Assembly (NCBI GenBank): GCA_027365055.1
Contig: DAHXOD010000001.1
Location: forward strand, 1,172-65,171
Length of the DNA stretch: 64,000 nucleotides
DNA from: a bacterium
Lineage (GTDB): Bacteria; Actinomycetota; Acidimicrobiia; Acidimicrobiales; RAAP-2
Direction of reading: 5' to 3'
The position numbers and the translations under genes are program-made. Positions 1 to 64,000 of this stretch are shown here, one piece after another (position 1 is the first letter of the stretch; every line of letters starts with the position of its first letter). The notes below the pieces were generated by a model. The model did not search any database, was not told where the DNA came from, and saw only the letters and a list, made by a program, of their open reading frames with translations.

Positions 1-120
1 ACGGCAGGGGCCGGCCTATCCGGTCTGCTCGTCGCCTCGCTCTCCGACCGCGGTGGTCGCGGGGTCGAGCATCGGGTCCAGGAGCGGCGCTCGGCGCCGG
101 GAACCGGGACCATACGTTCG

Positions 121-819
121 TTGCTTCTCCCGTGTCTGGCCGGCGTCTTGGCCGGCTTGGTCACCGGTTGGCTTGCTGTCGTCCCGATTGCCGCAGCGGC
201 GGTGTGGGGTCTTCCCCGGCTGTTCACCGGGACGTCCGGGTCGGTCTCGCTGGCGAAGATCGAAGCCATCGCTGCGTGGACCGAGCTGCTTCATGGGACG
301 TTGGCCGCGTCGGCCGGTCTCTCCCAGGCGATCATCGCCACCGCCCCGCTCGCCCCGACGCCGATCCGGGGATCGATCGTGAACCTTGCTGCTCGCCTGA
401 GCGCAGGGATGGACCCGACCGAAGCACTCGGACTGCTCGGCGACGACCTTGCTGATCCGTGTGCCGATCGGGTGATCTGTGCACTCCTGCTGGCCATGTC
501 GTCGCGGGCACAACGACTGGGTGACCTGCTCGCGGCACTGGCGGAGTCGACGCGAGACGAAGTAGGGCTCCGGCTGCGGATCGAAACCAGCCGTGCCTCG
601 GTCCGCAGTGGAGTGCGCACGGTGATCGCGTTCTCGGTGGTGTTCGCCGCCCTCCTGGCCCTGCTGGCTCGTTCCTACCTGGCTCCCTTCGGATCGGTGA
701 CCGGGCAGCTGGTGCTGCTGGTGGTCGGCCTGCTCTATGCGCTCGGGCTCGCCTTGATGGTGACCATGTCCCGACCGCCGGAGGCGGTCAGGCTGCTCGG
801 GAGCGGGGAGCTCCGATGA
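121..819 (+). CDS. tadB: Tad/Flp pilus assembly membrane protein, TadB-like (T2SS-F/GspF family)
   Basis: Track ORF of 232 aa with an N-terminal TM helix, a soluble helical core and C-terminal TM helices, as in TadB/GspF-family proteins. Its stop overlaps the next gene (ATGA 816-819). The first in-window start is TTG 121, but frame 1 has no stop back to nt 1, so the true 5' end may lie upstream of the window. Confidence 0.7.
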   Translation: MLLPCLAGVLAGLVTGWLAVVPIAAAAVWGLPRLFTGTSGSVSLAKIEAIAAWTELLHGTLAASAGLSQAIIATAPLAPTPIRGSIVNLAARLSAGMDPTEALGLLGDDLADPCADRVICALLLAMSSRAQRLGDLLAALAESTRDEVGLRLRIETSRASVRSGVRTVIAFSVVFAALLALLARSYLAPFGSVTGQLVLLVVGLLYALGLALMVTMSRPPEAVRLLGSGELR

Positions 820-1727
820 CGACGACGGCGATCGTCCTCGGGCTCCTGGTCGGCCTCGGTTGTGCCGGCGTCCTGTACGCCTTGGTTCCGGTCGCTCCGT
901 CACTCGAGGCGATGGTGCGCGTCGAGGCGCGCAAGGGTCCCCCAGGTGACCAGCCGGTCCTTCCCGGCCGGGTCGGCCGGGTCGGCCGGGTCCAGCAGTC
1001 GGGCATCACGTGGGCGAGGGATGCAGGCGTGCTCGACCACCCTTCGTGGTCGAGCCTGTCGACGACGTTTGCGCTCACCGGTTCGTCGCCTGACGTCGTG
1101 GTCGCCCGAGTGCTGGGCTGGGCGGGGAGCGGCCTGGTCCTGCCCCCGGCGCTCTGGGCACTGGCATCGCTCGCAGGTGTCGCCCTCCCTCTGGTCGTCC
1201 CGGTCGCGCTTGCGGCGGTGCTCGTCCTGGTCGGGACGGTCGTTCCCTTCGCCCAGCTCTTCGACGATGCCAAGGTTCGCCGGCGGCATGTGCGCATCGT
1301 GGTCGGAAGCTATGTGGATCTGGTCGTGCTGTGCCTCGCGGGGGGCGCCGGTATCGAGAGCGCGTTGCTTGCAGCAGCAGACGTGAGCACCGACTGGGCG
1401 TCGAGGCGTCTGTTGCGCTCACTCCTCCTGGCGCGAGACTCGGGGCAGCCGGCGTGGTCGGTCCTCGGCGACCTTGGTCGACAGTGGGACGTGCAGGAAC
1501 TCTGCGAGCTCGCCTCCACGCTGCAGTTGGCCGGAACCGAAGGGGCACGTGTCCGCCAAGCACTCTCCGCCCGAGCGGTCTCGCTGCGCCGGCACGAGCA
1601 GGCGGACGCAGAGAGCGCCGCCAATGCCACCACCGAACGGCTCTTCCTCCCGGGGGCACTCCTCCTCGTGGGATTCCTCCTCTTCATCGGGTATCCGGCC
1701 TTCAGCCGGATCCTGGGTGGTTTCTGA
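816..1727 (+). CDS. tadC: Tad/Flp pilus assembly membrane protein, TadC-like (second T2SS-F paralogue)
   Basis: 303-aa ORF with TM helices flanking a helical soluble region, placed directly after tadB with an ATGA start/stop overlap. This paired TadB/TadC arrangement is typical of tad loci. It contains an in-frame 9-bp x3 repeat (966-992, GRVGRVGRV). Confidence 0.7.
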   Translation: MTTTAIVLGLLVGLGCAGVLYALVPVAPSLEAMVRVEARKGPPGDQPVLPGRVGRVGRVQQSGITWARDAGVLDHPSWSSLSTTFALTGSSPDVVVARVLGWAGSGLVLPPALWALASLAGVALPLVVPVALAAVLVLVGTVVPFAQLFDDAKVRRRHVRIVVGSYVDLVVLCLAGGAGIESALLAAADVSTDWASRRLLRSLLLARDSGQPAWSVLGDLGRQWDVQELCELASTLQLAGTEGARVRQALSARAVSLRRHEQADAESAANATTERLFLPGALLLVGFLLFIGYPAFSRILGGF

Positions 1728-1835
1728 TGGCGGCCATCGTGAGCCGGGAGGAGTTGGCCCGGCGCCGCGGTTGGGCGCGGCACCAAGGCGACACACCAAC
1801 ATCCAGCATCACAACAGAGAAAGGACCACTGCGTC

Positions 1836-2027
1836 ATGTTCACGGAAATTGCGGCACTCTGGGCTTACCTGCGGGCACGCGTCGACCTTGCCGGCGGATG
1901 GAACGAGCGGGGCACCGTCGTCGAGAAGGTGATCCTCACCGCGATCTTCGCGGCCTTGGCCATCGCGGTCGGAGCGATCATCGTGGCGAAGGTCACGACC
2001 AAGGCCAATTCCATCAACCTGAATTGA
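1836..2027 (+). CDS. Small Flp/DUF4244-like putative prepilin
   Basis: 63-aa ORF with a GAAAGGA Shine-Dalgarno about 9 nt upstream. A charged leader ending in ..NERG is followed by a ~22-residue hydrophobic helix (TVVEKVILTAIFAALAIAVGAIIVA). It sits between tadC and the TadE-like genes, as in actinobacterial tad loci. Confidence 0.6.
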   Translation: MFTEIAALWAYLRARVDLAGGWNERGTVVEKVILTAIFAALAIAVGAIIVAKVTTKANSINLN

Positions 2028-2452
2028 GCGGACCGAGCCACCCGGTCTCCCGCAGCCGGCGCCCGCTGCGTAGCCCGTCCCTCCGCAGCGATCGCGGATC
2101 GACGGTGGAGGCGGTCCTCGTCATGCCGGTGGTGATGCTGCTCCTCCTGGCCGTGGTGCAGTTCGCGCTGTGGGCGCATGCCGCACAAGTCACCCAGCTG
2201 GCCGCGTCGACCGGCGACCGATCGGCACGAGCCCTGGGTGGTGGTGCCGCACTGGGGAGTGCCGATGCACAGGGCGTGCTGCAGAGCTCCCGCGGGAGCA
2301 TCACCGGGACCGCGGTGTCGATCGCGGTGCTGCCCGGCGGCATCGTCGAGACCCGGGTGACCGGCTCGGCGGTGTCGATCGTCCCCTGGCTCTCCTTCCC
2401 GGTCTCCGCCACGGTGGCGGGACCGCTCCAGACCTTCCGGCCCCATGAGTGA
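2024..2452 (+). CDS. TadE-like pilus assembly protein (minor pilin)
   Basis: This is the last 143 codons of track ORF 1331..2452. TTG 2024 overlaps the stop of the pilin gene (TTGA); GTG 2105 is an alternative start. STVEAVLVMPVVMLLLLAVVQFALWAHA matches the TadE N-terminal hydrophobic motif. Confidence 0.65.
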   Translation: MSGPSHPVSRSRRPLRSPSLRSDRGSTVEAVLVMPVVMLLLLAVVQFALWAHAAQVTQLAASTGDRSARALGGGAALGSADAQGVLQSSRGSITGTAVSIAVLPGGIVETRVTGSAVSIVPWLSFPVSATVAGPLQTFRPHE

Positions 2453-2894
2453 TCTGACGGGCACCGCGGCTGGCCGGGCGATCGGCGAGCACGACGATGC
2501 GGGAAGCCTGGTCGTAGAGCTGGTGGTGCTGACACCGGTGCTCTTCCTGTTGGTCCTCGTCGCGGTCGTCTTCGGCCGGGTCACCGGCGCGCGCCAGCTG
2601 ATCACCGAGTCGGCCCGGGCCGGTGCCCAGGCGGCCGCGGTGATGCCGAACGCGTCGAGTGCGATCGCCGCGGCCGGACAGAGCGCGGCGGTGGGGACCA
2701 CGGGGCGGCACGATCCGTGCATTCGAACAGTGGTGTCCACTGACGTCAGCCAGTTCCGACCGGGTGGCTCGGTGACGGTCACGGTGGTCTGCACGGTCGA
2801 CCTGGCGGATCTGGCGGTGCCGGGGCTCCCCGGTACCGCCACCATCCGCTCGTCGACAACCGCGCCGGTCGATCCGTACCGGTCGGTGCAATGA
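2445..2894 (+). CDS. TadE/TadF-like pilus assembly protein
   Basis: 149-aa ORF. The N-terminal GSLVVELVVLTPVLFLLVLVAVVFGRV is a TadE-type motif. ATG 2445 overlaps the previous stop (2450-2452). Confidence 0.65.
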   Translation: MSDLTGTAAGRAIGEHDDAGSLVVELVVLTPVLFLLVLVAVVFGRVTGARQLITESARAGAQAAAVMPNASSAIAAAGQSAAVGTTGRHDPCIRTVVSTDVSQFRPGGSVTVTVVCTVDLADLAVPGLPGTATIRSSTTAPVDPYRSVQ

Positions 2895-2907
2895 CTGGCG
2901 GTCCCGG

Positions 2908-3426
2908 GTGGACCCGGACGGCGACGAGGATGAGGGAACGACGATGAGTGGCTGGCGCTTCACCGAGGGGAACCGATTCCGCCGGCAGCCGAAGCAAGGG
3001 CACGAGGGGCTCGAGCGACGGTGTCGGGAAGACGGCTCGATCACTGCCTTCGTTGCCCTCGTGCTGGTCGCCCTCTTCGCGTTGCTCGGACTGGTGGTCG
3101 ACGGGGGTCGGGCGATCAGTTCCCAGCAAGCAGCCGTGGTGGAGGCCGAACAGGCCGCACGGGCCGGAGCCGGTGCGTTGTCGGTCGGCGGACTGCGCCA
3201 CGGCACCGTCACGCTGGTGAGCAGGCGAGCGATCGCCGATGCCGTGGCGTACACGGTGGCTGCGGGCCATCCGGGGACGGCCACCATGGCCAACGGTGTG
3301 GTGACGGTCCACGTGCGATACCGGATGCCGACCGTGATCTTGGGGATCGTGGGCATCTCCTCTCTCCCGGTGTCGGCGACGGCGACAGCGGTCGACCTGG
3401 CCGGCGTGACACAGGGGGCGCCATGA
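2908..3426 (+). CDS. TadG-like pilus assembly protein (Tad N-terminal motif)
   Basis: 172-aa ORF. EDGSITAFVALVLVALFALLGLVVDGGRA resembles the 'putative Flp pilus-assembly TadE/G-like' N-terminal motif. Start is GTG 2908, with ATG 2944 as an alternative. Confidence 0.6.
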   Translation: MDPDGDEDEGTTMSGWRFTEGNRFRRQPKQGHEGLERRCREDGSITAFVALVLVALFALLGLVVDGGRAISSQQAAVVEAEQAARAGAGALSVGGLRHGTVTLVSRRAIADAVAYTVAAGHPGTATMANGVVTVHVRYRMPTVILGIVGISSLPVSATATAVDLAGVTQGAP

Positions 3427-6425
3427 CTGACCGCACTCCTACAGGGCGGAGTGGACCGAGCGGGATACCGCGGTCGCTGGTGTCGCTGGTTGCCTTGGTT
3501 GCCCTGGTCGTGGCCGTGCCGGTGGTGCTGGTGGCGGCCGGCGGTAATCCGCTCCCGCGGGGACGCTGGCACCAGTTGCACGTGCTGTTCTCGGCCCATC
3601 AGGGATTCGACGCCCACCTCGCTTCCCGCTGGATGGTCGATGGAGCACTGGTGGTGGGCTGGTTGACCTGGGCGTGGCTGGTCGTGTGCGTGGTGATCGA
3701 GGTGGTGTCGTGGGCAACCGGAAAGACGCCGGCTCGGCTCCCCGGGAGCCGCACCATGCAGTCGGTGGCGGCCTGCCTGGTCGGGACCTCACTCGCGTTG
3801 GTGGCGATCAACCGGGTGCTGCCGGCACCGACCGCTCGGCACGCCGCCACCAGGGAGCAGGTCGGCACGCTGCACGTCATCGAGGAGTTCAGACCGGTCG
3901 ATGCTGCCTCCCCGGCGCAGGGATCTGCAGCGATCGGTACCCTCGCCAACCAGGTACCGGTTGAAGGAGTGGGCCCCGGGGGGGAGGAGACTCCCCATGT
4001 CGTGACGGAGCAACCCCGATCCATGGTCGAGGAACGGGAGGTGGTCGCCGATGCGATCGCCCTGCACACGGTCTCGGCCCGGGAGACGCTGTGGTCGATT
4101 GCCGAAGCCCGGCTCGGCACGGCCCGCCGTTGGAAGGAGATCGCCGACCTGAACTACAGATCTCGACAGGCCGATGGCGGAATGCTGACGGACACGCACT
4201 GGATCCAACCCGGTTGGACGTTGCGGCTGCCCGTCGATGCGACCCCTGGCCCGACCACCGTATCCGGCCTGAGGGGGGATCCGGTTCCGCTCGATGGCCG
4301 CGTGACCACGTCCGCGGCATTGCCTTCCTCCACACCGGCGCCGGTGGCCACCTCGGCAGCCGTTCCGTCGGAGATGGCGGACGTGTCGCCTGTCACGCGG
4401 GTCCAGTGGGAACCGGTCTCGTCGCAGGGTGCCCGCTCGGTTTCCGGGGAACCGGCCTCGTCACACGGTGCCCGATCGGTCGCCGGAACTCCGATCGAGC
4501 TGGTCGGTGCGGGCCTGCTCGGTGCCGGCCTGGTTGTGATCGTCGATCGAATGCGCCGTGCCCAACAGCGCCATCGACGCCGCGGGACCCTCATCCGACT
4601 GCCGGATCCGGCAGGGTCGGCGATCGAGGCCAGGATTCGCGCCGGGTCCGGCCGATCGACCTCGCAAGCGATCGATCGCGCCCTCCAACTCTTCGTGTCG
4701 AGCGTTCCCGGTCGTGACCGGCGGGCACCGGGGTTGCTCGGTATTCAGGCGCATCCCGAGGCGATCGAGCTGCTGCTCGCTCGGCCGGCGGATGTCGGGC
4801 CGATTCCACCACCGTTCGCACTCCGTGGTGACCACCCCTCGCTCTTCCTCGACCGCTCGACGCTGGACGAGCACCTCCGGAGCGAACCGGGCGTTCCCGA
4901 CGGTGAGCGCCGGTGCCCGTTCCCGGCGGTGGTGACCGTGGGCAACGGTCGGGACGGACCCACGCTGGTCAATCTCGAACTGCTCGGATCGTTGGCGCTG
5001 CGGGGGGACGAGCAGGCCTGCGACGGCCTGGTACGCGCCCTCGCGCTTGAGTTGGCGACGTCACCATGGGCCGGACAGTTCGATCTGGTCCTTATCGGAT
5101 TCGGCCACGAGCTCGAACGGTTCGAGCGCGTCGAAGTGGTGGACGACCCCGCCCAACAGTTGCACCGGTTGCACGAGCGTCGCTTTTGTGCCGATCGACT
5201 CCTGGGAGCCGCTGGGTATCGTTCGTTCGGCGACGCCCGCTTCTTCGAAGAATCGGACGCCTGGGATCCCTTGATCGTCGTGTGCGGGCCCCGCGTCCCC
5301 CGCGAGGAGCGGTCGGAGCTCGTCGCCATTGGATCGGATCCGCGGGCAGGCGTAGCAGTCGTGGTCGCCGGCCCCGATGCCACGGCACGCCAGGTGATGG
5401 ACCTCCCCGCCGGGGGACGCAGCACCTCGTTGGACTGGCTCGGTGCTCTGGTGTTCCCGCAGCAGGTCACCGTGCAGGAACTGCGGGAGGTGACCTCCCT
5501 GGTCGCGGTGGCCGAAGACCGGGAGCCGGTCTCCCCACTCGATCCCCCTTACGACCAGCTCCCCATTCCGATGCCCCGGCTCAGTGAACGCGCCCTCCAC
5601 CCTGCGGTCGATCCCGACGCAGAGGCTGCACCCGGTGGGATCCGGAGCACTTCCCGAGAAGCCCGACCGGTCGCAGCCGACGGGGACCACACCGCCTCGG
5701 TCGAGGTGGCTGTGCTCGGCCCGGTCGAGATTCGTGGGGCCGCCCGTCCCTTCACCCGGGCATGGGCTCGGGAGCTGGTCGTCTACCTGGCGATGCACCC
5801 GAACGGGGCATCGAACGACAGCTGGGCCACGGCACTCTGGCCCGAGCGCGTGATGGCCGCGTCGAGCCTCCACTCCACCGCTTCGGTCGCCCGGCGGGCA
5901 CTCGGGCACGCGGGGGACGGCCATGACCACCTGCCGCGGTCCCATGGCCGCCTGCAGCTGGCCACCTCCGTCGGCACGGACTGGAGCCGCTTCGTGGAAC
6001 TGGCCTCGACCGACGATCCGGCCCAGTGGCGCCTGGCCTTGGAACTGGTGCGGGGGCGCCCGTTCGACGGCCTGCGTGCCTGCGACTGGCCCATCCTCGA
6101 GGGCATCGCCCCCGCCATCGAGGCGGCGGTTGTCGACCTCGCCGGCCGCCTGGCCGGCGCACGCCTGAGCCAGGGAGATCCATCCGGAGCGGAGTGGGCT
6201 GCCCGCAAGGGTCTTCTGGTCAGCCCCTACGACGAAAGGCTCTACCGGATGTTGCTGCGCTCTGCCGACGCGGCTGGTCATCCGGCCGGAGTCGAATCGG
6301 TCATGGCCGAGCTGATCCGTCTGGTCGCGGACGACGTCGAACCGTACGACTCGGTCCACCCGGCGACGATGGAGCTCTACCGCTCGCTGTCGCGCCGGAG
6401 CAGCCTCGTCGGTCTCAGCTCTTGA
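3423..6425 (+). CDS. Multi-pass membrane protein with LysM domain and C-terminal SARP-type winged-helix + BTAD domain
   Basis: In-frame ATG 3423 overlaps the tadG-like stop (ATGA). The first 134 codons of the track ORF from 3021 overlap the tadG-like gene and are Arg/Gly-rich junk. The protein has TM helices at the N-terminus, then a LysM-like segment (HTVSARETLWSIAEARLGTARRWKEIADLNY..WIQPGWTLRLP) and another TM helix (LVGAGLLGAGLVVIV). The C-terminus is VEVAVLGPVEIRG..RELVVYLAMHP plus helical repeats typical of AfsR/SARP BTAD regulators. Confidence 0.75.
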   Translation: MTDRTPTGRSGPSGIPRSLVSLVALVALVVAVPVVLVAAGGNPLPRGRWHQLHVLFSAHQGFDAHLASRWMVDGALVVGWLTWAWLVVCVVIEVVSWATGKTPARLPGSRTMQSVAACLVGTSLALVAINRVLPAPTARHAATREQVGTLHVIEEFRPVDAASPAQGSAAIGTLANQVPVEGVGPGGEETPHVVTEQPRSMVEEREVVADAIALHTVSARETLWSIAEARLGTARRWKEIADLNYRSRQADGGMLTDTHWIQPGWTLRLPVDATPGPTTVSGLRGDPVPLDGRVTTSAALPSSTPAPVATSAAVPSEMADVSPVTRVQWEPVSSQGARSVSGEPASSHGARSVAGTPIELVGAGLLGAGLVVIVDRMRRAQQRHRRRGTLIRLPDPAGSAIEARIRAGSGRSTSQAIDRALQLFVSSVPGRDRRAPGLLGIQAHPEAIELLLARPADVGPIPPPFALRGDHPSLFLDRSTLDEHLRSEPGVPDGERRCPFPAVVTVGNGRDGPTLVNLELLGSLALRGDEQACDGLVRALALELATSPWAGQFDLVLIGFGHELERFERVEVVDDPAQQLHRLHERRFCADRLLGAAGYRSFGDARFFEESDAWDPLIVVCGPRVPREERSELVAIGSDPRAGVAVVVAGPDATARQVMDLPAGGRSTSLDWLGALVFPQQVTVQELREVTSLVAVAEDREPVSPLDPPYDQLPIPMPRLSERALHPAVDPDAEAAPGGIRSTSREARPVAADGDHTASVEVAVLGPVEIRGAARPFTRAWARELVVYLAMHPNGASNDSWATALWPERVMAASSLHSTASVARRALGHAGDGHDHLPRSHGRLQLATSVGTDWSRFVELASTDDPAQWRLALELVRGRPFDGLRACDWPILEGIAPAIEAAVVDLAGRLAGARLSQGDPSGAEWAARKGLLVSPYDERLYRMLLRSADAAGHPAGVESVMAELIRLVADDVEPYDSVHPATMELYRSLSRRSSLVGLSS
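4408..4485. repeat. 39-bp tandem repeat x2 (imperfect, 6 mismatches) inside the LysM-BTAD gene
   Basis: Units 4408-4446 and 4447-4485 aligned by eye. They encode the Ser-rich linker ..EPVSSQGARSVSG / EPASSHGARSVAG. Confidence 0.8.
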
Positions 6426-6473
6426 CCCGCGACCTGCTGGCTTGACCCGCCCGATCGGCGGTCCACGGAGGCG

Positions 6474-7508
6474 TTACAGGACCAGCTCGGCCATCGTCCG
6501 CAGGGTGTCGGGCGAACCGGCCACCAGCAGAGTGGTGGCGATCGACTCCTTCCACCCTTCGAGGTCGTCGCGGATCTTCTCTTTCGGGCCGATCAGGGCC
6601 ACGTCTTCGACCAGGGAGGTCGGGACGGCGGCGGCAGCCTCGTCCTTGCGTCCTGCGAGGTAGAGATCCTGGACGGTCTGGGCTTCTGCCTCGTAGCCCA
6701 TCCGGGCGAACACGTCGAAATGGAAATTCATCGACTTCGCACCCATCCCGCCGATGTAGAGGGCAAGGAAGGGACGGTAGCTGTCGGCTGCCCGTTCCAC
6801 GTCGTCGTCGATGACGGTGGGGGCGAACGCGATCACCTCGAAGTCGGCAGCCGACCGCCTGGCTCCGTTCCGGGCGAACCCCTCAGCCAGCGACGGCTCG
6901 AACGCCTTGACCGCGTTGGGAGAGAAGAAGATCGGGAACCATCCGTCCGCGATCTCGGCAGCCAGAGCCACGTTCCTCGGGCCCTCGGCTCCCAGAATGA
7001 TCGGGATCTCGTCGCGCAGGGGATGGACGATCGGCTTGAGCGGCTTACCCAGGCCGGTTCCCCCTGGGTAGGGGAGCGGGTAGTTCGGCCCTGGGTTGGT
7101 GACCGGGGCCACGCGGGCCAGCACCTGACGGACGATGTCCACGTACTCGCGGGTGCGGCCGAGGGGCTTCTCGAAGGACTGGCCGTACCAGCCCTCGACC
7201 ACCTGCGGTCCGGACACCCCGAGCCCAAGCACGAACCGGCCACCCGACAGGTGGTCGAGGGTGAGCGCCGCCATCCCCATAGCAGTCGGCGTGCGGGCGG
7301 AGAGCTGGCACAACGCGGTGCCGAGGCGCACCGACCGCGTACGCGATCCCCACCAGCTCAACGGGGTGAGCGCGTCGGATCCGTAGGCTTCCGCCGTCCA
7401 GATCGAGTCGAAGCCGAGCCGCTCGGCCTCGACGACCAGTTCCTCGGCGTTGGTGGGTGGGCCGGATCCCCAGTACCCGAGTTGCAGTCCCAGCTTCATG
7501 TCCCTCAT
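6474..7508 (-). CDS. LLM-class (luciferase-like) F420-dependent oxidoreductase
   Basis: 344-aa ORF. MKLGLQLGYWG..LGFDSIWTAEAYGSDALTPL..GRFVLGLGVSGPQVVEGWYG is typical of the LLM class F420-dependent family. Confidence 0.85.
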   Translation of the reverse strand: MRDMKLGLQLGYWGSGPPTNAEELVVEAERLGFDSIWTAEAYGSDALTPLSWWGSRTRSVRLGTALCQLSARTPTAMGMAALTLDHLSGGRFVLGLGVSGPQVVEGWYGQSFEKPLGRTREYVDIVRQVLARVAPVTNPGPNYPLPYPGGTGLGKPLKPIVHPLRDEIPIILGAEGPRNVALAAEIADGWFPIFFSPNAVKAFEPSLAEGFARNGARRSAADFEVIAFAPTVIDDDVERAADSYRPFLALYIGGMGAKSMNFHFDVFARMGYEAEAQTVQDLYLAGRKDEAAAAVPTSLVEDVALIGPKEKIRDDLEGWKESIATTLLVAGSPDTLRTMAELVL

Positions 7509-7687
7509 CGTTCCCTCCCGGAAAAGGCGGCCGGCACCTGCCGGAGCCGCTCACGCCGATCAGCCGCTCGTGACCCTAGTGTCGTCCGCTTCACCGGTGC
7601 CGAACCCCGTCAAGCGGCAGTGCCTGTGACCAGTGGAGGTGCGTCGCCGTGCTTCGCGGCTCAGGCCCCCCTTCCACGGCGCATGGT

Positions 7688-7909
7688 TCAGGGCCCGGTG
7701 AAGCGGTCCGTGGTCAACTTCGAGGGCATCAACAGGATCACCACGAGTGTGATGATCGAAAAGAAGAAGCCGAGGATCACCCATCCAACCGGGTGGCGAC
7801 CCTTCCGCTTGGCGATGTTGTAGATCCACACCATGACCAGCAACCAGATCGCCAGACCGATCAGGTACTCGACGGTGTAGGACACCGTGGCGGCAAGCAG
7901 CGGTTGCAT
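7688..7909 (-). CDS. Small two-TM membrane protein, function unknown
   Basis: 73-aa ORF with high GC3 and two clear hydrophobic helices separated by KRKGRHP. No family recognised. Confidence 0.55.
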   Translation of the reverse strand: MQPLLAATVSYTVEYLIGLAIWLLVMVWIYNIAKRKGRHPVGWVILGFFFSIITLVVILLMPSKLTTDRFTGP

Positions 7910-8008
7910 GGGACCTCCTCGTCGGTCTCACGGATCGTAGCAACGTTGTCGGACCGTTCCGATGGCCGCAGACACACGTTCACGTTCTGTTGACCGACCC
8001 ATCACACC

Positions 8009-9814
8009 GTGCACACAATTGTCCGGGATGATCGGGTCATGCAGCTGAGAGCGACCGTCCACGTCAGAAGCGTGACCGGGGAGGCGTCCATCCCGCGGCC
8101 GGCCCGGAGCGTCCGGCCGCACCGGAGGCGGACCCGGCCACCGCGGTGCTCTGCTCCGGTCCTCGGTGCCCTTTCCCTGACGTTGGTGCTGGTGACGGCG
8201 GTGCTGGTGACGGCAGTGCTCGGATCGGCAACCGTCGCCCTCGGCCCACAGCCTGCCGGCGCGTCCTCGGTGTCTCCGAGCGTGCCGGCGGCGACCGGAC
8301 CTTGGTACACGGTCGCCATGGGAGGCTCCACGGCCAAGGGAACCGGTTCCAGCTCCGTGGCACATCGCTACGTGAACCTGGTGGCCGATGCCGAGTCCGC
8401 CCGTTTCCCCGGGCTCTCGGTCGTGGACGTGGCCTGTGGCGGTGACACCGTCTCCGAGATCATCCACGGTGACCCTTGCCGGCCGACGGGTCAGACCCAG
8501 CTTGGAGACGCCGAGGCCTTCCTGGCCGCCCACGCGGGCCACGTCGCCTATGTCACGCTCGAGACCGGGGGGGACGACGTCCTACCCTGCGTGAGCTCGG
8601 CAGGGATCAACAGCGCCTGCCTGGCAGCGGCGTTGTCCGATATCCGCCAGGGCCTTCCGGTGATCGTCCATGGCATCGAGCATGCCGATCCCGGCGTCCC
8701 CATCGTGGCCGTGGGTTCCCATAATCCAGCGCTGTCGCACTGGATTCAAGGACCGTCGGGCCAGGCGACCGCCCGTCGGGACGCCGCCCTGTTCCCCACC
8801 TTCACCTCGACCCTGGTCAGCACCTACAGCGCGCTCGGGGTCCCGATCGCGGACATCCCGGGCGTCTTCGCCACCCAGGCGTTCTCGCCGACCGGGATCT
8901 GGAACGGGCAGGTGTTGCCGGTCAACATCGTCCGCGTCTGCAACTGGACCCACGACTGTGAGGCCGGCGCCGTCGGTCAGAACGTCCATCCCAACGACAC
9001 CGGGCATGCCATCTACGCGGCAACGGTCGAGTCGACCCTGGCCAGGATCTTCCGGGGTGGCGGTTCCGGGAGCTGGCTGGCGGCCGCGGACGGTGGGGTC
9101 TTCGCCCTCGGGGGTGCACCGTTCCTCGGTTCGATGGGCGGCACCCACCTGAACGCGCCGATCGTGGGGATGGCGGCGACGCCGGACGGCGGTGGCTACT
9201 GGCTGGTGGCGGCCGACGGGGGCGTCTTCTCCTTCGGCGACGCCCGGTTCCTCGGTTCGATGGGCGGCACCCACCTGAACGCGTCGATCGTGGGGATGGC
9301 GGCGACGCCGGACGGCGGTGGCTACTGGCTGGTGGCGGCCGACGGGGGCGTCTTCTCCTTCGGCGACGCCTACTACGCCGGTTCGCTCGGCGGCACGCAC
9401 CTCAACCGTCCCGTCGTCACCCTGGTGCCGTCCAACAGTGGCTTCGGCTACTGGCTGGTGGCGGCCGACGGGGGCGTCTTCTCCTTCGGCGACGCCGCCT
9501 TCGCCGGCTCGATGGGCGGCACCGCGTTGAACGCCCCGATCGTCGGTGCGGCTGCCACCTCGGACGGCGGTGGCTACTGGCTGGTGGCGGCCGACGGGGG
9601 CGTCTTCTCCTTCGGCGACGCCGCCTTCGCCGGCTCTGCCGGCGGACTGACGCTGCACGCTCCGATCGACGCCATGCTCCCGAGCCTCAGTGGAGGGGGC
9701 TATCAGCTGGTCGGGTCCGACGGCGGGGTGTTCGCGTACGGAGACGCGCCGTTCGCCGGGTCCCTCGGTGGCCTGCACCTCGATGCACCGGTGGTAGCGG
9801 CGGCCCAGTACTGA
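8009..9814 (+). CDS. Secreted SGNH/GDSL-like hydrolase fused to six tandem ~42-aa repeats (GYWLVAADGGVFSFGDA..GS.GG..LN.PIVG)
   Basis: 601-aa ORF with an N-terminal basic and hydrophobic signal-like segment. The SGNH-like blocks are AMGGSTAKG, ETGGDD and VHPNDTGH. The C-terminal half consists of six repeats. The start is uncertain (ATG 8009 or ATG 8039). Confidence 0.75.
   Translation: MHTIVRDDRVMQLRATVHVRSVTGEASIPRPARSVRPHRRRTRPPRCSAPVLGALSLTLVLVTAVLVTAVLGSATVALGPQPAGASSVSPSVPAATGPWYTVAMGGSTAKGTGSSSVAHRYVNLVADAESARFPGLSVVDVACGGDTVSEIIHGDPCRPTGQTQLGDAEAFLAAHAGHVAYVTLETGGDDVLPCVSSAGINSACLAAALSDIRQGLPVIVHGIEHADPGVPIVAVGSHNPALSHWIQGPSGQATARRDAALFPTFTSTLVSTYSALGVPIADIPGVFATQAFSPTGIWNGQVLPVNIVRVCNWTHDCEAGAVGQNVHPNDTGHAIYAATVESTLARIFRGGGSGSWLAAADGGVFALGGAPFLGSMGGTHLNAPIVGMAATPDGGGYWLVAADGGVFSFGDARFLGSMGGTHLNASIVGMAATPDGGGYWLVAADGGVFSFGDAYYAGSLGGTHLNRPVVTLVPSNSGFGYWLVAADGGVFSFGDAAFAGSMGGTALNAPIVGAAATSDGGGYWLVAADGGVFSFGDAAFAGSAGGLTLHAPIDAMLPSLSGGGYQLVGSDGGVFAYGDAPFAGSLGGLHLDAPVVAAAQY
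8186..8220. repeat. 15-bp tandem repeat x2.3 in the signal-peptide region (VLVTA VLVTA VL)
   Basis: gtgctggtgacggcg / gtgctggtgacggca / gtgct read directly from the sequence. Confidence 0.8.
9121..9372. repeat. 126-bp tandem duplication (123/126 identical) within the repeat-protein gene
   Basis: Units 9121-9246 and 9247-9372 compared base by base. There are 3 differences. A 51-bp core (ggctactggctggtggcggccgacgggggcgtcttctccttcggcgacgcc) recurs four times across the gene. Confidence 0.9.
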
Positions 9815-9887
9815 GCGCCGGATCGTGGTGCCCCCCCGGTCGTGGTGGTCGCCGAACGCGGCCGTGGCCACCGGTACGGCCGACCCG

Positions 9888-10778
9888 TCACACCATCGGC
9901 TGCACGAACGTCTCGGCGTACCGCTCGCACGCCGCCACCCGATCGCGGTGGACGGACTCGGGGTCGGTACCGTCCCCGGCCGGGACCGCCATCCAGGGCG
10001 CACAGAGCAGGTCGGTGACCCCGGCATCCTCGAGTCGTCGGTAGAGGTCGAGGTCGGGCATGGCCCGCACCGCCAGGTAGATGGCGAAGTCGTCGTCCCG
10101 ACCCGCTTCGGCCAGCGCGTCCGTGATCCTCGCCACCTGGCGCAACGCCTCGTCCTCGGGCACGGCGCCGGTGTTGATCCAGCCGTCACCCAGCGTGGCT
10201 GCCCGTCGCACGGCTGCGTCCGAGTCCCCTCCGACCATGATCGGCACCGGGCGGGCCGGAGACGGGTTCATCTGACAGAGCGGTACGTCGTAGAACGTGC
10301 CGTGGTGCTCCACCCAACCCCCGGCCCACAGGGAGCGCAATGCCGGGATCATCTCGTTCAAGCGCTTCCCGCGGGTCCGGAAGTCCTGACCGGTCTGGGC
10401 GTACTCCTCCTCGCACCAGCCGACCCCGACCCCCAGGCGGACCCGGTCGTGAGAAAGCACGGCAGCGGTCCCCACCGACTTCGCCACCGTGATCAGGTCG
10501 CGGACCGGGGCGACGTAGACACCGGTGGTGAAGGTGAGCGACTCGGTGCCCGCAGCCATCGCGGAGATAAGGCACATCGGGTCGGGCCACGCGGTGTCCT
10601 TCTCCCAGAACGGAGCACCGTCGGGCGCCTTCGAGTACGTGTAGCGCGAGGCGAGCACCTTGGGGTTGAACAGGTGGTCGGAGACGTAGATCCCCGCATA
10701 CCCCATGCCGTCGCAGGCCCGCGCCAGCGCCACGGATTCGTCGACGGCGAGGAAGGTGACGGCTTGATGGAATCGCAT
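9888..10778 (-). CDS. LLM-class F420-dependent oxidoreductase
   Basis: 296-aa ORF. YAGIYVSDHLF.., GVGVGWCEEEY.., RPVPIMVGGDS..A..RAA.LGDGW are typical of the small LLM F420-dependent family. Confidence 0.8.
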   Translation of the reverse strand: MRFHQAVTFLAVDESVALARACDGMGYAGIYVSDHLFNPKVLASRYTYSKAPDGAPFWEKDTAWPDPMCLISAMAAGTESLTFTTGVYVAPVRDLITVAKSVGTAAVLSHDRVRLGVGVGWCEEEYAQTGQDFRTRGKRLNEMIPALRSLWAGGWVEHHGTFYDVPLCQMNPSPARPVPIMVGGDSDAAVRRAATLGDGWINTGAVPEDEALRQVARITDALAEAGRDDDFAIYLAVRAMPDLDLYRRLEDAGVTDLLCAPWMAVPAGDGTDPESVHRDRVAACERYAETFVQPMV

Positions 10779-10808
10779 GGGACTAGCGCTCTCGCATCGT
10801 TCGGAGGT

Positions 10809-12074
10809 CTACCGTCCGACCGGCACCGACGGCGAGAACGCCACCGGCAGGTGCTTGACCCCGTTGATGAAGTTCGACTGCAGGTGCTGTTCCTCGCCGG
10901 CGCGGTGGATGTCCGGCAGGCGGTCGAGCAGCCGATCGAACATGACACGGATCTCCATGCGGGCCAAATTGGCACCCAGGCAGAAGTGGGGTCCACCTCC
11001 GCCGAACGCCATGTGGTTGTTGGGGGCTCGTCCGATGTCGAACGTGTCGGGGTCGTCGAACACCGTCTCGTCCCGGTTGGCCGAGGTGTGCCAGAACACC
11101 ACCTTGTCCCCCTCGTTGATCCGTTGCTCCCCGATGGTCCAATCCATGGTGGCCTGGCGACGAAAGTGCATCACCGGCGTGACATAGCGGAGCATCTCTT
11201 CGATTGCCGAGGGGAGGAGCGACCGGTCTGCCCGCAACCGCTCCCACTGGTCAGGGTGGTCGAAGAAGGCGACCATGGCCCCCGAGATCAGGTTGCGGGT
11301 GGTCTCGTTGCCCGCCACGGCCAGCAGTAGGAAGAACAGGTCGAGCTCGAGTGGGGAGAGCTGGTCTCCCTCGACCTCCGCCTGGGTGAGCACGCTGAAC
11401 AGGTCGGCGTGGGGGTCGAGCCGCTTCTTCGCACACAGCTCGTCCGCATAGGCGTACAGCTCGAGTGACGCCTGGGTGCTGTACTCGGGCGGCACCATGA
11501 ACTCGGGGTCCTCCGACCCGATCATTTTGTTCGACCAGTCGAAGACGAGATGGCGGTCGGCCTGGGGGACGCCCATCAGATCGGCGATCACCTGGAGGGG
11601 GAGCTCGGCGGAGATCTCCTCGACGAAGTCCGCCGAACCCTGCTCGCAGACCCGGTCGATGATGTCGTCGGTGGAGGCGACCACCTTTGTCTCGAGGTCG
11701 CGGATCATCCGGGGGGTGAACCCCTTGTTCACCAGGCGCCGGTACCGGGTGTGCATCGGTGGATCCATGTTCAGCATCATCAGCTGCAGCTGGGCGAGGT
11801 TGTCCTCGTCCATGTCGGTGAACAAGGTGGCTGCCCGGGACGACGAGAAATGCTCGTAGTCGCGGTTGACGGTGACGCAGTCGTCGTAGCGGGTGACGCT
11901 CCAGAATCCGTCGGCCTGCCCGTTGGGGTCCCGGTGCCACTGGACAGGCGCCTCGCGTCGGAGGTAGGCGAACCACTCGTGCGGCACCCCTCCGGCGAAG
12001 TTCCGCGAGTCGCTGAGGTCGATGTCCGCCAACTGCACGGTGCTTGACCGTTGAACGTCGTTTCCTCGTGGCAC
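10809..12074 (-). CDS. Cytochrome P450, CYP125-like (steroid C26-monooxygenase family)
   Basis: Haem-ligand loop FGGGGPHFCLGANLA. There are long collinear matches to my memory of M. tuberculosis CYP125, for example LNMDPPMHTRYRRLVNKGFTPR, SADFVEEISAELPLQVIADLMGVP and LLLAVAGNETTRN. GTG 12074 has a GGGGGAG SD-like run 4 nt upstream; GTG 12038 is an alternative. The track start at 12146 adds Arg-rich junk and overlaps the palindrome. Confidence 0.85.
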   Translation of the reverse strand: MPRGNDVQRSSTVQLADIDLSDSRNFAGGVPHEWFAYLRREAPVQWHRDPNGQADGFWSVTRYDDCVTVNRDYEHFSSSRAATLFTDMDEDNLAQLQLMMLNMDPPMHTRYRRLVNKGFTPRMIRDLETKVVASTDDIIDRVCEQGSADFVEEISAELPLQVIADLMGVPQADRHLVFDWSNKMIGSEDPEFMVPPEYSTQASLELYAYADELCAKKRLDPHADLFSVLTQAEVEGDQLSPLELDLFFLLLAVAGNETTRNLISGAMVAFFDHPDQWERLRADRSLLPSAIEEMLRYVTPVMHFRRQATMDWTIGEQRINEGDKVVFWHTSANRDETVFDDPDTFDIGRAPNNHMAFGGGGPHFCLGANLARMEIRVMFDRLLDRLPDIHRAGEEQHLQSNFINGVKHLPVAFSPSVPVGR

Positions 12075-12145
12075 GGCACTCCCCCCCGGTCTGGTCGACC
12101 GTCCGGTCGACGCGTGCCGGCGGCGGCAGGCCGGCGACCACGTCA

Positions 12146-12169
12146 CTAACTAGAACCTGTATCAGTTAG
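12146..12169. promoter_or_regulatory. Palindromic operator candidate (CTAACT-N12-AGTTAG) containing a KstR-like box TAGAACCTGTATCA
   Basis: Perfect 6-bp inverted arms sit in a locally AT-richer patch of the divergent P450/fadE intergenic region. The inner 14-mer fits TnnAACnnGTTnnA at 7 of 8 fixed positions. Confidence 0.45.
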
Positions 12170-12233
12170 CATAGGCCAACCACACCACCAGGGCCACCGG
12201 TCCGGGTCGGCTCGCCAGGAGGGATCGATCGGT

Positions 12234-13394
12234 ATGTACCTCGAGGAAACGCCGGAACAGCAGGCGCTACGGGCCGAGCTGCGGGCCTACTTCGCCGACG
12301 TGATCACCGACGAGGTCCGTAAGGCGCTCGATGGTGAGGGGGAGGGAGGCGATGCGTTCCACGCCACCGTCCGCCGCATGGGCAAGGACGGCTGGTTGGG
12401 GATCGGTTGGCCGAAGGAGGTGGGGGGGCAGGGTCGGCCCGCCTCCGATCAGTTCATCTTCTTCAACGAGGTCCAGCGCGCCCGGGCCCCGTTCCCGTTC
12501 GTGACGCTCAACACGGTGGGTCCGATGCTCATGCGCTACGGGACGGACGAGCAGAAATCCTTCTTCCTCCCCCGCATTCTCCAGGGCGAGCTGCACTGCG
12601 CCATCGGGTACACCGAGCCGGACGCCGGCACCGACCTGGCTTCGCTGCGCACGCGGGCGGTCCAGGACGGCGACCAGTGGGTGATCGACGGCAACAAGGT
12701 GTTCACCAGCGGGGCGGATCAGGCCGACTACATCTGGTTGGCCACCCGCACCGATCCGGAGGCACCCAAGCACAAGGGGATCTCGATCTTCCTGGTGCCG
12801 ACCACGTCGCCCGGCTTTTCGTGTACCCCGATCGTCACCGTGGGCGGGGTCTCCACCACCGCTTCCTACTACGACGGGGTCCGGGTGCCTTCGAGTGCTC
12901 TGGTCGGGGTGCTGAACGAGGGATGGCGCCTGATCACCGGCCAGCTCAACCATGAACGGGTCGGCCTCGCAGCCGTCAGCGCCCTGGCCCACCGCCTGTG
13001 GGCCGAGGCGGCCGAGTGGGCACTCGCTGATGGGCTCGGTGACGTGCCATGGGTTCAGGCCGACCTGGCTCGCTCGCACGCGCTCCTCGAAGCCCAGCGG
13101 CTCCTCAACTGGAGGATGACCGCGGCAGTGGCGGACGACACGCTCGGACCCGCCGACTCGTCGGCGGTCAAGGTGTTCGGGACGGAAACCACCATCGAGG
13201 TGTACCGCATGCTGCTCGGCATCGTCGGGGCCGCCGGGTACCTGGCTCCTGGTTCGCCCGGTGCCGTGCTGCACGGCGAGCTCGAGCGGGCCGCACGGTC
13301 CGCACAGATCAACACCTTCGGCGGCGGGGTCAACGAGGTCCAGCGCGAGATCCTGGCCACCGCCGGTCTCGGGCTGACCCGAGCGGCCCGGTGA
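12234..13394 (+). CDS. Acyl-CoA dehydrogenase (FadE28/ChsE-like subunit candidate)
   Basis: 386-aa ORF with a GGAGGGA SD upstream. It shows an ACAD fold signature (..CAIGYTEPDAGTDLASL.., ..FGGGVNEVQREI..). Confidence 0.85.
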   Translation: MYLEETPEQQALRAELRAYFADVITDEVRKALDGEGEGGDAFHATVRRMGKDGWLGIGWPKEVGGQGRPASDQFIFFNEVQRARAPFPFVTLNTVGPMLMRYGTDEQKSFFLPRILQGELHCAIGYTEPDAGTDLASLRTRAVQDGDQWVIDGNKVFTSGADQADYIWLATRTDPEAPKHKGISIFLVPTTSPGFSCTPIVTVGGVSTTASYYDGVRVPSSALVGVLNEGWRLITGQLNHERVGLAAVSALAHRLWAEAAEWALADGLGDVPWVQADLARSHALLEAQRLLNWRMTAAVADDTLGPADSSAVKVFGTETTIEVYRMLLGIVGAAGYLAPGSPGAVLHGELERAARSAQINTFGGGVNEVQREILATAGLGLTRAAR

Positions 13395-14503
13395 GCCCCA
13401 CCCCGGGGGTGCCTGGATCGAGCACCGCCACCGCGGACGTCCCGGACAGTGCCGAGTACGAGTCGGCGTTGCAGGCGTTCACCGGTCAGTCCGCCGGTCC
13501 GGGGCACCGTGCCCCCGACCCGGTGAACCTCCCGATGATCCGCCACTGGGTCGAGGCGATGGGGGACGAGAACCCCGTGTACCTCGACGAGCAAGCAGCC
13601 CGGGACGCCGGGTATCCCGGCGTGATCGCCCCACCGACCATGCTGCAGGCCTGGATCATGCGGGGCCTGAAGGCTTCCCAGGCGGTGGAAGCCTCCCGAT
13701 CGGCGGGGGAGGGAGCCGTCGTCGGCGACTCGCCCACCGACCGGGTCATGGCCTTGCTCGACGCCGGGGGCTTCACCTCGGTGGTGGCGACCAACTGCGA
13801 GCAGCGCTACCTGCGGCCCCTGGTGCTCGGTGACCATCTGGAGGTCGAGTCGGTGATCGAATCGGTCTCGGCGCGAAAGCAGACTGCGCTCGGGGTGGGC
13901 CACTTCCTCACCAACCGGATGGACTTCTCCGACCAGCATGGCGAGCTGGTGGCCACCATGCGGTTCCGGATCCTCAAGTTCCGCCCCACGGCTCCTTCCG
14001 CGCACCAGGCCGAGGCGGCGGCTCGGCCGCCACGGCCCCGGCCGTCGCTGACCCAGGACAACGCGTTCTTCTTCGAGGGGGCGACGCGGGGCGAGCTGCT
14101 CATCCAACGCTGTGCACGCTGCGGCACCCTTCGCCATCCCCCACGTCCCGCCTGCGCCGGCTGTCGGTCGTTCGAGTGGGACACCGTGCGCTCCTCGGGT
14201 CGCGGCACGATCTACAGCTTCGTCGTCAACCACTACCCCCAGGTCGCCGCCTTCGACTATCCACTGACGGTGGTGTTGGTGGCACTGGAGGAGGGGACAA
14301 GGCTGGTGGCGAACGTGTCCGGCTTCGCGCCGGGGACAGTCACCATCGGGGCGCCGGTCCGGGTGACCTTCGAACGATTCGACGATGAGCTGTCCCTCCC
14401 GGTGTTCGTCCCCGACCCGGGGCGTTCCACGGCCCCGGCCGGAGAGGCTGGCGGCTCCCTGGGGACGGCGGCTGACGGGTCGGACGAACGAGGAGACCAC
14501 TGA
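13391..14503 (+). CDS. Fusion protein: MaoC-N/FAS1-like hotdog dehydratase domain + DUF35 (Zn-ribbon/OB-fold) domain (ChsH2-like)
   Basis: GTG 13391 overlaps the previous stop (GTGA). The N-terminal half (PMIRHWVEAMGDENPVYLDEQAARDAGYPGVIAPPTM) is a hotdog hydratase. The C-terminal half (RCARCGTLRHPPRPACAGCRS..GTIYSFVV) is the DUF35 rubredoxin-like zinc ribbon plus OB fold. Confidence 0.8.
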   Translation: MSPTPGVPGSSTATADVPDSAEYESALQAFTGQSAGPGHRAPDPVNLPMIRHWVEAMGDENPVYLDEQAARDAGYPGVIAPPTMLQAWIMRGLKASQAVEASRSAGEGAVVGDSPTDRVMALLDAGGFTSVVATNCEQRYLRPLVLGDHLEVESVIESVSARKQTALGVGHFLTNRMDFSDQHGELVATMRFRILKFRPTAPSAHQAEAAARPPRPRPSLTQDNAFFFEGATRGELLIQRCARCGTLRHPPRPACAGCRSFEWDTVRSSGRGTIYSFVVNHYPQVAAFDYPLTVVLVALEEGTRLVANVSGFAPGTVTIGAPVRVTFERFDDELSLPVFVPDPGRSTAPAGEAGGSLGTAADGSDERGDH

Positions 14504-15675
14504 TGGAGTTCGGGTTCAGCGAGCAGCAGGCAGCAGTGCGTGAGTCGGTCGAGGCGATCATCGCCGGTTCGGTCACCCCGGACCGGGTGCGGGCGGTGGA
14601 GGGATCCGCCGACCGGATGGACCGGGCCCTCTGGTCCGCCTTGGCCCAGGCCGACCTCCTCGGATTGGCGGTGCCCGACGCCTACGGTGGTTCGGGGTGC
14701 GGGATGGTCGAGCTCGCCCTGCTGCTCGAGGCCCAGGGGCAGGCGGTGGCGCCGGTGCCCCTGTGGGCCTCGACCGTGCTCGGCGGGCTGCCGATCGCGG
14801 CGTTCGGTTCGGACCAGCTCCGCGATGGCGCGCTCCGTGGCCTGGCCGCCGGAACGACGGTGCTGACGGCGGCGCTCACCGACGTGGCCGGGGACCTGGC
14901 GAGCGGAGGCCCGGGGCGCCCGGCGGTCCGGGCGGAGCAGTCCGGTGCCGTGCCGGGTGGGCTCCGGCTGACCGGGACGGCCTTCGCCGTTCCCTACGCC
15001 CACGTGGCCGATCGGGTGCTGGTGCCGGCGGCAACGGCGGAGGGGGGAGTCGTCGTGGCTGCGGTGGACCCTTCTGCCGCTGGTGTCGGCGTCGAGCGGG
15101 CATGCACCACCAACCGCGAGATCCATCCTCACCTCCATCTCGACGAGGTGGAGGTACCTCCGTCCGACCTGCTCGCTGGCGGCGAAGCGAACCGGGGAGC
15201 GGAGATGGTCGAATGGATGTTGGAGCGGGCCTGGACCGGCCTGTGCGCCTTGCAGGTGGGGGTGGCCGAAGCAGCGCTGTCCCAAACGGTGAACTACCTG
15301 AACCAGCGCGAGCAGTTCGGCCGGCCACTGGCCACCTTCCAGGCAGCCAAGCTGCGGGCGGCCGACGCGGCCATCGACATCGAGGCGATGCGGGTGACCC
15401 TGTGGCAGGCGGCATGGCGTCTCGATCACGGACTGCCGGCGGGGCCGGCGGTGGCGATCGCCACGTGGTTCGCCAAGGAGGCCGGACAGCGGGTGGTCCA
15501 TGCGACCCAGCATCTCCACGGGGGGATGGGAGCGGACATCGACTACCCGATCCATCGCTACTTCCTCTGGGGAAAGCAGATCGAACTGCTGCTGGGCGGT
15601 CCGAGCGCCCAGCTGGCCCGTCTCGGGCGCCAGGTGGTCGACGACCTGCGGAGCGGCCAGGCGGTGTCCGCGTGA
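14503..15675 (+). CDS. Acyl-CoA dehydrogenase (FadE29/ChsE-like partner subunit candidate)
   Basis: 390-aa ORF. The ATG shares 1 nt with the upstream stop (TGATG). The ACAD C-terminal helices include ..QHLHGGMGADIDYPIHRYF... Confidence 0.8.
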   Translation: MEFGFSEQQAAVRESVEAIIAGSVTPDRVRAVEGSADRMDRALWSALAQADLLGLAVPDAYGGSGCGMVELALLLEAQGQAVAPVPLWASTVLGGLPIAAFGSDQLRDGALRGLAAGTTVLTAALTDVAGDLASGGPGRPAVRAEQSGAVPGGLRLTGTAFAVPYAHVADRVLVPAATAEGGVVVAAVDPSAAGVGVERACTTNREIHPHLHLDEVEVPPSDLLAGGEANRGAEMVEWMLERAWTGLCALQVGVAEAALSQTVNYLNQREQFGRPLATFQAAKLRAADAAIDIEAMRVTLWQAAWRLDHGLPAGPAVAIATWFAKEAGQRVVHATQHLHGGMGADIDYPIHRYFLWGKQIELLLGGPSAQLARLGRQVVDDLRSGQAVSA

Positions 15676-16142
15676 GCATCCGTCCCACCACGTTCGCCTT
15701 CGAGGACGTCCGGGTCGGCGATCAACTGCCCGAGCTGGTGGTCCCGCTGACCCGGACGACGATCATCGCCACCGCGATCGCTTCGCGTGACTACCAGGAC
15801 GTCCACCATGACCCGGCACTGGCCAAGGAGCGGGGTTCGAAGGACATCTTCATGAACATCCTGTCCACCAACGGGTTCGTGGGGAGGTTCGTGACCGACT
15901 GGTCGGGCCCGGGCGGGGTCCTCACCTCGGTCAGCATCCGGCTGGGCGCACCCAACTACGCCGGCGACGCCATGACCCTCACCGGCTCGGTCTCCGGCAA
16001 GGATCCGGAGGTCGGGGAGGACGGCTGGGGATCGGTGGAAGTGGCGGTCCGGGGGGCGAACACGTTGGGGGACCACGTCACCGGGACTGTCGAGTTGCGA
16101 CTGCCGTCGCGGGTCGGTGACGGCACGAGGGGCGCCCGATGA
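15672..16142 (+). CDS. MaoC-like hotdog (R)-hydratase subunit (ChsH1-like)
   Basis: GTG 15672 overlaps the upstream stop (GTGA). The motif RDYQDVHHDPALAKERG matches the MaoC dehydratase active-site region. Confidence 0.8.
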   Translation: MSIRPTTFAFEDVRVGDQLPELVVPLTRTTIIATAIASRDYQDVHHDPALAKERGSKDIFMNILSTNGFVGRFVTDWSGPGGVLTSVSIRLGAPNYAGDAMTLTGSVSGKDPEVGEDGWGSVEVAVRGANTLGDHVTGTVELRLPSRVGDGTRGAR

Positions 16143-17329
16143 TGGCGGCTCCCCGGCCGGCGTTCGCCGGCCGCACGGCGATCGCCGGGATCGGTGCCAC
16201 CGAGTTCTCCAAGGAGTCGGGCCGCAGCGAGCTCCGATTGGCGGTCGAGGCGGTCGACCTCGCCCTGCGCGACGCGGGGATCGAGCCCGACGAGGTGGAC
16301 GGTCTGGTGACCTTCAGCTCGGACACCAATCCGGAGATCGACGTGGCCCGGAGCCTGGGGATGGGCGAGCTCACGTTCTTCAGTCGCATTCACTACGGCG
16401 GCGGCGCCGGTTGTGGCACCATCCAACAAGCTGCCCTGGCCGTCGAGTCGGGCGTGGCCGACGTGGTGGTCTGCTATCGGGCGTTCAACGAGCGTTCGGG
16501 CAACCGGTTCGGTACCGGCGTGCAAGGCCGACCCCCCGCTGCGAACGCAGAGACAGCTCACTTCAGCTGGTACGCGCCGATGGGCCTGCTCACCCCGGCG
16601 CAGTGGGTGGCGATGGCCGCGCAGCGCTACCTGCATGTCACCGGGGCCACCTCCGAAGATCTGGGCCGGGTGGCGGTGGCCGACCGCAAGCATGCAGCCA
16701 CCAACCCGAAAGCCTGGTTCTACGGGAAACCGATCACCCTCGAGGAGCACCAGGCGTCCCGGTGGATCGTCGAGCCCCTCCACCTGCTCGACTGCTGCCA
16801 AGAAACCGACGGCGGCCAGGCGCTGGTGGTCACCTCGCTCGAGCGTGCCCGCGACCTGCCCAACCCGCCGGCGGTGATCGAGGCGGCCGCCCAAGGGTCG
16901 GGCAAGGGTCAGGAGATGATGACGTCCTACTACGCAGACGACCTGTGCGGGTTGCCCGAGATGGGGGTGGTGGCGCGCCAGCTGTGGGACGTGTCGGGGC
17001 TCGCACCCGGGGACATCCAGACGGCGGTGCTCTACGACCACTTCACCCCGTACGTCCTGTACCAGCTGGAAGAGCTCGGCTTCTGCGCCCGGGGGGAGGC
17101 GAAGGACTTCGTCCGCGACGGCAACATCGAGCTCGGGGGCGGGCTCCCGCTCAATCCGCACGGGGGGCAGCTCGGCGAGGCGTACCTCCACGGGATGAAC
17201 GGCATCGCCGAAGGGGTGCGCCAGGTGCGGGGTTCGGCGGTCAACCAGGTCACGGGAGTCGAACATGCCCTCGTCACCGCGGGAACCGGGGTGCCCACCA
17301 GCGGGCTGATCCTCGGGATCGACCGTTAG
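16139..17329 (+). CDS. Thiolase-like lipid-transfer protein (Ltp2-type retro-aldolase candidate)
   Basis: 396-aa ORF with an ATGA overlap. AIAGIGATEFSKESGRSELRL, YRAFNERSGNRFG and VADRKHAATNPKAWFYGKPITLEEHQASRWIVEPLHLLDCCQETDG closely match my memory of mycobacterial Ltp2. Confidence 0.8.
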   Translation: MMAAPRPAFAGRTAIAGIGATEFSKESGRSELRLAVEAVDLALRDAGIEPDEVDGLVTFSSDTNPEIDVARSLGMGELTFFSRIHYGGGAGCGTIQQAALAVESGVADVVVCYRAFNERSGNRFGTGVQGRPPAANAETAHFSWYAPMGLLTPAQWVAMAAQRYLHVTGATSEDLGRVAVADRKHAATNPKAWFYGKPITLEEHQASRWIVEPLHLLDCCQETDGGQALVVTSLERARDLPNPPAVIEAAAQGSGKGQEMMTSYYADDLCGLPEMGVVARQLWDVSGLAPGDIQTAVLYDHFTPYVLYQLEELGFCARGEAKDFVRDGNIELGGGLPLNPHGGQLGEAYLHGMNGIAEGVRQVRGSAVNQVTGVEHALVTAGTGVPTSGLILGIDR

Positions 17330-17369
17330 GCGCCACGACGGGCGTCCGGGAGACCGGAGGCGGCGGGTC

Positions 17370-17867
17370 TCACCCCGGCCCGCTGTCCCGTAGCTGCTCG
17401 TCGAGCGCCTGAGCCTCGATGTCGAGCCGCCGGAGCAGTCCGGGAACGATCGTCCGCTCGGCCATGCGGCCGAGACCGGGTATCGCGACGCGCAGTTCCC
17501 CGTCGAGCACTCGTGTGGTGGTCGCCCCTCCGGCGACCAGGGAGAACGTCGCCGTTCCGTGGAGGAGCTGCGGTCCACGCTCCGCCTCGAACCTGAGGGT
17601 GCCAGTATCCCGCGACCGGTCGACGGTGAGGGTCTGGATCCACGTGAGCCGGCCCGACCCGATGAGGCGTCGGGCGATGGGGTCGAGCGAACCCTCGAAC
17701 TCGTAGCGGAGCTGCAACAGGGCGCCATCGGCGTCGTCCCGGTGGTCGAGCACCTCGGGCCGGCTCAGGTCGGGCAGTGTGAGTGCTCGGGCGAAGACAG
17801 GGTCGGTCAGGAGCGTGGCCACCGAGGCCACGGTTCCCCCGAATTGGTGCTCGGCACGGAATCGCAC
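17370..17867 (-). CDS. DUF2505/SRPBCC-like protein
   Basis: 165-aa ORF. The pattern MRFRAEH.F.G....V..LL.DP.F resembles the actinobacterial DUF2505 family. The family call is by memory only. Confidence 0.55.
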   Translation of the reverse strand: MRFRAEHQFGGTVASVATLLTDPVFARALTLPDLSRPEVLDHRDDADGALLQLRYEFEGSLDPIARRLIGSGRLTWIQTLTVDRSRDTGTLRFEAERGPQLLHGTATFSLVAGGATTTRVLDGELRVAIPGLGRMAERTIVPGLLRRLDIEAQALDEQLRDSGPG

Positions 17868-17966
17868 GAGCCGATCCTGCCACGGCGGGGATGGCTCTGG
17901 TCGGAGTATCGGGTGCCCGAACGTCGGTCCTTCCTCGCGTTGGCACCCGCGGCTAGGGTCGCCGCC

Positions 17967-19979
17967 ATGCAGTCGGTGGTGACCCGGCCGAAGGAGCCGG
18001 TGGGACTGTGTGGTGGCCCCCGGCTGCCTGGCGGAGTGTCGGCGGATGGAGGGCCGAAGGACAAACGTACGCCGAGCCGCTCGGCGCTCTGTGTAGCGAT
18101 CGGCACCTTTGTGCTCATCGTGGCAGATGTGCCCGGGTTGTCGTACACGGTGTGGGCGCCCAAGATGGCCGCACTGCTGGTGCTCGGCGCCGCCGGGCTG
18201 CCCGTCCTGGTGCTGCGTGCTCGATCCGGCCGGCGATCACCGACCGGACCCCCGGCGATCGCAGCCCTGGTGTTCGTGGGGATCGCTTCGATCGCCACCG
18301 CGATGTCGCCCGCTGTGCTGTCGGCGGTGGTCGGCCTCTACGACCAGGGTACCGGGTTGGTGTTCGTGGTGGCATTGGCCGGGGTCTGGGCCCTCGGCAC
18401 AACCCTGAGCGACGACGCCGGGCGATCGCTGCTGGAGCAAGTGGTCGTGGCCGCGGCAGTAGTGAACGCGGTGGTGGCGGTGCTGCAGACGACGGTCGGC
18501 CTGGCGAGCACGGTGCCGATCGAGGGATCGCACGCCACCGGCCTGCTCGGCAACTCTGTGTTCTTCGGCGCGGTCTGCGTGGCTGCGCTGGCGGTGCTCG
18601 GGGGGAGGTTTGTCGACGATCCCCGTCGCTGGACCGTTCCGCTGGTGTTGGTCGCCGCCGGGATCGGCGCGTCCGCCCAACGGCTACCGGCTCTGCTGAT
18701 GCTGGGGATCCTGATCGCGGAGATCGCGGTCGCCGCCTATCGCAGCCGTTACGACGGTGTCCCCGCCAAGGCGGCGCTGCGTGCCTGGTTCTGCGGAGTC
18801 ACTGGCGTGTCCTGGCTGGTTGGTTCGATCCTGTGGTCGCTGGCCCACGGGAAGAGCCTGGTCGGTGCGTTCACTTCCGGTGGGGGAGCCGGGGCGATCG
18901 GCTACAACGCGCAGTCGACGGCCCAGACCACCTTCGGCGACCGGTTCGGCATCTGGCGGGTGGCGGCGACCGCGGTCGGTCACCGGCCCTTCTTCGGCTA
19001 CGGGCCGGGACAGTTTCGAGACGCAACCTCGGGAAGGTTGTCGCTTGCCCTGGCCCGTTCCCTGGGCGCCACGTTGTTCGGGGACGCCCACAACCTCTTC
19101 GTCGAGTACGCGACGACGACCGGATTGCTCGGGTTGGTGGCCCTGTGCGCCTGGCTCGCACTCGCGGCGAGGAATCGACGGGGACGCTTGTTGCTGATGG
19201 CGGTGGTGCTGCTGCTGACAGGGTTGGCCGAGCCCCAGAACGTGGTGACGACCCCTCTCTTGTTCGTGGCACTGGGTGCAGCGGCTCTCGGTGGGCGTCG
19301 GTCCGGCACGGATCGCCGACCGTTGGCGACGGTCCTCGGCGTGCCGGCGGGAGACTCATCGGGTGCGGAGGCTCCCCTTCGCCCCGGTGTGCCGGGTGGG
19401 AAGGCCGGTCGCTCGGCGGTGGTGGGATGCGCCGTCGTTGCCGCCTTGGCCGGACTGGCGCTGGTGGTCGGCGACCTGCAGTACAACCAGGCCTCCAAGC
19501 TCTCCGCCGTGGGCAGCCAGTCGGCGGCGATCCGCACCGCGGCGTCCGCCGACCGGGAGCTGTTCCCATGGCCGCTGGCACCATCGTTGATGGCCAACGC
19601 CGAACTGATCCGGAACTTCGGGATCACACCGGCAGCTGGTGCGGTGGCCGCTACCTATGCACAGCAGGCCATCCGACGCGACCCGACCGACGCTGACTTG
19701 TGGGCCCGCCTGGCCACCATCCAGTTCGATGCCGGCATGCTGGCCGGAGCGCGTCAGTCAGCCCTGACCGGGTTGCGCCTGCGTCCCCTGGACACCTCTT
19801 TGCTCAATACGCTGGGATTCGTAGCGCGCCGCCAGGGGAACCGCGCCGAGGCACGCCGGGCATTCGGGCGGTCGCTCGAGGTGAACCCGCACCAGAAGGC
19901 CGTCCGGAATCTCTACACGCTCGGGTGCATTCCCCCGTCGACCGGGATCCTCATTCCCCGATCCGAGCTCTGCCCGTGA
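17967..19979 (+). CDS. O-antigen ligase (Wzy_C)-like polytopic membrane protein with C-terminal TPR repeats
   Basis: In-frame ATG 17967; the upstream part of track ORF 17559.. is antisense to the DUF2505 gene. The protein has about 10 TM helices. Its GYGPGQF..GDAHNLFVEYATTTG loop is typical of O-antigen ligase/Wzy_C. The C-terminus has TPR-like repeats (..RQGNRAEARRAFGRSLEVNP..). Confidence 0.7.
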   Translation: MQSVVTRPKEPVGLCGGPRLPGGVSADGGPKDKRTPSRSALCVAIGTFVLIVADVPGLSYTVWAPKMAALLVLGAAGLPVLVLRARSGRRSPTGPPAIAALVFVGIASIATAMSPAVLSAVVGLYDQGTGLVFVVALAGVWALGTTLSDDAGRSLLEQVVVAAAVVNAVVAVLQTTVGLASTVPIEGSHATGLLGNSVFFGAVCVAALAVLGGRFVDDPRRWTVPLVLVAAGIGASAQRLPALLMLGILIAEIAVAAYRSRYDGVPAKAALRAWFCGVTGVSWLVGSILWSLAHGKSLVGAFTSGGGAGAIGYNAQSTAQTTFGDRFGIWRVAATAVGHRPFFGYGPGQFRDATSGRLSLALARSLGATLFGDAHNLFVEYATTTGLLGLVALCAWLALAARNRRGRLLLMAVVLLLTGLAEPQNVVTTPLLFVALGAAALGGRRSGTDRRPLATVLGVPAGDSSGAEAPLRPGVPGGKAGRSAVVGCAVVAALAGLALVVGDLQYNQASKLSAVGSQSAAIRTAASADRELFPWPLAPSLMANAELIRNFGITPAAGAVAATYAQQAIRRDPTDADLWARLATIQFDAGMLAGARQSALTGLRLRPLDTSLLNTLGFVARRQGNRAEARRAFGRSLEVNPHQKAVRNLYTLGCIPPSTGILIPRSELCP

Positions 19980-20054
19980 TCCGGCGGCACAGGGGCCCAC
20001 GGACTCGGTAGTCCGCCGGGGACGAGACCGGTCCGCTGCGCCGCGACCGCCGGG

Positions 20055-20082
20055 TCAGGCAGGGATGTTCAGGCAGGGATGT
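20055..20082. repeat. Perfect 14-bp tandem duplication (tcaggcagggatgt x2) covering the rpmB stop codon
   Basis: 20055-20068 equals 20069-20082. The second copy begins exactly at the rpmB stop (tca on the + strand). Confidence 0.9.
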
Positions 20083-20278
20083 TGCGAACCGGTCGCTTGG
20101 TGACCTTTCCCGATCGGATGCACGACGTGCAGGCGTTCAGACGGCGGGGTGACCCGTCGACGAGGGCGCGTACCCGCTGGATGTTCGGATCCCAGCGACG
20201 CTTGGTGCGCCGGTGGGAGTGACTGATGTTCATACCGAACGACGGCTTTTTGCCGCAGACCTCACACACCGCTGCCAT
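20069..20278 (-). CDS. rpmB: 50S ribosomal protein L28 (Zn-ribbon C+ form)
   Basis: MAAVCEVCGKKPSFGMNISHSHRRTKRRWDPNIQRV..CTSCIRSGKV is unmistakably L28. The start is taken at the internal ATG 20278. Confidence 0.93.
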   Translation of the reverse strand: MAAVCEVCGKKPSFGMNISHSHRRTKRRWDPNIQRVRALVDGSPRRLNACTSCIRSGKVTKRPVRNIPA

Positions 20279-20339
20279 GACGCGTCGACTTCCTTCCACA
20301 TTCCCTCGTCGGACGGATCAAAGGTTAGCATCGCTGACC

Positions 20340-22091
20340 ATGGGGGTCCCCGACACGCTGCATCCGGCAACGCTGTGCCGGGTGGTGACGGCCTTTCGCG
20401 ATGTCCTCCGCTCCCACCAAGAGGTGATCAACCGGCTGAACGTCTACCCGGTGCCCGACGGCGACACCGGCACCAACATGGCGTTGACGCTCGAGACGGT
20501 GGTGGCCGAGCTGGCCACCCTCGAGTCTCCCGACGGTTCAGCCGGTGGTGCTGCACCGGACCGGGCGTCACTGGACATGGCTGCGACCTGCAAGGCCATC
20601 GCCCACGGTTCACTGATGGGGGCGCGCGGCAACTCGGGGGTGATCCTGTCTCAGATGCTCCGGGGGATCGGCGACGGATTGACGGAGACCGACGGTCCCG
20701 CGGGCGCCAAGGAGCTGGCCCGGGCCCTGACCCTGGCCGACGAGCTGGCCCGCCAGGCGGTGATGCGTCCGGTCGAGGGGACGATCCTGACGGTTGCCCG
20801 GGGTGCGGCAGAGGGGGCCAGGATCGCAGCTGACTCGGGCAAGGGGCTGATCGAGGTCGTGGTGGCTGCCCGGGACGCTGCCGCGACGACGCTGGCTCGT
20901 ACGCCCGATCTGCTGCCGGTGCTGGCCCGGGCCGGCGTGGTCGATGCCGGTGGCTCGGGGTATTTGTTGTTGTTCGATGCGCTGCTGTCGGTACTGGACG
21001 GCCGCCCCCTCCCGGTTCCCCCCGAGCTGAATGAACCGATGGACCGGCGAGCAGACGTGATCGGGGAGCCGACGACCGGGGCGGGGGCTGACGACCGGGC
21101 AGCTGGCTCCTCGGGCGGTGTCGACGGTGCCGTGGCCGGTCTCCGCTACGAGGTGATGTACCTGCTCGAAGCCCCGGACGACACCATTCCTTCGTTCAAG
21201 GAGGTCTGGGCCGGGTTGGGTGACTCGATCGTGGTGGTCGGCGGCGACGGGCTCTGGAACTGCCACATTCACACCGACGACATCGGTGCGTCGGTCGAAG
21301 CCTCCCTGGATGCCGGCCGGCCCCGCCACATCCGAGTGACCGACCTGCTCGAGCAGGTCGAGGAGGAGCGTTGGGTTCGCGAGGCCGCGTCCATGGCCGG
21401 GGTCGGCCCCGAGGACACGCCACCCGGACCACCGCCGGTCACCGGAGTGGTGGCAGTGGCCACCGGCGACGGTGTCGGCCGGATCTTCCGGTCGTTGGGG
21501 GTCGAGCGGGTACTCGCCGGGGGCCAATCGATGAACCCGTCCACCGCCGAGCTGCTCGACGCCGTGGAAGCGGTCCGCTCCGACGAAGTGGTCATCCTTC
21601 CCAACAACAAGAACATCCGGCCGGTGGCGGAGGGGGTGGACGCGCTGACGTCCAAGTCGATCCGGGTGGTGCCCACCAATACCATCGCCGAGGGATTTGC
21701 CGCGCTGCTCGCCTACGACCCTGGGGCACACGGCGATGTGAACGCCCGGGCGATGGAGACCTCGGCCTGCCGAGTGGTGGCGGGCGAGGTGACCCGAGCG
21801 GTGCGTGACTCCGACAGCGATGCCGGCCCGATCGTCGCCGGCGACTGGCTGGGGCTGTCGCGCACCGGGATCGAGGTGGTGGCCGACACGCTTGCCGACG
21901 CGGCCTGCTCCTTGCTCGATCGCCTGGTCGAGGACGACCACGACCTGGTGACCATGATCGAAGGGGAGGGTTCGAGCGCGGCCGATACCCGCCGGATCAC
22001 CGAATGGCTGCGTGAGCACCGGGCGGGCGTGCTGACCGAGGTGCACCACGGCGGCCAACCGCTCTATCCGTACCTGTTCTCGATCGAATGA
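20340..22091 (+). CDS. DAK2 domain fusion protein (YloV family)
   Basis: INRLNVYPVPDGDTGTNMALT is the DAK2/YloV signature. It uses in-frame ATG 20340 and lies divergent from rpmB, as in many Gram-positives. Confidence 0.88.
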   Translation: MGVPDTLHPATLCRVVTAFRDVLRSHQEVINRLNVYPVPDGDTGTNMALTLETVVAELATLESPDGSAGGAAPDRASLDMAATCKAIAHGSLMGARGNSGVILSQMLRGIGDGLTETDGPAGAKELARALTLADELARQAVMRPVEGTILTVARGAAEGARIAADSGKGLIEVVVAARDAAATTLARTPDLLPVLARAGVVDAGGSGYLLLFDALLSVLDGRPLPVPPELNEPMDRRADVIGEPTTGAGADDRAAGSSGGVDGAVAGLRYEVMYLLEAPDDTIPSFKEVWAGLGDSIVVVGGDGLWNCHIHTDDIGASVEASLDAGRPRHIRVTDLLEQVEEERWVREAASMAGVGPEDTPPGPPPVTGVVAVATGDGVGRIFRSLGVERVLAGGQSMNPSTAELLDAVEAVRSDEVVILPNNKNIRPVAEGVDALTSKSIRVVPTNTIAEGFAALLAYDPGAHGDVNARAMETSACRVVAGEVTRAVRDSDSDAGPIVAGDWLGLSRTGIEVVADTLADAACSLLDRLVEDDHDLVTMIEGEGSSAADTRRITEWLREHRAGVLTEVHHGGQPLYPYLFSIE

Positions 22092-24403
22092 ACCCGGGGC
22101 GGACCGGGATCTCCGACCAGATCCGGCGCTCGGGTTCGACCGAGGCGCCGGGTCGGGGCGGGCACGGCACGGGGCGGAGGCTGGCGCAGCTCGACGGGCT
22201 GGCAGTGACCGTGCTCGGCGGGGTGGGGGAGGGCGTGCGCCGTGAGCTGGCCGAGCTCGGGATCGAATCGGTCCTCGATCTGTTGACCCACTATCCCCGG
22301 CGCTACATCGACGGCACCCGGATGGCCCCTCTGTCAGAGGTGGTAGCCGGTGAGGCGGTCTCCGTGCTGGGTGAGGTCCGCGAAGTCCGCCGTTCGCCGC
22401 CGCGATCCGGTCGGGGGGGTGGTCGGGGGCGGGGGCCCGCCCGAGTCGACCTGGACGTATCGGACGGGACCGGCCGCCTCCGTATGGTGTTCTTCAACCA
22501 GATCTGGCGGGCGGGGCAGCTTCCGGTGGGGACGCTCGCCCTCTTCTACGGCAAGGTCGGGGAGTACCGGGGTGCGCTCCAGATGGTCAACCCGACGGCT
22601 GAGGTGCTCCGGACCGGTCCCGCCGAGGACCTGCCATCCCCTGGCGAACGCAGTGCTCCGGGTGCCCGTCCCGACGACGGTCCCCCGGCCGGTCGGGTGT
22701 ACCCGGTCTACCCGCTGAGTGAGAAGGCGGACCTGACCTCGGCCCGGCTGGGCCGATTCGTGGCCGAGGCACTCGACCGCGCCGGCGTCTTCGCCGACCC
22801 GCTGCCCGACGACTGGCGTAAGCGGATCCATCTCCTCGATCGGACCTCGGCGTGGAATCGGATTCACCGTCCGGCCCACACGGGCCAGACCGAGCCTGCT
22901 CGCCGCCGCTTGGCGTTCGACGAGCTCTTCCGCCTGCAGCTGGCGATGGTGCTCCGCCAGCAGCGCCTGAGGGAGGACGCCCGGGGTATCCGCCACGTGG
23001 TGGCTCGTCCGGGGGGGCCCACCCTGCCCGAACGGTTCCTCGACGCGCTCCCGTTCGAGCCCACCGGGGCCCAACGGCGCGCGATCGGGACGATCCTGGC
23101 CGACCTGGGCGGGCCACTGCCGATGCATCGCCTGCTGCAGGGCGATGTCGGCGCCGGAAAAACCGTGGTGGCCGTGGCCGCGCTGCTGGCCGCGATCGAG
23201 GGTGGGCATCAAGGGGCCCTGATGGCCCCGACCGAAGTGCTGGCCGAGCAGCACGGAGCCGCGGTCGTGCGGCTGCTCGAGGGAGTGACGCTTCCGGACC
23301 CGGCCACGCTGTCAGGCCAGCGGCCCGTGTCGGTCGCCGTGCTGACCGCTCGGACCGGAGTCCGTGAGCGCAGGGCCATTCAGCAGGGCCTGACGGACGG
23401 GACGGTCGACCTGGTGATCGGTACCCATGCACTCCTCGGCGACGAGGTGTGGTTCCACTCCCTCGGAGTCGTGGTGATCGACGAACAGCATCGTTTCGGG
23501 GTCGAGCAACGGGCGGCTCTCCGGGCGAAGGGCCGGGGCCGAGACGGGGACGGGCAGGACCCGGACCTGTTGGTGATGACGGCGACGCCGATTCCCCGCA
23601 CGGCCGCGATGGTGGTGTTCGGCGACCTGGACCGGACCGAGGTGGACGAGCTGCCGTCCGGCCGGAGCCCGGTCAGCACCCGTTGGTTGCGCACCGACCT
23701 GGAGGATGGTGCCGCCTGGTCCAAGGTCAGAGAGGAGGTGGCGGCGGGTCGGCGCGCGTTCGTGGTCTGCCCGCTCGTCGAGGGCTCGGAGCGCGTCGAG
23801 GCGACCTCGGTGGTCCACGAGGCCGAGCGGCTGGCAATCGGAGAGCTGGCCGGCCTCCGGGTCGGCTTGTTGCACGGTCAGATGCGCGCCGGAGAGAAGG
23901 AGTCGGTGATGACTGCGTTCCGGGACGGAGCGATCGACGTGCTGGTGGCGACCACGGTGATCGAAGTCGGCGTGGATGTACCGGAGGCCACGGTCATGGT
24001 GGTGGAGGACGCCGACCGCTTCGGGATCGCCCAGTTGCATCAGCTCCGCGGCCGGGTCGGTCGTGGTGCCGACCCGTCGTGGTGCTACCTGCTGGCCCGG
24101 ACCGAGCAGCCCGAAGCGGTGGCCCGGCTCGAAGCGCTCGAACGCAGTACCGATGGGTTTGCACTGGCCGACGTGGACCTCGGCCTCCGGGGCGAGGGCA
24201 CCATCCTCGGGGCTCGCCAGAAGGGTCGGAGCGACCTGGTCCTGGCCCGGCTCCTGTCCGATGGAGACCTGGTGGACGCGGCACGTTCACTCGCCGAATC
24301 GGTGGTCGAGACCGATCCGACGTTGGCCGGTCACCCCCTCCTGGTGGACGAGCTCCGCCTGTTCGTCGACGACGACGAGGCGGCGTTTCTGTTCAAGAGC
24401 TGA
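22088..24403 (+). CDS. recG: ATP-dependent DNA helicase RecG
   Basis: Features include LTHYPRRYID, Walker A GDVGAGKTVVA, DEQHRFGV, and TATPIPRT. There is an ATGA overlap with the upstream gene. Confidence 0.93.
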   Translation: MNPGRTGISDQIRRSGSTEAPGRGGHGTGRRLAQLDGLAVTVLGGVGEGVRRELAELGIESVLDLLTHYPRRYIDGTRMAPLSEVVAGEAVSVLGEVREVRRSPPRSGRGGGRGRGPARVDLDVSDGTGRLRMVFFNQIWRAGQLPVGTLALFYGKVGEYRGALQMVNPTAEVLRTGPAEDLPSPGERSAPGARPDDGPPAGRVYPVYPLSEKADLTSARLGRFVAEALDRAGVFADPLPDDWRKRIHLLDRTSAWNRIHRPAHTGQTEPARRRLAFDELFRLQLAMVLRQQRLREDARGIRHVVARPGGPTLPERFLDALPFEPTGAQRRAIGTILADLGGPLPMHRLLQGDVGAGKTVVAVAALLAAIEGGHQGALMAPTEVLAEQHGAAVVRLLEGVTLPDPATLSGQRPVSVAVLTARTGVRERRAIQQGLTDGTVDLVIGTHALLGDEVWFHSLGVVVIDEQHRFGVEQRAALRAKGRGRDGDGQDPDLLVMTATPIPRTAAMVVFGDLDRTEVDELPSGRSPVSTRWLRTDLEDGAAWSKVREEVAAGRRAFVVCPLVEGSERVEATSVVHEAERLAIGELAGLRVGLLHGQMRAGEKESVMTAFRDGAIDVLVATTVIEVGVDVPEATVMVVEDADRFGIAQLHQLRGRVGRGADPSWCYLLARTEQPEAVARLEALERSTDGFALADVDLGLRGEGTILGARQKGRSDLVLARLLSDGDLVDAARSLAESVVETDPTLAGHPLLVDELRLFVDDDEAAFLFKS

Positions 24404-24515
24404 CCCGTGCTCGGGACGCTCGGCGACCGGTCCGGTTGGGCGGACCGGTCCGTCGCCGGGCTGGTGCCGCCGGTCAGCAGCAAGGCCCGCTCGAGCCGAC
24501 CGGTAGGATCGGCGG

Positions 24516-25214
24516 GTGCGCGTGATCGGAGGCGACTACCGGGGGAGGCGCCTGGCGGCACCGGTCGGCGGCACGGTGAGGCCGACGTCGGACCGGGTGC
24601 GCGAAGCCGTGTTCGACATGCTGTTCAGCCTCGGAGGTGTCGATGGCCTGCAGGTGGTGGACCTGTTCGCCGGCACCGGTGCACTGGGGATCGAAGCCCT
24701 CTCGAGAGGGGCCGCCTCGGCCACGTTCGTCGACCGCGATCCGGCCAGCCTCGATGCGGTGCGGCGGAACCTCGAGGCGATCGGCCTGGAGCAGGCAGTT
24801 CCGAGTGGTGAGGCGACCTTGGTGCGTGGCGACGTGGAGGGATGGGTGACGACCACCGCTTCGCGCTTCGACGTGGTGTTCTGCGATCCGCCCTACGACT
24901 ACGAAGGGTGGGAGGTGCTGCTCACCCGGTTGCCCGGCGACCTGGGCGTCCTGGAATCGGGACGAACGCTGCCTGAGGTGGCCGGCTGCCGCGTCCTCAA
25001 GACCAAGCGCTATGGGGGTACCATCGTCACGGTGGTCGTTCCCGAGCGGCCCGACGTGGGGAACGACGACAGCGATGGGCGGTCGCCGGACTGCCACGGC
25101 GAGTCGCCGGTCCCACCGCCCGCACAGACCCCACCGCCCGCAGAGTCCCCGACACTCGCACAGACCCCACCGCCCGCACAGTCCCCGACACTCGCACAGA
25201 AAGGTCCCTCGTGA
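24516..25214 (+). CDS. rsmD: 16S rRNA (guanine966-N2)-methyltransferase RsmD with Pro/Thr/Gln-rich repeat tail
   Basis: VRVIGGDYRGRRL..RPTSDRVREAVF..DLFAGTGALGIEALSRGA..FCDPPY. A tail of about 55 aa follows the conserved end of the domain. Confidence 0.9.
   Translation: MRVIGGDYRGRRLAAPVGGTVRPTSDRVREAVFDMLFSLGGVDGLQVVDLFAGTGALGIEALSRGAASATFVDRDPASLDAVRRNLEAIGLEQAVPSGEATLVRGDVEGWVTTTASRFDVVFCDPPYDYEGWEVLLTRLPGDLGVLESGRTLPEVAGCRVLKTKRYGGTIVTVVVPERPDVGNDDSDGRSPDCHGESPVPPPAQTPPPAESPTLAQTPPPAQSPTLAQKGPS
25122..25200. repeat. 36-bp tandem repeat x2.2 in the rsmD 3' tail
   Basis: Units 25122-25157 and 25158-25193 differ at 1 nt, with a partial third copy. They encode AQTPPPAESPTL / AQTPPPAQSPTL. 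Confidence 0.9.
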
Positions 25215-25693
25215 GGATCGCACTGATTCCCGGATCGTTCGATCCGGTCCACAACGGTCACCTCGAGGTTGTCGAGCGCGCGGCGCGGCTGTTCGACGAG
25301 GTCGTGGTGGCCGCCCTCCGTAACCCGCAGAAGAGCGAGGCGCTGTTCGACCTCGACGAGCGGCGCGAGATGCTCGAAGCGTCCCTGGCCCATCTGGTCA
25401 ACGTCCGCATCGTGTCGGTGTCGACCCTGGTCGTCGACGTGGCTGCCGATGTGGGTGCCACCGCCATCGTGAAAGGGCTGCGTGCGGTCTCCGACTTCGA
25501 GAACGAGCTCCAGATGGCCCAGATGAACAAGCAGCTCTCAGGGGTGGAGACGCTCTTCATCCCCACCAGCTCGGCTCACTCGTTCATCGCGTCGCGCCTG
25601 CTCCGCGAAGTGGCTCGGTTCGGTGGCGACGTCACCGCCTTTGTGCCCAAGGCGGTCGCCGAGCGCCTCGAAGAGAAGTTCGCTGATGAGTGA
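25211..25693 (+). CDS. coaD: Phosphopantetheine adenylyltransferase
   Basis: RIALIPGSFDPVHNGHLEVVERA. The GTG start overlaps the rsmD stop (GTGA). Confidence 0.93.
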   Translation: MRIALIPGSFDPVHNGHLEVVERAARLFDEVVVAALRNPQKSEALFDLDERREMLEASLAHLVNVRIVSVSTLVVDVAADVGATAIVKGLRAVSDFENELQMAQMNKQLSGVETLFIPTSSAHSFIASRLLREVARFGGDVTAFVPKAVAERLEEKFADE

Positions 25694-26297
25694 GCTGTTC
25701 GACGATCTCGGCTCGTCCCGGCGGAGGCCGCAAGGCACCGACGCGGAGGCGTTCATCAAGGAGGCACTCGAACTGGTCCTGACGGCCAAGACCATGCCGC
25801 TGTCGGCTTCGGTGCTCATCTCGCGTGAAGAGGTGGCCGAGCTGCTCAACGGGGCGCTCGAGCGGTTGCCGGACGAGCTGCGCCAGGCCCGGTGGTTGCT
25901 GCGTGAACGCGACGAGTTCATCGCCGAAAAGAACCGAGAAGCGGACGCGCTCCTCGACGAGGTGCGGGTCCAGGCGGAGCGAATGGTCCAGCGCACCGAG
26001 ATCGTCCGTCAAGCCAATCACGTCGCCCAACGCATCCTCGACGATGCCAACGAGGAGGCTCGTCGGCTCCGCCACGAGGCCGAGGACTATGCCGATCAGA
26101 AGCTCGCGAGCTTCGAGATCGTGCTGGACCGGACGATGAAGACCGTCCAGGCCGGGCGCGAGAAGCTCCAGGTGACACCGCTGCCGCCGGTCGAGATCGG
26201 CGAGGGTGGCGAGACCACCATGGGAGTGTCGATCGACCCGGACGACGCCCTCGGAGCGACCGAGCCCGAAGGTTTCTTCGACCAAGATCTGGACTGA
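25686..26297 (+). CDS. Coiled-coil protein of unknown function (ATP-synthase-b/DivIVA-like heptads)
   Basis: In-frame ATG 25686 gives an 8-nt overlap with coaD. The sequence is a long charged helical region (..READALLDEVRVQAERMVQRTEIVRQANHVAQRILDDANEEARRLRHEAEDYADQKL..). Confidence 0.65.
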   Translation: MSELFDDLGSSRRRPQGTDAEAFIKEALELVLTAKTMPLSASVLISREEVAELLNGALERLPDELRQARWLLRERDEFIAEKNREADALLDEVRVQAERMVQRTEIVRQANHVAQRILDDANEEARRLRHEAEDYADQKLASFEIVLDRTMKTVQAGREKLQVTPLPPVEIGEGGETTMGVSIDPDDALGATEPEGFFDQDLD

Positions 26298-26303
26298 GCC
26301 GGC

Positions 26304-26864
26304 GTGACGGTGGGATCGCTCCATCCATTCGTCGTGCACGCGGCCTCGTTCCGCAAGGTGCCCGGCACCACGCGGCACGAGGCGCGCCATGGGGTCATCG
26401 ACGGGCTGGGGATACTCGGGGTCTCCGTGCCTCCGGGGGCGGAACTGGAGGTCGAGGTCACGCTCTCCTCATATCCCGGCGGAGTGATGGCGACCGGCTC
26501 GGTTTCGGCTCCCTGGCAGGCGGAATGCCGGCGCTGCGGCGGTCCGGTGCGCGGTCGCGTGCAGGCCGACGTGCGCGAGCGATTCCGCTTCGGAGGTCCA
26601 GGGGCGGCAGCCGGCATGTCGGTCGGAGAAGACGAGGACGCCTACCTGATCGAGGACGATCTGCTCGACCTCGAACCCCTGGCCAGGGATGCGGTGCTGC
26701 TCGACCTTCCGCTGGCACCGGTCTGTCGCACAGACTGTCAGGGGTTGTGTCCCCAATGCGGAGCGGATCTCAACCGTGGCGCGTGCGGCTGCGCACCTGC
26801 GGCCGATCCACGCTGGTCCGTGCTGGATGCGCTCCGTGACGGGAGTGGTGACGGCTTGACCTAG
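26304..26864 (+). CDS. YceD/DUF177 family protein
   Basis: The C-terminal CRTDCQGLCPQCGADLN motif and its position directly upstream of rpmF are both diagnostic of DUF177. Confidence 0.85.
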   Translation: MTVGSLHPFVVHAASFRKVPGTTRHEARHGVIDGLGILGVSVPPGAELEVEVTLSSYPGGVMATGSVSAPWQAECRRCGGPVRGRVQADVRERFRFGGPGAAAGMSVGEDEDAYLIEDDLLDLEPLARDAVLLDLPLAPVCRTDCQGLCPQCGADLNRGACGCAPAADPRWSVLDALRDGSGDGLT

Positions 26865-26876
26865 AATGCCGTCCCT

Positions 26877-27056
26877 ATGGCCGTCCCGAAGAAGAAGACC
26901 TCGAAGTCGAAGAGCCGCAGCCGCAGGGCGTCCAACTGGGTACTGCGGACTCCGGCTCGCTCGGTGTGCCCGCAATGCACCACGGCGAAGCTCCCCCACG
27001 TCGTCTGCCCGAACTGCGGGTGGTACAAGGGCCGCCAGGCGATCGACGTCGACTAG
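26877..27056 (+). CDS. rpmF: 50S ribosomal protein L32 (Zn-ribbon C+ form)
   Basis: This gene is not in the supplied ORF track (59 aa). My own translation is MAVPKKKTSKSKSRSRRASNWVLRTPARSVCPQCTTAKLPHVVCPNCGWYKGRQAIDVD, ending at TAG 27054-27056. Confidence 0.92.
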   Translation: MAVPKKKTSKSKSRSRRASNWVLRTPARSVCPQCTTAKLPHVVCPNCGWYKGRQAIDVD

Positions 27057-28144
27057 TGGCCCGTGCCCCACGGCCGACCGGTTCCGCGTTGGCCAAGCTT
27101 CCGGTCGCCGTCGACGCCATGGGTGGCGACCGAGCGCCCGGGGAGATCGTGGCTGGGGCTCGTCAGGCTTCACAGGCCGGCATTGCGGTGCTGTTGGTCG
27201 GGCGCCCCGGGGGGATGGGTGCAACCGGGGGGCTTCCCGAGTTGGCCGCGTCTGAGGTCATCGGGATGGATGACGATCCGGCCCAGGGGGTGCGGCGGAA
27301 GAAGGACTCGTCGTTGGTGCGGGCGGCGGAGGCGGTACGCGATGGAGCGGCGATGGCCATGGTCTCCGCCGGCAACACCGGAGCGACGATGGCCTCGGCC
27401 CTGCTCCGCATGGGCCGCCTGCCCGGCGTGCTGCGTCCGGCGATCGCCACGCCCATCCCCAACCCGGGAACGGGACGACCACCCACGGTGCTGCTCGACT
27501 CCGGTGCCAACGCCGAATGCAGCGCCGACATGCTTGTCCAATTCGCCCGGATGGGAGCGGCCTTCTCACGGAAGCGATACGGGGTCGAGCTGCCGACGGT
27601 CGCGCTGCTGTCGATCGGCGAGGAGAAGTCGAAGGGCACCCCGCTGGAGAAGGAGACCCACAGCCGGTTGGCGGCAGGCGAAGGGGGCGGTGGGCTCCGG
27701 TTCGTCGGCAACGTGGAGGGGCGCGACTTCTTCCGCGGACAGGCCGATGTGATAGTCACCGACGGCTTCACCGGGAACGTGGCGCTGAAGACGATGGAGG
27801 GATCGATGCGTTTCCTGATCGGTTCCCTGACGGAGCTCCTCGGTCGACCCGGTCTGGCCCAGGCCGCAGAGGCAGTGATCCCCGCGCTGCTGCCCCTGGC
27901 TCAGGAGCTCGAACCCGAGGCGACGGGTGGGGCGATGTTGCTCGGGGTGGACGGAGTCTGTGTGATCAGCCACGGATCGTCGTCGGCAGTGGCCATCGTG
28001 AACGCCATCACCGTGGCCCACGACCTCGCCGTCGGCGGCCTGGTCGAAGCCGTGGCGGAGGCCATCGCGGAGTCCGTGGTGGTTGGGACGACGGAGGCGG
28101 CCCTGGAATCTGACCCCCCGGAGAAGCCGACCCCTCAGGGATGA
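27056..28144 (+). CDS. plsX: Phosphate acyltransferase PlsX
   Basis: VAVDAMGGDRAP..., NTGA.MA and TDGFTGNVALKT motifs. Start is GTG 27056 (sharing 1 nt with the rpmF stop) or TTG 27089. The track start at 26966 lies inside rpmF. Confidence 0.9.
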   Translation: MARAPRPTGSALAKLPVAVDAMGGDRAPGEIVAGARQASQAGIAVLLVGRPGGMGATGGLPELAASEVIGMDDDPAQGVRRKKDSSLVRAAEAVRDGAAMAMVSAGNTGATMASALLRMGRLPGVLRPAIATPIPNPGTGRPPTVLLDSGANAECSADMLVQFARMGAAFSRKRYGVELPTVALLSIGEEKSKGTPLEKETHSRLAAGEGGGGLRFVGNVEGRDFFRGQADVIVTDGFTGNVALKTMEGSMRFLIGSLTELLGRPGLAQAAEAVIPALLPLAQELEPEATGGAMLLGVDGVCVISHGSSSAVAIVNAITVAHDLAVGGLVEAVAEAIAESVVVGTTEAALESDPPEKPTPQG

Positions 28145-28171
28145 CGCCGAGCGTGCTCTGGCTGCTGGCGG

Positions 28172-28207
28172 GCGAGGACTGTGCTGGAGTGCGAGGACTG
28201 TGCTGGA
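28172..28207. repeat. Tandem duplication, 17-bp core (gcgaggactgtgctgga) x2 with a 19-bp period
   Basis: 28172-28188 equals 28191-28207. It lies in the convergent plsX/SDR intergenic region. Confidence 0.9.
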
Positions 28208-28227
28208 AGCACCGCGCACGGCGTTGC

Positions 28228-29094
28228 TCAGGGGAGGTGGTAGCCGGCCTCGGTGATCAGCGACTCGGTGACCGCCCACAGTCGGGCGGCAGCCGCATCC
28301 GATCGGGCCTGGGCCGACATCCGAGCGGGTCGGGACCGGGCGTAGTAACCCCCGGACGCGCCGTGCACCTCGGGTGAGGCGGCCAGGTAGACCGACGTGG
28401 CGGCTCCCGCCTTGGCGGTGATCTCGAACGGTCGGAACAGCCGGTTCCCCCATCCGGCGACGCCGCTGAGGTCGCCGTCCATACCGAAGCCGCTGCGGAC
28501 CGGCCCCGGATGCGCGGCGTTGGCGGTGACCGTGGTGTCCGATAGGTGATCGGCCAGGGCCCGGGTGAACAGGATATTGGCCAGCTTGGACTGACTGTAG
28601 GCGCCGAACGGCGTGTACCGCTTTTCGCTCTGCAGGTCGTCCCAGTGGATGCCGGCGAAGGCGGCGCGGTGGGCGAAGGACGACACCGTGACGATACGGC
28701 CCGCATCGGACTGGCGGAGGCGGTCGAGGAGCAGGGCGGTCAGGTAGAAGGGTCCGACGTGGTTGACCCCGAAGGTCTGCTCCATGCCCTGGGCGGTGGT
28801 GTGTCGAGACGACCAGATTCCCCCGGCGTTGTTGATCAGCACGTCGATCCGGTCCCACCGGGCGAGGACGTCGGCGGCACAGCGTTCGACGGATGTCAGG
28901 TCGGCAAGGTCGAGCTCGGCAATATGCACGTCCGGGGACCCCGAGGCGGCGCGCACGTCGGCCGCGGCTGACTCTGCCTTGGCGCGGTCGCGGCACGCGA
29001 GCACGGTGGTGGCACCGAGGATGGCGAGCGCGATGGCCGTCTCCTTCCCGATCCCCGAGTTCCCTCCGGTGACGACGACGACCCGTTCGTGCAT
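28228..29094 (-). CDS. SDR-family oxidoreductase (retinol-dehydrogenase-like)
   Basis: VVVVTGGNSGIGKETA, NNAG, and Y..SK catalytic motifs. Confidence 0.85.
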   Translation of the reverse strand: MHERVVVVTGGNSGIGKETAIALAILGATTVLACRDRAKAESAAADVRAASGSPDVHIAELDLADLTSVERCAADVLARWDRIDVLINNAGGIWSSRHTTAQGMEQTFGVNHVGPFYLTALLLDRLRQSDAGRIVTVSSFAHRAAFAGIHWDDLQSEKRYTPFGAYSQSKLANILFTRALADHLSDTTVTANAAHPGPVRSGFGMDGDLSGVAGWGNRLFRPFEITAKAGAATSVYLAASPEVHGASGGYYARSRPARMSAQARSDAAAARLWAVTESLITEAGYHLP

Positions 29095-29115
29095 GGCAAC
29101 CTCCTGGTGGGCCGA

Positions 29116-30348
29116 TCAGCCGGCGAGTAGATCCTTGGCGATGTGGGTGACTTGGATCTCGTCGGTCCCGGCGTAGATCTGGAACACCTTGGCGTCGCGG
29201 GCGAGCTGCTCCACCCGGTACTCGGCCATGTAGCCGTTCCCCCCGAACAGCTGCACTGCCTCCATGGCGACCTCGGACGCGGCCTGGGCCGAGTAGAGCT
29301 TCATTGCGGACGCCTCGGCCAGGGTGAGGCTCTTTCCGGCAGCCGAGGTCTCGATGTGGCGGAAGACCAGGTTCTGTACGTTGAGCCGGGCAACCTCCAT
29401 CTTCGCCAGCTTCAACTGGACGAGCTGGCGCTCCCCGATCGGCCGGCCCCAGAGGACCCGGCTCCTCGCGTACTCCACCGAGAGCTTCAGGCACTCTTCG
29501 ATCAGACCGAGCGCCATGGCGGCCAGTCCGGCCCGTTCGGTGACGAAGTTGCCCTTGGCCGACTCGCGCCCACTCTGCGCGGTGCCTTCGGTCTCGCCGA
29601 GCAGCCGGTCCTTGCTCACCCGCACGTCGGTGAGGAAGAGCTCTCCGGTCGGTGACGAATGGAGACCCATCTTGCGAAACGGTGCCGATTGGACCAGGCC
29701 GGGCATGCCCTTGTCGAGCACGAAGGTGAGGACCTGCCGGTCACGCAGAGGGGTGTCCGACCCGTCGTCGAGCTTGGCGTAGAGGACAATGGTGTCCGCG
29801 TAGGGGCCGTTGGTGATGAAGGTCTTGTTGCCGTTCAGAAGGTACTCGTCACCGTCGCGGCGGGCCGAGGTGCGCATACCTCCGAGTGCGTCCGAGCCCG
29901 AATCGGGTTCGGTGATGGCCCAGGCACCGATGGTGTCGAACGTGAGCAGGTCAAGTCCCCACCGTTCCAGTTGGGCGGGAGTGCCCTGCTTCATGATGGT
30001 GCCGGCGGCCAGACCCAGGCTCACACCCATCGCGGTGACGATGCCCGGGCAGTAGCGGCACAGCTCGATGATGGGGATGAGCGTCATGGCAGCCGCCCCG
30101 CCGTCCCCGGCGCGCTCCTCGCGTTCGGCGTCCGACTCCGTTGCGCCGGCGCGCTTGCGATCGAGTTGCTTCTTGAACCGGTCGCGGGCCATCTGGTCCA
30201 TGCCGAACGTCGCCTGCATCTTCCGGATGATGTCGTAAGGGGCCAAGTCGCCGTGTTCGAGCTCGTCGATATGGGGCACCACTTCGGCGTCGATGAACCG
30301 CCGGACTGCGTCACGCACCATCAACTGTTCGTCTGACCATTCGAACAT
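29116..30348 (-). CDS. Acyl-CoA dehydrogenase
   Basis: 410-aa ORF with a GGAGAGGAGA SD upstream. It contains WAITEPDSGSDA.. and ..IYAGTDEIQ... It has an unusual charged insert near residue 55-90. Confidence 0.85.
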   Translation of the reverse strand: MFEWSDEQLMVRDAVRRFIDAEVVPHIDELEHGDLAPYDIIRKMQATFGMDQMARDRFKKQLDRKRAGATESDAEREERAGDGGAAAMTLIPIIELCRYCPGIVTAMGVSLGLAAGTIMKQGTPAQLERWGLDLLTFDTIGAWAITEPDSGSDALGGMRTSARRDGDEYLLNGNKTFITNGPYADTIVLYAKLDDGSDTPLRDRQVLTFVLDKGMPGLVQSAPFRKMGLHSSPTGELFLTDVRVSKDRLLGETEGTAQSGRESAKGNFVTERAGLAAMALGLIEECLKLSVEYARSRVLWGRPIGERQLVQLKLAKMEVARLNVQNLVFRHIETSAAGKSLTLAEASAMKLYSAQAASEVAMEAVQLFGGNGYMAEYRVEQLARDAKVFQIYAGTDEIQVTHIAKDLLAG

Positions 30349-30375
30349 GGGGGTCTCCTCTCCGGGACTCGGACA

Positions 30376-30433
30376 CCGGCTGCGTCCGGCTGCGTCCGGC
30401 TGCGTCCGGCTGCGTCCGGCTGCGTCCGGCTGC
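30376..30433. repeat. 10-bp tandem repeat (ccggctgcgt) x5.8, perfect
   Basis: Read directly from the sequence. It occupies 58 of the 121 bp between the divergent acyl-CoA dehydrogenase and haemoglobin genes. Confidence 0.95.
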
Positions 30434-30469
30434 CATGAGGCTATCCGAGGATGTCGTACGCTCCTCTCC

Positions 30470-30871
30470 GTGCGTCCGGTCCGATGGTCAGGGAAGCAGA
30501 GGGAGACGGCCTACGAGCGGTGGGGTGGGGCACCGTTCTTCGAGGCACTGGTGGACCGGTTCTATCAGGGCGTCGAGAACGACCCGCGGTTGCGGCCGAT
30601 GTACCCCGACGACCTGGCTGACTCGCGACGGCACCTGGCCCTCTTCCTCGGGCAGTACTGGGGCGGACCGGCCGACTACGACGCGCTGCGGGGAGCACCT
30701 CGCCTGCGGCTGCGGCATGCGCCGTTCACCGTGGGCCCGGCGGAGGCCGAGGCGTGGATGGAGCACATGACCGAGGCGGTGGAGTCCGCCCCGATGGAGC
30801 CCGCCGACCGGGGCGAGCTCCTCGAGTACTTCGCTATGGCGGCCCGGAACCTGGTGAACTCGGGCCCCTGA
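30470..30871 (+). CDS. glbO: Group II truncated haemoglobin (GlbO/trHbO-like)
   Basis: ..FFEALVDRFYQGVENDPRLRPMYPDDLADSRRHLALFLGQYWGGP.DY...RG.PRLR.RHAPF is collinear with my memory of mycobacterial GlbO. GTG 30470 is the first plausible in-frame start after the repeat. Confidence 0.8.
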   Translation: MRPVRWSGKQRETAYERWGGAPFFEALVDRFYQGVENDPRLRPMYPDDLADSRRHLALFLGQYWGGPADYDALRGAPRLRLRHAPFTVGPAEAEAWMEHMTEAVESAPMEPADRGELLEYFAMAARNLVNSGP

Positions 30872-30899
30872 CCGTCCCGGCGTCGGCGCAGGACACCGA

Positions 30900-31688
30900 T
30901 CACCACGTGATGCCGAGGACGGCCCGCATGGCGTGCTCGAAGGCGGCATCGTCGAGACTCGCACGGGCGGAGAGTACGGTCACGCTGTCGGCGCCCACCG
31001 CTACGCGTAACGGCGTCTCGGGATCCTCGATGGCGCGGCGTACGGCTTCGGCGACCCCTTCGGGACCAGGTCGACCGGTGGGACCGTTGATGGCGTCGTC
31101 GGTCCCTTCCCACTGCGCCCACAGGTCGCGGTAGACCGGATCTCCTACGTGATCGCCGGTCCGTTTCATCCCGGGCGCGGTGTAGCCCGGCTCGATGACC
31201 ACAACCCGGATGCCGAAGTGGGACAGCTCGTAGTGGAGTGCCTCCGAGATGGCTTCGAGGGCGAACTTGGACGCGGCGTACGCTCCTTCGAGCGGGGTCC
31301 CGACCTTTCCCTGGATGGAGCTGATGTTCACGATCACCCCGCTGCCCCGGGCGCGCCACGAGGGGAGCAACGGCTGGAGCAGGCGCACCGGCCCGATGGT
31401 GTTGGTGTCGAGGATCTGGCGCATCTGGTCGATCGGGAACGATTCGAGCGGCCCCTTCGCGGCCAGTGCGGCGTTGTTCACCACCGCGTCCAGCTCGCCC
31501 GCCGATGCCAGCGCTTCGGCGATCGAGGCATCGTCGTTGACGTCGAGCGGCAGCCGAAGGGACACGTCGAGGTCGGCCAGGGTCGACGGATCCCGAGCGG
31601 TGGCGACGACGTGATGACCGGCTCCGGCAAGGGTGTTGGCGATGGCTGCGCCGATGGCTCGACCGGCGCCGGTGACGAGGATGCGCAT
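30900..31688 (-). CDS. SDR-family oxidoreductase
   Basis: MRILVTGAGRAIG.., NNAA, and YAASKFA. The internal ATG 31688 is used as the start. Confidence 0.82.
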   Translation of the reverse strand: MRILVTGAGRAIGAAIANTLAGAGHHVVATARDPSTLADLDVSLRLPLDVNDDASIAEALASAGELDAVVNNAALAAKGPLESFPIDQMRQILDTNTIGPVRLLQPLLPSWRARGSGVIVNISSIQGKVGTPLEGAYAASKFALEAISEALHYELSHFGIRVVVIEPGYTAPGMKRTGDHVGDPVYRDLWAQWEGTDDAINGPTGRPGPEGVAEAVRRAIEDPETPLRVAVGADSVTVLSARASLDDAAFEHAMRAVLGITW

Positions 31689-31797
31689 CGGGACAGGGTA
31701 GGGCACCGATCCCCGATCGAGCGCTGGTCCTCCGTCCGACCGGTCGGCGTCTCCACGGACCGCTGGCACTCTCCGGCCGCGCGCCTACCCTTGACCC

Positions 31798-32532
31798 ATG
31801 ACAACTGATGAGCTGCTGGCACTGGCCTGTCCGAGGATCGGCGATCTGGGGTGGGCGTTCTACTTCGCTCCGGGCACCGTGGCCAAGGGTGAGGCGCTCG
31901 GACTCGACGTCTTCCACTTCTACTTCCTGGGGCGGGGCGGGGTGCTCGGGGACGTGGAGCCCGAGGTGATCGTGAGCGCGTTCGGGTACTTCAATCCGGC
32001 AGTTGTCGCTCAGATGTGGAACGAGGGCAAGGCGATTATGGCCCCGCGCGACGCAGCTCGTGCGTATGCGGCCTGCTGCGCCGACTTCGGACGGGAGCAG
32101 TTGGCCGGTGTCGACGGGCTGGTGCCGTTCTGCCGGGCCGCCGAGCAGGTGGTGGAGGCCGCCGATCCGGTCGGGCTGTCGCTGTTTGCCGGGTATCGCT
32201 CTGAACCAGTGGTCGAGGACGTCGCCGGCCGCACCCTTCAGCTTCTGGCTGTGCTGCGCGAGTTTCGGGGAAGTGCCCACGTGCTGGCCATCCGGGCATG
32301 CGGCCTTGATGCGAAGACCGCCCATTTCATCAAGCGCCCGAACGACGTCGCCATGTTCGGCTGGTCGGAGGACGATCCTCCGGTCATCGGGACACCGCAG
32401 ATCGAGGCCCTGGCCCGAGCGGAAGCGCTGACCGATGCTCTGGTGCGTGACGCCTACGGCGTGCTCGACGAGTCGGGCTCGCGTTCGCTGCTGGCTGGGC
32501 TCGACGGGATCCAGGCAGCACTCGCCCCCTGA
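31798..32532 (+). CDS. Conserved hypothetical helical protein (resembles actinobacterial 'SCO6745-family' proteins, from memory)
   Basis: 244-aa ORF with good GC3. It contains ..FYFLGRGGVLGDV..VLREFRGSAHV... No function is known. Confidence 0.6.
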   Translation: MTTDELLALACPRIGDLGWAFYFAPGTVAKGEALGLDVFHFYFLGRGGVLGDVEPEVIVSAFGYFNPAVVAQMWNEGKAIMAPRDAARAYAACCADFGREQLAGVDGLVPFCRAAEQVVEAADPVGLSLFAGYRSEPVVEDVAGRTLQLLAVLREFRGSAHVLAIRACGLDAKTAHFIKRPNDVAMFGWSEDDPPVIGTPQIEALARAEALTDALVRDAYGVLDESGSRSLLAGLDGIQAALAP

Positions 32533-33689
32533 GCGTTGTGAGCGCGGTCGCCGCCACGGCGGGTGACGTCGACCGATACGTCGAGGGCGACAGCACCGGC
32601 CGGGCCACCCATCGATCGGGTTCGTCGTCGATCTGCCTGCGTACCGCCGCCAGCTCGACCGGGGACGCCCGGCTCCCGACCACGATCCCGTGGCCCCCCG
32701 ATCCCCCGATCCGCCGGTCCGCCGGTCGGCTTGACCACCAGGTGCTCCAGACGCCCGAGGACCGTCCGCCGGACGCGTGGCTCGCTGCACCGGAAGGTGG
32801 GCACGTTGGCCGGAAGGGGTTCCTCGTCGAGGAAGAAACGGATGATGTCGGGGACGAAGGCAGAGATCCCTTTGTCGTCCGCCACTCCGGCTCCCGGGGC
32901 GTTGACCAGGCTGACTCGGCCCGCCTGCCAGGATCACGTCAGCCCTGGAACGCCGAGGAGCGAGTCGGCCTGGAAGGTCTCCGGGTCCAAGAAGAGATCG
33001 TCCTCTCGGCGGTAGACGACGTCGACCCTTACCGGACCCTCGGTCGTGCGGACGGAGAGGCAGTCGTCGTCGAAGACCGCCAGGTCATCGTTTTCGACCA
33101 GCTCGACACCGAACTGTTGCGGCAAAAAGGCGTGCTCGGCGTGTGCCGAATTGTCGACGCCCGGCGTGGGCACCACGATGGTCGGGTCACCCGGGGAGGG
33201 GGACACGGATGCCAACCGGGCGGCCAACCGCTCGATGAACGGGGCCACCGGCTCGCTGCTGTAGTGGCGGAACAGCTCGGGGAAGGCGTGCTTGGCGACG
33301 AGCCGGTTCTCGAGCAGGTACGACATGCCCGACGGAACCCGAAGGTTGTCCTCGAGCACGGAGAGCGTGCCGTCTGCGTCCCTCACCAGGTCGCTTCCGC
33401 AGAGATGGGCCCAGATGCCACCGGCCGGATCGACCCCGATGCACTCGGGTCGGAAGTTGGGAGCACCGGTGACCAACTCGGCCGGCACCACCCCGGCGGC
33501 CACCGCTCGTTGATCGTGGTACACGTCGTCGATGAAGAGATTGAGGGCGTTGAGCCACTGGACCAGTCCGATCTCGGTGAACAGGCGCCAGAGTGCCTCC
33601 GCCCATGGGCCACCGCGGTTGCCGGCGTGTTTCCACTTGGTGAACCCGACCGGGTGAACCCGTCGCACCGACCGGCCGGCGCTGATCAA
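32533..33689 (-). pseudogene. Decayed circularly permuted type-2 ATP-grasp gene (DUF404/DUF407-like)
   Basis: Family-like segments are LNALNLFIDDVYHDQ, SVLEDNLRVPSGMSYLLENR and NAPGAGVADDKGISAFVPDIIRFFL. The gene carries four lesions. There is an in-frame TGA at 32934-32936. There is a +16-nt frameshift from two 8-bp tandem duplications (32695-32726). About 80 N-terminal codons are missing. The C-terminal part is also missing, and similarity fades near 32590. Confidence 0.75.
32695..32726. repeat. Two back-to-back perfect 8-bp tandem duplications (cccccgat x2, ccgccggt x2) that frameshift the ATP-grasp gene
   Basis: Removing one copy of each restores VVKPTGGSGGHGIVVG, the expected family motif, in a single frame. 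Confidence 0.85.
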
Positions 33690-33857
33690 TTGGCTCTCTT
33701 GTGTCGTCTCGGTGTCTTCCAGTCCTTTTCGATAGTCTCCATCTCAGTGCGGCGTGCCCGGTCCACTAGAGTGGCCCATCACTGACTGCCGTACCACTGA
33801 CGTCCACCGGACCGGTCCCTGCGCGTGGCCGGACGATCATCGAACCGAGGAGTTGCC

Positions 33858-34154
33858 GTGCCCGCAGAGACCCACGTGGGGGAGGGACCGCTCGAACGTC
33901 CGCAGGTCTTCGAGTTGATTCGCGACCTCCTCGCGGACATTCTCGAGATCGAACCGTCGGCGATCACCGAGTCTTCGTCGTTCGCGGAGGATCTGAACGC
34001 AGACTCCCTCGCTCTGATCGAACTGGTCGAGGGGTTGGAGGAAGAATTGGGAGAACGCTCGGTGGGTTTCCGCATCGACGACGAGGATCTCGAGGATCTC
34101 CGCACCGTTCGCGACGCCGTCGACTACGTGCACACCAAGCTGGCAGGGGCCTGA
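33858..34154 (+). CDS. Acyl carrier protein
   Basis: GAGGAG SD 5 nt upstream of GTG 33858. The phosphopantetheine site is LNADSLALIELV, and the protein is an acidic four-helix type. It sits directly upstream of rnc, as acpA does in Bacillus. Confidence 0.85.
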   Translation: MPAETHVGEGPLERPQVFELIRDLLADILEIEPSAITESSSFAEDLNADSLALIELVEGLEEELGERSVGFRIDDEDLEDLRTVRDAVDYVHTKLAGA

Positions 34155-34167
34155 GACGGACCACCGC

Positions 34168-34839
34168 ATCGACTACAGATTCACCGATCCGACCCTGCTC
34201 GACCAGGCGTTCTCCCATCGGTCCTGGTGTGCCGAGCACGACGGTCTGCCCTCCAACGAGCGGTTGGAGTTTTTGGGTGACGCCGTGCTCGGCCTGGTGG
34301 TGGCCGACCACACCTATCGATCGCGCCCTGACCTTGCCGAGGGTGTGCTGGCCAAGGTGCGGGCGGCAGTGGTGAACACCCGGGTCCTGGCAGAAGTGGC
34401 GGTTGAGCTGGGGCTCGGACCAAGACTTCGGCTCGGCCACGGCGAAGATCTCTCGGGTGGCCGGTCCAAGGAGTCGATCCTGGCGGATACCACCGAAGCG
34501 GTGATCGGGGCTGTCTACCTCGACGGGGGATTCGATGCAGCACAGCGGCTGGTGCTCGACCGGCTCGGTTCCCGTATCGACGCGGCGGTGGCCCAGCCCG
34601 GCGAGGCTGACCACAAGAGCCGCCTTCAGGAGGAGTCCGTGCGGGCCGGGCGGGGCGTTCCTCGCTACGAAGTGCGGGGCAGGGGCCCCGACCATGACCG
34701 GAGGTACCTGGCCACGGTGTACGTTGCTGACCAGGCCCTCGGAACGGGAGAGGGACGATCGAAGAAGGACGCAGAGCAAGGGGCCGCGGAGGTCGCCTGT
34801 CGAGCGTTGGGGGATGAGAGAGGCGGAGGGGATGCCTGA
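34168..34839 (+). CDS. rnc: Ribonuclease III
   Basis: NERLEFLGDAVLG, ILADTTEAVIGAVYLDGG and a C-terminal dsRBD (GPDHDRRYLATV..GEGRSKKDAEQGAA). The 5' end is problematic. Conserved N-terminal residues (IDYRFTDPTLLDQAFSHRS) are encoded in frame upstream of the first canonical start (TTG 34264). ATC 34168 is given as a provisional start. Confidence 0.85.
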   Translation: MDYRFTDPTLLDQAFSHRSWCAEHDGLPSNERLEFLGDAVLGLVVADHTYRSRPDLAEGVLAKVRAAVVNTRVLAEVAVELGLGPRLRLGHGEDLSGGRSKESILADTTEAVIGAVYLDGGFDAAQRLVLDRLGSRIDAAVAQPGEADHKSRLQEESVRAGRGVPRYEVRGRGPDHDRRYLATVYVADQALGTGEGRSKKDAEQGAAEVACRALGDERGGGDA

Positions 34840-35674
34840 ACTGCCCGAGGTGGAGACCATCCGGCGCGATCTGCAGGGCGAGGTCGTGGGTCGGAAGATC
34901 AAGACCGTCGAGGTCCGCAACGGCAGGACCGTGCGTCGTCACCCGAGCGCCAAGCACTTCCGGGCTCGTCTCGAAGGACGCACGGTGACCTCCATCGGCC
35001 GATCGGGGAAGTACCTCCTCCTGGGCCTCGACGACGGGGCGACCCTGGTGGTGCACCTGGGCATGAGCGGTCAGCTCCAGCGGGCCAAGAGCGCCAAGGA
35101 GCCCAAGGCACCGCACACCCATGCGGTCGTCGTCTTCACCCAGGGTGGCCAGCTGCGTTTCGTGGACCCACGGACCTTCGGAGAGCTGTTCGTCTCGGGC
35201 CCCCCGGCGGAGGGTGAACCGGCGGTCCCCGAGTTGGCCCACCTGGGTTTCGACCCGCTCGAGGACGTGATGAGCTGGGAGAAGTTCTGGGTGTTGCTGG
35301 CCTCGCACAAGGCTGGCCTGAAGGCGTTGCTGATGGATCAGGAGTTCGTCGCCGGGATCGGCAACATGTACGCGGACGAGATTCTGTTCGCCGCCGGTCT
35401 TCGCTACGACCGGCTGTCGAGCTCCCTCTCCTCCCAAGAGGTCCGCCGTCTCTATCGCTCGATGGTGGAGACACTGGCCGAAGCGGTCAAGCGGCGGGGT
35501 TCCTCGCTGGCCGACGAGCAGTACCGGGACCTGTTCGGTGAGGTCGGGGACTACCAGGGCCAGCACCAGGCGTATGACCGGGAGGGGCAGGCGTGCCGGC
35601 GATGCCGGTCCACCATCATCCGGGTGAAGTCCGGGGGACGCTCCACGTATCTGTGCGAACACTGCCAGGTTTGA
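34832..35674 (+). CDS. mutM: Formamidopyrimidine-DNA glycosylase (Fpg/MutM)
   Basis: MPELPEVETIRR at the N-terminus and a C-terminal zinc finger CRRCRSTIIRVKSGGRSTYLCEHCQ. There is an 8-nt overlap with rnc. Confidence 0.92.
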   Translation: MPELPEVETIRRDLQGEVVGRKIKTVEVRNGRTVRRHPSAKHFRARLEGRTVTSIGRSGKYLLLGLDDGATLVVHLGMSGQLQRAKSAKEPKAPHTHAVVVFTQGGQLRFVDPRTFGELFVSGPPAEGEPAVPELAHLGFDPLEDVMSWEKFWVLLASHKAGLKALLMDQEFVAGIGNMYADEILFAAGLRYDRLSSSLSSQEVRRLYRSMVETLAEAVKRRGSSLADEQYRDLFGEVGDYQGQHQAYDREGQACRRCRSTIIRVKSGGRSTYLCEHCQV

Positions 35675-35712
35675 ACAGTTCCCGCTGTGAACGGTCTGAC
35701 CGGGGGTCCCCC

Positions 35713-35775
35713 TGGGCACCGCGCCGGCGCCCCGATGCCGGTCGGTGGGCACCGCGCCGGCGCCCCGATGCCGGT
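35713..35775. repeat. Perfect 30-bp direct repeat x2 (33-bp period) just upstream of smc
   Basis: tgggcaccgcgccggcgccccgatgccggt occurs at 35713-35742 and 35746-35775. The second copy ends 14 nt before the smc GTG. Confidence 0.95.
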
Positions 35776-35789
35776 AGGGTGAGCGCCCG

Positions 35790-38700
35790 GTGTTCCTGAA
35801 GTCGCTCTCCCTCAAAGGGTTCAAATCGTTTGCCGATCCAGCCGTGCTCGAATTCGAGCCCGGCATCACGGTGGTGGTCGGTCCCAACGGCAGCGGCAAG
35901 TCCAACGTGGTCGACGCGGTGGCCTGGGTCCTGGGAGCGCAAGGCCCGCGGACGGTGCGTTCGGCCAAGATGGAAGACGTCATCTTCGTGGGAACGGCCA
36001 ACCGGCCGGCGCTCGGTCGGGCGGAGGTGGCCCTCACGATCGACAACAGCTCGGGCCGGCTCCCTTCGGACCTGGCCGAGATCACCATCACCCGTACGTT
36101 GTTCCGTTCCGGCGACAGCGAGTACGCGATCAACGGCGCCCCCTGCCGGTTGCTCGACGTCCAGGAGTTGCTTTCGGACACCGGTGTCGGGCGTCAGCAA
36201 CACGTGATCATCAGTCAGGGCCAGCTGGACGCGATCTTGAACGCCCGTCCGGAAGACCGCCGTTCGGTCATCGAGGAAGCCGCAGGCGTCCTCAAGTACC
36301 GCAGGCGCCGTGAGCGGTCCGAGCGCCGGCTGGCGGCGACGGACGAGAACCTCGAACGGCTTTACGACCTGGTCCGCGAGGTCAAACGGCAGATCCGACC
36401 GCTCGAGCGCCAGGCGGCAGCGGCGCGCAACCATCTCGAGCTGGCCGGCGAGCTCCGTGCGGTACGGCTCTTTCTCGCCGGAAACGAACTGGCCTCCCTC
36501 GACGGTCGTACTCGCGACGGCAAGGCGCTCGAGCGCGAGTTGCGCACCAGCGAGGAGCGCCTGAGGGCGTCAGTGGCGACGCTCGACACCGACACCAGCC
36601 GTACGTCGGACGAGTTGTCCGCGCAACGCGAAGCCGATCTCGCGTCGTCGCTGGGTCGGGTCGAAGGACTGGTCGAGCGGGCTCGCGGCCTGACCGGCGT
36701 GCTCCGGGAGCGCCAACGGTCCCTGGCGCAGGCCCTGGACGCCGCAGCCGACGCCGACGTGGTCTCGACCCTCGAAGCGGAGGGCGCGCGCCTGGCAGCG
36801 GAGATCGAGTTGGCCGAGGGTGAGGCTGGCACACTGGCCGTGCAAGAAGCTCAGGTGATCGAAGCGGTCGCCGCCCCGGCGGCCGAATTGGTGGCTCACC
36901 TGGAGACCTGGGGGGACGGCGCCGAAGTGCGGCGGGCTGACGAAGCGGTCACCGTGGCTCGGGCACAGCTCGAGGCGCTCGATCGCGGTCTCGAACGTGA
37001 TCGTCGCACCCTCGACCAGGTCACCACCCGTCAGGTAGTGGCTCAGCGCCGGGTCAGTACCACCGAAGGCGAGGAGCACGAGCTCACCGAACGCCTGGCC
37101 GAGACCGAGCAGGCCCGCAATCTGTTGCAGGCCGCGGTCGCCGAGTCGGAAGCCGCGCTCGCCGATGCACTCCAGCGGTTGGAGGTGGCCGAGGAGACGC
37201 TCCGCAAGGCCGAACAGGAGCATCACCGGTCGGCCGCACGCGCCGATGCGTTGGCCCGGGCGCTCGACGAGGCGCGTGGCGCGGCCGGGGCGGAGTTGCT
37301 CGCCGGGGTGGACGGCGTGGTCGGGATCCTCCTCGATCTGGTGGAAGTGGACGCAGGGTGGGAGCAGGCGTTCGACGCGGCCGCCGGGGCTTCGTTGTCG
37401 GCGGTGGTCGTCTCCGGCAATCAACCGGCGCGAGCGGCACTGGCCCGGCTCCGTCAGGGCGAGGCTCCTGGTGCGGTGTTGGCTCTCTCGTCAGCCGGGA
37501 GCCTCCGTCCCTCGGCAGCCGGAGGCGGTCTGTCGAGCATCACTGGCTTGGTTCCGGGGGTGGAACCCGTGCGCACGCATGTCCGGGAGCGACGCGATCG
37601 ACCGGGTGTCGCCGGATTGGAACACGTGCTCGACACCCTGCTGGCCGGGGCCTTCTGCGCCGAGGAGTGGTCCTCGGCAATCGACCTGGCCCTGGAGCGA
37701 CCCGATCTGGTGGTGGTCACCCGCGAGGGGGACCGTTTCTCGTCCACCGGTTGGCGCGTCCGGGCGGCTGGAGGAGTGGTGACTGCCGCGGTGGTCGACG
37801 AGGCGCAGGCGCGGGCGGAGACGGCGACGGTGGAAGCCGAGCGAGCCGCCACCGAGCGCGGAGTGGCCCGGGCTGCGGTGGAGGCGGCCCGGGCGGCCGC
37901 CGCGGAGGCTGTGCGCGCCGACGAACGCAACGAGACCGCCCACCACGCAGCAAGCGTGGCCCGCCAGCGGATCGCCGGCGAACTGTCCGCCCTGGCGGCG
38001 GAGCTCGACGACGCGATCCGCTCCTCCCGTGAGATCGAGGAGCGGATCGAGCGGGACGCGCGCCGGCGCGCCGAGCTTGAGCTCGGTCTTCCCGCGCTCG
38101 AATCGGCCCGGGAGCGTGCCGGGCGGGCGGCTGTGGAGGCGCGTGCAGAACGCGCCCGGATCGACGCCCGTACCGCTGAGGCTGCGGTGCTCCGCAGTGA
38201 ATGGGAAGCTCGGGTGGCCGGGGTCGAGGAGCGTCGCCGCGTGCTGGTCGATAGATTGAGCGAGGTGGAGCGCCGGCTCACCGGGCATGCCGAGGAACGT
38301 CTCGAGGCGGCTGAACGACGGCGTCGCCTCGAGGCGGACGCCACTGCAGCCAGCCGTCTCGTCGAGTTGGTGGCCGAGGTCAGTCACACGTTGTCCGGCG
38401 CTCGCAGTGAGCTCCGTGAGCGTCACCGGCTCCAGCTCGAAGCCGTGCGGGCCGGGGGGGCGCGGCTCGAAACGCTCCGGCGCCAGCGAGCGGCGGCCGA
38501 GCACGAGCTGGCCGCGGTGCGGAGCCGCCTCCAGAAGGTGGAGCTCGATCTGGCCGAGGTGACCATCCGTCGTCAAACCGTGGTGGACCTGCTGATGCGC
38601 GAGCTCGGGAGCGACGAGACGGAAGCGGCGGCCGCGCCGCAGCCCGACCTGGATGGGATGGACGCCGATGCCCGGGTGGCCCACCTCGAGTCCCAGATTC

Positions 38701-39470
38701 GGACGTTGGGTCCGGTCAACCCGCTGGCCGTCGAGGAGCTCACCGAACTGGGTGAGCGTCATCAGTTCCTCCAAGCCCAGGTCGACGACGTCCGTGTCGC
38801 CCGGCGCGAGCTCCAACAGGTGATCCATACCCTTGACGGGGAGATCATGCAGGTGTTCGACGCGGCGTTCGCCGATGTCAACGAACACTTCTCCTCGCTG
38901 GTGACCTCGTTGTTCCCCGGGGGAACCGGCCGACTGTCACTGACCGATCCCGGAAACCTGCTGGAGACCGGGGTCGAGGTCGAGGTACGGCCAGCGGGCC
39001 GCAATGTCCGGCGGCTGTCCCTGCTCTCCGGGGGCGAGCGTTCCCTGGTGGCTCTGGCGTTCCTCTTCGCCGTCTTTCGCAGCCGGCCGTCGCCCTTCTA
39101 CTTGATGGACGAGGTCGAGGCTGCCCTCGACGACGTCAACCTCCACCGGTTCCTCGGCTTGGTCCACGAGTTCCGCGAGGAGGCACAGCTGATCATCGTG
39201 AGCCACCAGAAGCGCACCATGGAGGCCGGCGACGCCCTCTACGGGGTGACCATGGCCCCCGGCGGCTCGTCCAAGGTGGTCAGCCAGAAGGTGCCCCGCC
39301 GCCAGGGCGAACCAGACGTGTCACCGCTCGACCCCTCGGAGAGCGAGCCGGCACCGCACGCGAGCGCGGCGCTGCCGGACGAGAGGAGCGGCGCCGGCGG
39401 TGCGCTGAACGTCGGTCCATCGAGCGCCGGTGATGCACACTCGGGTCGACCGCCGGGAGGGTTGCCGTGA
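35790..39470 (+). CDS. smc: Chromosome segregation protein SMC
   Basis: N-terminal FKSFADP..VVGPNGSGKSNVVDA, long coiled coils, a hinge, and C-terminal LSGGERSLVALAFLFA..MDEVEAALD. There is a Ser/Pro/Gly tail of about 45 aa. Confidence 0.95.
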   Translation: MFLKSLSLKGFKSFADPAVLEFEPGITVVVGPNGSGKSNVVDAVAWVLGAQGPRTVRSAKMEDVIFVGTANRPALGRAEVALTIDNSSGRLPSDLAEITITRTLFRSGDSEYAINGAPCRLLDVQELLSDTGVGRQQHVIISQGQLDAILNARPEDRRSVIEEAAGVLKYRRRRERSERRLAATDENLERLYDLVREVKRQIRPLERQAAAARNHLELAGELRAVRLFLAGNELASLDGRTRDGKALERELRTSEERLRASVATLDTDTSRTSDELSAQREADLASSLGRVEGLVERARGLTGVLRERQRSLAQALDAAADADVVSTLEAEGARLAAEIELAEGEAGTLAVQEAQVIEAVAAPAAELVAHLETWGDGAEVRRADEAVTVARAQLEALDRGLERDRRTLDQVTTRQVVAQRRVSTTEGEEHELTERLAETEQARNLLQAAVAESEAALADALQRLEVAEETLRKAEQEHHRSAARADALARALDEARGAAGAELLAGVDGVVGILLDLVEVDAGWEQAFDAAAGASLSAVVVSGNQPARAALARLRQGEAPGAVLALSSAGSLRPSAAGGGLSSITGLVPGVEPVRTHVRERRDRPGVAGLEHVLDTLLAGAFCAEEWSSAIDLALERPDLVVVTREGDRFSSTGWRVRAAGGVVTAAVVDEAQARAETATVEAERAATERGVARAAVEAARAAAAEAVRADERNETAHHAASVARQRIAGELSALAAELDDAIRSSREIEERIERDARRRAELELGLPALESARERAGRAAVEARAERARIDARTAEAAVLRSEWEARVAGVEERRRVLVDRLSEVERRLTGHAEERLEAAERRRRLEADATAASRLVELVAEVSHTLSGARSELRERHRLQLEAVRAGGARLETLRRQRAAAEHELAAVRSRLQKVELDLAEVTIRRQTVVDLLMRELGSDETEAAAAPQPDLDGMDADARVAHLESQIRTLGPVNPLAVEELTELGERHQFLQAQVDDVRVARRELQQVIHTLDGEIMQVFDAAFADVNEHFSSLVTSLFPGGTGRLSLTDPGNLLETGVEVEVRPAGRNVRRLSLLSGGERSLVALAFLFAVFRSRPSPFYLMDEVEAALDDVNLHRFLGLVHEFREEAQLIIVSHQKRTMEAGDALYGVTMAPGGSSKVVSQKVPRRQGEPDVSPLDPSESEPAPHASAALPDERSGAGGALNVGPSSAGDAHSGRPPGGLP

Positions 39471-40720
39471 CCGACCTCACCAGCCTGGCCAGCACCGAGG
39501 TGGTCGGTCTGGCCATCGGCATTCCGGTCGCGGTGGTCGCCGTCGGAACGGGGATCGGGCTGCGGCTCCGAAAGCGCAGGGGTGCTGCGCCAACCCCTGT
39601 CGCGTCACCCCCTGTCGCGCCACCCCCCGTCGCGCCACCCCGGGCAGACAAGCCGCCTGTCGCGGCCGAGGTCCCCGCCGGCACCGACCTCGAGGGAGCG
39701 GCTGAACCAGCAGCCGAGGAGCCACCTACCGGGACGGCGACCCCCAGCGCGGCGGCTGCTCCCGCCACGTTCCGAGACCGGATGGGCAAAGCCAGGGGCC
39801 TGCTGGCGGGCTACCTCGGCTCGGTCCGGTCCCGACAGAAGGTCGACGGCAGCACCTGGGATGATCTCGAAGAGGCGTTGATCCGTGCCGACGTGGGCGT
39901 CGGTGCGACCGATGCCCTGCTGGCGGACTTACGAAGTCGGGTGAAGGCAGGGACCATCAGCGGGGTCGAGGAGCTGATCGACGCCCTGAAGGAGGACCTG
40001 GTCTCAGCGTTGGCCACGCCGAAGGCCGCGCTCGATGTTCCGGAACCCGGGGGTGCCCTTCCCGTGGTTCGCAACGGACCGGACGGGTCGAACGGTGACG
40101 GGGAGTCGGAACGTGCGGTGGCGGTCTGGTTGTTCGTCGGAGTGAACGGGGTCGGCAAAACCACCACCGTGGGCAAGGTGGCCAACCGATTGACCCAGGG
40201 CGGGACCACGGTACTGCTGGCGGCGGGTGATACGTTTCGCGCCGCCGCCGGCGAGCAGCTCGAACTGTGGGCACAGCGATCCGGGGCCGATATCGTGCGG
40301 GGGGGCGAGGGCGGGGATCCCAGCTCGGTGGTGTTCGACGCGGTCCAGCGGGCGGCGTCGCGGGGTTATCAGTTGGTCTTGGCGGACACCGCCGGCCGTC
40401 TCCACAACAAGGTGAACCTGGTCGAGGAACTGAAGAAGATCCGCCGGGTGGCCGACCGGGCCCCTGGAACTGTCACCGAAGTGTTGCTGGTGCTCGATGC
40501 CACCACCGGCCAGAACGGACTGGCACAGGCCAAGGTCTTCCTCGAGGCGGTCGAGGTGACCGGCGTCGTGCTCACCAAGCTCGACGGGACGGCGAAGGGT
40601 GGCATCGTCGTGGCCATCCAGCGCGAGCTGGGACTGCCGGTCAAACTGGTCGGCCTGGGCGAGGGAGTCGAGGATCTCGTCGATTTCGACCCGGTGGCGT
40701 TCGTCGACGCCCTGTTCTGA
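39467..40720 (+). CDS. ftsY: Signal recognition particle receptor FtsY (membrane-anchored form)
   Basis: GTGA overlap with smc. The protein has an N-terminal TM helix and a Pro/Val/Ala repeat region. The NG domain contains GVNGVGKTTT, DTAGRL and TKLDGTAKGG. Confidence 0.93.
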   Translation: MTDLTSLASTEVVGLAIGIPVAVVAVGTGIGLRLRKRRGAAPTPVASPPVAPPPVAPPRADKPPVAAEVPAGTDLEGAAEPAAEEPPTGTATPSAAAAPATFRDRMGKARGLLAGYLGSVRSRQKVDGSTWDDLEEALIRADVGVGATDALLADLRSRVKAGTISGVEELIDALKEDLVSALATPKAALDVPEPGGALPVVRNGPDGSNGDGESERAVAVWLFVGVNGVGKTTTVGKVANRLTQGGTTVLLAAGDTFRAAAGEQLELWAQRSGADIVRGGEGGDPSSVVFDAVQRAASRGYQLVLADTAGRLHNKVNLVEELKKIRRVADRAPGTVTEVLLVLDATTGQNGLAQAKVFLEAVEVTGVVLTKLDGTAKGGIVVAIQRELGLPVKLVGLGEGVEDLVDFDPVAFVDALF

Positions 40721-40769
40721 TCGAGACCGGAGTTGGGTTCGTCCCGCCTTCCTGTAGCGTGAGAGTCCC

Positions 40770-42326
40770 ATGTTCGAGAGCCTGACCGACCGATTCGAAG
40801 GCATTCTTTCGCGCCTGCGGTCCCGCGGACGCCTGAGTGCCGAGGACGTCGACGAGATCCTCCGAGAGATCCGGACCGCGTTACTCGAAGCCGACGTGGA
40901 GCTGGGGGTCGTCCGGGCCTTTACGGGTGCCGTCCGAGATCGGTGCGTTGGCCTCGACCTGTCCCAGAGCCTCAGCCCGGGCCAGCAGGTCGTCAAGATT
41001 GTCAACGAGGAGCTGACTCGCATCCTGGGAGGTGAGACGCTCCGGATCGCCTACGCGAGCCATCCGCCCACCGTCGTGCTCCTCGCCGGTCTGCAGGGTG
41101 CTGGAAAGACCACGGCCGCGGGCAAGTTGGCCCGGTGGTTCAAGCAGCAGGGCCGCAATCCCCTGCTGGTGGGAGCCGACCTGCAGCGTCCGGCGGCGGT
41201 GGAGCAACTCCGGGTCCTGGGTGGCCAGGCCGGCGTCACGGTGTTCAGTGAGCCCACCGACCCGGTGTCCGTCGCCGCAGCCGGACTCGACGAAGCCCGC
41301 CGGCTCGGCCGGGACGTGCTGATCGTCGACACGGCCGGGCGCTTGTCGATCGACGAGACGCTGATGGAAGAGGTCCGCCAGGTGGCGGGGGTGGTCCGTC
41401 CGCACTACACGTTCCTGGTGATCGACGCGATGACCGGTCAGGACGCGGTGTCGACCGCGGTCGCCTTCCATGACGCGCTCACCCTCGACGGAGTCATCCT
41501 CACCAAGCTCGACGGGGACGCCCGAGGTGGAGCGGCACTCTCGGTCAAGGAGGTGGTCGGCCGCCCGATCGCCTTCGCCTCGACCGGAGAGAGGCTCGAC
41601 GATTTCGACCAGTTCCACCCGGATCGCATGGCCGAGCGGATTCTCGGCATGGGGGACGTGCTGTCGCTCATCGAGCAGGCCGAGCGGACCTTCGACGAAG
41701 GCGTGGCCACCAAGGGCGCCGCGGCCATCGTCGAAGGGCGGTTCACGCTCGAGGACTTTCTCGAACAGCTGCAGCAAGTGAAGAAGATGGGCTCCGTCTC
41801 GGGGATGCTGTCGTTGCTCCCCGGGATTCCGAAGGACCTGAAGCAGGCCTCGTCGATGGTCGACGATCGCCAGATCGGCCAGGTGGAGGCGATCATCCGT
41901 TCGATGACGCCGGCCGAGCGCATCGACCCGACCCTGATCGACGGTTCACGACGGGTCCGCATCGCCAATGGCAGTGGCACGGCCACCACCGACGTCAATG
42001 CGCTCCTCAAGCAGTTCAAGGAGATGCAGAAGATGATGAAGGGATTCGGAAAAGGCGGCATGGGTGGGATGATGGGTGGCCTCGGCGGCCTGTTCGGTCG
42101 TGGACCGAAGCCATCGCCCCAGGCCATGGCGGAACTGGCGGGACTGGCCGGTCCGTTGGGCGGCCTCGATGGCAGTTCGGACGCTGGCGACCTGGTCGGT
42201 GGCGGATCCCTGGCATTGGCGGGCGGTGGCGGTCCGGCCGTACCGAGAGGAACGCCACGGGCGAAGAAGGGCAAGGGCGGAAAGAAGGGCAAGGGCGGTG
42301 GGCGGGTCACGCCCAAGGCGCGCTGA
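40770..42326 (+). CDS. ffh: Signal recognition particle protein Ffh
   Basis: [29 protein letters not shown], a Met-rich M domain and a Gly/Lys-rich tail. Confidence 0.95.
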
Positions 42327-42472
42327 CCTGCGTCGACCGCTGCCCCTCGGGAGGAGCAGATCGGCACGCGGACCCGGGCACCGGAGAGCAGGCCGGATCA
42401 GAGGATGCACACGACCTCGCCGAATGGTGGGAGACTATGCGCCGCTATCGACACTATGCAGAGGAGCACATC

Positions 42473-42760
42473 GTGGCAGTCAAGCTCCGCCTCGTGCGGA
42501 TCGGGAAGAAGAAGCAGCCGACCTACCGGTTAGTAGCGGCGGACAGTCGTTCGCCCCGGAATGGCCGGTTCATTGAGATCGTGGGGACCTACGCACCCCG
42601 GGGCAAGTCGTTGGCCGAACCGGATGCCGTCGTGCAGATCGACAATGCCAAGGCAGTCAAATGGCTCTCTCAGGGAGCCCAGCCCACCGAGCGGGTGGCG
42701 AAGCTGTTGCAGCAGTCGGGAGCGTTGGAGGAGTTTGCCACCGCGAAGGCGGCCGGGTGA
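42473..42760 (+). CDS. rpsP: 30S ribosomal protein S16
   Basis: [43 protein letters not shown] 6 nt upstream of GTG 42473. Confidence 0.93.
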
Positions 42761-43086
42761 CCGACGACCTGGCGATCGACGACACCCCGGCGGGAGAGGT
42801 CGACAACGATGCCGGTCAGGACGATACCGGGAACCGGATCGCGGGAGGAACCCCTTTGGCCGTGGTCACCTATCTGGTGCGTTCGCTGGCTGGTGAGCCC
42901 GACGAGGTGGTGATCGAGACCGAGGAGCGCAACGGCAGTGTGCGGTTCCGGATCCACGTCGCTCCCGAGGACATGGGTCGGGTGATCGGTCGGCGCGGTC
43001 GGGTCGCCCAGGCCATCCGCACGGTCGTGGCTGCTGCTGGTGCGCGTGACGGCGTACAGACCAACGTCGATATCGTCGACGACTGA
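42757..43086 (+). CDS. KH-domain RNA-binding protein (YlqC family)
   Basis: GTGA overlap with rpsP. It has the [20 protein letters not shown] motif and an acidic N-terminal extension. Confidence 0.85.
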
Positions 43087-43099
43087 GCAGGTCCGACCG

Positions 43100-43591
43100 G
43101 TGGTGGGACCCCAGGGCGAGCCGCTGTTGGCCGTCGGACGGATCGTCAAGCCCCACGGGCTCCGAGGCGACGTCATCGTGGCGCTCACCACCAACCGCGA
43201 CGAGCGGATCGCACCCGGCTCGCTCCTGATCGCCCAGGACGGCGCCGAATTCACCGTGGGGCGCTCCTCGGCTCATCAGGGGCGCTACATCGTGTCGTTC
43301 GAAGGCGTCGACGGCATCGACCATGCGGAGCGGCTGCGCGACACGGCCTTGTACGCTCCCCCCCTTGACGATCCCGAGGCACTGTGGGTGCACGAGCTGA
43401 TCGGTGCCGCGGTGGTGGACTCGTCCGGACGGGCCCTCGGAACGGTGGAGAGCGTCCAGGCCAATCCGGCGAGCGACCTCCTCGTCCTCGAGGAGGGAGG
43501 GTTGATCCCGCTCCGTTTCGTCGTCGAGGTCGAGTCCACCGCTCGGGTGGTGGAGGTGGACATCCCCGAAGGGCTTCTCGAGCTCGACTGA
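43100..43591 (+). CDS. rimM: Ribosome maturation factor RimM
   Basis: VGRIVKPHGLRGDVIV... and a PRC barrel at the C-terminus. GTG 43100 is the first start after the KH gene stop. Confidence 0.88.
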   Translation: MVGPQGEPLLAVGRIVKPHGLRGDVIVALTTNRDERIAPGSLLIAQDGAEFTVGRSSAHQGRYIVSFEGVDGIDHAERLRDTALYAPPLDDPEALWVHELIGAAVVDSSGRALGTVESVQANPASDLLVLEEGGLIPLRFVVEVESTARVVEVDIPEGLLELD

Positions 43592-43602
43592 ACTGAGCCG
43601 GA

Positions 43603-44460
43603 GTGACCCGCCCTGAGCCGGCGCGACGCCTCCGGGTCCGGGCGCTCCGAATGCTCGTCCCTCCCGACCACGACCGAACGGAGTCGATTCCCCTGCGCAT
43701 CGATGTGTTCACCCTGTTCCCCGAAGCGATCGACGCCTACAGCACGGTCTCGATCGTCGGCCGGGCTCGCCAGCGTGGGGCGCTCGACCTGCGGACGCAT
43801 GACGTGCGCTCGGGTGCGGTCGACGCCCACCGATCGGTCGACGACGCACCGTTCGGTGGAGGGCCGGGCATGGTGCTCGCACCCGAACCTGTGTTTGCTG
43901 TGGTGGACCGCGAGGAGGCGGCTCCCGGCGGCGTCCCCCGTCCCCTGTACCTGCTGGCCCCATCCGGCCGTCGGTTCGAGCAGTCGACCGCGGTCGAGTT
44001 GGCTGCTTCTGATGGGTTTTCGCTCCTGTGCGGCCGGTACGAGGGGGTGGATCAGCGGGTAGCGGACCATCTGGTCGACGGTGAGCTGTCGGTCGGAGAT
44101 TTCGTGTTGGCGGGTGGAGAGCTGGCGGCCCTGGTGATCGTCGAGGCGGTGACCCGGCTGCTGCCCGGGGTGCTGGGCAACGGGGAGTCGGCAGACGACG
44201 AGAGCTTCGCCGACGGGCTGCTCGAATACCCCCAGTACACCCGACCGGCCAGGTTTCGGGGGTGGGAGGTGCCCGACGTGCTTCGCTCCGGTGACCACGG
44301 ACGCGTCCTTCGCTGGCGGAGGGCACAGGCGCTGGCCCGCACCCTGCAGCGCCGACCGGATCTGATCGAACGGCGAGGCGGATTGAGTCCCGACGAGGTC
44401 GTTCTGCTGGCCGAAGCGGGGGAGTCACGGCTGCTGCGCGATCACGGCTACGATTGCTGA
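43603..44460 (+). CDS. trmD: tRNA (guanine37-N1)-methyltransferase TrmD
   Basis: [35 protein letters not shown] and GDFVLAGGE. Start is GTG 43603 or ATG 43651. Confidence 0.92.
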
Positions 44461-44647
44461 GTCCCGTCGTCGACTGGCGAGCCACGAACGTGGTGTGCGG
44501 GTACGAGGCAGGTGCGTGACGCGTACATGGGAGACCTGTGGGGTCACCCGATGGTTTGCAACCTACAGGACCCGGCTTGATGGGGTCCGACCGTTCGGCC
44601 CAAGCCGTTCGACACTTACCGGAACGACACGTGGAAAGACGACCCGT

Positions 44648-45001
44648 ATGAACCCGACCGACATCATCGACCGCGACAGCCTGAGAGACGATATCCCTGA
44701 ATTCCGGGCGGGGGACACCGTGAAAGTCCATGTCCGGGTGGTCGAAGGCAACCGTCAGCGGGTGCAGGTGTTCCAGGGCGCGGTGATCCGGCGTCAGGGG
44801 ACCGGGGTGCGGGAGACCTTCACGGTTCGCAAGGTCAGCTTCGGGGTCGGCGTGGAGCGGACGTTCCCGGTCCACTCTCCGGTGATCGCCAAGACGGAAG
44901 TGGTGTCGCTCGGAGACGTCCGCCGAGCCAAGCTCTACTACCTGCGCGACCGTCACGGGAAGGCCGCAAAGATCAAGGAGCTCCGGACTGCCCGGTCCTG
45001 A
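44648..45001 (+). CDS. rplS: 50S ribosomal protein L19
   Basis: [46 protein letters not shown]. Internal ATG 44648 is used as the start. Confidence 0.95.
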
Positions 45002-45058
45002 TCGGCCGGCTTGGGTCGAGGACGCGGTCGCCATGCCCGCGGCGGGAGCCGGGCTCTC

Positions 45059-45352
45059 GTGAGCGAAGAAGATCTCGAACGGTACGAGTCCGAGATCGAG
45101 CTGGCGCTGGTACACGAGTACCGGGCCGTGCTCCCGATGTTCTCCTACGTGGTGGAGACGGAGCGTCGCTTCTACCTGGCCAACAAGGTCGAGGTGTCCG
45201 TGCGCTCGGGCGAGAACCTCCCCTGTGTGGAGGTGTGCCTCGAGGATGCCTGGGTCTGGGACATGTACCGCCCGGCGCGTTTCGTACCGTCGGTCAGGGT
45301 GCTGACGTTCCGGGATGTGAACATCGAGCGGCTTCCTGAACCGGAGCTGTGA
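45059..45352 (+). CDS. DUF2469 domain protein
   Basis: SEEDLERYESEIELALVHEYRAVLPMFSYVVETERRFYLAN..DAWVWDMYRPARFV is the actinobacterial DUF2469 signature. GTG 45059 is used as the start. Confidence 0.85.
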   Translation: MSEEDLERYESEIELALVHEYRAVLPMFSYVVETERRFYLANKVEVSVRSGENLPCVEVCLEDAWVWDMYRPARFVPSVRVLTFRDVNIERLPEPEL

Positions 45353-45714
45353 GCGACCGGATGGACCCTCGCCGGGCACTGGGTGCCGCTGGTGAGTCGC
45401 TGGCGGCGGCGTGGTACGAGGAACACGGTTTCGAAGTCCTGGAGCGTAACTGGCGGCGTCGGGAGGGAGAGATCGACCTCATCGTGCGCCGCGGTCGCCT
45501 GGTGGTCTTCTGCGAGGTCAAGACCCGCCGGGGGAGTCGGTACGGAACGGGGGCGGAAGCGGTGGTGGTGCCCAAGCAGCGCCGGATCCGCCGGCTGGCC
45601 ACTCGTTGGCTCTCCGAGCTCACACCGGCGGTGGGTCGGGACCGGGTGGAGGTCCGTTTCGACGTGGCCGAGGTGACGGGCCACTCCGTCTCGGTGATCG
45701 AGGATGCGTTCTGA
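45349..45714 (+). CDS. YraN family (UPF0102) endonuclease-like protein
   Basis: GE.LAA.W....G..VL.RNWR...GEIDLI......VVFCEVKTR pattern. The start overlaps the upstream stop. Confidence 0.88.
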   Translation: MSDRMDPRRALGAAGESLAAAWYEEHGFEVLERNWRRREGEIDLIVRRGRLVVFCEVKTRRGSRYGTGAEAVVVPKQRRIRRLATRWLSELTPAVGRDRVEVRFDVAEVTGHSVSVIEDAF

Positions 45715-45794
45715 GCGTCCCGGGCGGCCGCGGGCGGTCCAGGCTCAGGCGGTCCAGGCTTCCGGTCGGTCCAGCCATCTCGTAGGCTCCCACG

Positions 45795-46589
45795 ATGGCT
45801 TCCGACTACGAGACCTTGATCGTTGACCGAACCGGTGGCGTGGTAACGGTGACGATGAACCGGCCGACCCGAAAGAACGCAGCGAACGGCACGATGTGGA
45901 CCGAGCTCCGTGCCGTGTTCGACGATGCCGCCGCCGACCGTGAACAGCGAGTTCTGGTGCTGACCGGTGCCGGTGACGCATTCTGCTCGGGCGCCGACCT
46001 CGGAGATGGGAACAACGTCGCCGGTCGTTCCGGTGATCCGTACCTGGTGCAGATGCGGGCGCTGGCGGATGTCGCTCTTCGCCTCCATCGGATGCCCAAG
46101 CCGACGATCGCCAAGGTGGGCGGCGTCGCTGCTGGCGCTGGGATGAGCCTGGCACTCGGGTGCGACTTGGTCGTCGCCTCCGATACCGCTCGTTTCTCCC
46201 AGATCTTTTCGCGACGCGGACTCTCCGTGGACTTCGGATCGTCGTGGCTGCTCCCGCGCTTCGTCGGCCTCCACCGCGCCAAGGAGCTCGCCTTCTTCGC
46301 CGACATCATCACTGCCGACCAGGCCGCCGAATTCGGCTTGGTGAACCGCGTGGTCCCGGCCGACGAACTCGACGAGTTCGTCGACGAATGGGCACGCAGG
46401 TTGGCCGCCGGCCCCCCGCTGGCGCTGTCGATGACCAAGTCGATGCTGAACAACGCGATGGCGGTCTCCATGGACCAGGCACTCGAAGACGAGGCACGGG
46501 CCCAGGCCGCCAATTTCGGCTCGGCGGACACCATGGAGGCGCTGGCGGCATTTCTCCAGAAGCGCGAACCTCGCTTCGAAGGACGGTGA
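45795..46589 (+). CDS. Enoyl-CoA hydratase/isomerase family protein
   Basis: VTMNRPTRKNA..., LTGAGDAFCSGADL, and GG.AAGAGMSLAL.CD. Confidence 0.88.
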   Translation: MASDYETLIVDRTGGVVTVTMNRPTRKNAANGTMWTELRAVFDDAAADREQRVLVLTGAGDAFCSGADLGDGNNVAGRSGDPYLVQMRALADVALRLHRMPKPTIAKVGGVAAGAGMSLALGCDLVVASDTARFSQIFSRRGLSVDFGSSWLLPRFVGLHRAKELAFFADIITADQAAEFGLVNRVVPADELDEFVDEWARRLAAGPPLALSMTKSMLNNAMAVSMDQALEDEARAQAANFGSADTMEALAAFLQKREPRFEGR

Positions 46590-46744
46590 CGCCTCGATCC
46601 TTGCGGTGACGAGGGGTCGGGGCGCCGGTGTCACAGCGGACGGGTACGGTGACCGGACAGCTCGAGTGGTCGGTCCTGGTGGGTGCGGCGACTCCGTCAT
46701 CGGTTCCCGGTCCCTGACACGCGCCCCGCTGGTCGGGTGGCCGG

Positions 46745-48316
46745 ATGGCAACGATCGGAGGCGTCATGATCGCCACCATCCCCTCGGCCGTCCTGATCGG
46801 CGTGGACGGGAAGCAGGTCTCCGTCGAGGTTCACGTCTCCAATGGCCTTCCCGGGTTCACCGTGGTCGGGCTCCCGGACGCAGCGGTCCGCGAGTCGAGG
46901 GATCGCGTCCGGGCCGCACTGCTGTCGAGTGGTCTGCCGTGGCCACTCCGCCGGGTCACGGTGAACCTGGCTCCCTCGGGGGTGCGCAAGGGAGGAGCCG
47001 GTCTCGACCTGCCCATCGCGATGGGACTCTTGGTCGCCGCCGGGGAGCTGGCCCCCGAGACGATCGAGGGCATGGCGTTTGTCGGAGAGCTCGGCCTCGA
47101 CGGCTCGCTCCGGGGCGTTCCGGGGACGCTTGTATTGGCGGATGCCCTCCGACCCCGCCTGCTGGTGGTCCCCGACGCCAGTGCGGATGAGGCGGCATTG
47201 TCGCACCGCGATGCGATCCGGAGTGCCCCCGACCTTGCCGGCCTGGTCGAGTGTGTCCTCGGGCGTCGCCAGTGGAACGCCCCCGCTGCGTCGAGTCCCC
47301 GGCGCGGGCGTGGTCCGAGCCGGAACGGGGACCAGCTCGCATCGAGGTCGGGGGACCTGGCGGATGTCCGGGGCCAACGATTCGCCCGGCGGGCTCTCGA
47401 GGTCGCCGCCGCGGGTGGGCATCACCTCCTGATGGTGGGGCCGCCGGGTTCGGGGAAGACGATGCTGGCCAACCGGCTGCCCGACCTCCTCCCACCGCTC
47501 GACCGTTCGACGGCGTTGGAGGTGTGCCGGATCCATTCGGTGGCCGGGCTGGCGCTCCCTCCGTGCGGCCTGATCACCCGACCTCCGTTCCGTGCGCCGC
47601 ATCATGGCGCTTCTCCCGTCTCGATGATCGGTGGAGGCAGCGCGTGGATGCGTCCGGGTGAGATCAGCCTGGCCCACGGCGGCGTGCTCTTTCTCGACGA
47701 GATGGGGGAGTTCCCGGCGAGCGTGCTCGAGGCGCTCCGCCAACCGCTCGAGGAGGGTCAGGTGCGGGTGAGCCGGGCCCGGGGCTCGGCCTCGTTCCCG
47801 GCCCGCTTCATCCTGGTGGGAGCGATGAACCCTTGTCCCTGTGGAGAGGGAGGGAGCCCTGGCCGTTGCCGCTGTTCCGATGCGGCCCGTCACCGGTACG
47901 CCCGCCGGCTGTCCGCCCCGTTGCTCGACCGGTTCGACATTGCCATCCGGCTCGAACGCCCCCAGGTCGACGAGCTCATCGGCGGATCCGGGGGCGAGTC
48001 GACTGCCCGGGTGGCCGGTCGGGTGGCGGCAGCCCGTTCGATTGCCCGGCACCGGGCGGTGCGAGCGAACGCGGATCTGGCGGGGCACTCTCTGTCCCGA
48101 TCGGTACCGATGGCTGACGACGCCCTCGCCCTGATCGAGACCGAGCTGCGGGCGGGTTCGCTCAGTGCCCGTGGGATGCACCGGGTGCACCGGATCGCGC
48201 GCACGGTGGCGGATCTCGACGGAGGGGGAGCGGTGGTCGAGGTGCGCCATGTCCGCGAGGCGCTGCTCCTCCGTTGTCGACGTGAACTGCTCCTCGGCGG
48301 GGAGGAGGAGGCATGA
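46745..48316 (+). CDS. comM: YifB/ComM family Mg-chelatase-like AAA+ ATPase
   Basis: VEVHVSNGLPGFTVVGLPD.AVRESR.RV, Walker A GPPGSGKTMLA, LFLDEMGEF, and a Cys cluster NPCPCG. ATG 46766 is an alternative start. Confidence 0.92.
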   Translation: MATIGGVMIATIPSAVLIGVDGKQVSVEVHVSNGLPGFTVVGLPDAAVRESRDRVRAALLSSGLPWPLRRVTVNLAPSGVRKGGAGLDLPIAMGLLVAAGELAPETIEGMAFVGELGLDGSLRGVPGTLVLADALRPRLLVVPDASADEAALSHRDAIRSAPDLAGLVECVLGRRQWNAPAASSPRRGRGPSRNGDQLASRSGDLADVRGQRFARRALEVAAAGGHHLLMVGPPGSGKTMLANRLPDLLPPLDRSTALEVCRIHSVAGLALPPCGLITRPPFRAPHHGASPVSMIGGGSAWMRPGEISLAHGGVLFLDEMGEFPASVLEALRQPLEEGQVRVSRARGSASFPARFILVGAMNPCPCGEGGSPGRCRCSDAARHRYARRLSAPLLDRFDIAIRLERPQVDELIGGSGGESTARVAGRVAAARSIARHRAVRANADLAGHSLSRSVPMADDALALIETELRAGSLSARGMHRVHRIARTVADLDGGGAVVEVRHVREALLLRCRRELLLGGEEEA

Positions 48317-49512
48317 TGGCTGAGGTGTCCGACGTATCCTTCGCGGCAGCCATCACGGGACTGGCGGGGATGACGCCGGTGCGGCTGGCGGCGGTGATGG
48401 CCGGGCGGACGCCCGCTGAAGCGTGGCGGCTGCTGGACGCGGGATGCCACCCTCAGGATCCTGGTGGCCGGTTCGTTCGTGCCGTCCGGAGGACTGATCC
48501 GGCCGGCGAAGGCGAGCGCTACCTGCAGGCGGGGATCCAGGTGCTGCTGCCGACGTCCCCCTCCTATCCGACCTCGCTCGTCCACGATCCGGGTGCACCG
48601 GCGGTGCTGTTCGCCCGCGGCGCCACGGACTGTTTCGCCGACCGACGGAGGGTCGCCATCGTCGGTACCCGGAGCGCGACCCCGTACGGGCGTGCCGTGG
48701 CCTCCGAGCTCGGGGGCGAGCTTGCGTCCGCAGGGGTGACGGTGGTGTCCGGGTTGGCTCGGGGGATCGATGGGGCGGCCCACGCCGGAGCGGTCCGTCA
48801 CCCCTCGGCGCCGCTTGCGCCGCCAGTGGCGGGGGTCGGAACCGGTCTCGACGTGGTGTACCCGACCTCCAACCGGGCGCTCTGGGAGACGATCGCAACC
48901 ACCGGCGTGCTCTTCTCGGAGTCGCCGCTCGGCACTCCGCCACTTCCTCGGGTGTTCCCGGCCCGGAACCGGATCATCGCCGCACTGGCCGACGTGGTGG
49001 TCGTTGTTGAGAGTCACCACCAGGGAGGTTCACTGGCGACCGCCGAGGCCGCGGCCCGCCGGGGAATCCCGGTCTGCGCGGTTCCGGGTTCGGTGCGCAG
49101 CCGTGCCTCGGAAGGAACCAACGGGCTGCTGGTCGACGGGTGCATCCCGGTCCGGGACGCCGCCGATGTGCTGGTGGCGATCTCCCTGGCCCGCTCCCGG
49201 AAGGATGCCCCGTGGCCGTCGCAACAGACCGGGACGCTGGTCGCCGCCCGGGGACGCGACCGGACCCGAGGCGACACGTCCTCGACAGCCACCGGAGCGG
49301 ACGGTCGGCGTCGGGCCAAGGGCCCCGAGCGGGTTCCCGATGCGTCCACCGCCGAGCGGGTGGTCTGGGATGCGATCGACGACGTGCCCACCACGATCGA
49401 AACCATCCTGCTGCGGAGCGACCTTTCGATCGCCGTGGCGGCCGAGGCGTGCGAACATTTGGTGAGCGAGGGGTTCGTCCGCGCCGGGGCCGGCTGGTGG
49501 GCAAAGGTCTGA
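48313..49512 (+). CDS. dprA: DNA-processing protein DprA
   Basis: VAIVGTRSATPYG...A..L...L...GVTVVSGLARGID.AAH and ARNRIIAAL. ATGA overlap with comM. Confidence 0.92.
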   Translation: MMAEVSDVSFAAAITGLAGMTPVRLAAVMAGRTPAEAWRLLDAGCHPQDPGGRFVRAVRRTDPAGEGERYLQAGIQVLLPTSPSYPTSLVHDPGAPAVLFARGATDCFADRRRVAIVGTRSATPYGRAVASELGGELASAGVTVVSGLARGIDGAAHAGAVRHPSAPLAPPVAGVGTGLDVVYPTSNRALWETIATTGVLFSESPLGTPPLPRVFPARNRIIAALADVVVVVESHHQGGSLATAEAAARRGIPVCAVPGSVRSRASEGTNGLLVDGCIPVRDAADVLVAISLARSRKDAPWPSQQTGTLVAARGRDRTRGDTSSTATGADGRRRAKGPERVPDASTAERVVWDAIDDVPTTIETILLRSDLSIAVAAEACEHLVSEGFVRAGAGWWAKV

Positions 49513-49542
49513 ACGACCATCCTGACCCGACATCGAGGACCG

Positions 49543-49590
49543 TTCGACGGTGCGACTTCGACGGTGCGACTACGACGGTGCGACTACGGT
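49543..49590. repeat. 14-bp tandem repeat x3.4 (ttcgacggtgcgac / ttcgacggtgcgac / tacgacggtgcgac / tacggt)
   Basis: Read directly from the sequence. It fills most of the 71-bp convergent gap after dprA and runs into the stop codon of the minus-strand gene. Confidence 0.95.
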
Positions 49591-50150
49591 ACTGCCGGGA
49601 AGCCGCCCTGCTGCCAGCCGATGGAGGCAGAGGACACCGGGGTGGGCTGGGGCGACGCCGCGAGTGCCGGAGCGGTACACGAGCTCAGGCCGGTCTGGGC
49701 TCCGTACCAGGTTGCGCCCGAAGCACCCTTCCAGACAAGCCAACAGGTGTCAGTCGCTGCTCGCACCGCGAAGGTGATCGATCCCCCGCCCGAGACCGCT
49801 CCACTGGCGATGGCAATGCTGACGGTCGACGAGTTGGTCGAAGGTCCCGAGACGTAGGTGAGCGAGGGGACGGCGCCTTCCAGTGCACTCGGCGTGAGGG
49901 AGGCAAGGCCTCCGCCGACTGCGGCCGCATCGGCCGCGGTCAGGGAGTCCGAGAGTGCCTGTTGTGCGGTGACGTTGTCGGCGCCGGAGACGCCGGGCGA
50001 ACCGGTGAGACCCGGTGAGGTCGAGTGGCCGTTCCCCAGGGTGGCCCCGATGGCGAGCGCCACCAGCGCGGCGGTGACCAACAGGCTGATCACCGTGACC
50101 AGCATCGACAGTCCATCCTCGTGACGTCGGTGCATTCGACCTCCCCGCAT
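49584..50150 (-). CDS. Membrane-anchored hypothetical protein with pilin-like shape
   Basis: 188-aa ORF. A short basic leader (..RRHEDG) is followed by a ~24-residue hydrophobic helix and a Ser/Thr/Gly/Ala-rich domain. Two Cys residues lie near the C-terminus (..TDTCWLVW..LSSCTAP..). Confidence 0.55.
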   Translation of the reverse strand: MRGGRMHRRHEDGLSMLVTVISLLVTAALVALAIGATLGNGHSTSPGLTGSPGVSGADNVTAQQALSDSLTAADAAAVGGGLASLTPSALEGAVPSLTYVSGPSTNSSTVSIAIASGAVSGGGSITFAVRAATDTCWLVWKGASGATWYGAQTGLSSCTAPALAASPQPTPVSSASIGWQQGGFPAVP

Positions 50151-50286
50151 CTTCCGGCGGCGACGGGTACCTGCTGCAAGCGACCGGTCTGGTTGCCCGG
50201 AACATCGAGACGGCGATTCCCCGTCGCGTCACCGGACAGTATCGCAGTCGGACCGGTCGAGACGGCGCCCGGACTAGCGTCGGGAG

Positions 50287-51201
50287 ATGGCCGCACTCCC
50301 CACCGGGCCGTCGGTCCCCTTGGTCGGGCTCCGGTTGCCGGGGCCCGACAGTTCCCTTGGCGGCGTCGCGGCGTTCGAGGCGATGGCGGCCATCGCCACG
50401 GCTGCGGAACGGTGCGGCTTCGACGCACTCTGGATCGACGATCACTCCGTCACTGGCCCTGAAGTGGTCCCCGATCCCGTTGCGTCCCTGGCGGAGGGGA
50501 AGGGTACGGTTGATTCCCACCGGACGTCGCTGGTCACCTCTGAGCCCTACTCGCTGCTCGGTGCCCTGGCCGTCCGGACGTCGTCGGCACGACTGGGCGT
50601 CTACTCGACCGCGTTGAGCCTGCGGGCGTTCTCCTTGGTGGCCAAGGCGGTGGCGGCCGTGGACGTGATCTCCCACGGACGTGCAGTCGCTGCCCTTGGT
50701 TCGGAGACGCGCCATGGCGAAGCATCCGAACGCTTGGCCGAAGGTCTCGCACTGTGCCGGTTGCTGCTCTCCCCGAGCGGCGGGGCAGTGACCTATGAGG
50801 GTGTGCACGCCAGGGTGAAGGGAGCGCCCAACCTGCCCCGGCCGGTCCAGGACGGCGGTGTTCCGCTGATGGTGACCGCCCGAGGAGCCGGTGCCCTGGC
50901 CGTGGCGGCCGCCTCTGCCGACGCTGTCGTCGTCGAAGGCGGCCCACCGGAGGTCGCCGCGGCGGTGGCGGCGGTCCGCCAGGCGTCGAGGGCGGCCGAG
51001 CGTCCCACGGGTGTGCCGGCCGTGCTCTGGGCCGGGTCTCCGATCGACCGGGCTGCTTCGGCCCAGGTCACGACGACACAACTGCTGAGCGCACTGGTGG
51101 CGTCCGGGGCGAATGGCTGGATCGTGACGGTGCCGGAGCCGGACGAGACGTACCTCATCCAGGTCGCGCAGGACCTGCAGGCTGCGCTCGCCGCCCCCTG
51201 A
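50287..51201 (+). CDS. LLM-class flavin/F420-dependent oxidoreductase
   Basis: ..AAERCGFDALWIDDH.. and an overall TIM-barrel LLM pattern. This one is more divergent than the other LLMs here. Confidence 0.7.
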   Translation: MAALPTGPSVPLVGLRLPGPDSSLGGVAAFEAMAAIATAAERCGFDALWIDDHSVTGPEVVPDPVASLAEGKGTVDSHRTSLVTSEPYSLLGALAVRTSSARLGVYSTALSLRAFSLVAKAVAAVDVISHGRAVAALGSETRHGEASERLAEGLALCRLLLSPSGGAVTYEGVHARVKGAPNLPRPVQDGGVPLMVTARGAGALAVAAASADAVVVEGGPPEVAAAVAAVRQASRAAERPTGVPAVLWAGSPIDRAASAQVTTTQLLSALVASGANGWIVTVPEPDETYLIQVAQDLQAALAAP

Positions 51202-51347
51202 TCGTTGGCACACCGGGCCGTGCCGACGGACCCCATGGTGCACACGCCGGGGAGGGCGTGACCTGGAGCCGTCGCTGGCGCGGGCTACCGTGTCACGTGG
51301 TCACGGGTCGAGAAGTGGTCAATTCTGACCGCTACGTGCGCCTGCGC

Positions 51348-52460
51348 ATGGAGCAGCGACGCCGCAGAACACTTCGACGTCGGCGCCGGACGGTTACGGT
51401 CACCGTGGCCCTCGTGGCACTGGTGGTGTTCGTCCCCAGGGTCTTGGGTGGAACCCCTGCAGGACCGTCGAACGGCAATCAGGCGAACGGCCGAGGGCTG
51501 AACGGCACCCGGACGTCGTCGGACCCGACCACGGCACCCACCACCACCACGCTCCCGCCCGCATCCGCCCGGGTCACGGCCATCGGATCGCTGTCTCGGG
51601 TCTACACCGAGCCAGGTAAGGAGCTTCTTCCGCCCCACAGTCCGGACGGGGCCGTGGCCGGGCCACGACAAGTGAGCGCCGAAGTGCTCTACCCGGCGAC
51701 CGGCACGCCGGGAGGCGCCCCGGTTCCCGGTGCCCCGGTGGCGTCCGGCGGCCCCTACCCCTTGGTGGTGTTCGGCCCAGGGTTCGATGCGGCCACTGCG
51801 AGCTACTCGCCGATCCTCGACACCTGGGCATCCCACGGGTTCGTCGTGGCCGCGATCACGTTTCCGCTCACCAACCCGGCGGCTCCCGGTGGACCGTACC
51901 GTCCGGACATCCTCAACCAGCCGACTGATATGGCCACGGTGGTCCAACAGCTCGTCGCTGAGTCCGCTGATCAGGCGAGTCCTCTCCACAATGCCATCGA
52001 CGGTTCCGAGATCGGTTTGACCGGGCAGTCCGACGGGGGAGACACGGCGCTCGCACTCGCGTACAACACCTGCTGTCGCTTCATCCAGGCCCAGGCCACG
52101 GTGGTCTTTTCGGGTGCTGAGCTGCACGCCTACGGTGGGTTTCCGGGGGCGTTCTTCCCGGCAGGGGTGACCCTCCCGCCATTGCTGGCATTCCAGGGAA
52201 CCTCCGACACCACCCTGAATCCGCCGGCGTTCACCAACCAGTACTTCGCGGCTGCCCCGCAGCCCAAGTACCTGGTGTGCTTGGACGGCGCCGACCACAT
52301 CGAGGCGTACACCACCACCGACGCCTACGAAGCGGTGGTGGCCGAAGCCAGCACCGACTACCTCGATCACTATCTCTGGCACCAGCCGGGTTCGCTGGCG
52401 GCCATGGCCCACGCGGTCGCTGCGTCATCCGTGGCCACGCTGTCGTCGAGCTGCAGCTGA
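51348..52460 (+). CDS. Secreted or anchored alpha/beta hydrolase (chlorophyllase/PAF-acetylhydrolase-like)
   Basis: Internal ATG 51348 gives an Arg-rich leader and a TM/signal helix. It has YPLVVFGPGF and the nucleophile elbow GLTGQSDGG. Confidence 0.72.
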   Translation: MEQRRRRTLRRRRRTVTVTVALVALVVFVPRVLGGTPAGPSNGNQANGRGLNGTRTSSDPTTAPTTTTLPPASARVTAIGSLSRVYTEPGKELLPPHSPDGAVAGPRQVSAEVLYPATGTPGGAPVPGAPVASGGPYPLVVFGPGFDAATASYSPILDTWASHGFVVAAITFPLTNPAAPGGPYRPDILNQPTDMATVVQQLVAESADQASPLHNAIDGSEIGLTGQSDGGDTALALAYNTCCRFIQAQATVVFSGAELHAYGGFPGAFFPAGVTLPPLLAFQGTSDTTLNPPAFTNQYFAAAPQPKYLVCLDGADHIEAYTTTDAYEAVVAEASTDYLDHYLWHQPGSLAAMAHAVAASSVATLSSSCS

Positions 52461-52511
52461 GGCAGGTTTCCCGGCGCTCCCTGGCGGCACCGCGGCTGTG
52501 CCCTGCGCCGG

Positions 52512-52946
52512 TCAGGAACCGGCGGAACTCGCCTGATCAGCGGGCTGCATCACCACTCGTTCGGTGTGGACCAGGTACTTCAACCGCACCTCGCCAGCTT
52601 GGCGCATCGGGTACTCGTCCACGCCCAGGTACTTCTTCGCCAGCTGGTCGACATGGGTGTCCGCTCCCTCACGGGTCGCGTCGACCGTGCCCCGCACCAC
52701 AAGCACGTTGAAGGCGTCGTCGGGGTCAACGACCGCCACCGCGACGTGGGGGTCGCGATCGAGGTTGGCCTGCTTGGCCCGGCCCTTGGCGGTGTTGAAG
52801 ACCAGTTGGTCCCCGTCGCGATCGATCCAGACCGGTGTGAGTTGGGGTCGGCCTTGGTGGTCGACGGTGGCCACCGTGGCGATGATCGGGCGGTCGACCA
52901 GGTCCCGTGCCGCTTGGGTCAGTGCTGTGCTCATCATGTCCTCCAT
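52512..52946 (-). CDS. PPOX-class F420-dependent (pyridoxamine 5'-phosphate oxidase family) protein
   Basis: ..IATVATVDHQGRPQLTPVWIDRDGDQLVFNT..G..K..NL.RDPHVAV.V.D. The real start is probably ATG 52934 (GGAGGA SD 4 nt upstream). Confidence 0.82.
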   Translation of the reverse strand: MEDMMSTALTQAARDLVDRPIIATVATVDHQGRPQLTPVWIDRDGDQLVFNTAKGRAKQANLDRDPHVAVAVVDPDDAFNVLVVRGTVDATREGADTHVDQLAKKYLGVDEYPMRQAGEVRLKYLVHTERVVMQPADQASSAGS

Positions 52947-53130
52947 CGGGTGCGATGTGATGTGGTGTGATGCGATGTGTTGCGCTTTCTCCAGTGCCGA
53001 GTCGGATGATTCTGTACGATCCCGTGCCCTGTGGTCCCGCTGTCCCGAGAGCGAGCGCGGCGGGGCAGGGCGGGGCGGGACGGGCTCAGCCTACCGGGAA
53101 GGCCTGGCGACCACCCTGGTACCGTGGCCC

Positions 53131-54093
53131 ATGCAGATCGGCGCCCATGTCCGGGCAGGCAAAGGGCTGGTACCCGCCCTGGCGCACGGCGCCGAGATCG
53201 GTGCCGAGGTGGTACAGATCTTTACGCAGAGCCCCCGGACGTGGAAGCCGTCCCAGTACGGCCCCGATGTCCTCGACGCGTACCGGGAAGCCCAGGATCA
53301 GCACCCGTCGGTCCATCGGACGTTCTGTCACGCCACGTACCTGATCAACCTGGCGTCCCCGGACCCGGAGCTCGCCGCCAAATCGCGTGCCTGCCTGGAC
53401 GCCAACCTGGCCACCGCCGCCGGGATGGGGGCTGACGGCCTGGTGCTGCACATCGGAAGTCATCGCGGCAGCGGGTTCGACCAGGCGGTCCCTGCGGTCG
53501 TGGACGGGCTGCTCGGAGCGCTCGACTCGGTGAGCGGCGTCGCTCACGCATGCCCCATTCTCCTCGAGAACGCGGCCGGAGCCGGTGACACGGTGGGGCG
53601 GTCCTTCGAGGAGCTGGCCGAGGTGATCGCGGCGGCCGGTGGAGACGAACGGCTGGGTGTGTGCCTGGATACCCAGCATCTCTGGGCATCGGGAGTGCCG
53701 TTCGGGACGGTCGGGGAGGCAGACGCGGTGGTGGAGGCACTGCGATCCACCGTGAGCCTCGAACGCTTGCGCTGCCTGCATCTCAACGACTCCAAGGTCC
53801 CCTTCGGCGCCAATCGGGACCGGCACGCCAACATCGGCGAGGGGACGATCGGCGTGGACGGCCTGGCCAACCTGTTGGGTCGTGTGGCCCTGCAGTCGGT
53901 ACCAGCCATCCTCGAGGTGCCCGGGGACGGCGACGGGCCGCGTGCCGAGGACGTGGCTGCTGCCCGGCGCACCTGGGAGCTGGGTGTGGGCCGGGCCGCC
54001 CGCCCGGGGGGAGGCGACGTCGACGAGGGCTCATCCGCGCCGGATGGGACTCGGCCGAGCGATCGAACGGTGCCCGATGCGAGGAACGGCTAG
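53131..54093 (+). CDS. nfo: Deoxyribonuclease IV (endonuclease IV)
   Basis: MQIGAHV.., FTQSPR.W, LVLHIGSH, LLENAAG, CLDTQH.WASG and LHLNDSK motifs, with a C-terminal tail of about 40 aa. The upstream part of the track ORF is antisense to the PPOX gene. Confidence 0.9.
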   Translation: MQIGAHVRAGKGLVPALAHGAEIGAEVVQIFTQSPRTWKPSQYGPDVLDAYREAQDQHPSVHRTFCHATYLINLASPDPELAAKSRACLDANLATAAGMGADGLVLHIGSHRGSGFDQAVPAVVDGLLGALDSVSGVAHACPILLENAAGAGDTVGRSFEELAEVIAAAGGDERLGVCLDTQHLWASGVPFGTVGEADAVVEALRSTVSLERLRCLHLNDSKVPFGANRDRHANIGEGTIGVDGLANLLGRVALQSVPAILEVPGDGDGPRAEDVAAARRTWELGVGRAARPGGGDVDEGSSAPDGTRPSDRTVPDARNG

Positions 54094-54153
54094 GGTCCCC
54101 ATCCGTTGACTGCGGGGGTTCCGGGGAGGATCCGCAAGCGAAGGGAGCACGCT

Positions 54154-55548
54154 ATGACCACCACGTCCACCCGGGCGGAGTCCGACAGCATGGGCACGGT
54201 CGACGTACCGTCCGAGTACTACTACGGCGCCCAGACCGCCCGTTCCCTCGAGCACTTCCCTATCGGGACCGACCGGATGGCACCGGCACTGGTTCGGGCG
54301 ATGGGCGTGATGAAGGAGGCGGCGGCCGTGGTCAACGCCGAGTTGGGAATGCTCGCACCGGAGAAGGCCGACCTCATCATCCAGGCGGCACGTGAGGTCT
54401 CGGACGGTCAGCTCAACGACCACTTCCCCCTCAGTGTCTGGCAGACCGGCAGCGGTACCCAGTCCAACATGAACGCCAACGAGGTCATCGCCAACCGGGC
54501 CATCGAGCTGGCCGGTGGGGTCCTGGGCTCCAAGTCCCCGATCCATCCCAACGACGACGTGAACCTCTCCCAGTCCTCGAACGACACGTTTCCCACGGCG
54601 ATGCACATCGCCGCAGTCGAGGAGATCACCCACCGCCTGTTGCCGTCGATCAGGCAACTCCGCGACGCGCTGGAAGCGAAGTCGGCGGAGTTCTCCGGCA
54701 TCACCAAGATCGGCCGCACGCACCTGATGGACGCGGTGCCGCTCACCCTCGGTCAGGAATTCTCGGGCTATGTCGCCCAGCTCGATGCCGACCTGGTCCG
54801 CATCGAGTCGGTGCTGACCGATCTCTACGAGCTGGCGGCCGGCGGTACGGCGGTGGGGACCGGCCTGAACAGCCATCCCGAGTTCGGAACCCGGGTGGCG
54901 GCCGCGATCGCGGAACTGACCGGCCTGCCCTTCGTGAGTGCTCCGAACAAGTTCGCGGCGCTGGCTGCCCACGACGCCGAGGTGGCAGCCAGTGGCGCAC
55001 TTCGCACCCTCGCCACCTCGCTGATCAAAATCGCCGACGACATCCGTTGGCTGGGCTCCGGTCCCCGCAGTGGGTTGACCGAGCTCCGGCTGCCCGAGAA
55101 CGAGCCCGGCTCCTCGATTATGCCCGGCAAGGTCAATCCCACCCAGTGCGAAGCCCTGATCATGGTGTGTGTCCAGGTCTTCGGTAACGACACCGCCATC
55201 GCCATGGCCGGCACCCGAGGCAACCTCGAGCTCAACGTCTGCAAGCCGGTGATCATCCATAACCTGCTGCACTCGATCGTGCTGCTCAGTGACGCGGCGG
55301 GGACGTTCACCCGATTCTGCGTGGTGGGCCTGGAGCCCGACTTGCCCCAGATCCGGCGTCACCTCGACAATTCGCTCATGCTGGTGACCGCGCTGAACCC
55401 CTTGATCGGCTACGACCGATCGGCCGAGGTGGCGAAGCGTGCCCACAAGGAGGGGATCACCCTCCGGGAGTCGGTCATCTCCCTGGGGTACCTGACCGGC
55501 GAACAGTTCGACGAGGCGGTACAACCCGATTCCATGACGCATCCCTGA
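54154..55548 (+). CDS. fumC: Class II fumarate hydratase
   Basis: [51 protein letters not shown] and [17 protein letters not shown]. Internal ATG 54154 has a GAAGGGA SD upstream. Confidence 0.93.
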
Positions 55549-55620
55549 GCCTGCACCCCACCGCGGAAGCCTGCCTGGGGCCGGTCGTCACCCCGGGGCC
55601 GGGTCATCTGAAGGAGACCT

Positions 55621-56862
55621 ATGACACCTGTCACCCGAACCGGAGCTTCGGAGGCGACCACCCCGGAGTACGCGTCCGTGTCGATCACCGATGGAGCGTT
55701 CTACGGCGGCGACCCGTACCCGGCCTTCGCCTGGATGCGCGAGCATGCACCGGCCTACTGGGATGCCGTCGGCGGCGTCTGGGGCATCACCCGGTACGCG
55801 GATGTGAAGGAGATCTCCAAGGACCCCGAGACGTTCTCCAATGCCGGCGGCATCCGCCCGGACAGCGACGCGCTGCCGATGATGATCGATACCGACGCCC
55901 CTGAGCACGTCCGACGCCGACGCCTGGTCAGCGAAGGGTTCACCCCGGCTCGCATCCGATCCGGCGAGGAGGGGATCCGCTCCGTCTGCGACTCGATCAT
56001 CGACCGGGTCTGCGAGTCGGGCTCGGCTGATTTCGTGACCGACATCGCAGCGCCGCTGCCGATGATCGTGATCGGCGACCTGCTCGGGGTGGCTCCGGAC
56101 GCTCGTGACGACTTGCTCCGGTGGTCCGACGACATGCTGAAGGCACTCGGCTCACCGGACCCCGGTGCGATGGAGACGGCGACCCTGGCGGCCATCGAGT
56201 ACGCCGGTTACATCACCGGTGTCATGGAGGATCGTCGCCGCGACGGGACGCGGGACGATCTCATCGGCACGCTCGTCCATGCGGAGATCGACGGTGACCG
56301 GCTCGACGACCAGTCGCTGATCTACGAGTCCCTGCTCATCCTGATCGGGGGTGACGAGACCACCCGTCATGTGATCAGCGGCGGCATGTACGAGCTGCTC
56401 CGCCACCCCGACCAGCTCGAGGCGCTCCGACGCGACCGAGAATTGCTTCCCTCGGCGGTGGAGGAGATGCTGCGCTGGGTCTCGCCTATCAAGAACATGG
56501 CGCGCACCGTGACCCGTGACGTGGAGCTCCATGGCCAGCGACTGAGCGCCGGCCAGAAGCTGCTGCTGCTGTACCCGGCAGCCAACCGTGACCACACGGT
56601 GTTCGATGATCCCGAGCACTTCGACATCACCCGGACCCCGAACGACCACGTGGCGTTCGGGTTCGGCTCCCACTTCTGCCTGGGGAACCGGCTCGCCCGA
56701 CTTGAGCTGCGGGTGATGTTCGACCGGCTCCTCGACCGGTTGCCCGATCTGTCGCTCGCCAGCGAGGACCCGCTCCCGATCCGCCCCGCGAACTTCGTCT
56801 CCGGCTACGAGTCGATGCCGGTGGTGTTCACACCGACGGAACCGGGCGGGGCCGGTCGATGA
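55621..56862 (+). CDS. Cytochrome P450
   Basis: FGFGSHFCLGNRLAR haem loop, GGDETTR I-helix and EEMLRW. GAAGGAGA SD upstream. Confidence 0.9.
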   Translation: MTPVTRTGASEATTPEYASVSITDGAFYGGDPYPAFAWMREHAPAYWDAVGGVWGITRYADVKEISKDPETFSNAGGIRPDSDALPMMIDTDAPEHVRRRRLVSEGFTPARIRSGEEGIRSVCDSIIDRVCESGSADFVTDIAAPLPMIVIGDLLGVAPDARDDLLRWSDDMLKALGSPDPGAMETATLAAIEYAGYITGVMEDRRRDGTRDDLIGTLVHAEIDGDRLDDQSLIYESLLILIGGDETTRHVISGGMYELLRHPDQLEALRRDRELLPSAVEEMLRWVSPIKNMARTVTRDVELHGQRLSAGQKLLLLYPAANRDHTVFDDPEHFDITRTPNDHVAFGFGSHFCLGNRLARLELRVMFDRLLDRLPDLSLASEDPLPIRPANFVSGYESMPVVFTPTEPGGAGR

Positions 56863-56880
56863 CGGCCGAAGCGACGTACC

Positions 56881-57201
56881 GTGGACGGAGGGGCCACAGT
56901 GCGTGAGCCGAAGCTCGACGAAGCGGAGGTCGCGGCGCTACTCGCTGCGCCGTCGGGACCGGACTGGCAACTCCGCGACGGGACACTGGTGACCGCGGTG
57001 ACCTGTGACGGTTTCGCCGGTGCCATGGCTTTCGTCGCTGCCGTGGCACTGGCGGCCGAGCAAGCCGACCACCATCCCGACATCGACATCCGTTACGACC
57101 GGGTGCTGCTCGCCCTAGTCACCCACGATTCCGGAGGGATCACTCGCAAGGACCTGGACCTGGCAGAGGTCATCGATCGGATCACCGAAGGGCGCCGCTG
57201 A
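56881..57201 (+). CDS. 4a-hydroxytetrahydrobiopterin dehydratase (PCD/DCoH-like)
   Basis: ..W.L.DG.L....F..F..A..F...VA..AE...HHPDI...Y..V.L.L.TH..GG+T..D pattern. Start is GTG 56881 or GTG 56899. Confidence 0.8.
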   Translation: MDGGATVREPKLDEAEVAALLAAPSGPDWQLRDGTLVTAVTCDGFAGAMAFVAAVALAAEQADHHPDIDIRYDRVLLALVTHDSGGITRKDLDLAEVIDRITEGRR

Positions 57202-57236
57202 GGGCCCTCGATTCGTCGCCGGTCGGTCGGGGACCG

Positions 57237-57842
57237 TCAACCCAGGGGGAGGTCCCACAGCGGGAACCAGCGGTCCAGCTCGGGCTCGATGGTCACGTCG
57301 TCCGCAACCAGGCTCTTCAGCTTCAGCTCCTCGGTGGTGTCCCGGTGCTCGCGACCCTTCGGCACGAACGGGTAGAACGTGCCCCGCTTGAACAGGTACA
57401 CCAGGTAGGCGGACGAGGCGGCGACCACGGACGGAGCCTCGTTGCTCCCCGGATCCGGGGCCTCCACGGCGGCGAGACCGAACACGGAACAGAGCAGCTG
57501 GGCCCCCCAGCCGGCGTCGGCGAGCGAAGCGTTCACCAGATGGACCTGCGTGACCAGGGTGTCGATCTCCGGGTGTTCGATGACCACCCAGTGGTAGCCG
57601 TAGTCGTCCTCTGCCGTGCGCAGCGTCTCCCCACCTTGCATGGCGAGCAGCTTGGTCACCTCGGCTTGCATCTCGGCGAAGCCCTGGCCGCTCGGGGGCT
57701 TGTAGCAGACACCGGCTCGACCCGAGGTGGACATGCCCGCCGCGCTCTGCAGCGTGATCGCCACCGACGGCATGGCGAAGAGGGCGTCGAGGTTGGCCGG
57801 GACCGGTTTGGTCCGCCCCAGCAGTGTGGACAGCAGTCCCAT
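57237..57842 (-). CDS. PspA/HtpX-associated conserved protein (PspAB-like, name from memory)
   Basis: MGLLSTLLGRTKPVPANLDALFAMPSVAITL.. matches the N-terminus I remember for 'PspA-associated protein PspAB'. Its ATG shares 1 nt with the htpX stop. Confidence 0.65.
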   Translation of the reverse strand: MGLLSTLLGRTKPVPANLDALFAMPSVAITLQSAAGMSTSGRAGVCYKPPSGQGFAEMQAEVTKLLAMQGGETLRTAEDDYGYHWVVIEHPEIDTLVTQVHLVNASLADAGWGAQLLCSVFGLAAVEAPDPGSNEAPSVVAASSAYLVYLFKRGTFYPFVPKGREHRDTTEELKLKSLVADDVTIEPELDRWFPLWDLPLG

Positions 57843-58777
57843 CAGGACGGGCGACCCAGCTCAGCCTCGATCTTCGCCAGCTGTTCGAGGCGCTTGTCGA
57901 GCGAGGGGTGGGTCGAGAACAGCGTGGAGAGGCTGACTCCCTTCCCCGCGATCGCCGGCGTGAAGTAGAACGCGTTGAAGCTTTCCGCGGCCCGCAGGTC
58001 GCGTGTCGGGATCCGCGAGAGGTCCCCGGTCACCTTGACCAGTGCGGATGCGAGTGCCGATGGTCGGCCGGTGAGGATGGCCCCGGACCGATCCGCGGCC
58101 AGCTCCCGGTAACGCGACAGCGCACGAGTAAGCAGAAAGCTGATGGCATAGACCACGACGGAGACGACCAGCACCCCGAGCTCGATCAGTGCCGCGTTGT
58201 CGTTGCTGTTGTTGTTCCCACCGCGGCTGTTCCCGAAGCCGCCCATCATGCCGCTCCAAAAGAGGATCCGGGTGACCAGACCGGCGACGATGCCGAGGAA
58301 GCTGGCAATCGTCATCACCGCCACGTCACGGTGGGCGACATGGGAGAGCTCGTGGGCCAGCACTGCTTCGAGTTCGCCCTCGTCGAGCCGCCGCAGGAGG
58401 CCGCGAGTCGCACAGACCACGGCCGTGTCCGGGCTTCGGCCGGTGGCAAAGGCATTGGGCACATCGGTGTTGGCCAGCGCCACCCGGGGCTTCTTCATAT
58501 CTGCCAGAGCGCACAGTCGATCGATCACCCCGTGAAGTTGGGGTTCCTCTTCGGCGGTGACCAGGCGCCCCCCCATGCCGAACAGCGCGATCCGATCCGA
58601 GAACCAGTACTGCACGAACAGGATGGCCGCGGCGAAGACCAGCACCACGACAAAGGAGATTCCGAAGGCGATCAGGATCCCGATCACCGCTCCGTACAGG
58701 ATGACCAGCATCAGCCCGGTGGTGAACATCCGGAGTGTCAGGCCCCGATCGGAAGGGATGTTGCGCGCGGTACTCAT
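57842..58777 (-). CDS. htpX: Zinc metalloprotease HtpX
   Basis: HELSHVAHRD zinc motif, four TM helices and NAFATG. Internal ATG 58777 is used; the track N-terminal extension overlaps the next gene. Confidence 0.9.
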   Translation of the reverse strand: MSTARNIPSDRGLTLRMFTTGLMLVILYGAVIGILIAFGISFVVVLVFAAAILFVQYWFSDRIALFGMGGRLVTAEEEPQLHGVIDRLCALADMKKPRVALANTDVPNAFATGRSPDTAVVCATRGLLRRLDEGELEAVLAHELSHVAHRDVAVMTIASFLGIVAGLVTRILFWSGMMGGFGNSRGGNNNSNDNAALIELGVLVVSVVVYAISFLLTRALSRYRELAADRSGAILTGRPSALASALVKVTGDLSRIPTRDLRAAESFNAFYFTPAIAGKGVSLSTLFSTHPSLDKRLEQLAKIEAELGRPS

Positions 58778-58787
58778 CGGTCGTCGA

Positions 58788-59069
58788 CTAGGCCTCGTCG
58801 GGGGGAGCGGTATCAGCCAGCAGTGCCTTGGTCTCGGCGAGCGTCGCATCGGCAAACGGCACCACCAGCTCCGATGGGACGAAGGCATCGTCCGCCAGCA
58901 CCGTGCCGATCGACCGGACCTCCGATGCGAGGGCGCGTAGCGCAGGGCCGAACGCTGCGTCGTCGGCATGGTCCACCGCATGGAGCAAGGTGGCGTCGAG
59001 TTCGCCGAGCCGTTCCCGATGGCGCTCGTCCACGTCGTACTGACCTTCGCCGAGGATCCGGACGATCAT
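58788..59069 (-). CDS. PspA-associated small protein (PspAA-like, name from memory)
   Basis: MIVRILGEGQYDVDE..L..LD..L is the N-terminal signature I recall for PspAA. ATGA overlap with pspA. Confidence 0.7.
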   Translation of the reverse strand: MIVRILGEGQYDVDERHRERLGELDATLLHAVDHADDAAFGPALRALASEVRSIGTVLADDAFVPSELVVPFADATLAETKALLADTAPPDEA

Positions 59070-59851
59070 GACGAGGCTTCCTCGGTCGCACTGCCGTCGG
59101 CCGGAGACTCGCCGCCTGACACCGGTGCCGACGAGAGCTCGCCGGCCGGCCCGCCGCTGCCGATCTCCGCCTTCAGGGCTGCCAGGTCGTTGTCCACCTG
59201 GTCGGTAGCGGAGACCTTGTCGAGCTGGGCCTGGATATCGTCCACCGGGGCACTGAGGTTGGTCAGGGCACCGGATGCCAGCAGCTCGTCCATCGCACCG
59301 GCCCGGGCCTGCATGCCGTCGATCTTGTCCTGGGTCCGCTGGAGGGTCATGCCCGCATCGCTCATCGATTCGGAGATCCCCGAAACGGCCTCACCGATCT
59401 TGGTCTGGGCCTCGGCTGCGGTGTAGGTCGCCTTCATCGTCTCCTTGCGGGTCCGGAAGGCATCCACCTGGGCCTGGAGGCGCTTGGCCGTCTCGACCAG
59501 CTTGTCCTCTTGGACGGCGACCTGCTGATGTTGGGTGGCCAGGTCGGTGAGCTGCTCGGCCAAAGCCGCCCGGCGGGCCAGCGCCTCGCGGGCCAGGTCC
59601 TCGTTCCCCTGCCCGAGGGCTGCCTTCGCCTGCTGCTGCAGCTTGTCCGCCTGCTGCTGGAGCTGGGTCGCCTGCAGTTCGATGCGCTTTTTGGCAGTGG
59701 TGACGTCAGCCACGCTACGCCGCACCTTCTGCAGGCTCTCGAGTTGCTTCTGGTAGGACAGGTCGAGGGACTCACGGGGGTCCTCCGCCTTGTCGAGCAG
59801 CTTGTTGGTCTTGGCCTGCACGATCCCCGACAGGCGCTTCATGACGCTCAT
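59066..59851 (-). CDS. pspA: PspA/IM30 family protein
   Basis: MSVMKRLSGIVQAKTNKLLDKAEDPRESLDLSYQKQLE.. followed by long coiled coils. GAGGAAGG SD 9 nt upstream of ATG 59851. Confidence 0.9.
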   Translation of the reverse strand: MSVMKRLSGIVQAKTNKLLDKAEDPRESLDLSYQKQLESLQKVRRSVADVTTAKKRIELQATQLQQQADKLQQQAKAALGQGNEDLAREALARRAALAEQLTDLATQHQQVAVQEDKLVETAKRLQAQVDAFRTRKETMKATYTAAEAQTKIGEAVSGISESMSDAGMTLQRTQDKIDGMQARAGAMDELLASGALTNLSAPVDDIQAQLDKVSATDQVDNDLAALKAEIGSGGPAGELSSAPVSGGESPADGSATEEASS

Positions 59852-59918
59852 GGTGTGGGTCCTTCCTCGGTCGCCGTGCTGTGAGCTTAGGTGCTCGGCG
59901 CCCGGTAGCGTGATCGCT

Positions 59919-60893
59919 GTGTCCACCTCACGTTGCCTGCTCACGGTCCATGCCCATCCCGACGACGAGTCCTCCAAAGGGGCGGGAACGGTCGCCCGGT
60001 ACCACGCCGAAGGAGTACGAACGGTCCTGGTGTGCTGTACCGGCGGGGAGGAGGGTGACATTTTGAACCCGGCGCTGGACACGCCGGACGTGCGGGCTGA
60101 TCTACCGGCGAGGCGTCGCCAGGAGCTCGATCGAGCGACCGAGCTCATTGGCTATGACGAGGTGGTGCTCCTCGGGTACCGGGACTCAGGAATGCCGGAT
60201 TCGGAGGCCAACGCCAACCCGGACTGCTTCGCACGTGCGCCGTTGGACGAGGCGGTGGGTCGGTTGGTCGCCGTCATCCGGCGCGTACGACCCCAGGTGA
60301 TGGTGATCTATGGGGACGAGCAGTCCGGCTATCCCCATCCCGACCACCTCCGAGTCCACGAGGTAGGCCTGGCCGCGTTCCGCGCTGCCGGCGATGCCGA
60401 CCGTTTCGAGTCGGCCGGTGAACCCTGGCAACCACGCAAGCTCTACTACACGGTGTTCTCCGCTGCCCGCTTCCGCGAGGTCCATGCCAAGTTCGAAGAG
60501 CTGGGACTGGAATCCCCGTTCGACGAGAGCTGGCGGTCCCGGTGGGAGGGCATCGCGGAACAGCCCATCACCACAACGGTGGATATCTCGGCGTTCGCCG
60601 ACGTGCGCCGGCGGGCGCTGCTGGCCCACGCCACCCAGGTCGACCCCGAGTCCCCGTTCTGGTTCGGCCTGCCCCCCGAGGTGATGGACGCGATCCACCC
60701 TGCGGACGACTACCAACTGGCCCTGGTGGCCTCCCCGGTCCAGGGAGATCCACGCGGCGGGGCGGCTGCCGTGGAGTTCACCAGTATCGATCCGAACCGG
60801 ACTCGGGAGACCGACCTGTTCGCGGACAGTGACGATGCCGCGGTGGCTGGCCCCGACCGGGCTGGTGACCGGCACCAGTCGGCGATCCGTTGA
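59919..60893 (+). CDS. mca: PIG-L/LmbE-family deacetylase, mycothiol conjugate amidase Mca-like
   Basis: LLTVHAHPDDESSKGAGT, GGEEGDILNP, DSGMP, CFARAPL and GYPHPDHLRVHEV are collinear with my memory of M. tuberculosis Mca. An MshB-type function cannot be excluded. GTG 59919 is used as the start. Confidence 0.8.
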   Translation: MSTSRCLLTVHAHPDDESSKGAGTVARYHAEGVRTVLVCCTGGEEGDILNPALDTPDVRADLPARRRQELDRATELIGYDEVVLLGYRDSGMPDSEANANPDCFARAPLDEAVGRLVAVIRRVRPQVMVIYGDEQSGYPHPDHLRVHEVGLAAFRAAGDADRFESAGEPWQPRKLYYTVFSAARFREVHAKFEELGLESPFDESWRSRWEGIAEQPITTTVDISAFADVRRRALLAHATQVDPESPFWFGLPPEVMDAIHPADDYQLALVASPVQGDPRGGAAAVEFTSIDPNRTRETDLFADSDDAAVAGPDRAGDRHQSAIR

Positions 60894-61330
60894 GCGAACC
60901 GGCGGGGGCCCAAGGGACCGACGACCGTGCTACCGACGACCGTGACGCTGCCTGGGTCGAGGCCGTGACGAGCGCCGCGGCCACGGCAGTGGTCTGCCCG
61001 GGCGTGTCGGCCCGGGTTGTCGTCGAGATCACCGGGGGTGACCTGCTCCGTCGAACCCACTGGATCATCGACCAGGGTGTGCTGCGCTCGGCCGGGATCG
61101 GCCGGATCCCCGGTCCGGACGTGACCGTCTCGGTCTCCGGCGATGATGCCGCCGCTGTGCGGAACGGTGTGCTCGACCCCAGCGTCGCTTGGATGCAGGG
61201 ACGGGCAAACGTGACAGGATCGCCGGCCGCCTGGCTGGCACTCCTGGCGTCCACCGCCACACCGGCGTTCCGTCGACTGCGTCGGGATGCGGCGGAGCTG
61301 CAGGATGCGGCGGGGGTCACCCGAGACTGA
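60890..61330 (+). CDS. SCP2 sterol-binding-domain protein
   Basis: ..D..A..V..G.LDP..A.M.G...V.G....W......T pattern (..GDDAAAVRNGVLDPSVAWMQGRANVTGSPAAWLAL..). TTG 60890 overlaps the mca stop. Confidence 0.65.
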   Translation: MSEPAGAQGTDDRATDDRDAAWVEAVTSAAATAVVCPGVSARVVVEITGGDLLRRTHWIIDQGVLRSAGIGRIPGPDVTVSVSGDDAAAVRNGVLDPSVAWMQGRANVTGSPAAWLALLASTATPAFRRLRRDAAELQDAAGVTRD

Positions 61331-62075
61331 TCGCCTGCACCATCCCCGGGCTGGCACCCCCGAGGAACGGGAGGTGGATGGTCCCGGCGCTCTGCAGGAG
61401 GATCAGGGTCACCGCTCCGGAGAAGAAGACGATCAACGCCACCACCAGGACCGGCTGCACCTGTCTCCAGGTGACACCCCTGCGTTCCGAGGTGACCGCC
61501 GCCCGGCGCACGGAACGGGGGACCGGCCGTTCCACCACGGTCGTGACCGAGGGTGCGCCGGACGGTCCTTGATGGTTCAAGGCCAGTGCCGCCACGTCGT
61601 CAGCGAGGGACTCGGCATCGTGTGCGGGAGCGAGGAACCGGTAGGTGGCGAACGGGGTCTGCAAGCTGATCAGGGCCCCGTTTCCGGAGCCGGGCAGGGG
61701 GCGGTTGGTGGCGTTGGTGTCGAGGACCGCACCGGAAGTCGCCGCTGACCCGGAACGGTTCAGCTCGGGATCGACCCACCATTCGGGCGTGATCCCACCG
61801 TGCCACGGCTCGACCACGTGGGTCGTCAACGCTGCCCAGGGCAGGACCCGCGGAATCCCTTCTCCCGCCCGCTCCACGCGGACCCCCTCGCGGTCGAACG
61901 CAAGGGTGATCCGATCGAGCTGAACGGTGACCCGGCGGTCGGCACCGATGGTGACCAGGTAGAGATCGTCGATCCGCAGGGCCTCCGAGGCCAGGTCGTC
62001 GCTCGCCGGCAGTCCGGCGACATCCGGGAGCGAGGGCGGATCCGGTGGTTCAGTACTCATGGCGATTGCTCTCAT
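61317..62075 (-). CDS. Hypothetical protein with C-terminal TM anchor
   Basis: 252-aa ORF with good GC3. A single TM helix lies near the C-terminus (VQPVLVVALIVFFSGAVTLILL). No family recognised. Start is ATG 62075 or 62060. Confidence 0.5.
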   Translation of the reverse strand: MRAIAMSTEPPDPPSLPDVAGLPASDDLASEALRIDDLYLVTIGADRRVTVQLDRITLAFDREGVRVERAGEGIPRVLPWAALTTHVVEPWHGGITPEWWVDPELNRSGSAATSGAVLDTNATNRPLPGSGNGALISLQTPFATYRFLAPAHDAESLADDVAALALNHQGPSGAPSVTTVVERPVPRSVRRAAVTSERRGVTWRQVQPVLVVALIVFFSGAVTLILLQSAGTIHLPFLGGASPGMVQAISLG

Positions 62076-62180
62076 CGGTGCGGAGGCAGGCTAGCCCCAC
62101 CGCGGACACCAGTGGCGTGTCGTAGTCGCGGGGAACGGTCGTCATCGCCCATCCATCATCGAGGGACGGGTCCCGAGGGA

Positions 62181-63014
62181 TCAGGCCGCCCGCATCGCAC
62201 TGCGGAGGGCTCGGAAGCCCACGGGGATCACCCCGGTGTCCGAGATCGCCTGACCCAGTCCCCAGTGGTCGATCCCCACGATGTGGTCACCAACCCGTGC
62301 CTCCCAGTCAGTGGTGATCGCTCGAAGCTCCGGCGTGTCGGCTGCCGGGCGGAGCGTGAGCTGCGTCAGGCCAGGGGCCAGTCCGGCGAGCAGTTCGACG
62401 AACGCCTCGCGGGGCCGGTGGACGGGCAGGGTCGCGTCGTGATCAGCAAAGAGCACACCTTCGGCCTTGGCCAGCTCTCGGACGGGGAATCCCACGGTCG
62501 ATGCGGCCGCTTCCGGGACGAGCCGCAGGGGGAGCGAGAACTCGAGGCCCAGTTCGAGGTACACGTCGAAGAATTCGGGGCGCAGGAGCATGGCGTCGAG
62601 GTGGGTGTCGAGGTGAGTGACGTCGAAGCCCCACAAGATGGCCCGCTCGACCTGGGCGCGGCACTCTCGTCGCACCTCGTCGAGGTCGGCGTGGTCCCAC
62701 AGGTCGTCAATGGTCCGGGGAAAGCCACCGTCGCCGTCGAGGAGAGACGGTGCGTGGGTGATCGGTCCCCACCGGTAGAGCTCGTGCTCGGCGTTCAGCG
62801 TGAGGCGGACGCCCACATCCTCTCCTCGGTATCGCGCCGACGCCTCGCGCCCCCAGGGAGCGGGAACCAGGAGCGAAGCGGAATTGCCGATGCCTTCGGT
62901 CAGCGTGGCGAAGACGCCGACGTTGGACGCGTGGCTGAAACCGAGCTCGACGCAATCGATCAGTAGCAGGCGGGCGTCCGGAGGGTGCCCGAGGCGTTCA
63001 GCGATGGTCACCAT
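62181..63014 (-). CDS. ChbG/HpnK (YdjC) family carbohydrate deacetylase-like protein
   Basis: ..LLLIDCVELGFSHASNVG.., ..DVGVRLTLNAE.., ..FDVTHLDTHLDAM.. resemble YdjC-family motifs. Internal ATG 63014 is used as the start. Confidence 0.7.
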   Translation of the reverse strand: MVTIAERLGHPPDARLLLIDCVELGFSHASNVGVFATLTEGIGNSASLLVPAPWGREASARYRGEDVGVRLTLNAEHELYRWGPITHAPSLLDGDGGFPRTIDDLWDHADLDEVRRECRAQVERAILWGFDVTHLDTHLDAMLLRPEFFDVYLELGLEFSLPLRLVPEAAASTVGFPVRELAKAEGVLFADHDATLPVHRPREAFVELLAGLAPGLTQLTLRPAADTPELRAITTDWEARVGDHIVGIDHWGLGQAISDTGVIPVGFRALRSAMRAA

Positions 63015-63078
63015 CCTTCCGACCGTAGCGCCTCGTTGGCGATGGACGAGCACGGGCCTGCCGGGATCGGTGCGCTGG

Positions 63079-63297
63079 TCAGGCGGCATCCCCGACAGCA
63101 TGCCGGTCGGATGCGGGGCGCTCCGGGTCCGAAGGGCTCGACGACGCCAGAAGGGCTCGGGCGGCTGCCAATCCGCGCCGGCCGACCCGACGGGTCTGCG
63201 CATCGAGATGCCAGGCGACCCGGGTTGGCTCGGCGAGAGGAAGCTCGAGTTGGGTGGGTGGCAGGGTGCGGCGGGTCAGGTGAGAGGAAGCGGTCAT
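63079..63297 (-). CDS. Possible small protein (72 aa) with W.LD..TR.VGRRG.AAARA motif
   Basis: Track ORF only. There is no obvious SD and GC3 is lower than in neighbouring genes. The motif recalls small actinobacterial hypothetical proteins I have seen. Weak call. Confidence 0.3.
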   Translation of the reverse strand: MTASSHLTRRTLPPTQLELPLAEPTRVAWHLDAQTRRVGRRGLAAARALLASSSPSDPERPASDRHAVGDAA

Positions 63298-63332
63298 GCT
63301 CGTAGCGTGCCAGGAGGGTGTAATACGTGGGC

Positions 63333-64000
63333 ATGACCGAAGAAGCTACGGACGGAGTCCCAGCCGAACCTCGCTACGGGATCACCATCCCGTTCGATGG
63401 GATGACGCTGCCCGAACATCGCCAGGCGTACCACCGGCTGGTAGCAGCCGGCTACACCGACGTCTGGTCGGCCGAGACCGACGGGACGGACGGGTTCACC
63501 CCACTGGCGCTGGCAGCAGCCTGGGAGCCTGCGCTCCGGCTCGGGGTGGCGATCATCCCCGCCTATACCCGAGGTCCGGCGCTCCTGGCCCAGAGTGCGG
63601 CGGCCATGGCCGAGGCCGCCCCCGGCCGGTTCGTCTTCGGACTGGGGACGTCCTCCGACGTGATCGTCAACCGGTGGAATGCCGCCGAGTTCACCGAGCC
63701 GTACAAGCGGGTGCGCGACACGCTGCGCTTTCTGCGCTCCGCGCTCGCCGGCGAAAAGGTCGACCAGGCCTACGACACCTTCACGGTCCGGGGCTTCCGG
63801 CTGAGCCGACCGGTCGACTCGCCGCCACCCCTGTACCTCGCTGCACTGCGACCTGGGATGCTCCGCCTGGCGGGCCGGGAGGCGGACGGTGTCATCATCA
63901 ACTGGCTCTCTGCCGAGGACGTCGCCACCGTGGTGCCCGAAACCGGGGGTGGCATACCGGTCGCGGCTCGTATCTTCGTCTGTCCCACGGAGGATGCGGA
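63333..64000 (+). CDS. LLM-class F420-dependent oxidoreductase (3' end outside window)
   Basis: Not in the ORF track because there is no stop before the window end. My own translation is MTEEATDGVPAEPRYGITIPFDGMTLPEHRQAYHRLVAAGYTDVWSAETDGTDGFTPLALAAAWEP..RFVFGLGTSSDVIVNRWN.., which is LLM-like. Confidence 0.8.
   Translation, partial: MTEEATDGVPAEPRYGITIPFDGMTLPEHRQAYHRLVAAGYTDVWSAETDGTDGFTPLALAAAWEPALRLGVAIIPAYTRGPALLAQSAAAMAEAAPGRFVFGLGTSSDVIVNRWNAAEFTEPYKRVRDTLRFLRSALAGEKVDQAYDTFTVRGFRLSRPVDSPPPLYLAALRPGMLRLAGREADGVIINWLSAEDVATVVPETGGGIPVAARIFVCPTEDA

Follow-up and report, generated by a model that had tools for sequence, protein, structure and literature searches.

What is the role of a 1000-aa membrane protein with a LysM domain and a SARP-type domain encoded at the end of a Tad pilus operon? 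The gene, here called BIG, lies in a stretch of 64,000 nucleotides (the window) whose preliminary description had proposed that the pilus machine may be wired to a membrane-bound activator. A part of the pilus machine itself or a DNA-handling protein could also be imagined.

The Tad Operon of the Window

The ORF list of the window gives seven tad genes, all on the + strand and most of them supported by Pfam (Table 1). Two T2SSF, two TadE and one Tad match, all over the Pfam cut-offs, identify a Tad operon (33 and 35 bits for genes 1 and 2 against 25.2 for T2SSF; TadE cut-off 22.9 bits for genes 4 and 5). The seven genes and the four start/stop overlaps (ATGA 816-819; TTGA 2024-2027; ATG 2445 against TGA 2450-2452; ATGA 3423-3426) are exactly as first placed. 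No promoter-like or terminator-like sites were found between the genes of the operon. The first gene had been started at position 121, but its frame is already open at base 1, and residues 3-40, ahead of TTG 121, align with many homologues; tadB therefore runs past the left window edge, and TTG 121 was rejected as its start. TTG 2024 is a possible start of the first TadE gene. The TadA (CpaF) ATPase, TadZ and CpaB/SAF genes are outside the window, which begins inside tadB; relatives L001 and L002, and nearly all loci, have them upstream in the same order. No gene for the prepilin peptidase TadV adjoins the operon within the window.

The 63-aa gene, preceded by the Shine-Dalgarno-like stretch AGAGAAAGGA, had zero HMM matches, the Flp model included, and we name it a candidate Flp-like prepilin on the grounds of position, size, hydrophobic core and 56-89% identity to the same-position gene of relatives. 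The hydrophobic core comes after the putative processing motif, ERG/TVVEK, which has E at +4 but lacks Y, versus G/XXXXEY in Flp; the gene is conserved in relatives.

Table 1: Features of the Tad operon and of BIG, in window coordinates.
Feature	Position	Strand	Basis or remark
tadB-like platform protein (T2SSF)	1..819	+	Pfam T2SSF 33.4 bits; gene cut by left window edge
tadC-like platform protein (T2SSF)	816..1727	+	Pfam T2SSF 35 bits; ATGA overlap with tadB
63-aa Flp-like prepilin candidate	1836..2027	+	Position, size, hydrophobic core, identity to relatives
TadE-like minor pilin 1	2024..2452	+	Pfam TadE 42.3 bits; start codon uncertain
TadE-like minor pilin 2	2445..2894	+	Pfam TadE 34.3 bits; 8-nt overlap with preceding gene
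TadG-like protein (Pfam Tad)	2908..3426	+	PF13400 28.8 bits, cut-off 22.3
BIG, 1000-aa LysM/FtsK-like/SARP membrane protein	3423..6425	+	Last cistron; ATGA overlap with tadG
BIG residues 14-132, three predicted TM helices (14-40, 64-99, 110-132)	3462..3818	+	Model DSSP and pLDDT
BIG residues 213-270, LysM domain, predicted extracytoplasmic	4059..4232	+	Family profile and fold
BIG residues 365-383, predicted fourth TM helix	4515..4571	+	Model, sequence
BIG residues 396-700, FtsK/TcpA/EssC/EccC-like P-loop fold, Walker A and B degenerate (predicted pseudo-ATPase)	4608..5522	+	
BIG residues 760-996, predicted SARP-type domain (OmpR-like winged helix and BTAD)	5700..6410	+	Foldseek, conservation

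Conservation of BIG in tad Loci

Of 76 related Acidimicrobiales loci, about 75 have BIG after tadG, and all informative relatives but L008 keep the order tadB-tadC-flp-tadE-tadE-tadG-BIG. In L008, a TadZ-like gene and a BIG paralogue are directly preceded by the repeat box described below, and the other tad genes are absent. Counted from the tadG stop, a start codon is found at -4 or -1 in 62 of 79 loci, more than chance would give for the tadG/BIG overlap. The conserved order and this overlap both support the proposed place of the 1000-aa gene as last cistron of the tad operon. Six plasmids (of Glutamicibacter, Rhodococcus fascians, Micrococcus, Streptomyces, Kineococcus, and Curtobacterium) show a like placement of BIG, as do the Promicromonospora chromosome and a JGI contig. 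Actinobacterial plasmids often carry homologues (221 records); the plasmid proteins are about 25-33% identical to the window BIG. In the actinobacterial tad operons examined, BIG is hardly ever missing, and it is translationally coupled. The pairing had been presented as a candidate for an undescribed module; among Actinomycetota it is the norm, seen in every tad locus examined, and it is not unique to this genome.

The gene is always found within or at the end of a structural operon, as would be expected if BIG were only a wall-anchoring or alignment subunit of a Gram-positive Tad machine. The LysM domain would then grip peptidoglycan, the FtsK-like ring would stack on the TadA/TadZ ATPases, and the BTAD (TPR-like) and winged helix parts would serve as protein scaffolds that bind no DNA. 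In four plasmid loci BIG sits between tadG and the prepilin peptidase gene TadV, as a machine part would, which speaks against an activator, and the TadZ-like gene is the sole tad-type gene kept beside the L008 paralogue. We nevertheless consider a purely structural role unlikely, for reasons found in the C-terminal domain and at the promoters of the relatives.

Domain Architecture of BIG

The protein database holds an identical 1000-aa product (P0001), and the AF2 model of BIG has a mean pLDDT of 77. The predicted chain begins with three TM helices; an external LysM domain and a fourth TM helix come next, and the cytoplasmic part consists of an FtsK/EccC-like P-loop domain and then a SARP domain. 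From the model and the positive-inside rule, the N-terminus would be inside, the LysM domain outside and the Arg-rich patch that follows TM4 inside (RMRRAQQRHRRRG; R376, R378, R383, and R385 are invariant). The N-terminal TM region is strongly conserved, with W80, W83, W85, C89, E93, G100, P107, R110, and Q113 invariant or nearly so.

The BIG family profile matches PDB LysM proteins with E values of 2.3e-6 to 1e-3. The best match is TsaP (3jc8, E 2.3e-6), a peptidoglycan-binding part of type IV pilus machines, a likeness that favours the structural role. The LysM model has the order beta-alpha-alpha-beta (strands 213-216 and 266-269, helices 223-231 and 234-244; pLDDT 82-93). With the window BIG alone, Pfam LysM gave 16.0 bits, under the cut-off of 20.9.

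A domain of about 300 aa between the membrane part and the SARP part, absent from the preliminary description, was modelled with a pLDDT of 89.7. Foldseek matched it to the FtsK motor (2ius, E 6.7e-9), then to TcpA, EssC and EccC, at a probability of 1.00 and with TM-scores of 0.38-0.47. In 51 of 51 aligned homologues, G[DE]xxxC[ED]G stands where Walker A would be and VVxCGP where Walker B would be; neither reference motif (GxxGxGK[ST] for A, hhhhDE for B) is present in the family, and the domain is therefore not classed as an ATPase. It is predicted to be a pseudo-ATPase, unable to hydrolyse ATP. In type VII secretion machines, degenerate ATPase domains of the EccC type act as scaffolds, and the fold matches to them would also suit a structural subunit.

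The order of the parts in BIG (membrane anchor, FtsK-like domain, C-terminal winged helix) parallels that in FtsK and Streptomyces TraB. BIG could be an FtsK/SpoIIIE/TraB relative by which DNA is anchored or guided at the base of the pilus in uptake or plasmid transfer, with its winged helix reading repeats on the transported DNA. The matches to the FtsK motor and to the conjugation coupling protein TcpA, the frequency of homologues on plasmids, and the ssb paralogue that has the same box (see below) go in this direction. We hold this reading to be most improbable, because the destruction of both Walker motifs in all aligned homologues means that BIG cannot be a motor, the C-terminal domain is of the SARP type and not an FtsK gamma domain, and the repeats stand in a fixed promoter geometry upstream of genes, not scattered over the DNA.

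For the C-terminal domain, Foldseek found the AfsR SARP (8hvr_I, E 4.5e-6, TM 0.67, 21% identity); together, the AfsR (8hvr_I/8k60) and EmbR (2fez/2ff4) structures matched with E values of 4e-6 to 3e-5 and target TM-scores of 0.46-0.67 over about 256 residues. The modelled secondary structure of residues 760-996 fits a winged helix followed by a BTAD. This is the most conserved region of BIG, with a mean column identity of 74% over 40 relatives, and the recognition-helix stretch SSLHSTASVARR is nearly invariant. Pfam BTAD (PF03704) gave 15.2-18.6 bits on the window BIG, under the cut-off of 22.1, and matched 33 of 40 relatives at E<=0.1 (best 4e-8). Trans_reg_C had no Pfam match on the window BIG, and the C-terminal profile found no SARP when compared with the PDB by sequence. 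The SARP assignment, weak by sequence, is a prediction carried by family profiles and fold searches. The LysM and winged helix/BTAD content proposed at first is hence upheld by the family profile, the relatives and the fold, but not by Pfam on the window copy. An intact OmpR-type head for reading DNA would be superfluous in a pure scaffold, and the winged helix with its recognition helix is the best conserved part of BIG; both points argue against a role that is structural only.

A Repeat Box ahead of the Operon in Relatives

Ahead of the operon, Acidimicrobiales relatives have three GCAAGGT heptamers with a 12-bp period, the 3' heptamer lying exactly 8 bp upstream of a conserved, -10-like hexamer, nAnnnT. 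Exact triple CAAGG sites number 19, all on the operon strand, versus about 0.04 expected, and a relaxed scan for the box gave 99 plus-strand versus 11 minus-strand matches. The consensus of 54 unique sites is GCAAGGT-N5-GCAAGG-N6-GCAAGGT-N8-cAc.cT, with the 12-bp period in nearly all box sites. Such a GCAAGGT triple-repeat box at a tad promoter is new here. According to the published rule for SARPs, direct repeats lie one helical turn apart and the 3' repeat is 8 bp from the -10 element (PMC10936776). The 8-bp distance was found at the 54 sites of the relatives and at ssb promoters, and the box appears to have the geometry of a SARP promoter save for its period, which is 12 bp and not 11 or 22.

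In one subclade, about 12 of 16 loci have a further box, 8 bp from nAnnnT like the first, 91-94 nt upstream of ssb; in L143 the box precedes an ssb gene that does not adjoin any tad gene. Box and BIG co-occur in essentially every locus, including the minimal L008 unit. That a box of SARP geometry goes with BIG at two kinds of promoter and in L008 is again difficult to reconcile with a scaffold. In some loci an extra conserved palindrome is found between the box and the first gene. The box is absent throughout the 64 kb of the window and the operon start lies left of base 1; the link to the box is therefore made for this genome by homology only. A simple search found no comparable triple repeat upstream of the R. 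fascians, M. luteus, S. clavuligerus, Kineococcus, and Promicromonospora operons.

BIG is the candidate for the protein that binds the box. If the box were instead the site of a different regulator, BIG would be a signalling or wall protein with no relation to the box beyond lying in the operon. The inferred nature of the link, the period of 12 bp in place of 11 bp and the palindrome, which suggests further regulators near the promoter, can be cited for this, but it seems very unlikely, as no second regulator gene is conserved beside the box, the geometry agrees with the SARP rule, and the box accompanies BIG down to the L008 unit.

The explanation that we favour, and to which we give about an even chance, is that BIG is a membrane-tethered one-component activator of the SARP family, dedicated to the Tad pilus operon and with the box as its candidate target. 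The SARP domain would bind the GCAAGGT repeats and recruit RNA polymerase while BIG stays bound to the membrane. As BIG is the last cistron of the operon that it would activate, a positive feedback loop may result. The LysM ectodomain and the conserved TM bundle would anchor BIG to the wall, or signal what state the wall or pilus is in, and the dead FtsK-like domain may be used for oligomerisation or docking, perhaps onto TadZ or TadA. The ssb paralogue of one subclade would be driven by this box too, which would extend the regulon a little beyond the operon. Regulation is compatible with a simultaneous structural role of BIG in the pilus machine. Of the membrane-bound activator first proposed, the idea is retained as the favoured reading, with the triple repeat of SARP geometry at the operon promoter of the relatives; the box itself is outside the window.

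Competence and DNA Handling

A competence role had been suggested from the presence of comM and dprA in the window. These genes are about 40 kb from the tad operon, in a housekeeping block (smc-ftsY-ffh) without a box, and a link to competence through them is not supported. The tad clusters for competence in M. luteus are described as ending at tadG, and the paper mentions neither LysM nor SARP. The ssb paralogue with its putative box-driven promoter offers an independent hint of DNA handling in the subclade. A wider reading, which we think markedly unlikely, joins the functions: BIG would be anchored in the wall as part of the Gram-positive Tad machine and would at the same time act as master switch of a small regulon for DNA uptake, its dead FtsK-like ring docking under the pilus platform and the tad and ssb promoters being held at the membrane and activated by the state of the wall or pilus. 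If this were true, the widespread actinobacterial Tad systems, plasmid-borne ones included, would be DNA-uptake or DNA-transfer pili under a new class of membrane SARP.

Likeness to Known Systems

A close likeness is to SARPs such as AfsR, EmbR, ActII-ORF4 and DnrI, with which BIG shares the OmpR-type winged helix and BTAD fold (Foldseek TM 0.64-0.67, 21-23% identity; the similarity of the window BIG is below the PDB and Pfam sequence thresholds) and a candidate target made of heptamer direct repeats about one helical turn apart, the last of them 8 bp from a weak -10. The described SARPs are soluble, with the SARP domain N-terminal and optional NOD/TPR or FHA domains after it, whereas that of BIG is C-terminal, behind four TM helices, a LysM domain and a dead FtsK-like domain. 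The candidate target of BIG is also a pilus operon and not an antibiotic cluster.

ToxR, TcpP and CadC are alike in principle, as activators that remain in the membrane with an extracytoplasmic domain, and TcpP controls a type IVb pilus regulon, but the analogy is functional only. They have an N-terminal cytoplasmic winged helix, one TM helix and a periplasmic sensor; BIG has the reverse order and four TM helices, and adds the LysM, FtsK-like and BTAD parts. Homology is undetectable past the generic winged helix, TcpP giving a weak match to the BIG family profile (E 0.88).

TsaP and FimV/HubP also place a LysM domain outside the membrane and are tied to a type IV filament machine, and FimV joins its LysM domain and TM helix to a cytoplasmic part that contains TPRs. 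These are proteins of diderm type IVa systems without a DNA-binding or FtsK-like domain, and the similarity is that of the LysM of about 50 residues only. FtsK/SpoIIIE/TraB and the degenerate ATPase (DUF) domain of EccC/EssC share a P-loop fold that follows a membrane anchor, and EccC carries non-catalytic copies; BIG has a single copy, its Walker motifs are gone in every member, the TM-scores stay low, as given above, and there is no FtsK gamma domain.

The pairing itself had already been tabulated in 2013, without comment, for the Cutibacterium acnes plasmid pIMPLE-HL096PA1, in which PAGK_2369, listed with "LysM, BTAD", has the same content and the same position after TadE/TadG (PMC3666418, Table 2). 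It is a table entry only, mislabelled "TadB", and no function is proposed there. Genes of plasmid tad loci that PGAP names "LysM peptidoglycan-binding domain-containing protein" likewise have a BIG-like position and combine LysM with BTAD.

Gene Junctions at the End of the tad Operon

The window has a GC content of about 70%, and its nearest relatives are Acidimicrobiales/Acidimicrobiaceae MAGs throughout. Above the Pfam gathering scores we found T2SSF twice (tadB and tadC), TadE twice and Tad/TadG once. The four start/stop overlaps on which the preliminary description had based a single operon are all present in the sequence (ATGA 816-819, TTGA 2024-2027, ATG 2445 against TGA 2450-2452, and ATGA 3423-3426), with TTG 2024 as an unproven start of the first TadE gene. 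The start proposed for the first gene, TTG 121, had to be given up, as the reading frame extends back without a stop to base 1 and homologues still align before this TTG, to residues 3-40; the window thus begins inside tadB. Off its left edge lie TadA, TadZ, SAF and the promoter, which belong to the upstream half of the operon. The 63-aa gene between tadC and tadE gave no HMM match and is called an Flp-like pilin only by its position, size, hydrophobic core and the gene found at the same position in relatives (56-89% identity). No terminator-like or sigma-70-like sites and no Rfam families were found within the tad cluster in scans of 1-8 kb. The last cistron is followed by a convergent gene for a luciferase-like oxidoreductase. 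Further on, a 601-aa predicted secreted protein has an SGNH/GDSL hydrolase-like N-terminal region and then, in about six tandem copies, a 45-residue repeat of the type GGGYWLVAADGGVFSFGDAxFxGSxGGxxLNxPIVG.

Domain Architecture of BIG

The 1000-aa product of the last cistron (BIG) had been read as a LysM protein with a SARP/BTAD part. As a single sequence it scored 16.0 bits with Pfam LysM (cut-off 20.9) and 15.2-18.6 bits with Pfam BTAD (cut-off 22.1), and it matched neither Pfam Trans_reg_C nor any NCBIfam family. With both scores under the cut-offs, HMM confirmation of LysM and BTAD is borderline for the single sequence, whereas a profile of homologues recovered the LysM and the fold recovered the SARP part. 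A profile built from 51 homologues and run against PDB sequences matched solved LysM proteins, best of all TsaP, a part of the type IV pilus machine in Myxococcus (E 2.3e-6), in agreement with the fold seen in an AlphaFold2 model made on the 51-homologue alignment (mean pLDDT 77; domains mostly >90). By the positive-inside rule, the LysM would face outward and the residues beyond 383 would be cytoplasmic.

The C-terminal part of the model was matched by Foldseek to the AfsR SARP structures 8hvr and 8k60 in the PDB (TM 0.64-0.67, 21-22% identity) and to EmbR (2fez, 2ff4). Together with BTAD matches in 33 of 40 relatives, this bears out the winged helix and BTAD of the preliminary description. 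The SARP part is the best-conserved stretch of BIG (74% mean column identity), and SSLHSTASVARR, presumably its recognition helix, hardly varies. Judged by sequence alone, the SARP assignment is weak; against PDB sequences, the C-terminal profile returned designed helical repeats as its top matches and no SARP, and the full-length profile returned LysM proteins and no SARP.

Between the membrane part and the SARP part lies an FtsK-like domain that had been overlooked. Its Foldseek matches in the PDB were the motor of FtsK, the coupling protein TcpA and the ATPase domains of EssC/EccC, and a separate model of the domain (pLDDT 89.7) again matched E. coli FtsK 2ius (E 6.7e-9; TM 0.38-0.47). In 51/51 homologues the Walker A position reads G[DE]xxxC[ED]G and the Walker B position VVxCGP; the domain is a pseudo-enzyme. 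A DNA-translocation role for a protein with such a domain is unlikely, since its P-loop is dead.

Features of BIG, of the window and of related loci (residues refer to BIG, other positions to the window or to the locus named)
Feature	Location	Strand	Source or remark
BIG gene	window 3423-6425	+	last cistron
TM helices 1-3	residues 14-40, 64-99, 110-132		AlphaFold2 model
Disordered linker	between TM helices 1-3 and LysM		AlphaFold2 model
LysM, beta-alpha-alpha-beta	residues 213-270		AlphaFold2 model
Second linker	between LysM and fourth TM helix		AlphaFold2 model
TM helix 4, then RMRRAQQRHRRRG	residues 365-383		AlphaFold2 model
Compact FtsK-like domain	residues 396-700		AlphaFold2 model
Winged helix and helical bundle	residues 760-996		AlphaFold2 model
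Secreted protein with repeats	window 8009-9814	+	601 aa
smc	window 35778-39467		
yraN	window 45340-45711	+	UPF0102
comM	window 46718-48313	+	Mg_chelatase-type
dprA	window 48286-49509	+	
Box, TadZ-like gene and BIG paralogue	L008 8822-16806		
ssb paralogue after BIG	L057 12917-13441	same as BIG	degenerate box upstream in ~12/16 loci
Box and ssb paralogue	L143 2892-3424		metagenome contig
ATGCATT repeats	L086 ~2560-2710		Glutamicibacter pGnB68
Box near transposase gene	L001 16618-16648	-	also in L005

Conservation of the tadG-BIG Pairing

A word-index search gave 163 relatives, and an exhaustive profile search gave 3,542 cluster representatives at E<=1e-30. Across 80 Acidimicrobiales MAG loci, judged where the upstream DNA was long enough, the order tadB-tadC-flp-tadE-tadE-tadG-BIG is kept with a single exception, L008. 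In 62 of 79 loci a start codon and the stop of tadG overlap by 4 nt (or 1 nt), which is good comparative evidence that tadG and BIG would be co-transcribed and translationally coupled. In relatives the whole operon runs from a lipoprotein-like gene through a secreted Gly-rich protein, SAF/CpaB, a TadZ-like protein and TadA to TadB, TadC, Flp, TadE, TadE, TadG and BIG.

Outside the class Acidimicrobiia, tblastn found BIG homologues on 221 plasmid records, among them Streptomyces (145), Rhodococcus (29), Curtobacterium, Micrococcus, Cutibacterium and others. In all six plasmid loci inspected (Glutamicibacter pGnB68, R. fascians pFiD188, M. luteus pSGAir0127, S. clavuligerus pSCL3, Kineococcus pKRAD01 and a Curtobacterium plasmid) the homologue stands directly after tadG or after 1-3 intervening small genes, and in four of them a prepilin peptidase gene follows it directly. 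The same placement, with 1-4-nt overlaps, was seen on a Promicromonospora chromosome and a JGI contig. The pairing is very strongly conserved and not unique to this genome; among the actinobacterial tad operons sampled, nearly all include BIG. P0112, an 850-aa metagenome protein with Pfam Tad, was considered as a TadG-BIG fusion and rejected; with a garbled linker and no SARP end, it is probably a frameshift or an assembly artefact.

The plasmids with BIG in their tad loci include medically and agriculturally relevant ones: an acne-associated C. acnes plasmid, R. fascians pFiD188, and plasmids of Curtobacterium and Clavibacter. On C. acnes pIMPLE-HL096PA1, PAGK_2369 comes next after three TadE genes; it is tabulated with the Pfam entry 'LysM, BTAD' and the label 'TadB', and left undiscussed (PMC3666418, Table 2); this table was the only trace found in the literature of SARP/BTAD combined with LysM and tad/Flp. 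The family, large and conserved, is already known in databases, under generic names only, and its tad-locus position has been tabulated once. What is new is the full domain reading, the near-universal membership among the sampled tad operons, and a predicted SARP-type box shared with ssb.

A Candidate Box at the Operon Promoter

Were the C-terminal domain to read DNA, a conserved site would be expected. The tadC-flp spacer is not conserved and holds only lineage-specific short tandem repeats. These lie right before the pilin gene (L013, L018, L052, L063 and L023) with units CAGTCA x6, CCGAACCAA xn, CCATCAG xn and CACCAACGC x3, and slippage in them might lead to phase variation.

Upstream of the first operon gene in relatives, three direct GCAAGGT heptamers are found at a 12-bp period (the box). 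Exact triples of the CAAGG core occur at 19 sites, spread over 18 loci and without exception on the operon strand; the chance expectation is about 0.04. A relaxed scan (at most 5 mismatches in 21 positions) gave 99 plus-strand versus 11 minus-strand matches and placed the box in nearly every locus with enough upstream DNA. When 54 non-identical sites were aligned, they read GCAAGGT-N5-GCAAGG-N6-GCAAGGT, then 8 bp and a conserved nAnnnT (consensus cAc.cT), with [A/G]TG six bases further; as a leaderless start of the first gene, this triplet fits only 25 of 53 sites. In SARP promoters, direct repeats are spaced by 11 or 22 bp, which makes one or two turns of the helix, and 8 bp separate the 3' repeat from the -10 element, which in afsS is CACTGT (PMC10936776). 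The box agrees with this rule in the 8-bp distance and the weak -10 element but not in its period, 12 bp versus 11.

Between the box and the first gene, about 70-110 nt downstream of the box, several loci (e.g., L011, L023, L025, L075 and L081) share a palindrome, AGTTGCAC-N6-GTGCAACT, followed by TCTTATGGTCCGC and ATG, which could be a second promoter, an operator or a 5'-UTR hairpin.

The box is absent from the window because the operon start is off its left edge; a PWM scan of the 64 kb, including the region before comM/dprA, gave nothing above background (top score 5.6; null maximum 3.9 +/- 3.0; true sites 30-48). A simple search upstream of the operons of five distant homologues (R. fascians, M. 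luteus, S. clavuligerus, Kineococcus and Promicromonospora) found no comparable triple repeats. On pGnB68, two sets of ATGCATT x3 with an 11-bp period stand 5' of the ParA gene that heads its SAF-tad operon. Their nature is ambiguous; they may be a partition site, given the adjoining ParA gene, or a SARP-type box of the plasmid's BIG homologue.

BIG as a Putative Regulator of the Pilus Operon

SARPs have been described as soluble activators of antibiotic clusters. In fold they are the closest to BIG, which however misses their Pfam thresholds, their soluble N-terminal architecture and their 11-bp period. We would therefore class BIG with the SARPs as a new architectural form and not as an ordinary member. 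By functional analogy it resembles the membrane-bound winged-helix activators ToxR, TcpP and CadC, although its domain order is reversed.

The suggestion that the pilus is wired to a membrane-bound activator has gained from the domain anatomy, the place of BIG in the operon and the presence of a box with the geometry described, while we infer the binding itself. In the best-supported reading, in which our belief and doubt are evenly balanced, BIG is a SARP activator that is tethered to the membrane and switches on the tad operon, its own gene included. Its SARP domain would bind the box, its LysM would bind the wall, and its dead FtsK-like domain may oligomerise or dock to TadZ/TadA; lying within an operon under its own control, BIG would exert positive feedback. 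In its LysM, BIG is similar to TsaP and FimV, which belong to type IV pilus machines, and in its middle domain it is similar to the degenerate ATPase domains found in EccC. The main rival, which we consider doubtful, makes BIG a purely structural wall-anchoring subunit with the winged helix and BTAD as protein scaffolds. The two roles are compatible and not exclusive, and a bifunctional machine part and regulator would be the most interesting combination.

To our knowledge, wall crossing, attachment and regulation of Gram-positive Tad machines are poorly understood. If BIG is indeed an activator, a polytopic LysM SARP with a dead FtsK-like domain serving a pilus operon would widen what SARPs do and how they are controlled. 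The predicted box, with its three GCAAGGT repeats at a 12-bp period and the 3' one 8 bp from the -10 element, provides a testable handle on this regulation.

The Box beyond the tad Operon

At L008, the locus without pilin or platform genes, the box stands directly upstream of the TadZ-like gene, which is followed by a BIG paralogue. After the paralogue lies a 1201-aa gene whose C-terminal stretch resembles, by eye, a SARP-type winged helix.

In a subclade of 16 loci (L045, L051, L055-L058, L060, L061, L065, L067-L070, L073, L076 and L080), an SSB-family gene (Pfam SSB, 110 bits) lies 3' of BIG on the same strand. In about 12 of the 16, this gene has a box of its own at a constant distance of 91-94 nt upstream, more degenerate but with the 8-bp/nAnnnT geometry preserved. 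L143 has the box and an ssb paralogue but neither tad nor BIG genes in the roughly 3 kb upstream, so that the box is also present away from the tad locus. This distribution (L008, ssb, L143) connects the box with BIG and is the pattern expected of a trans-acting factor with a small regulon. We favour BIG as that factor; another protein may bind the box.

A competence role had been suggested, in part from the presence of comM-dprA in the same window. These genes are genuine, but yraN, comM and dprA lie close together on one strand within the usual housekeeping block, which also has smc, ftsY and ffh. The tad genes are about 40 kb away and no box is nearby, and the co-location argument is therefore without weight. 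Competence-induced SsbB proteins are known in Firmicutes. The box-preceded ssb paralogue, itself absent from the window, is a better pointer to a DNA-handling role, though only a hint, and a box common to tad and ssb gives a route to asking whether the pili serve DNA uptake.

When metagenomes were scanned for the exact box pattern, the matches listed were mostly unrelated coding repeats of 12-bp period and held no new regulon member; also among them were at least two further tad operon starts and at least one stand-alone box-ssb unit. In L001, about 4 kb past the tad operon, the opposite strand carries a box that is perfect but for 1 mismatch; it precedes an IS30-type transposase gene (HTH_38/rve) by 84 nt.
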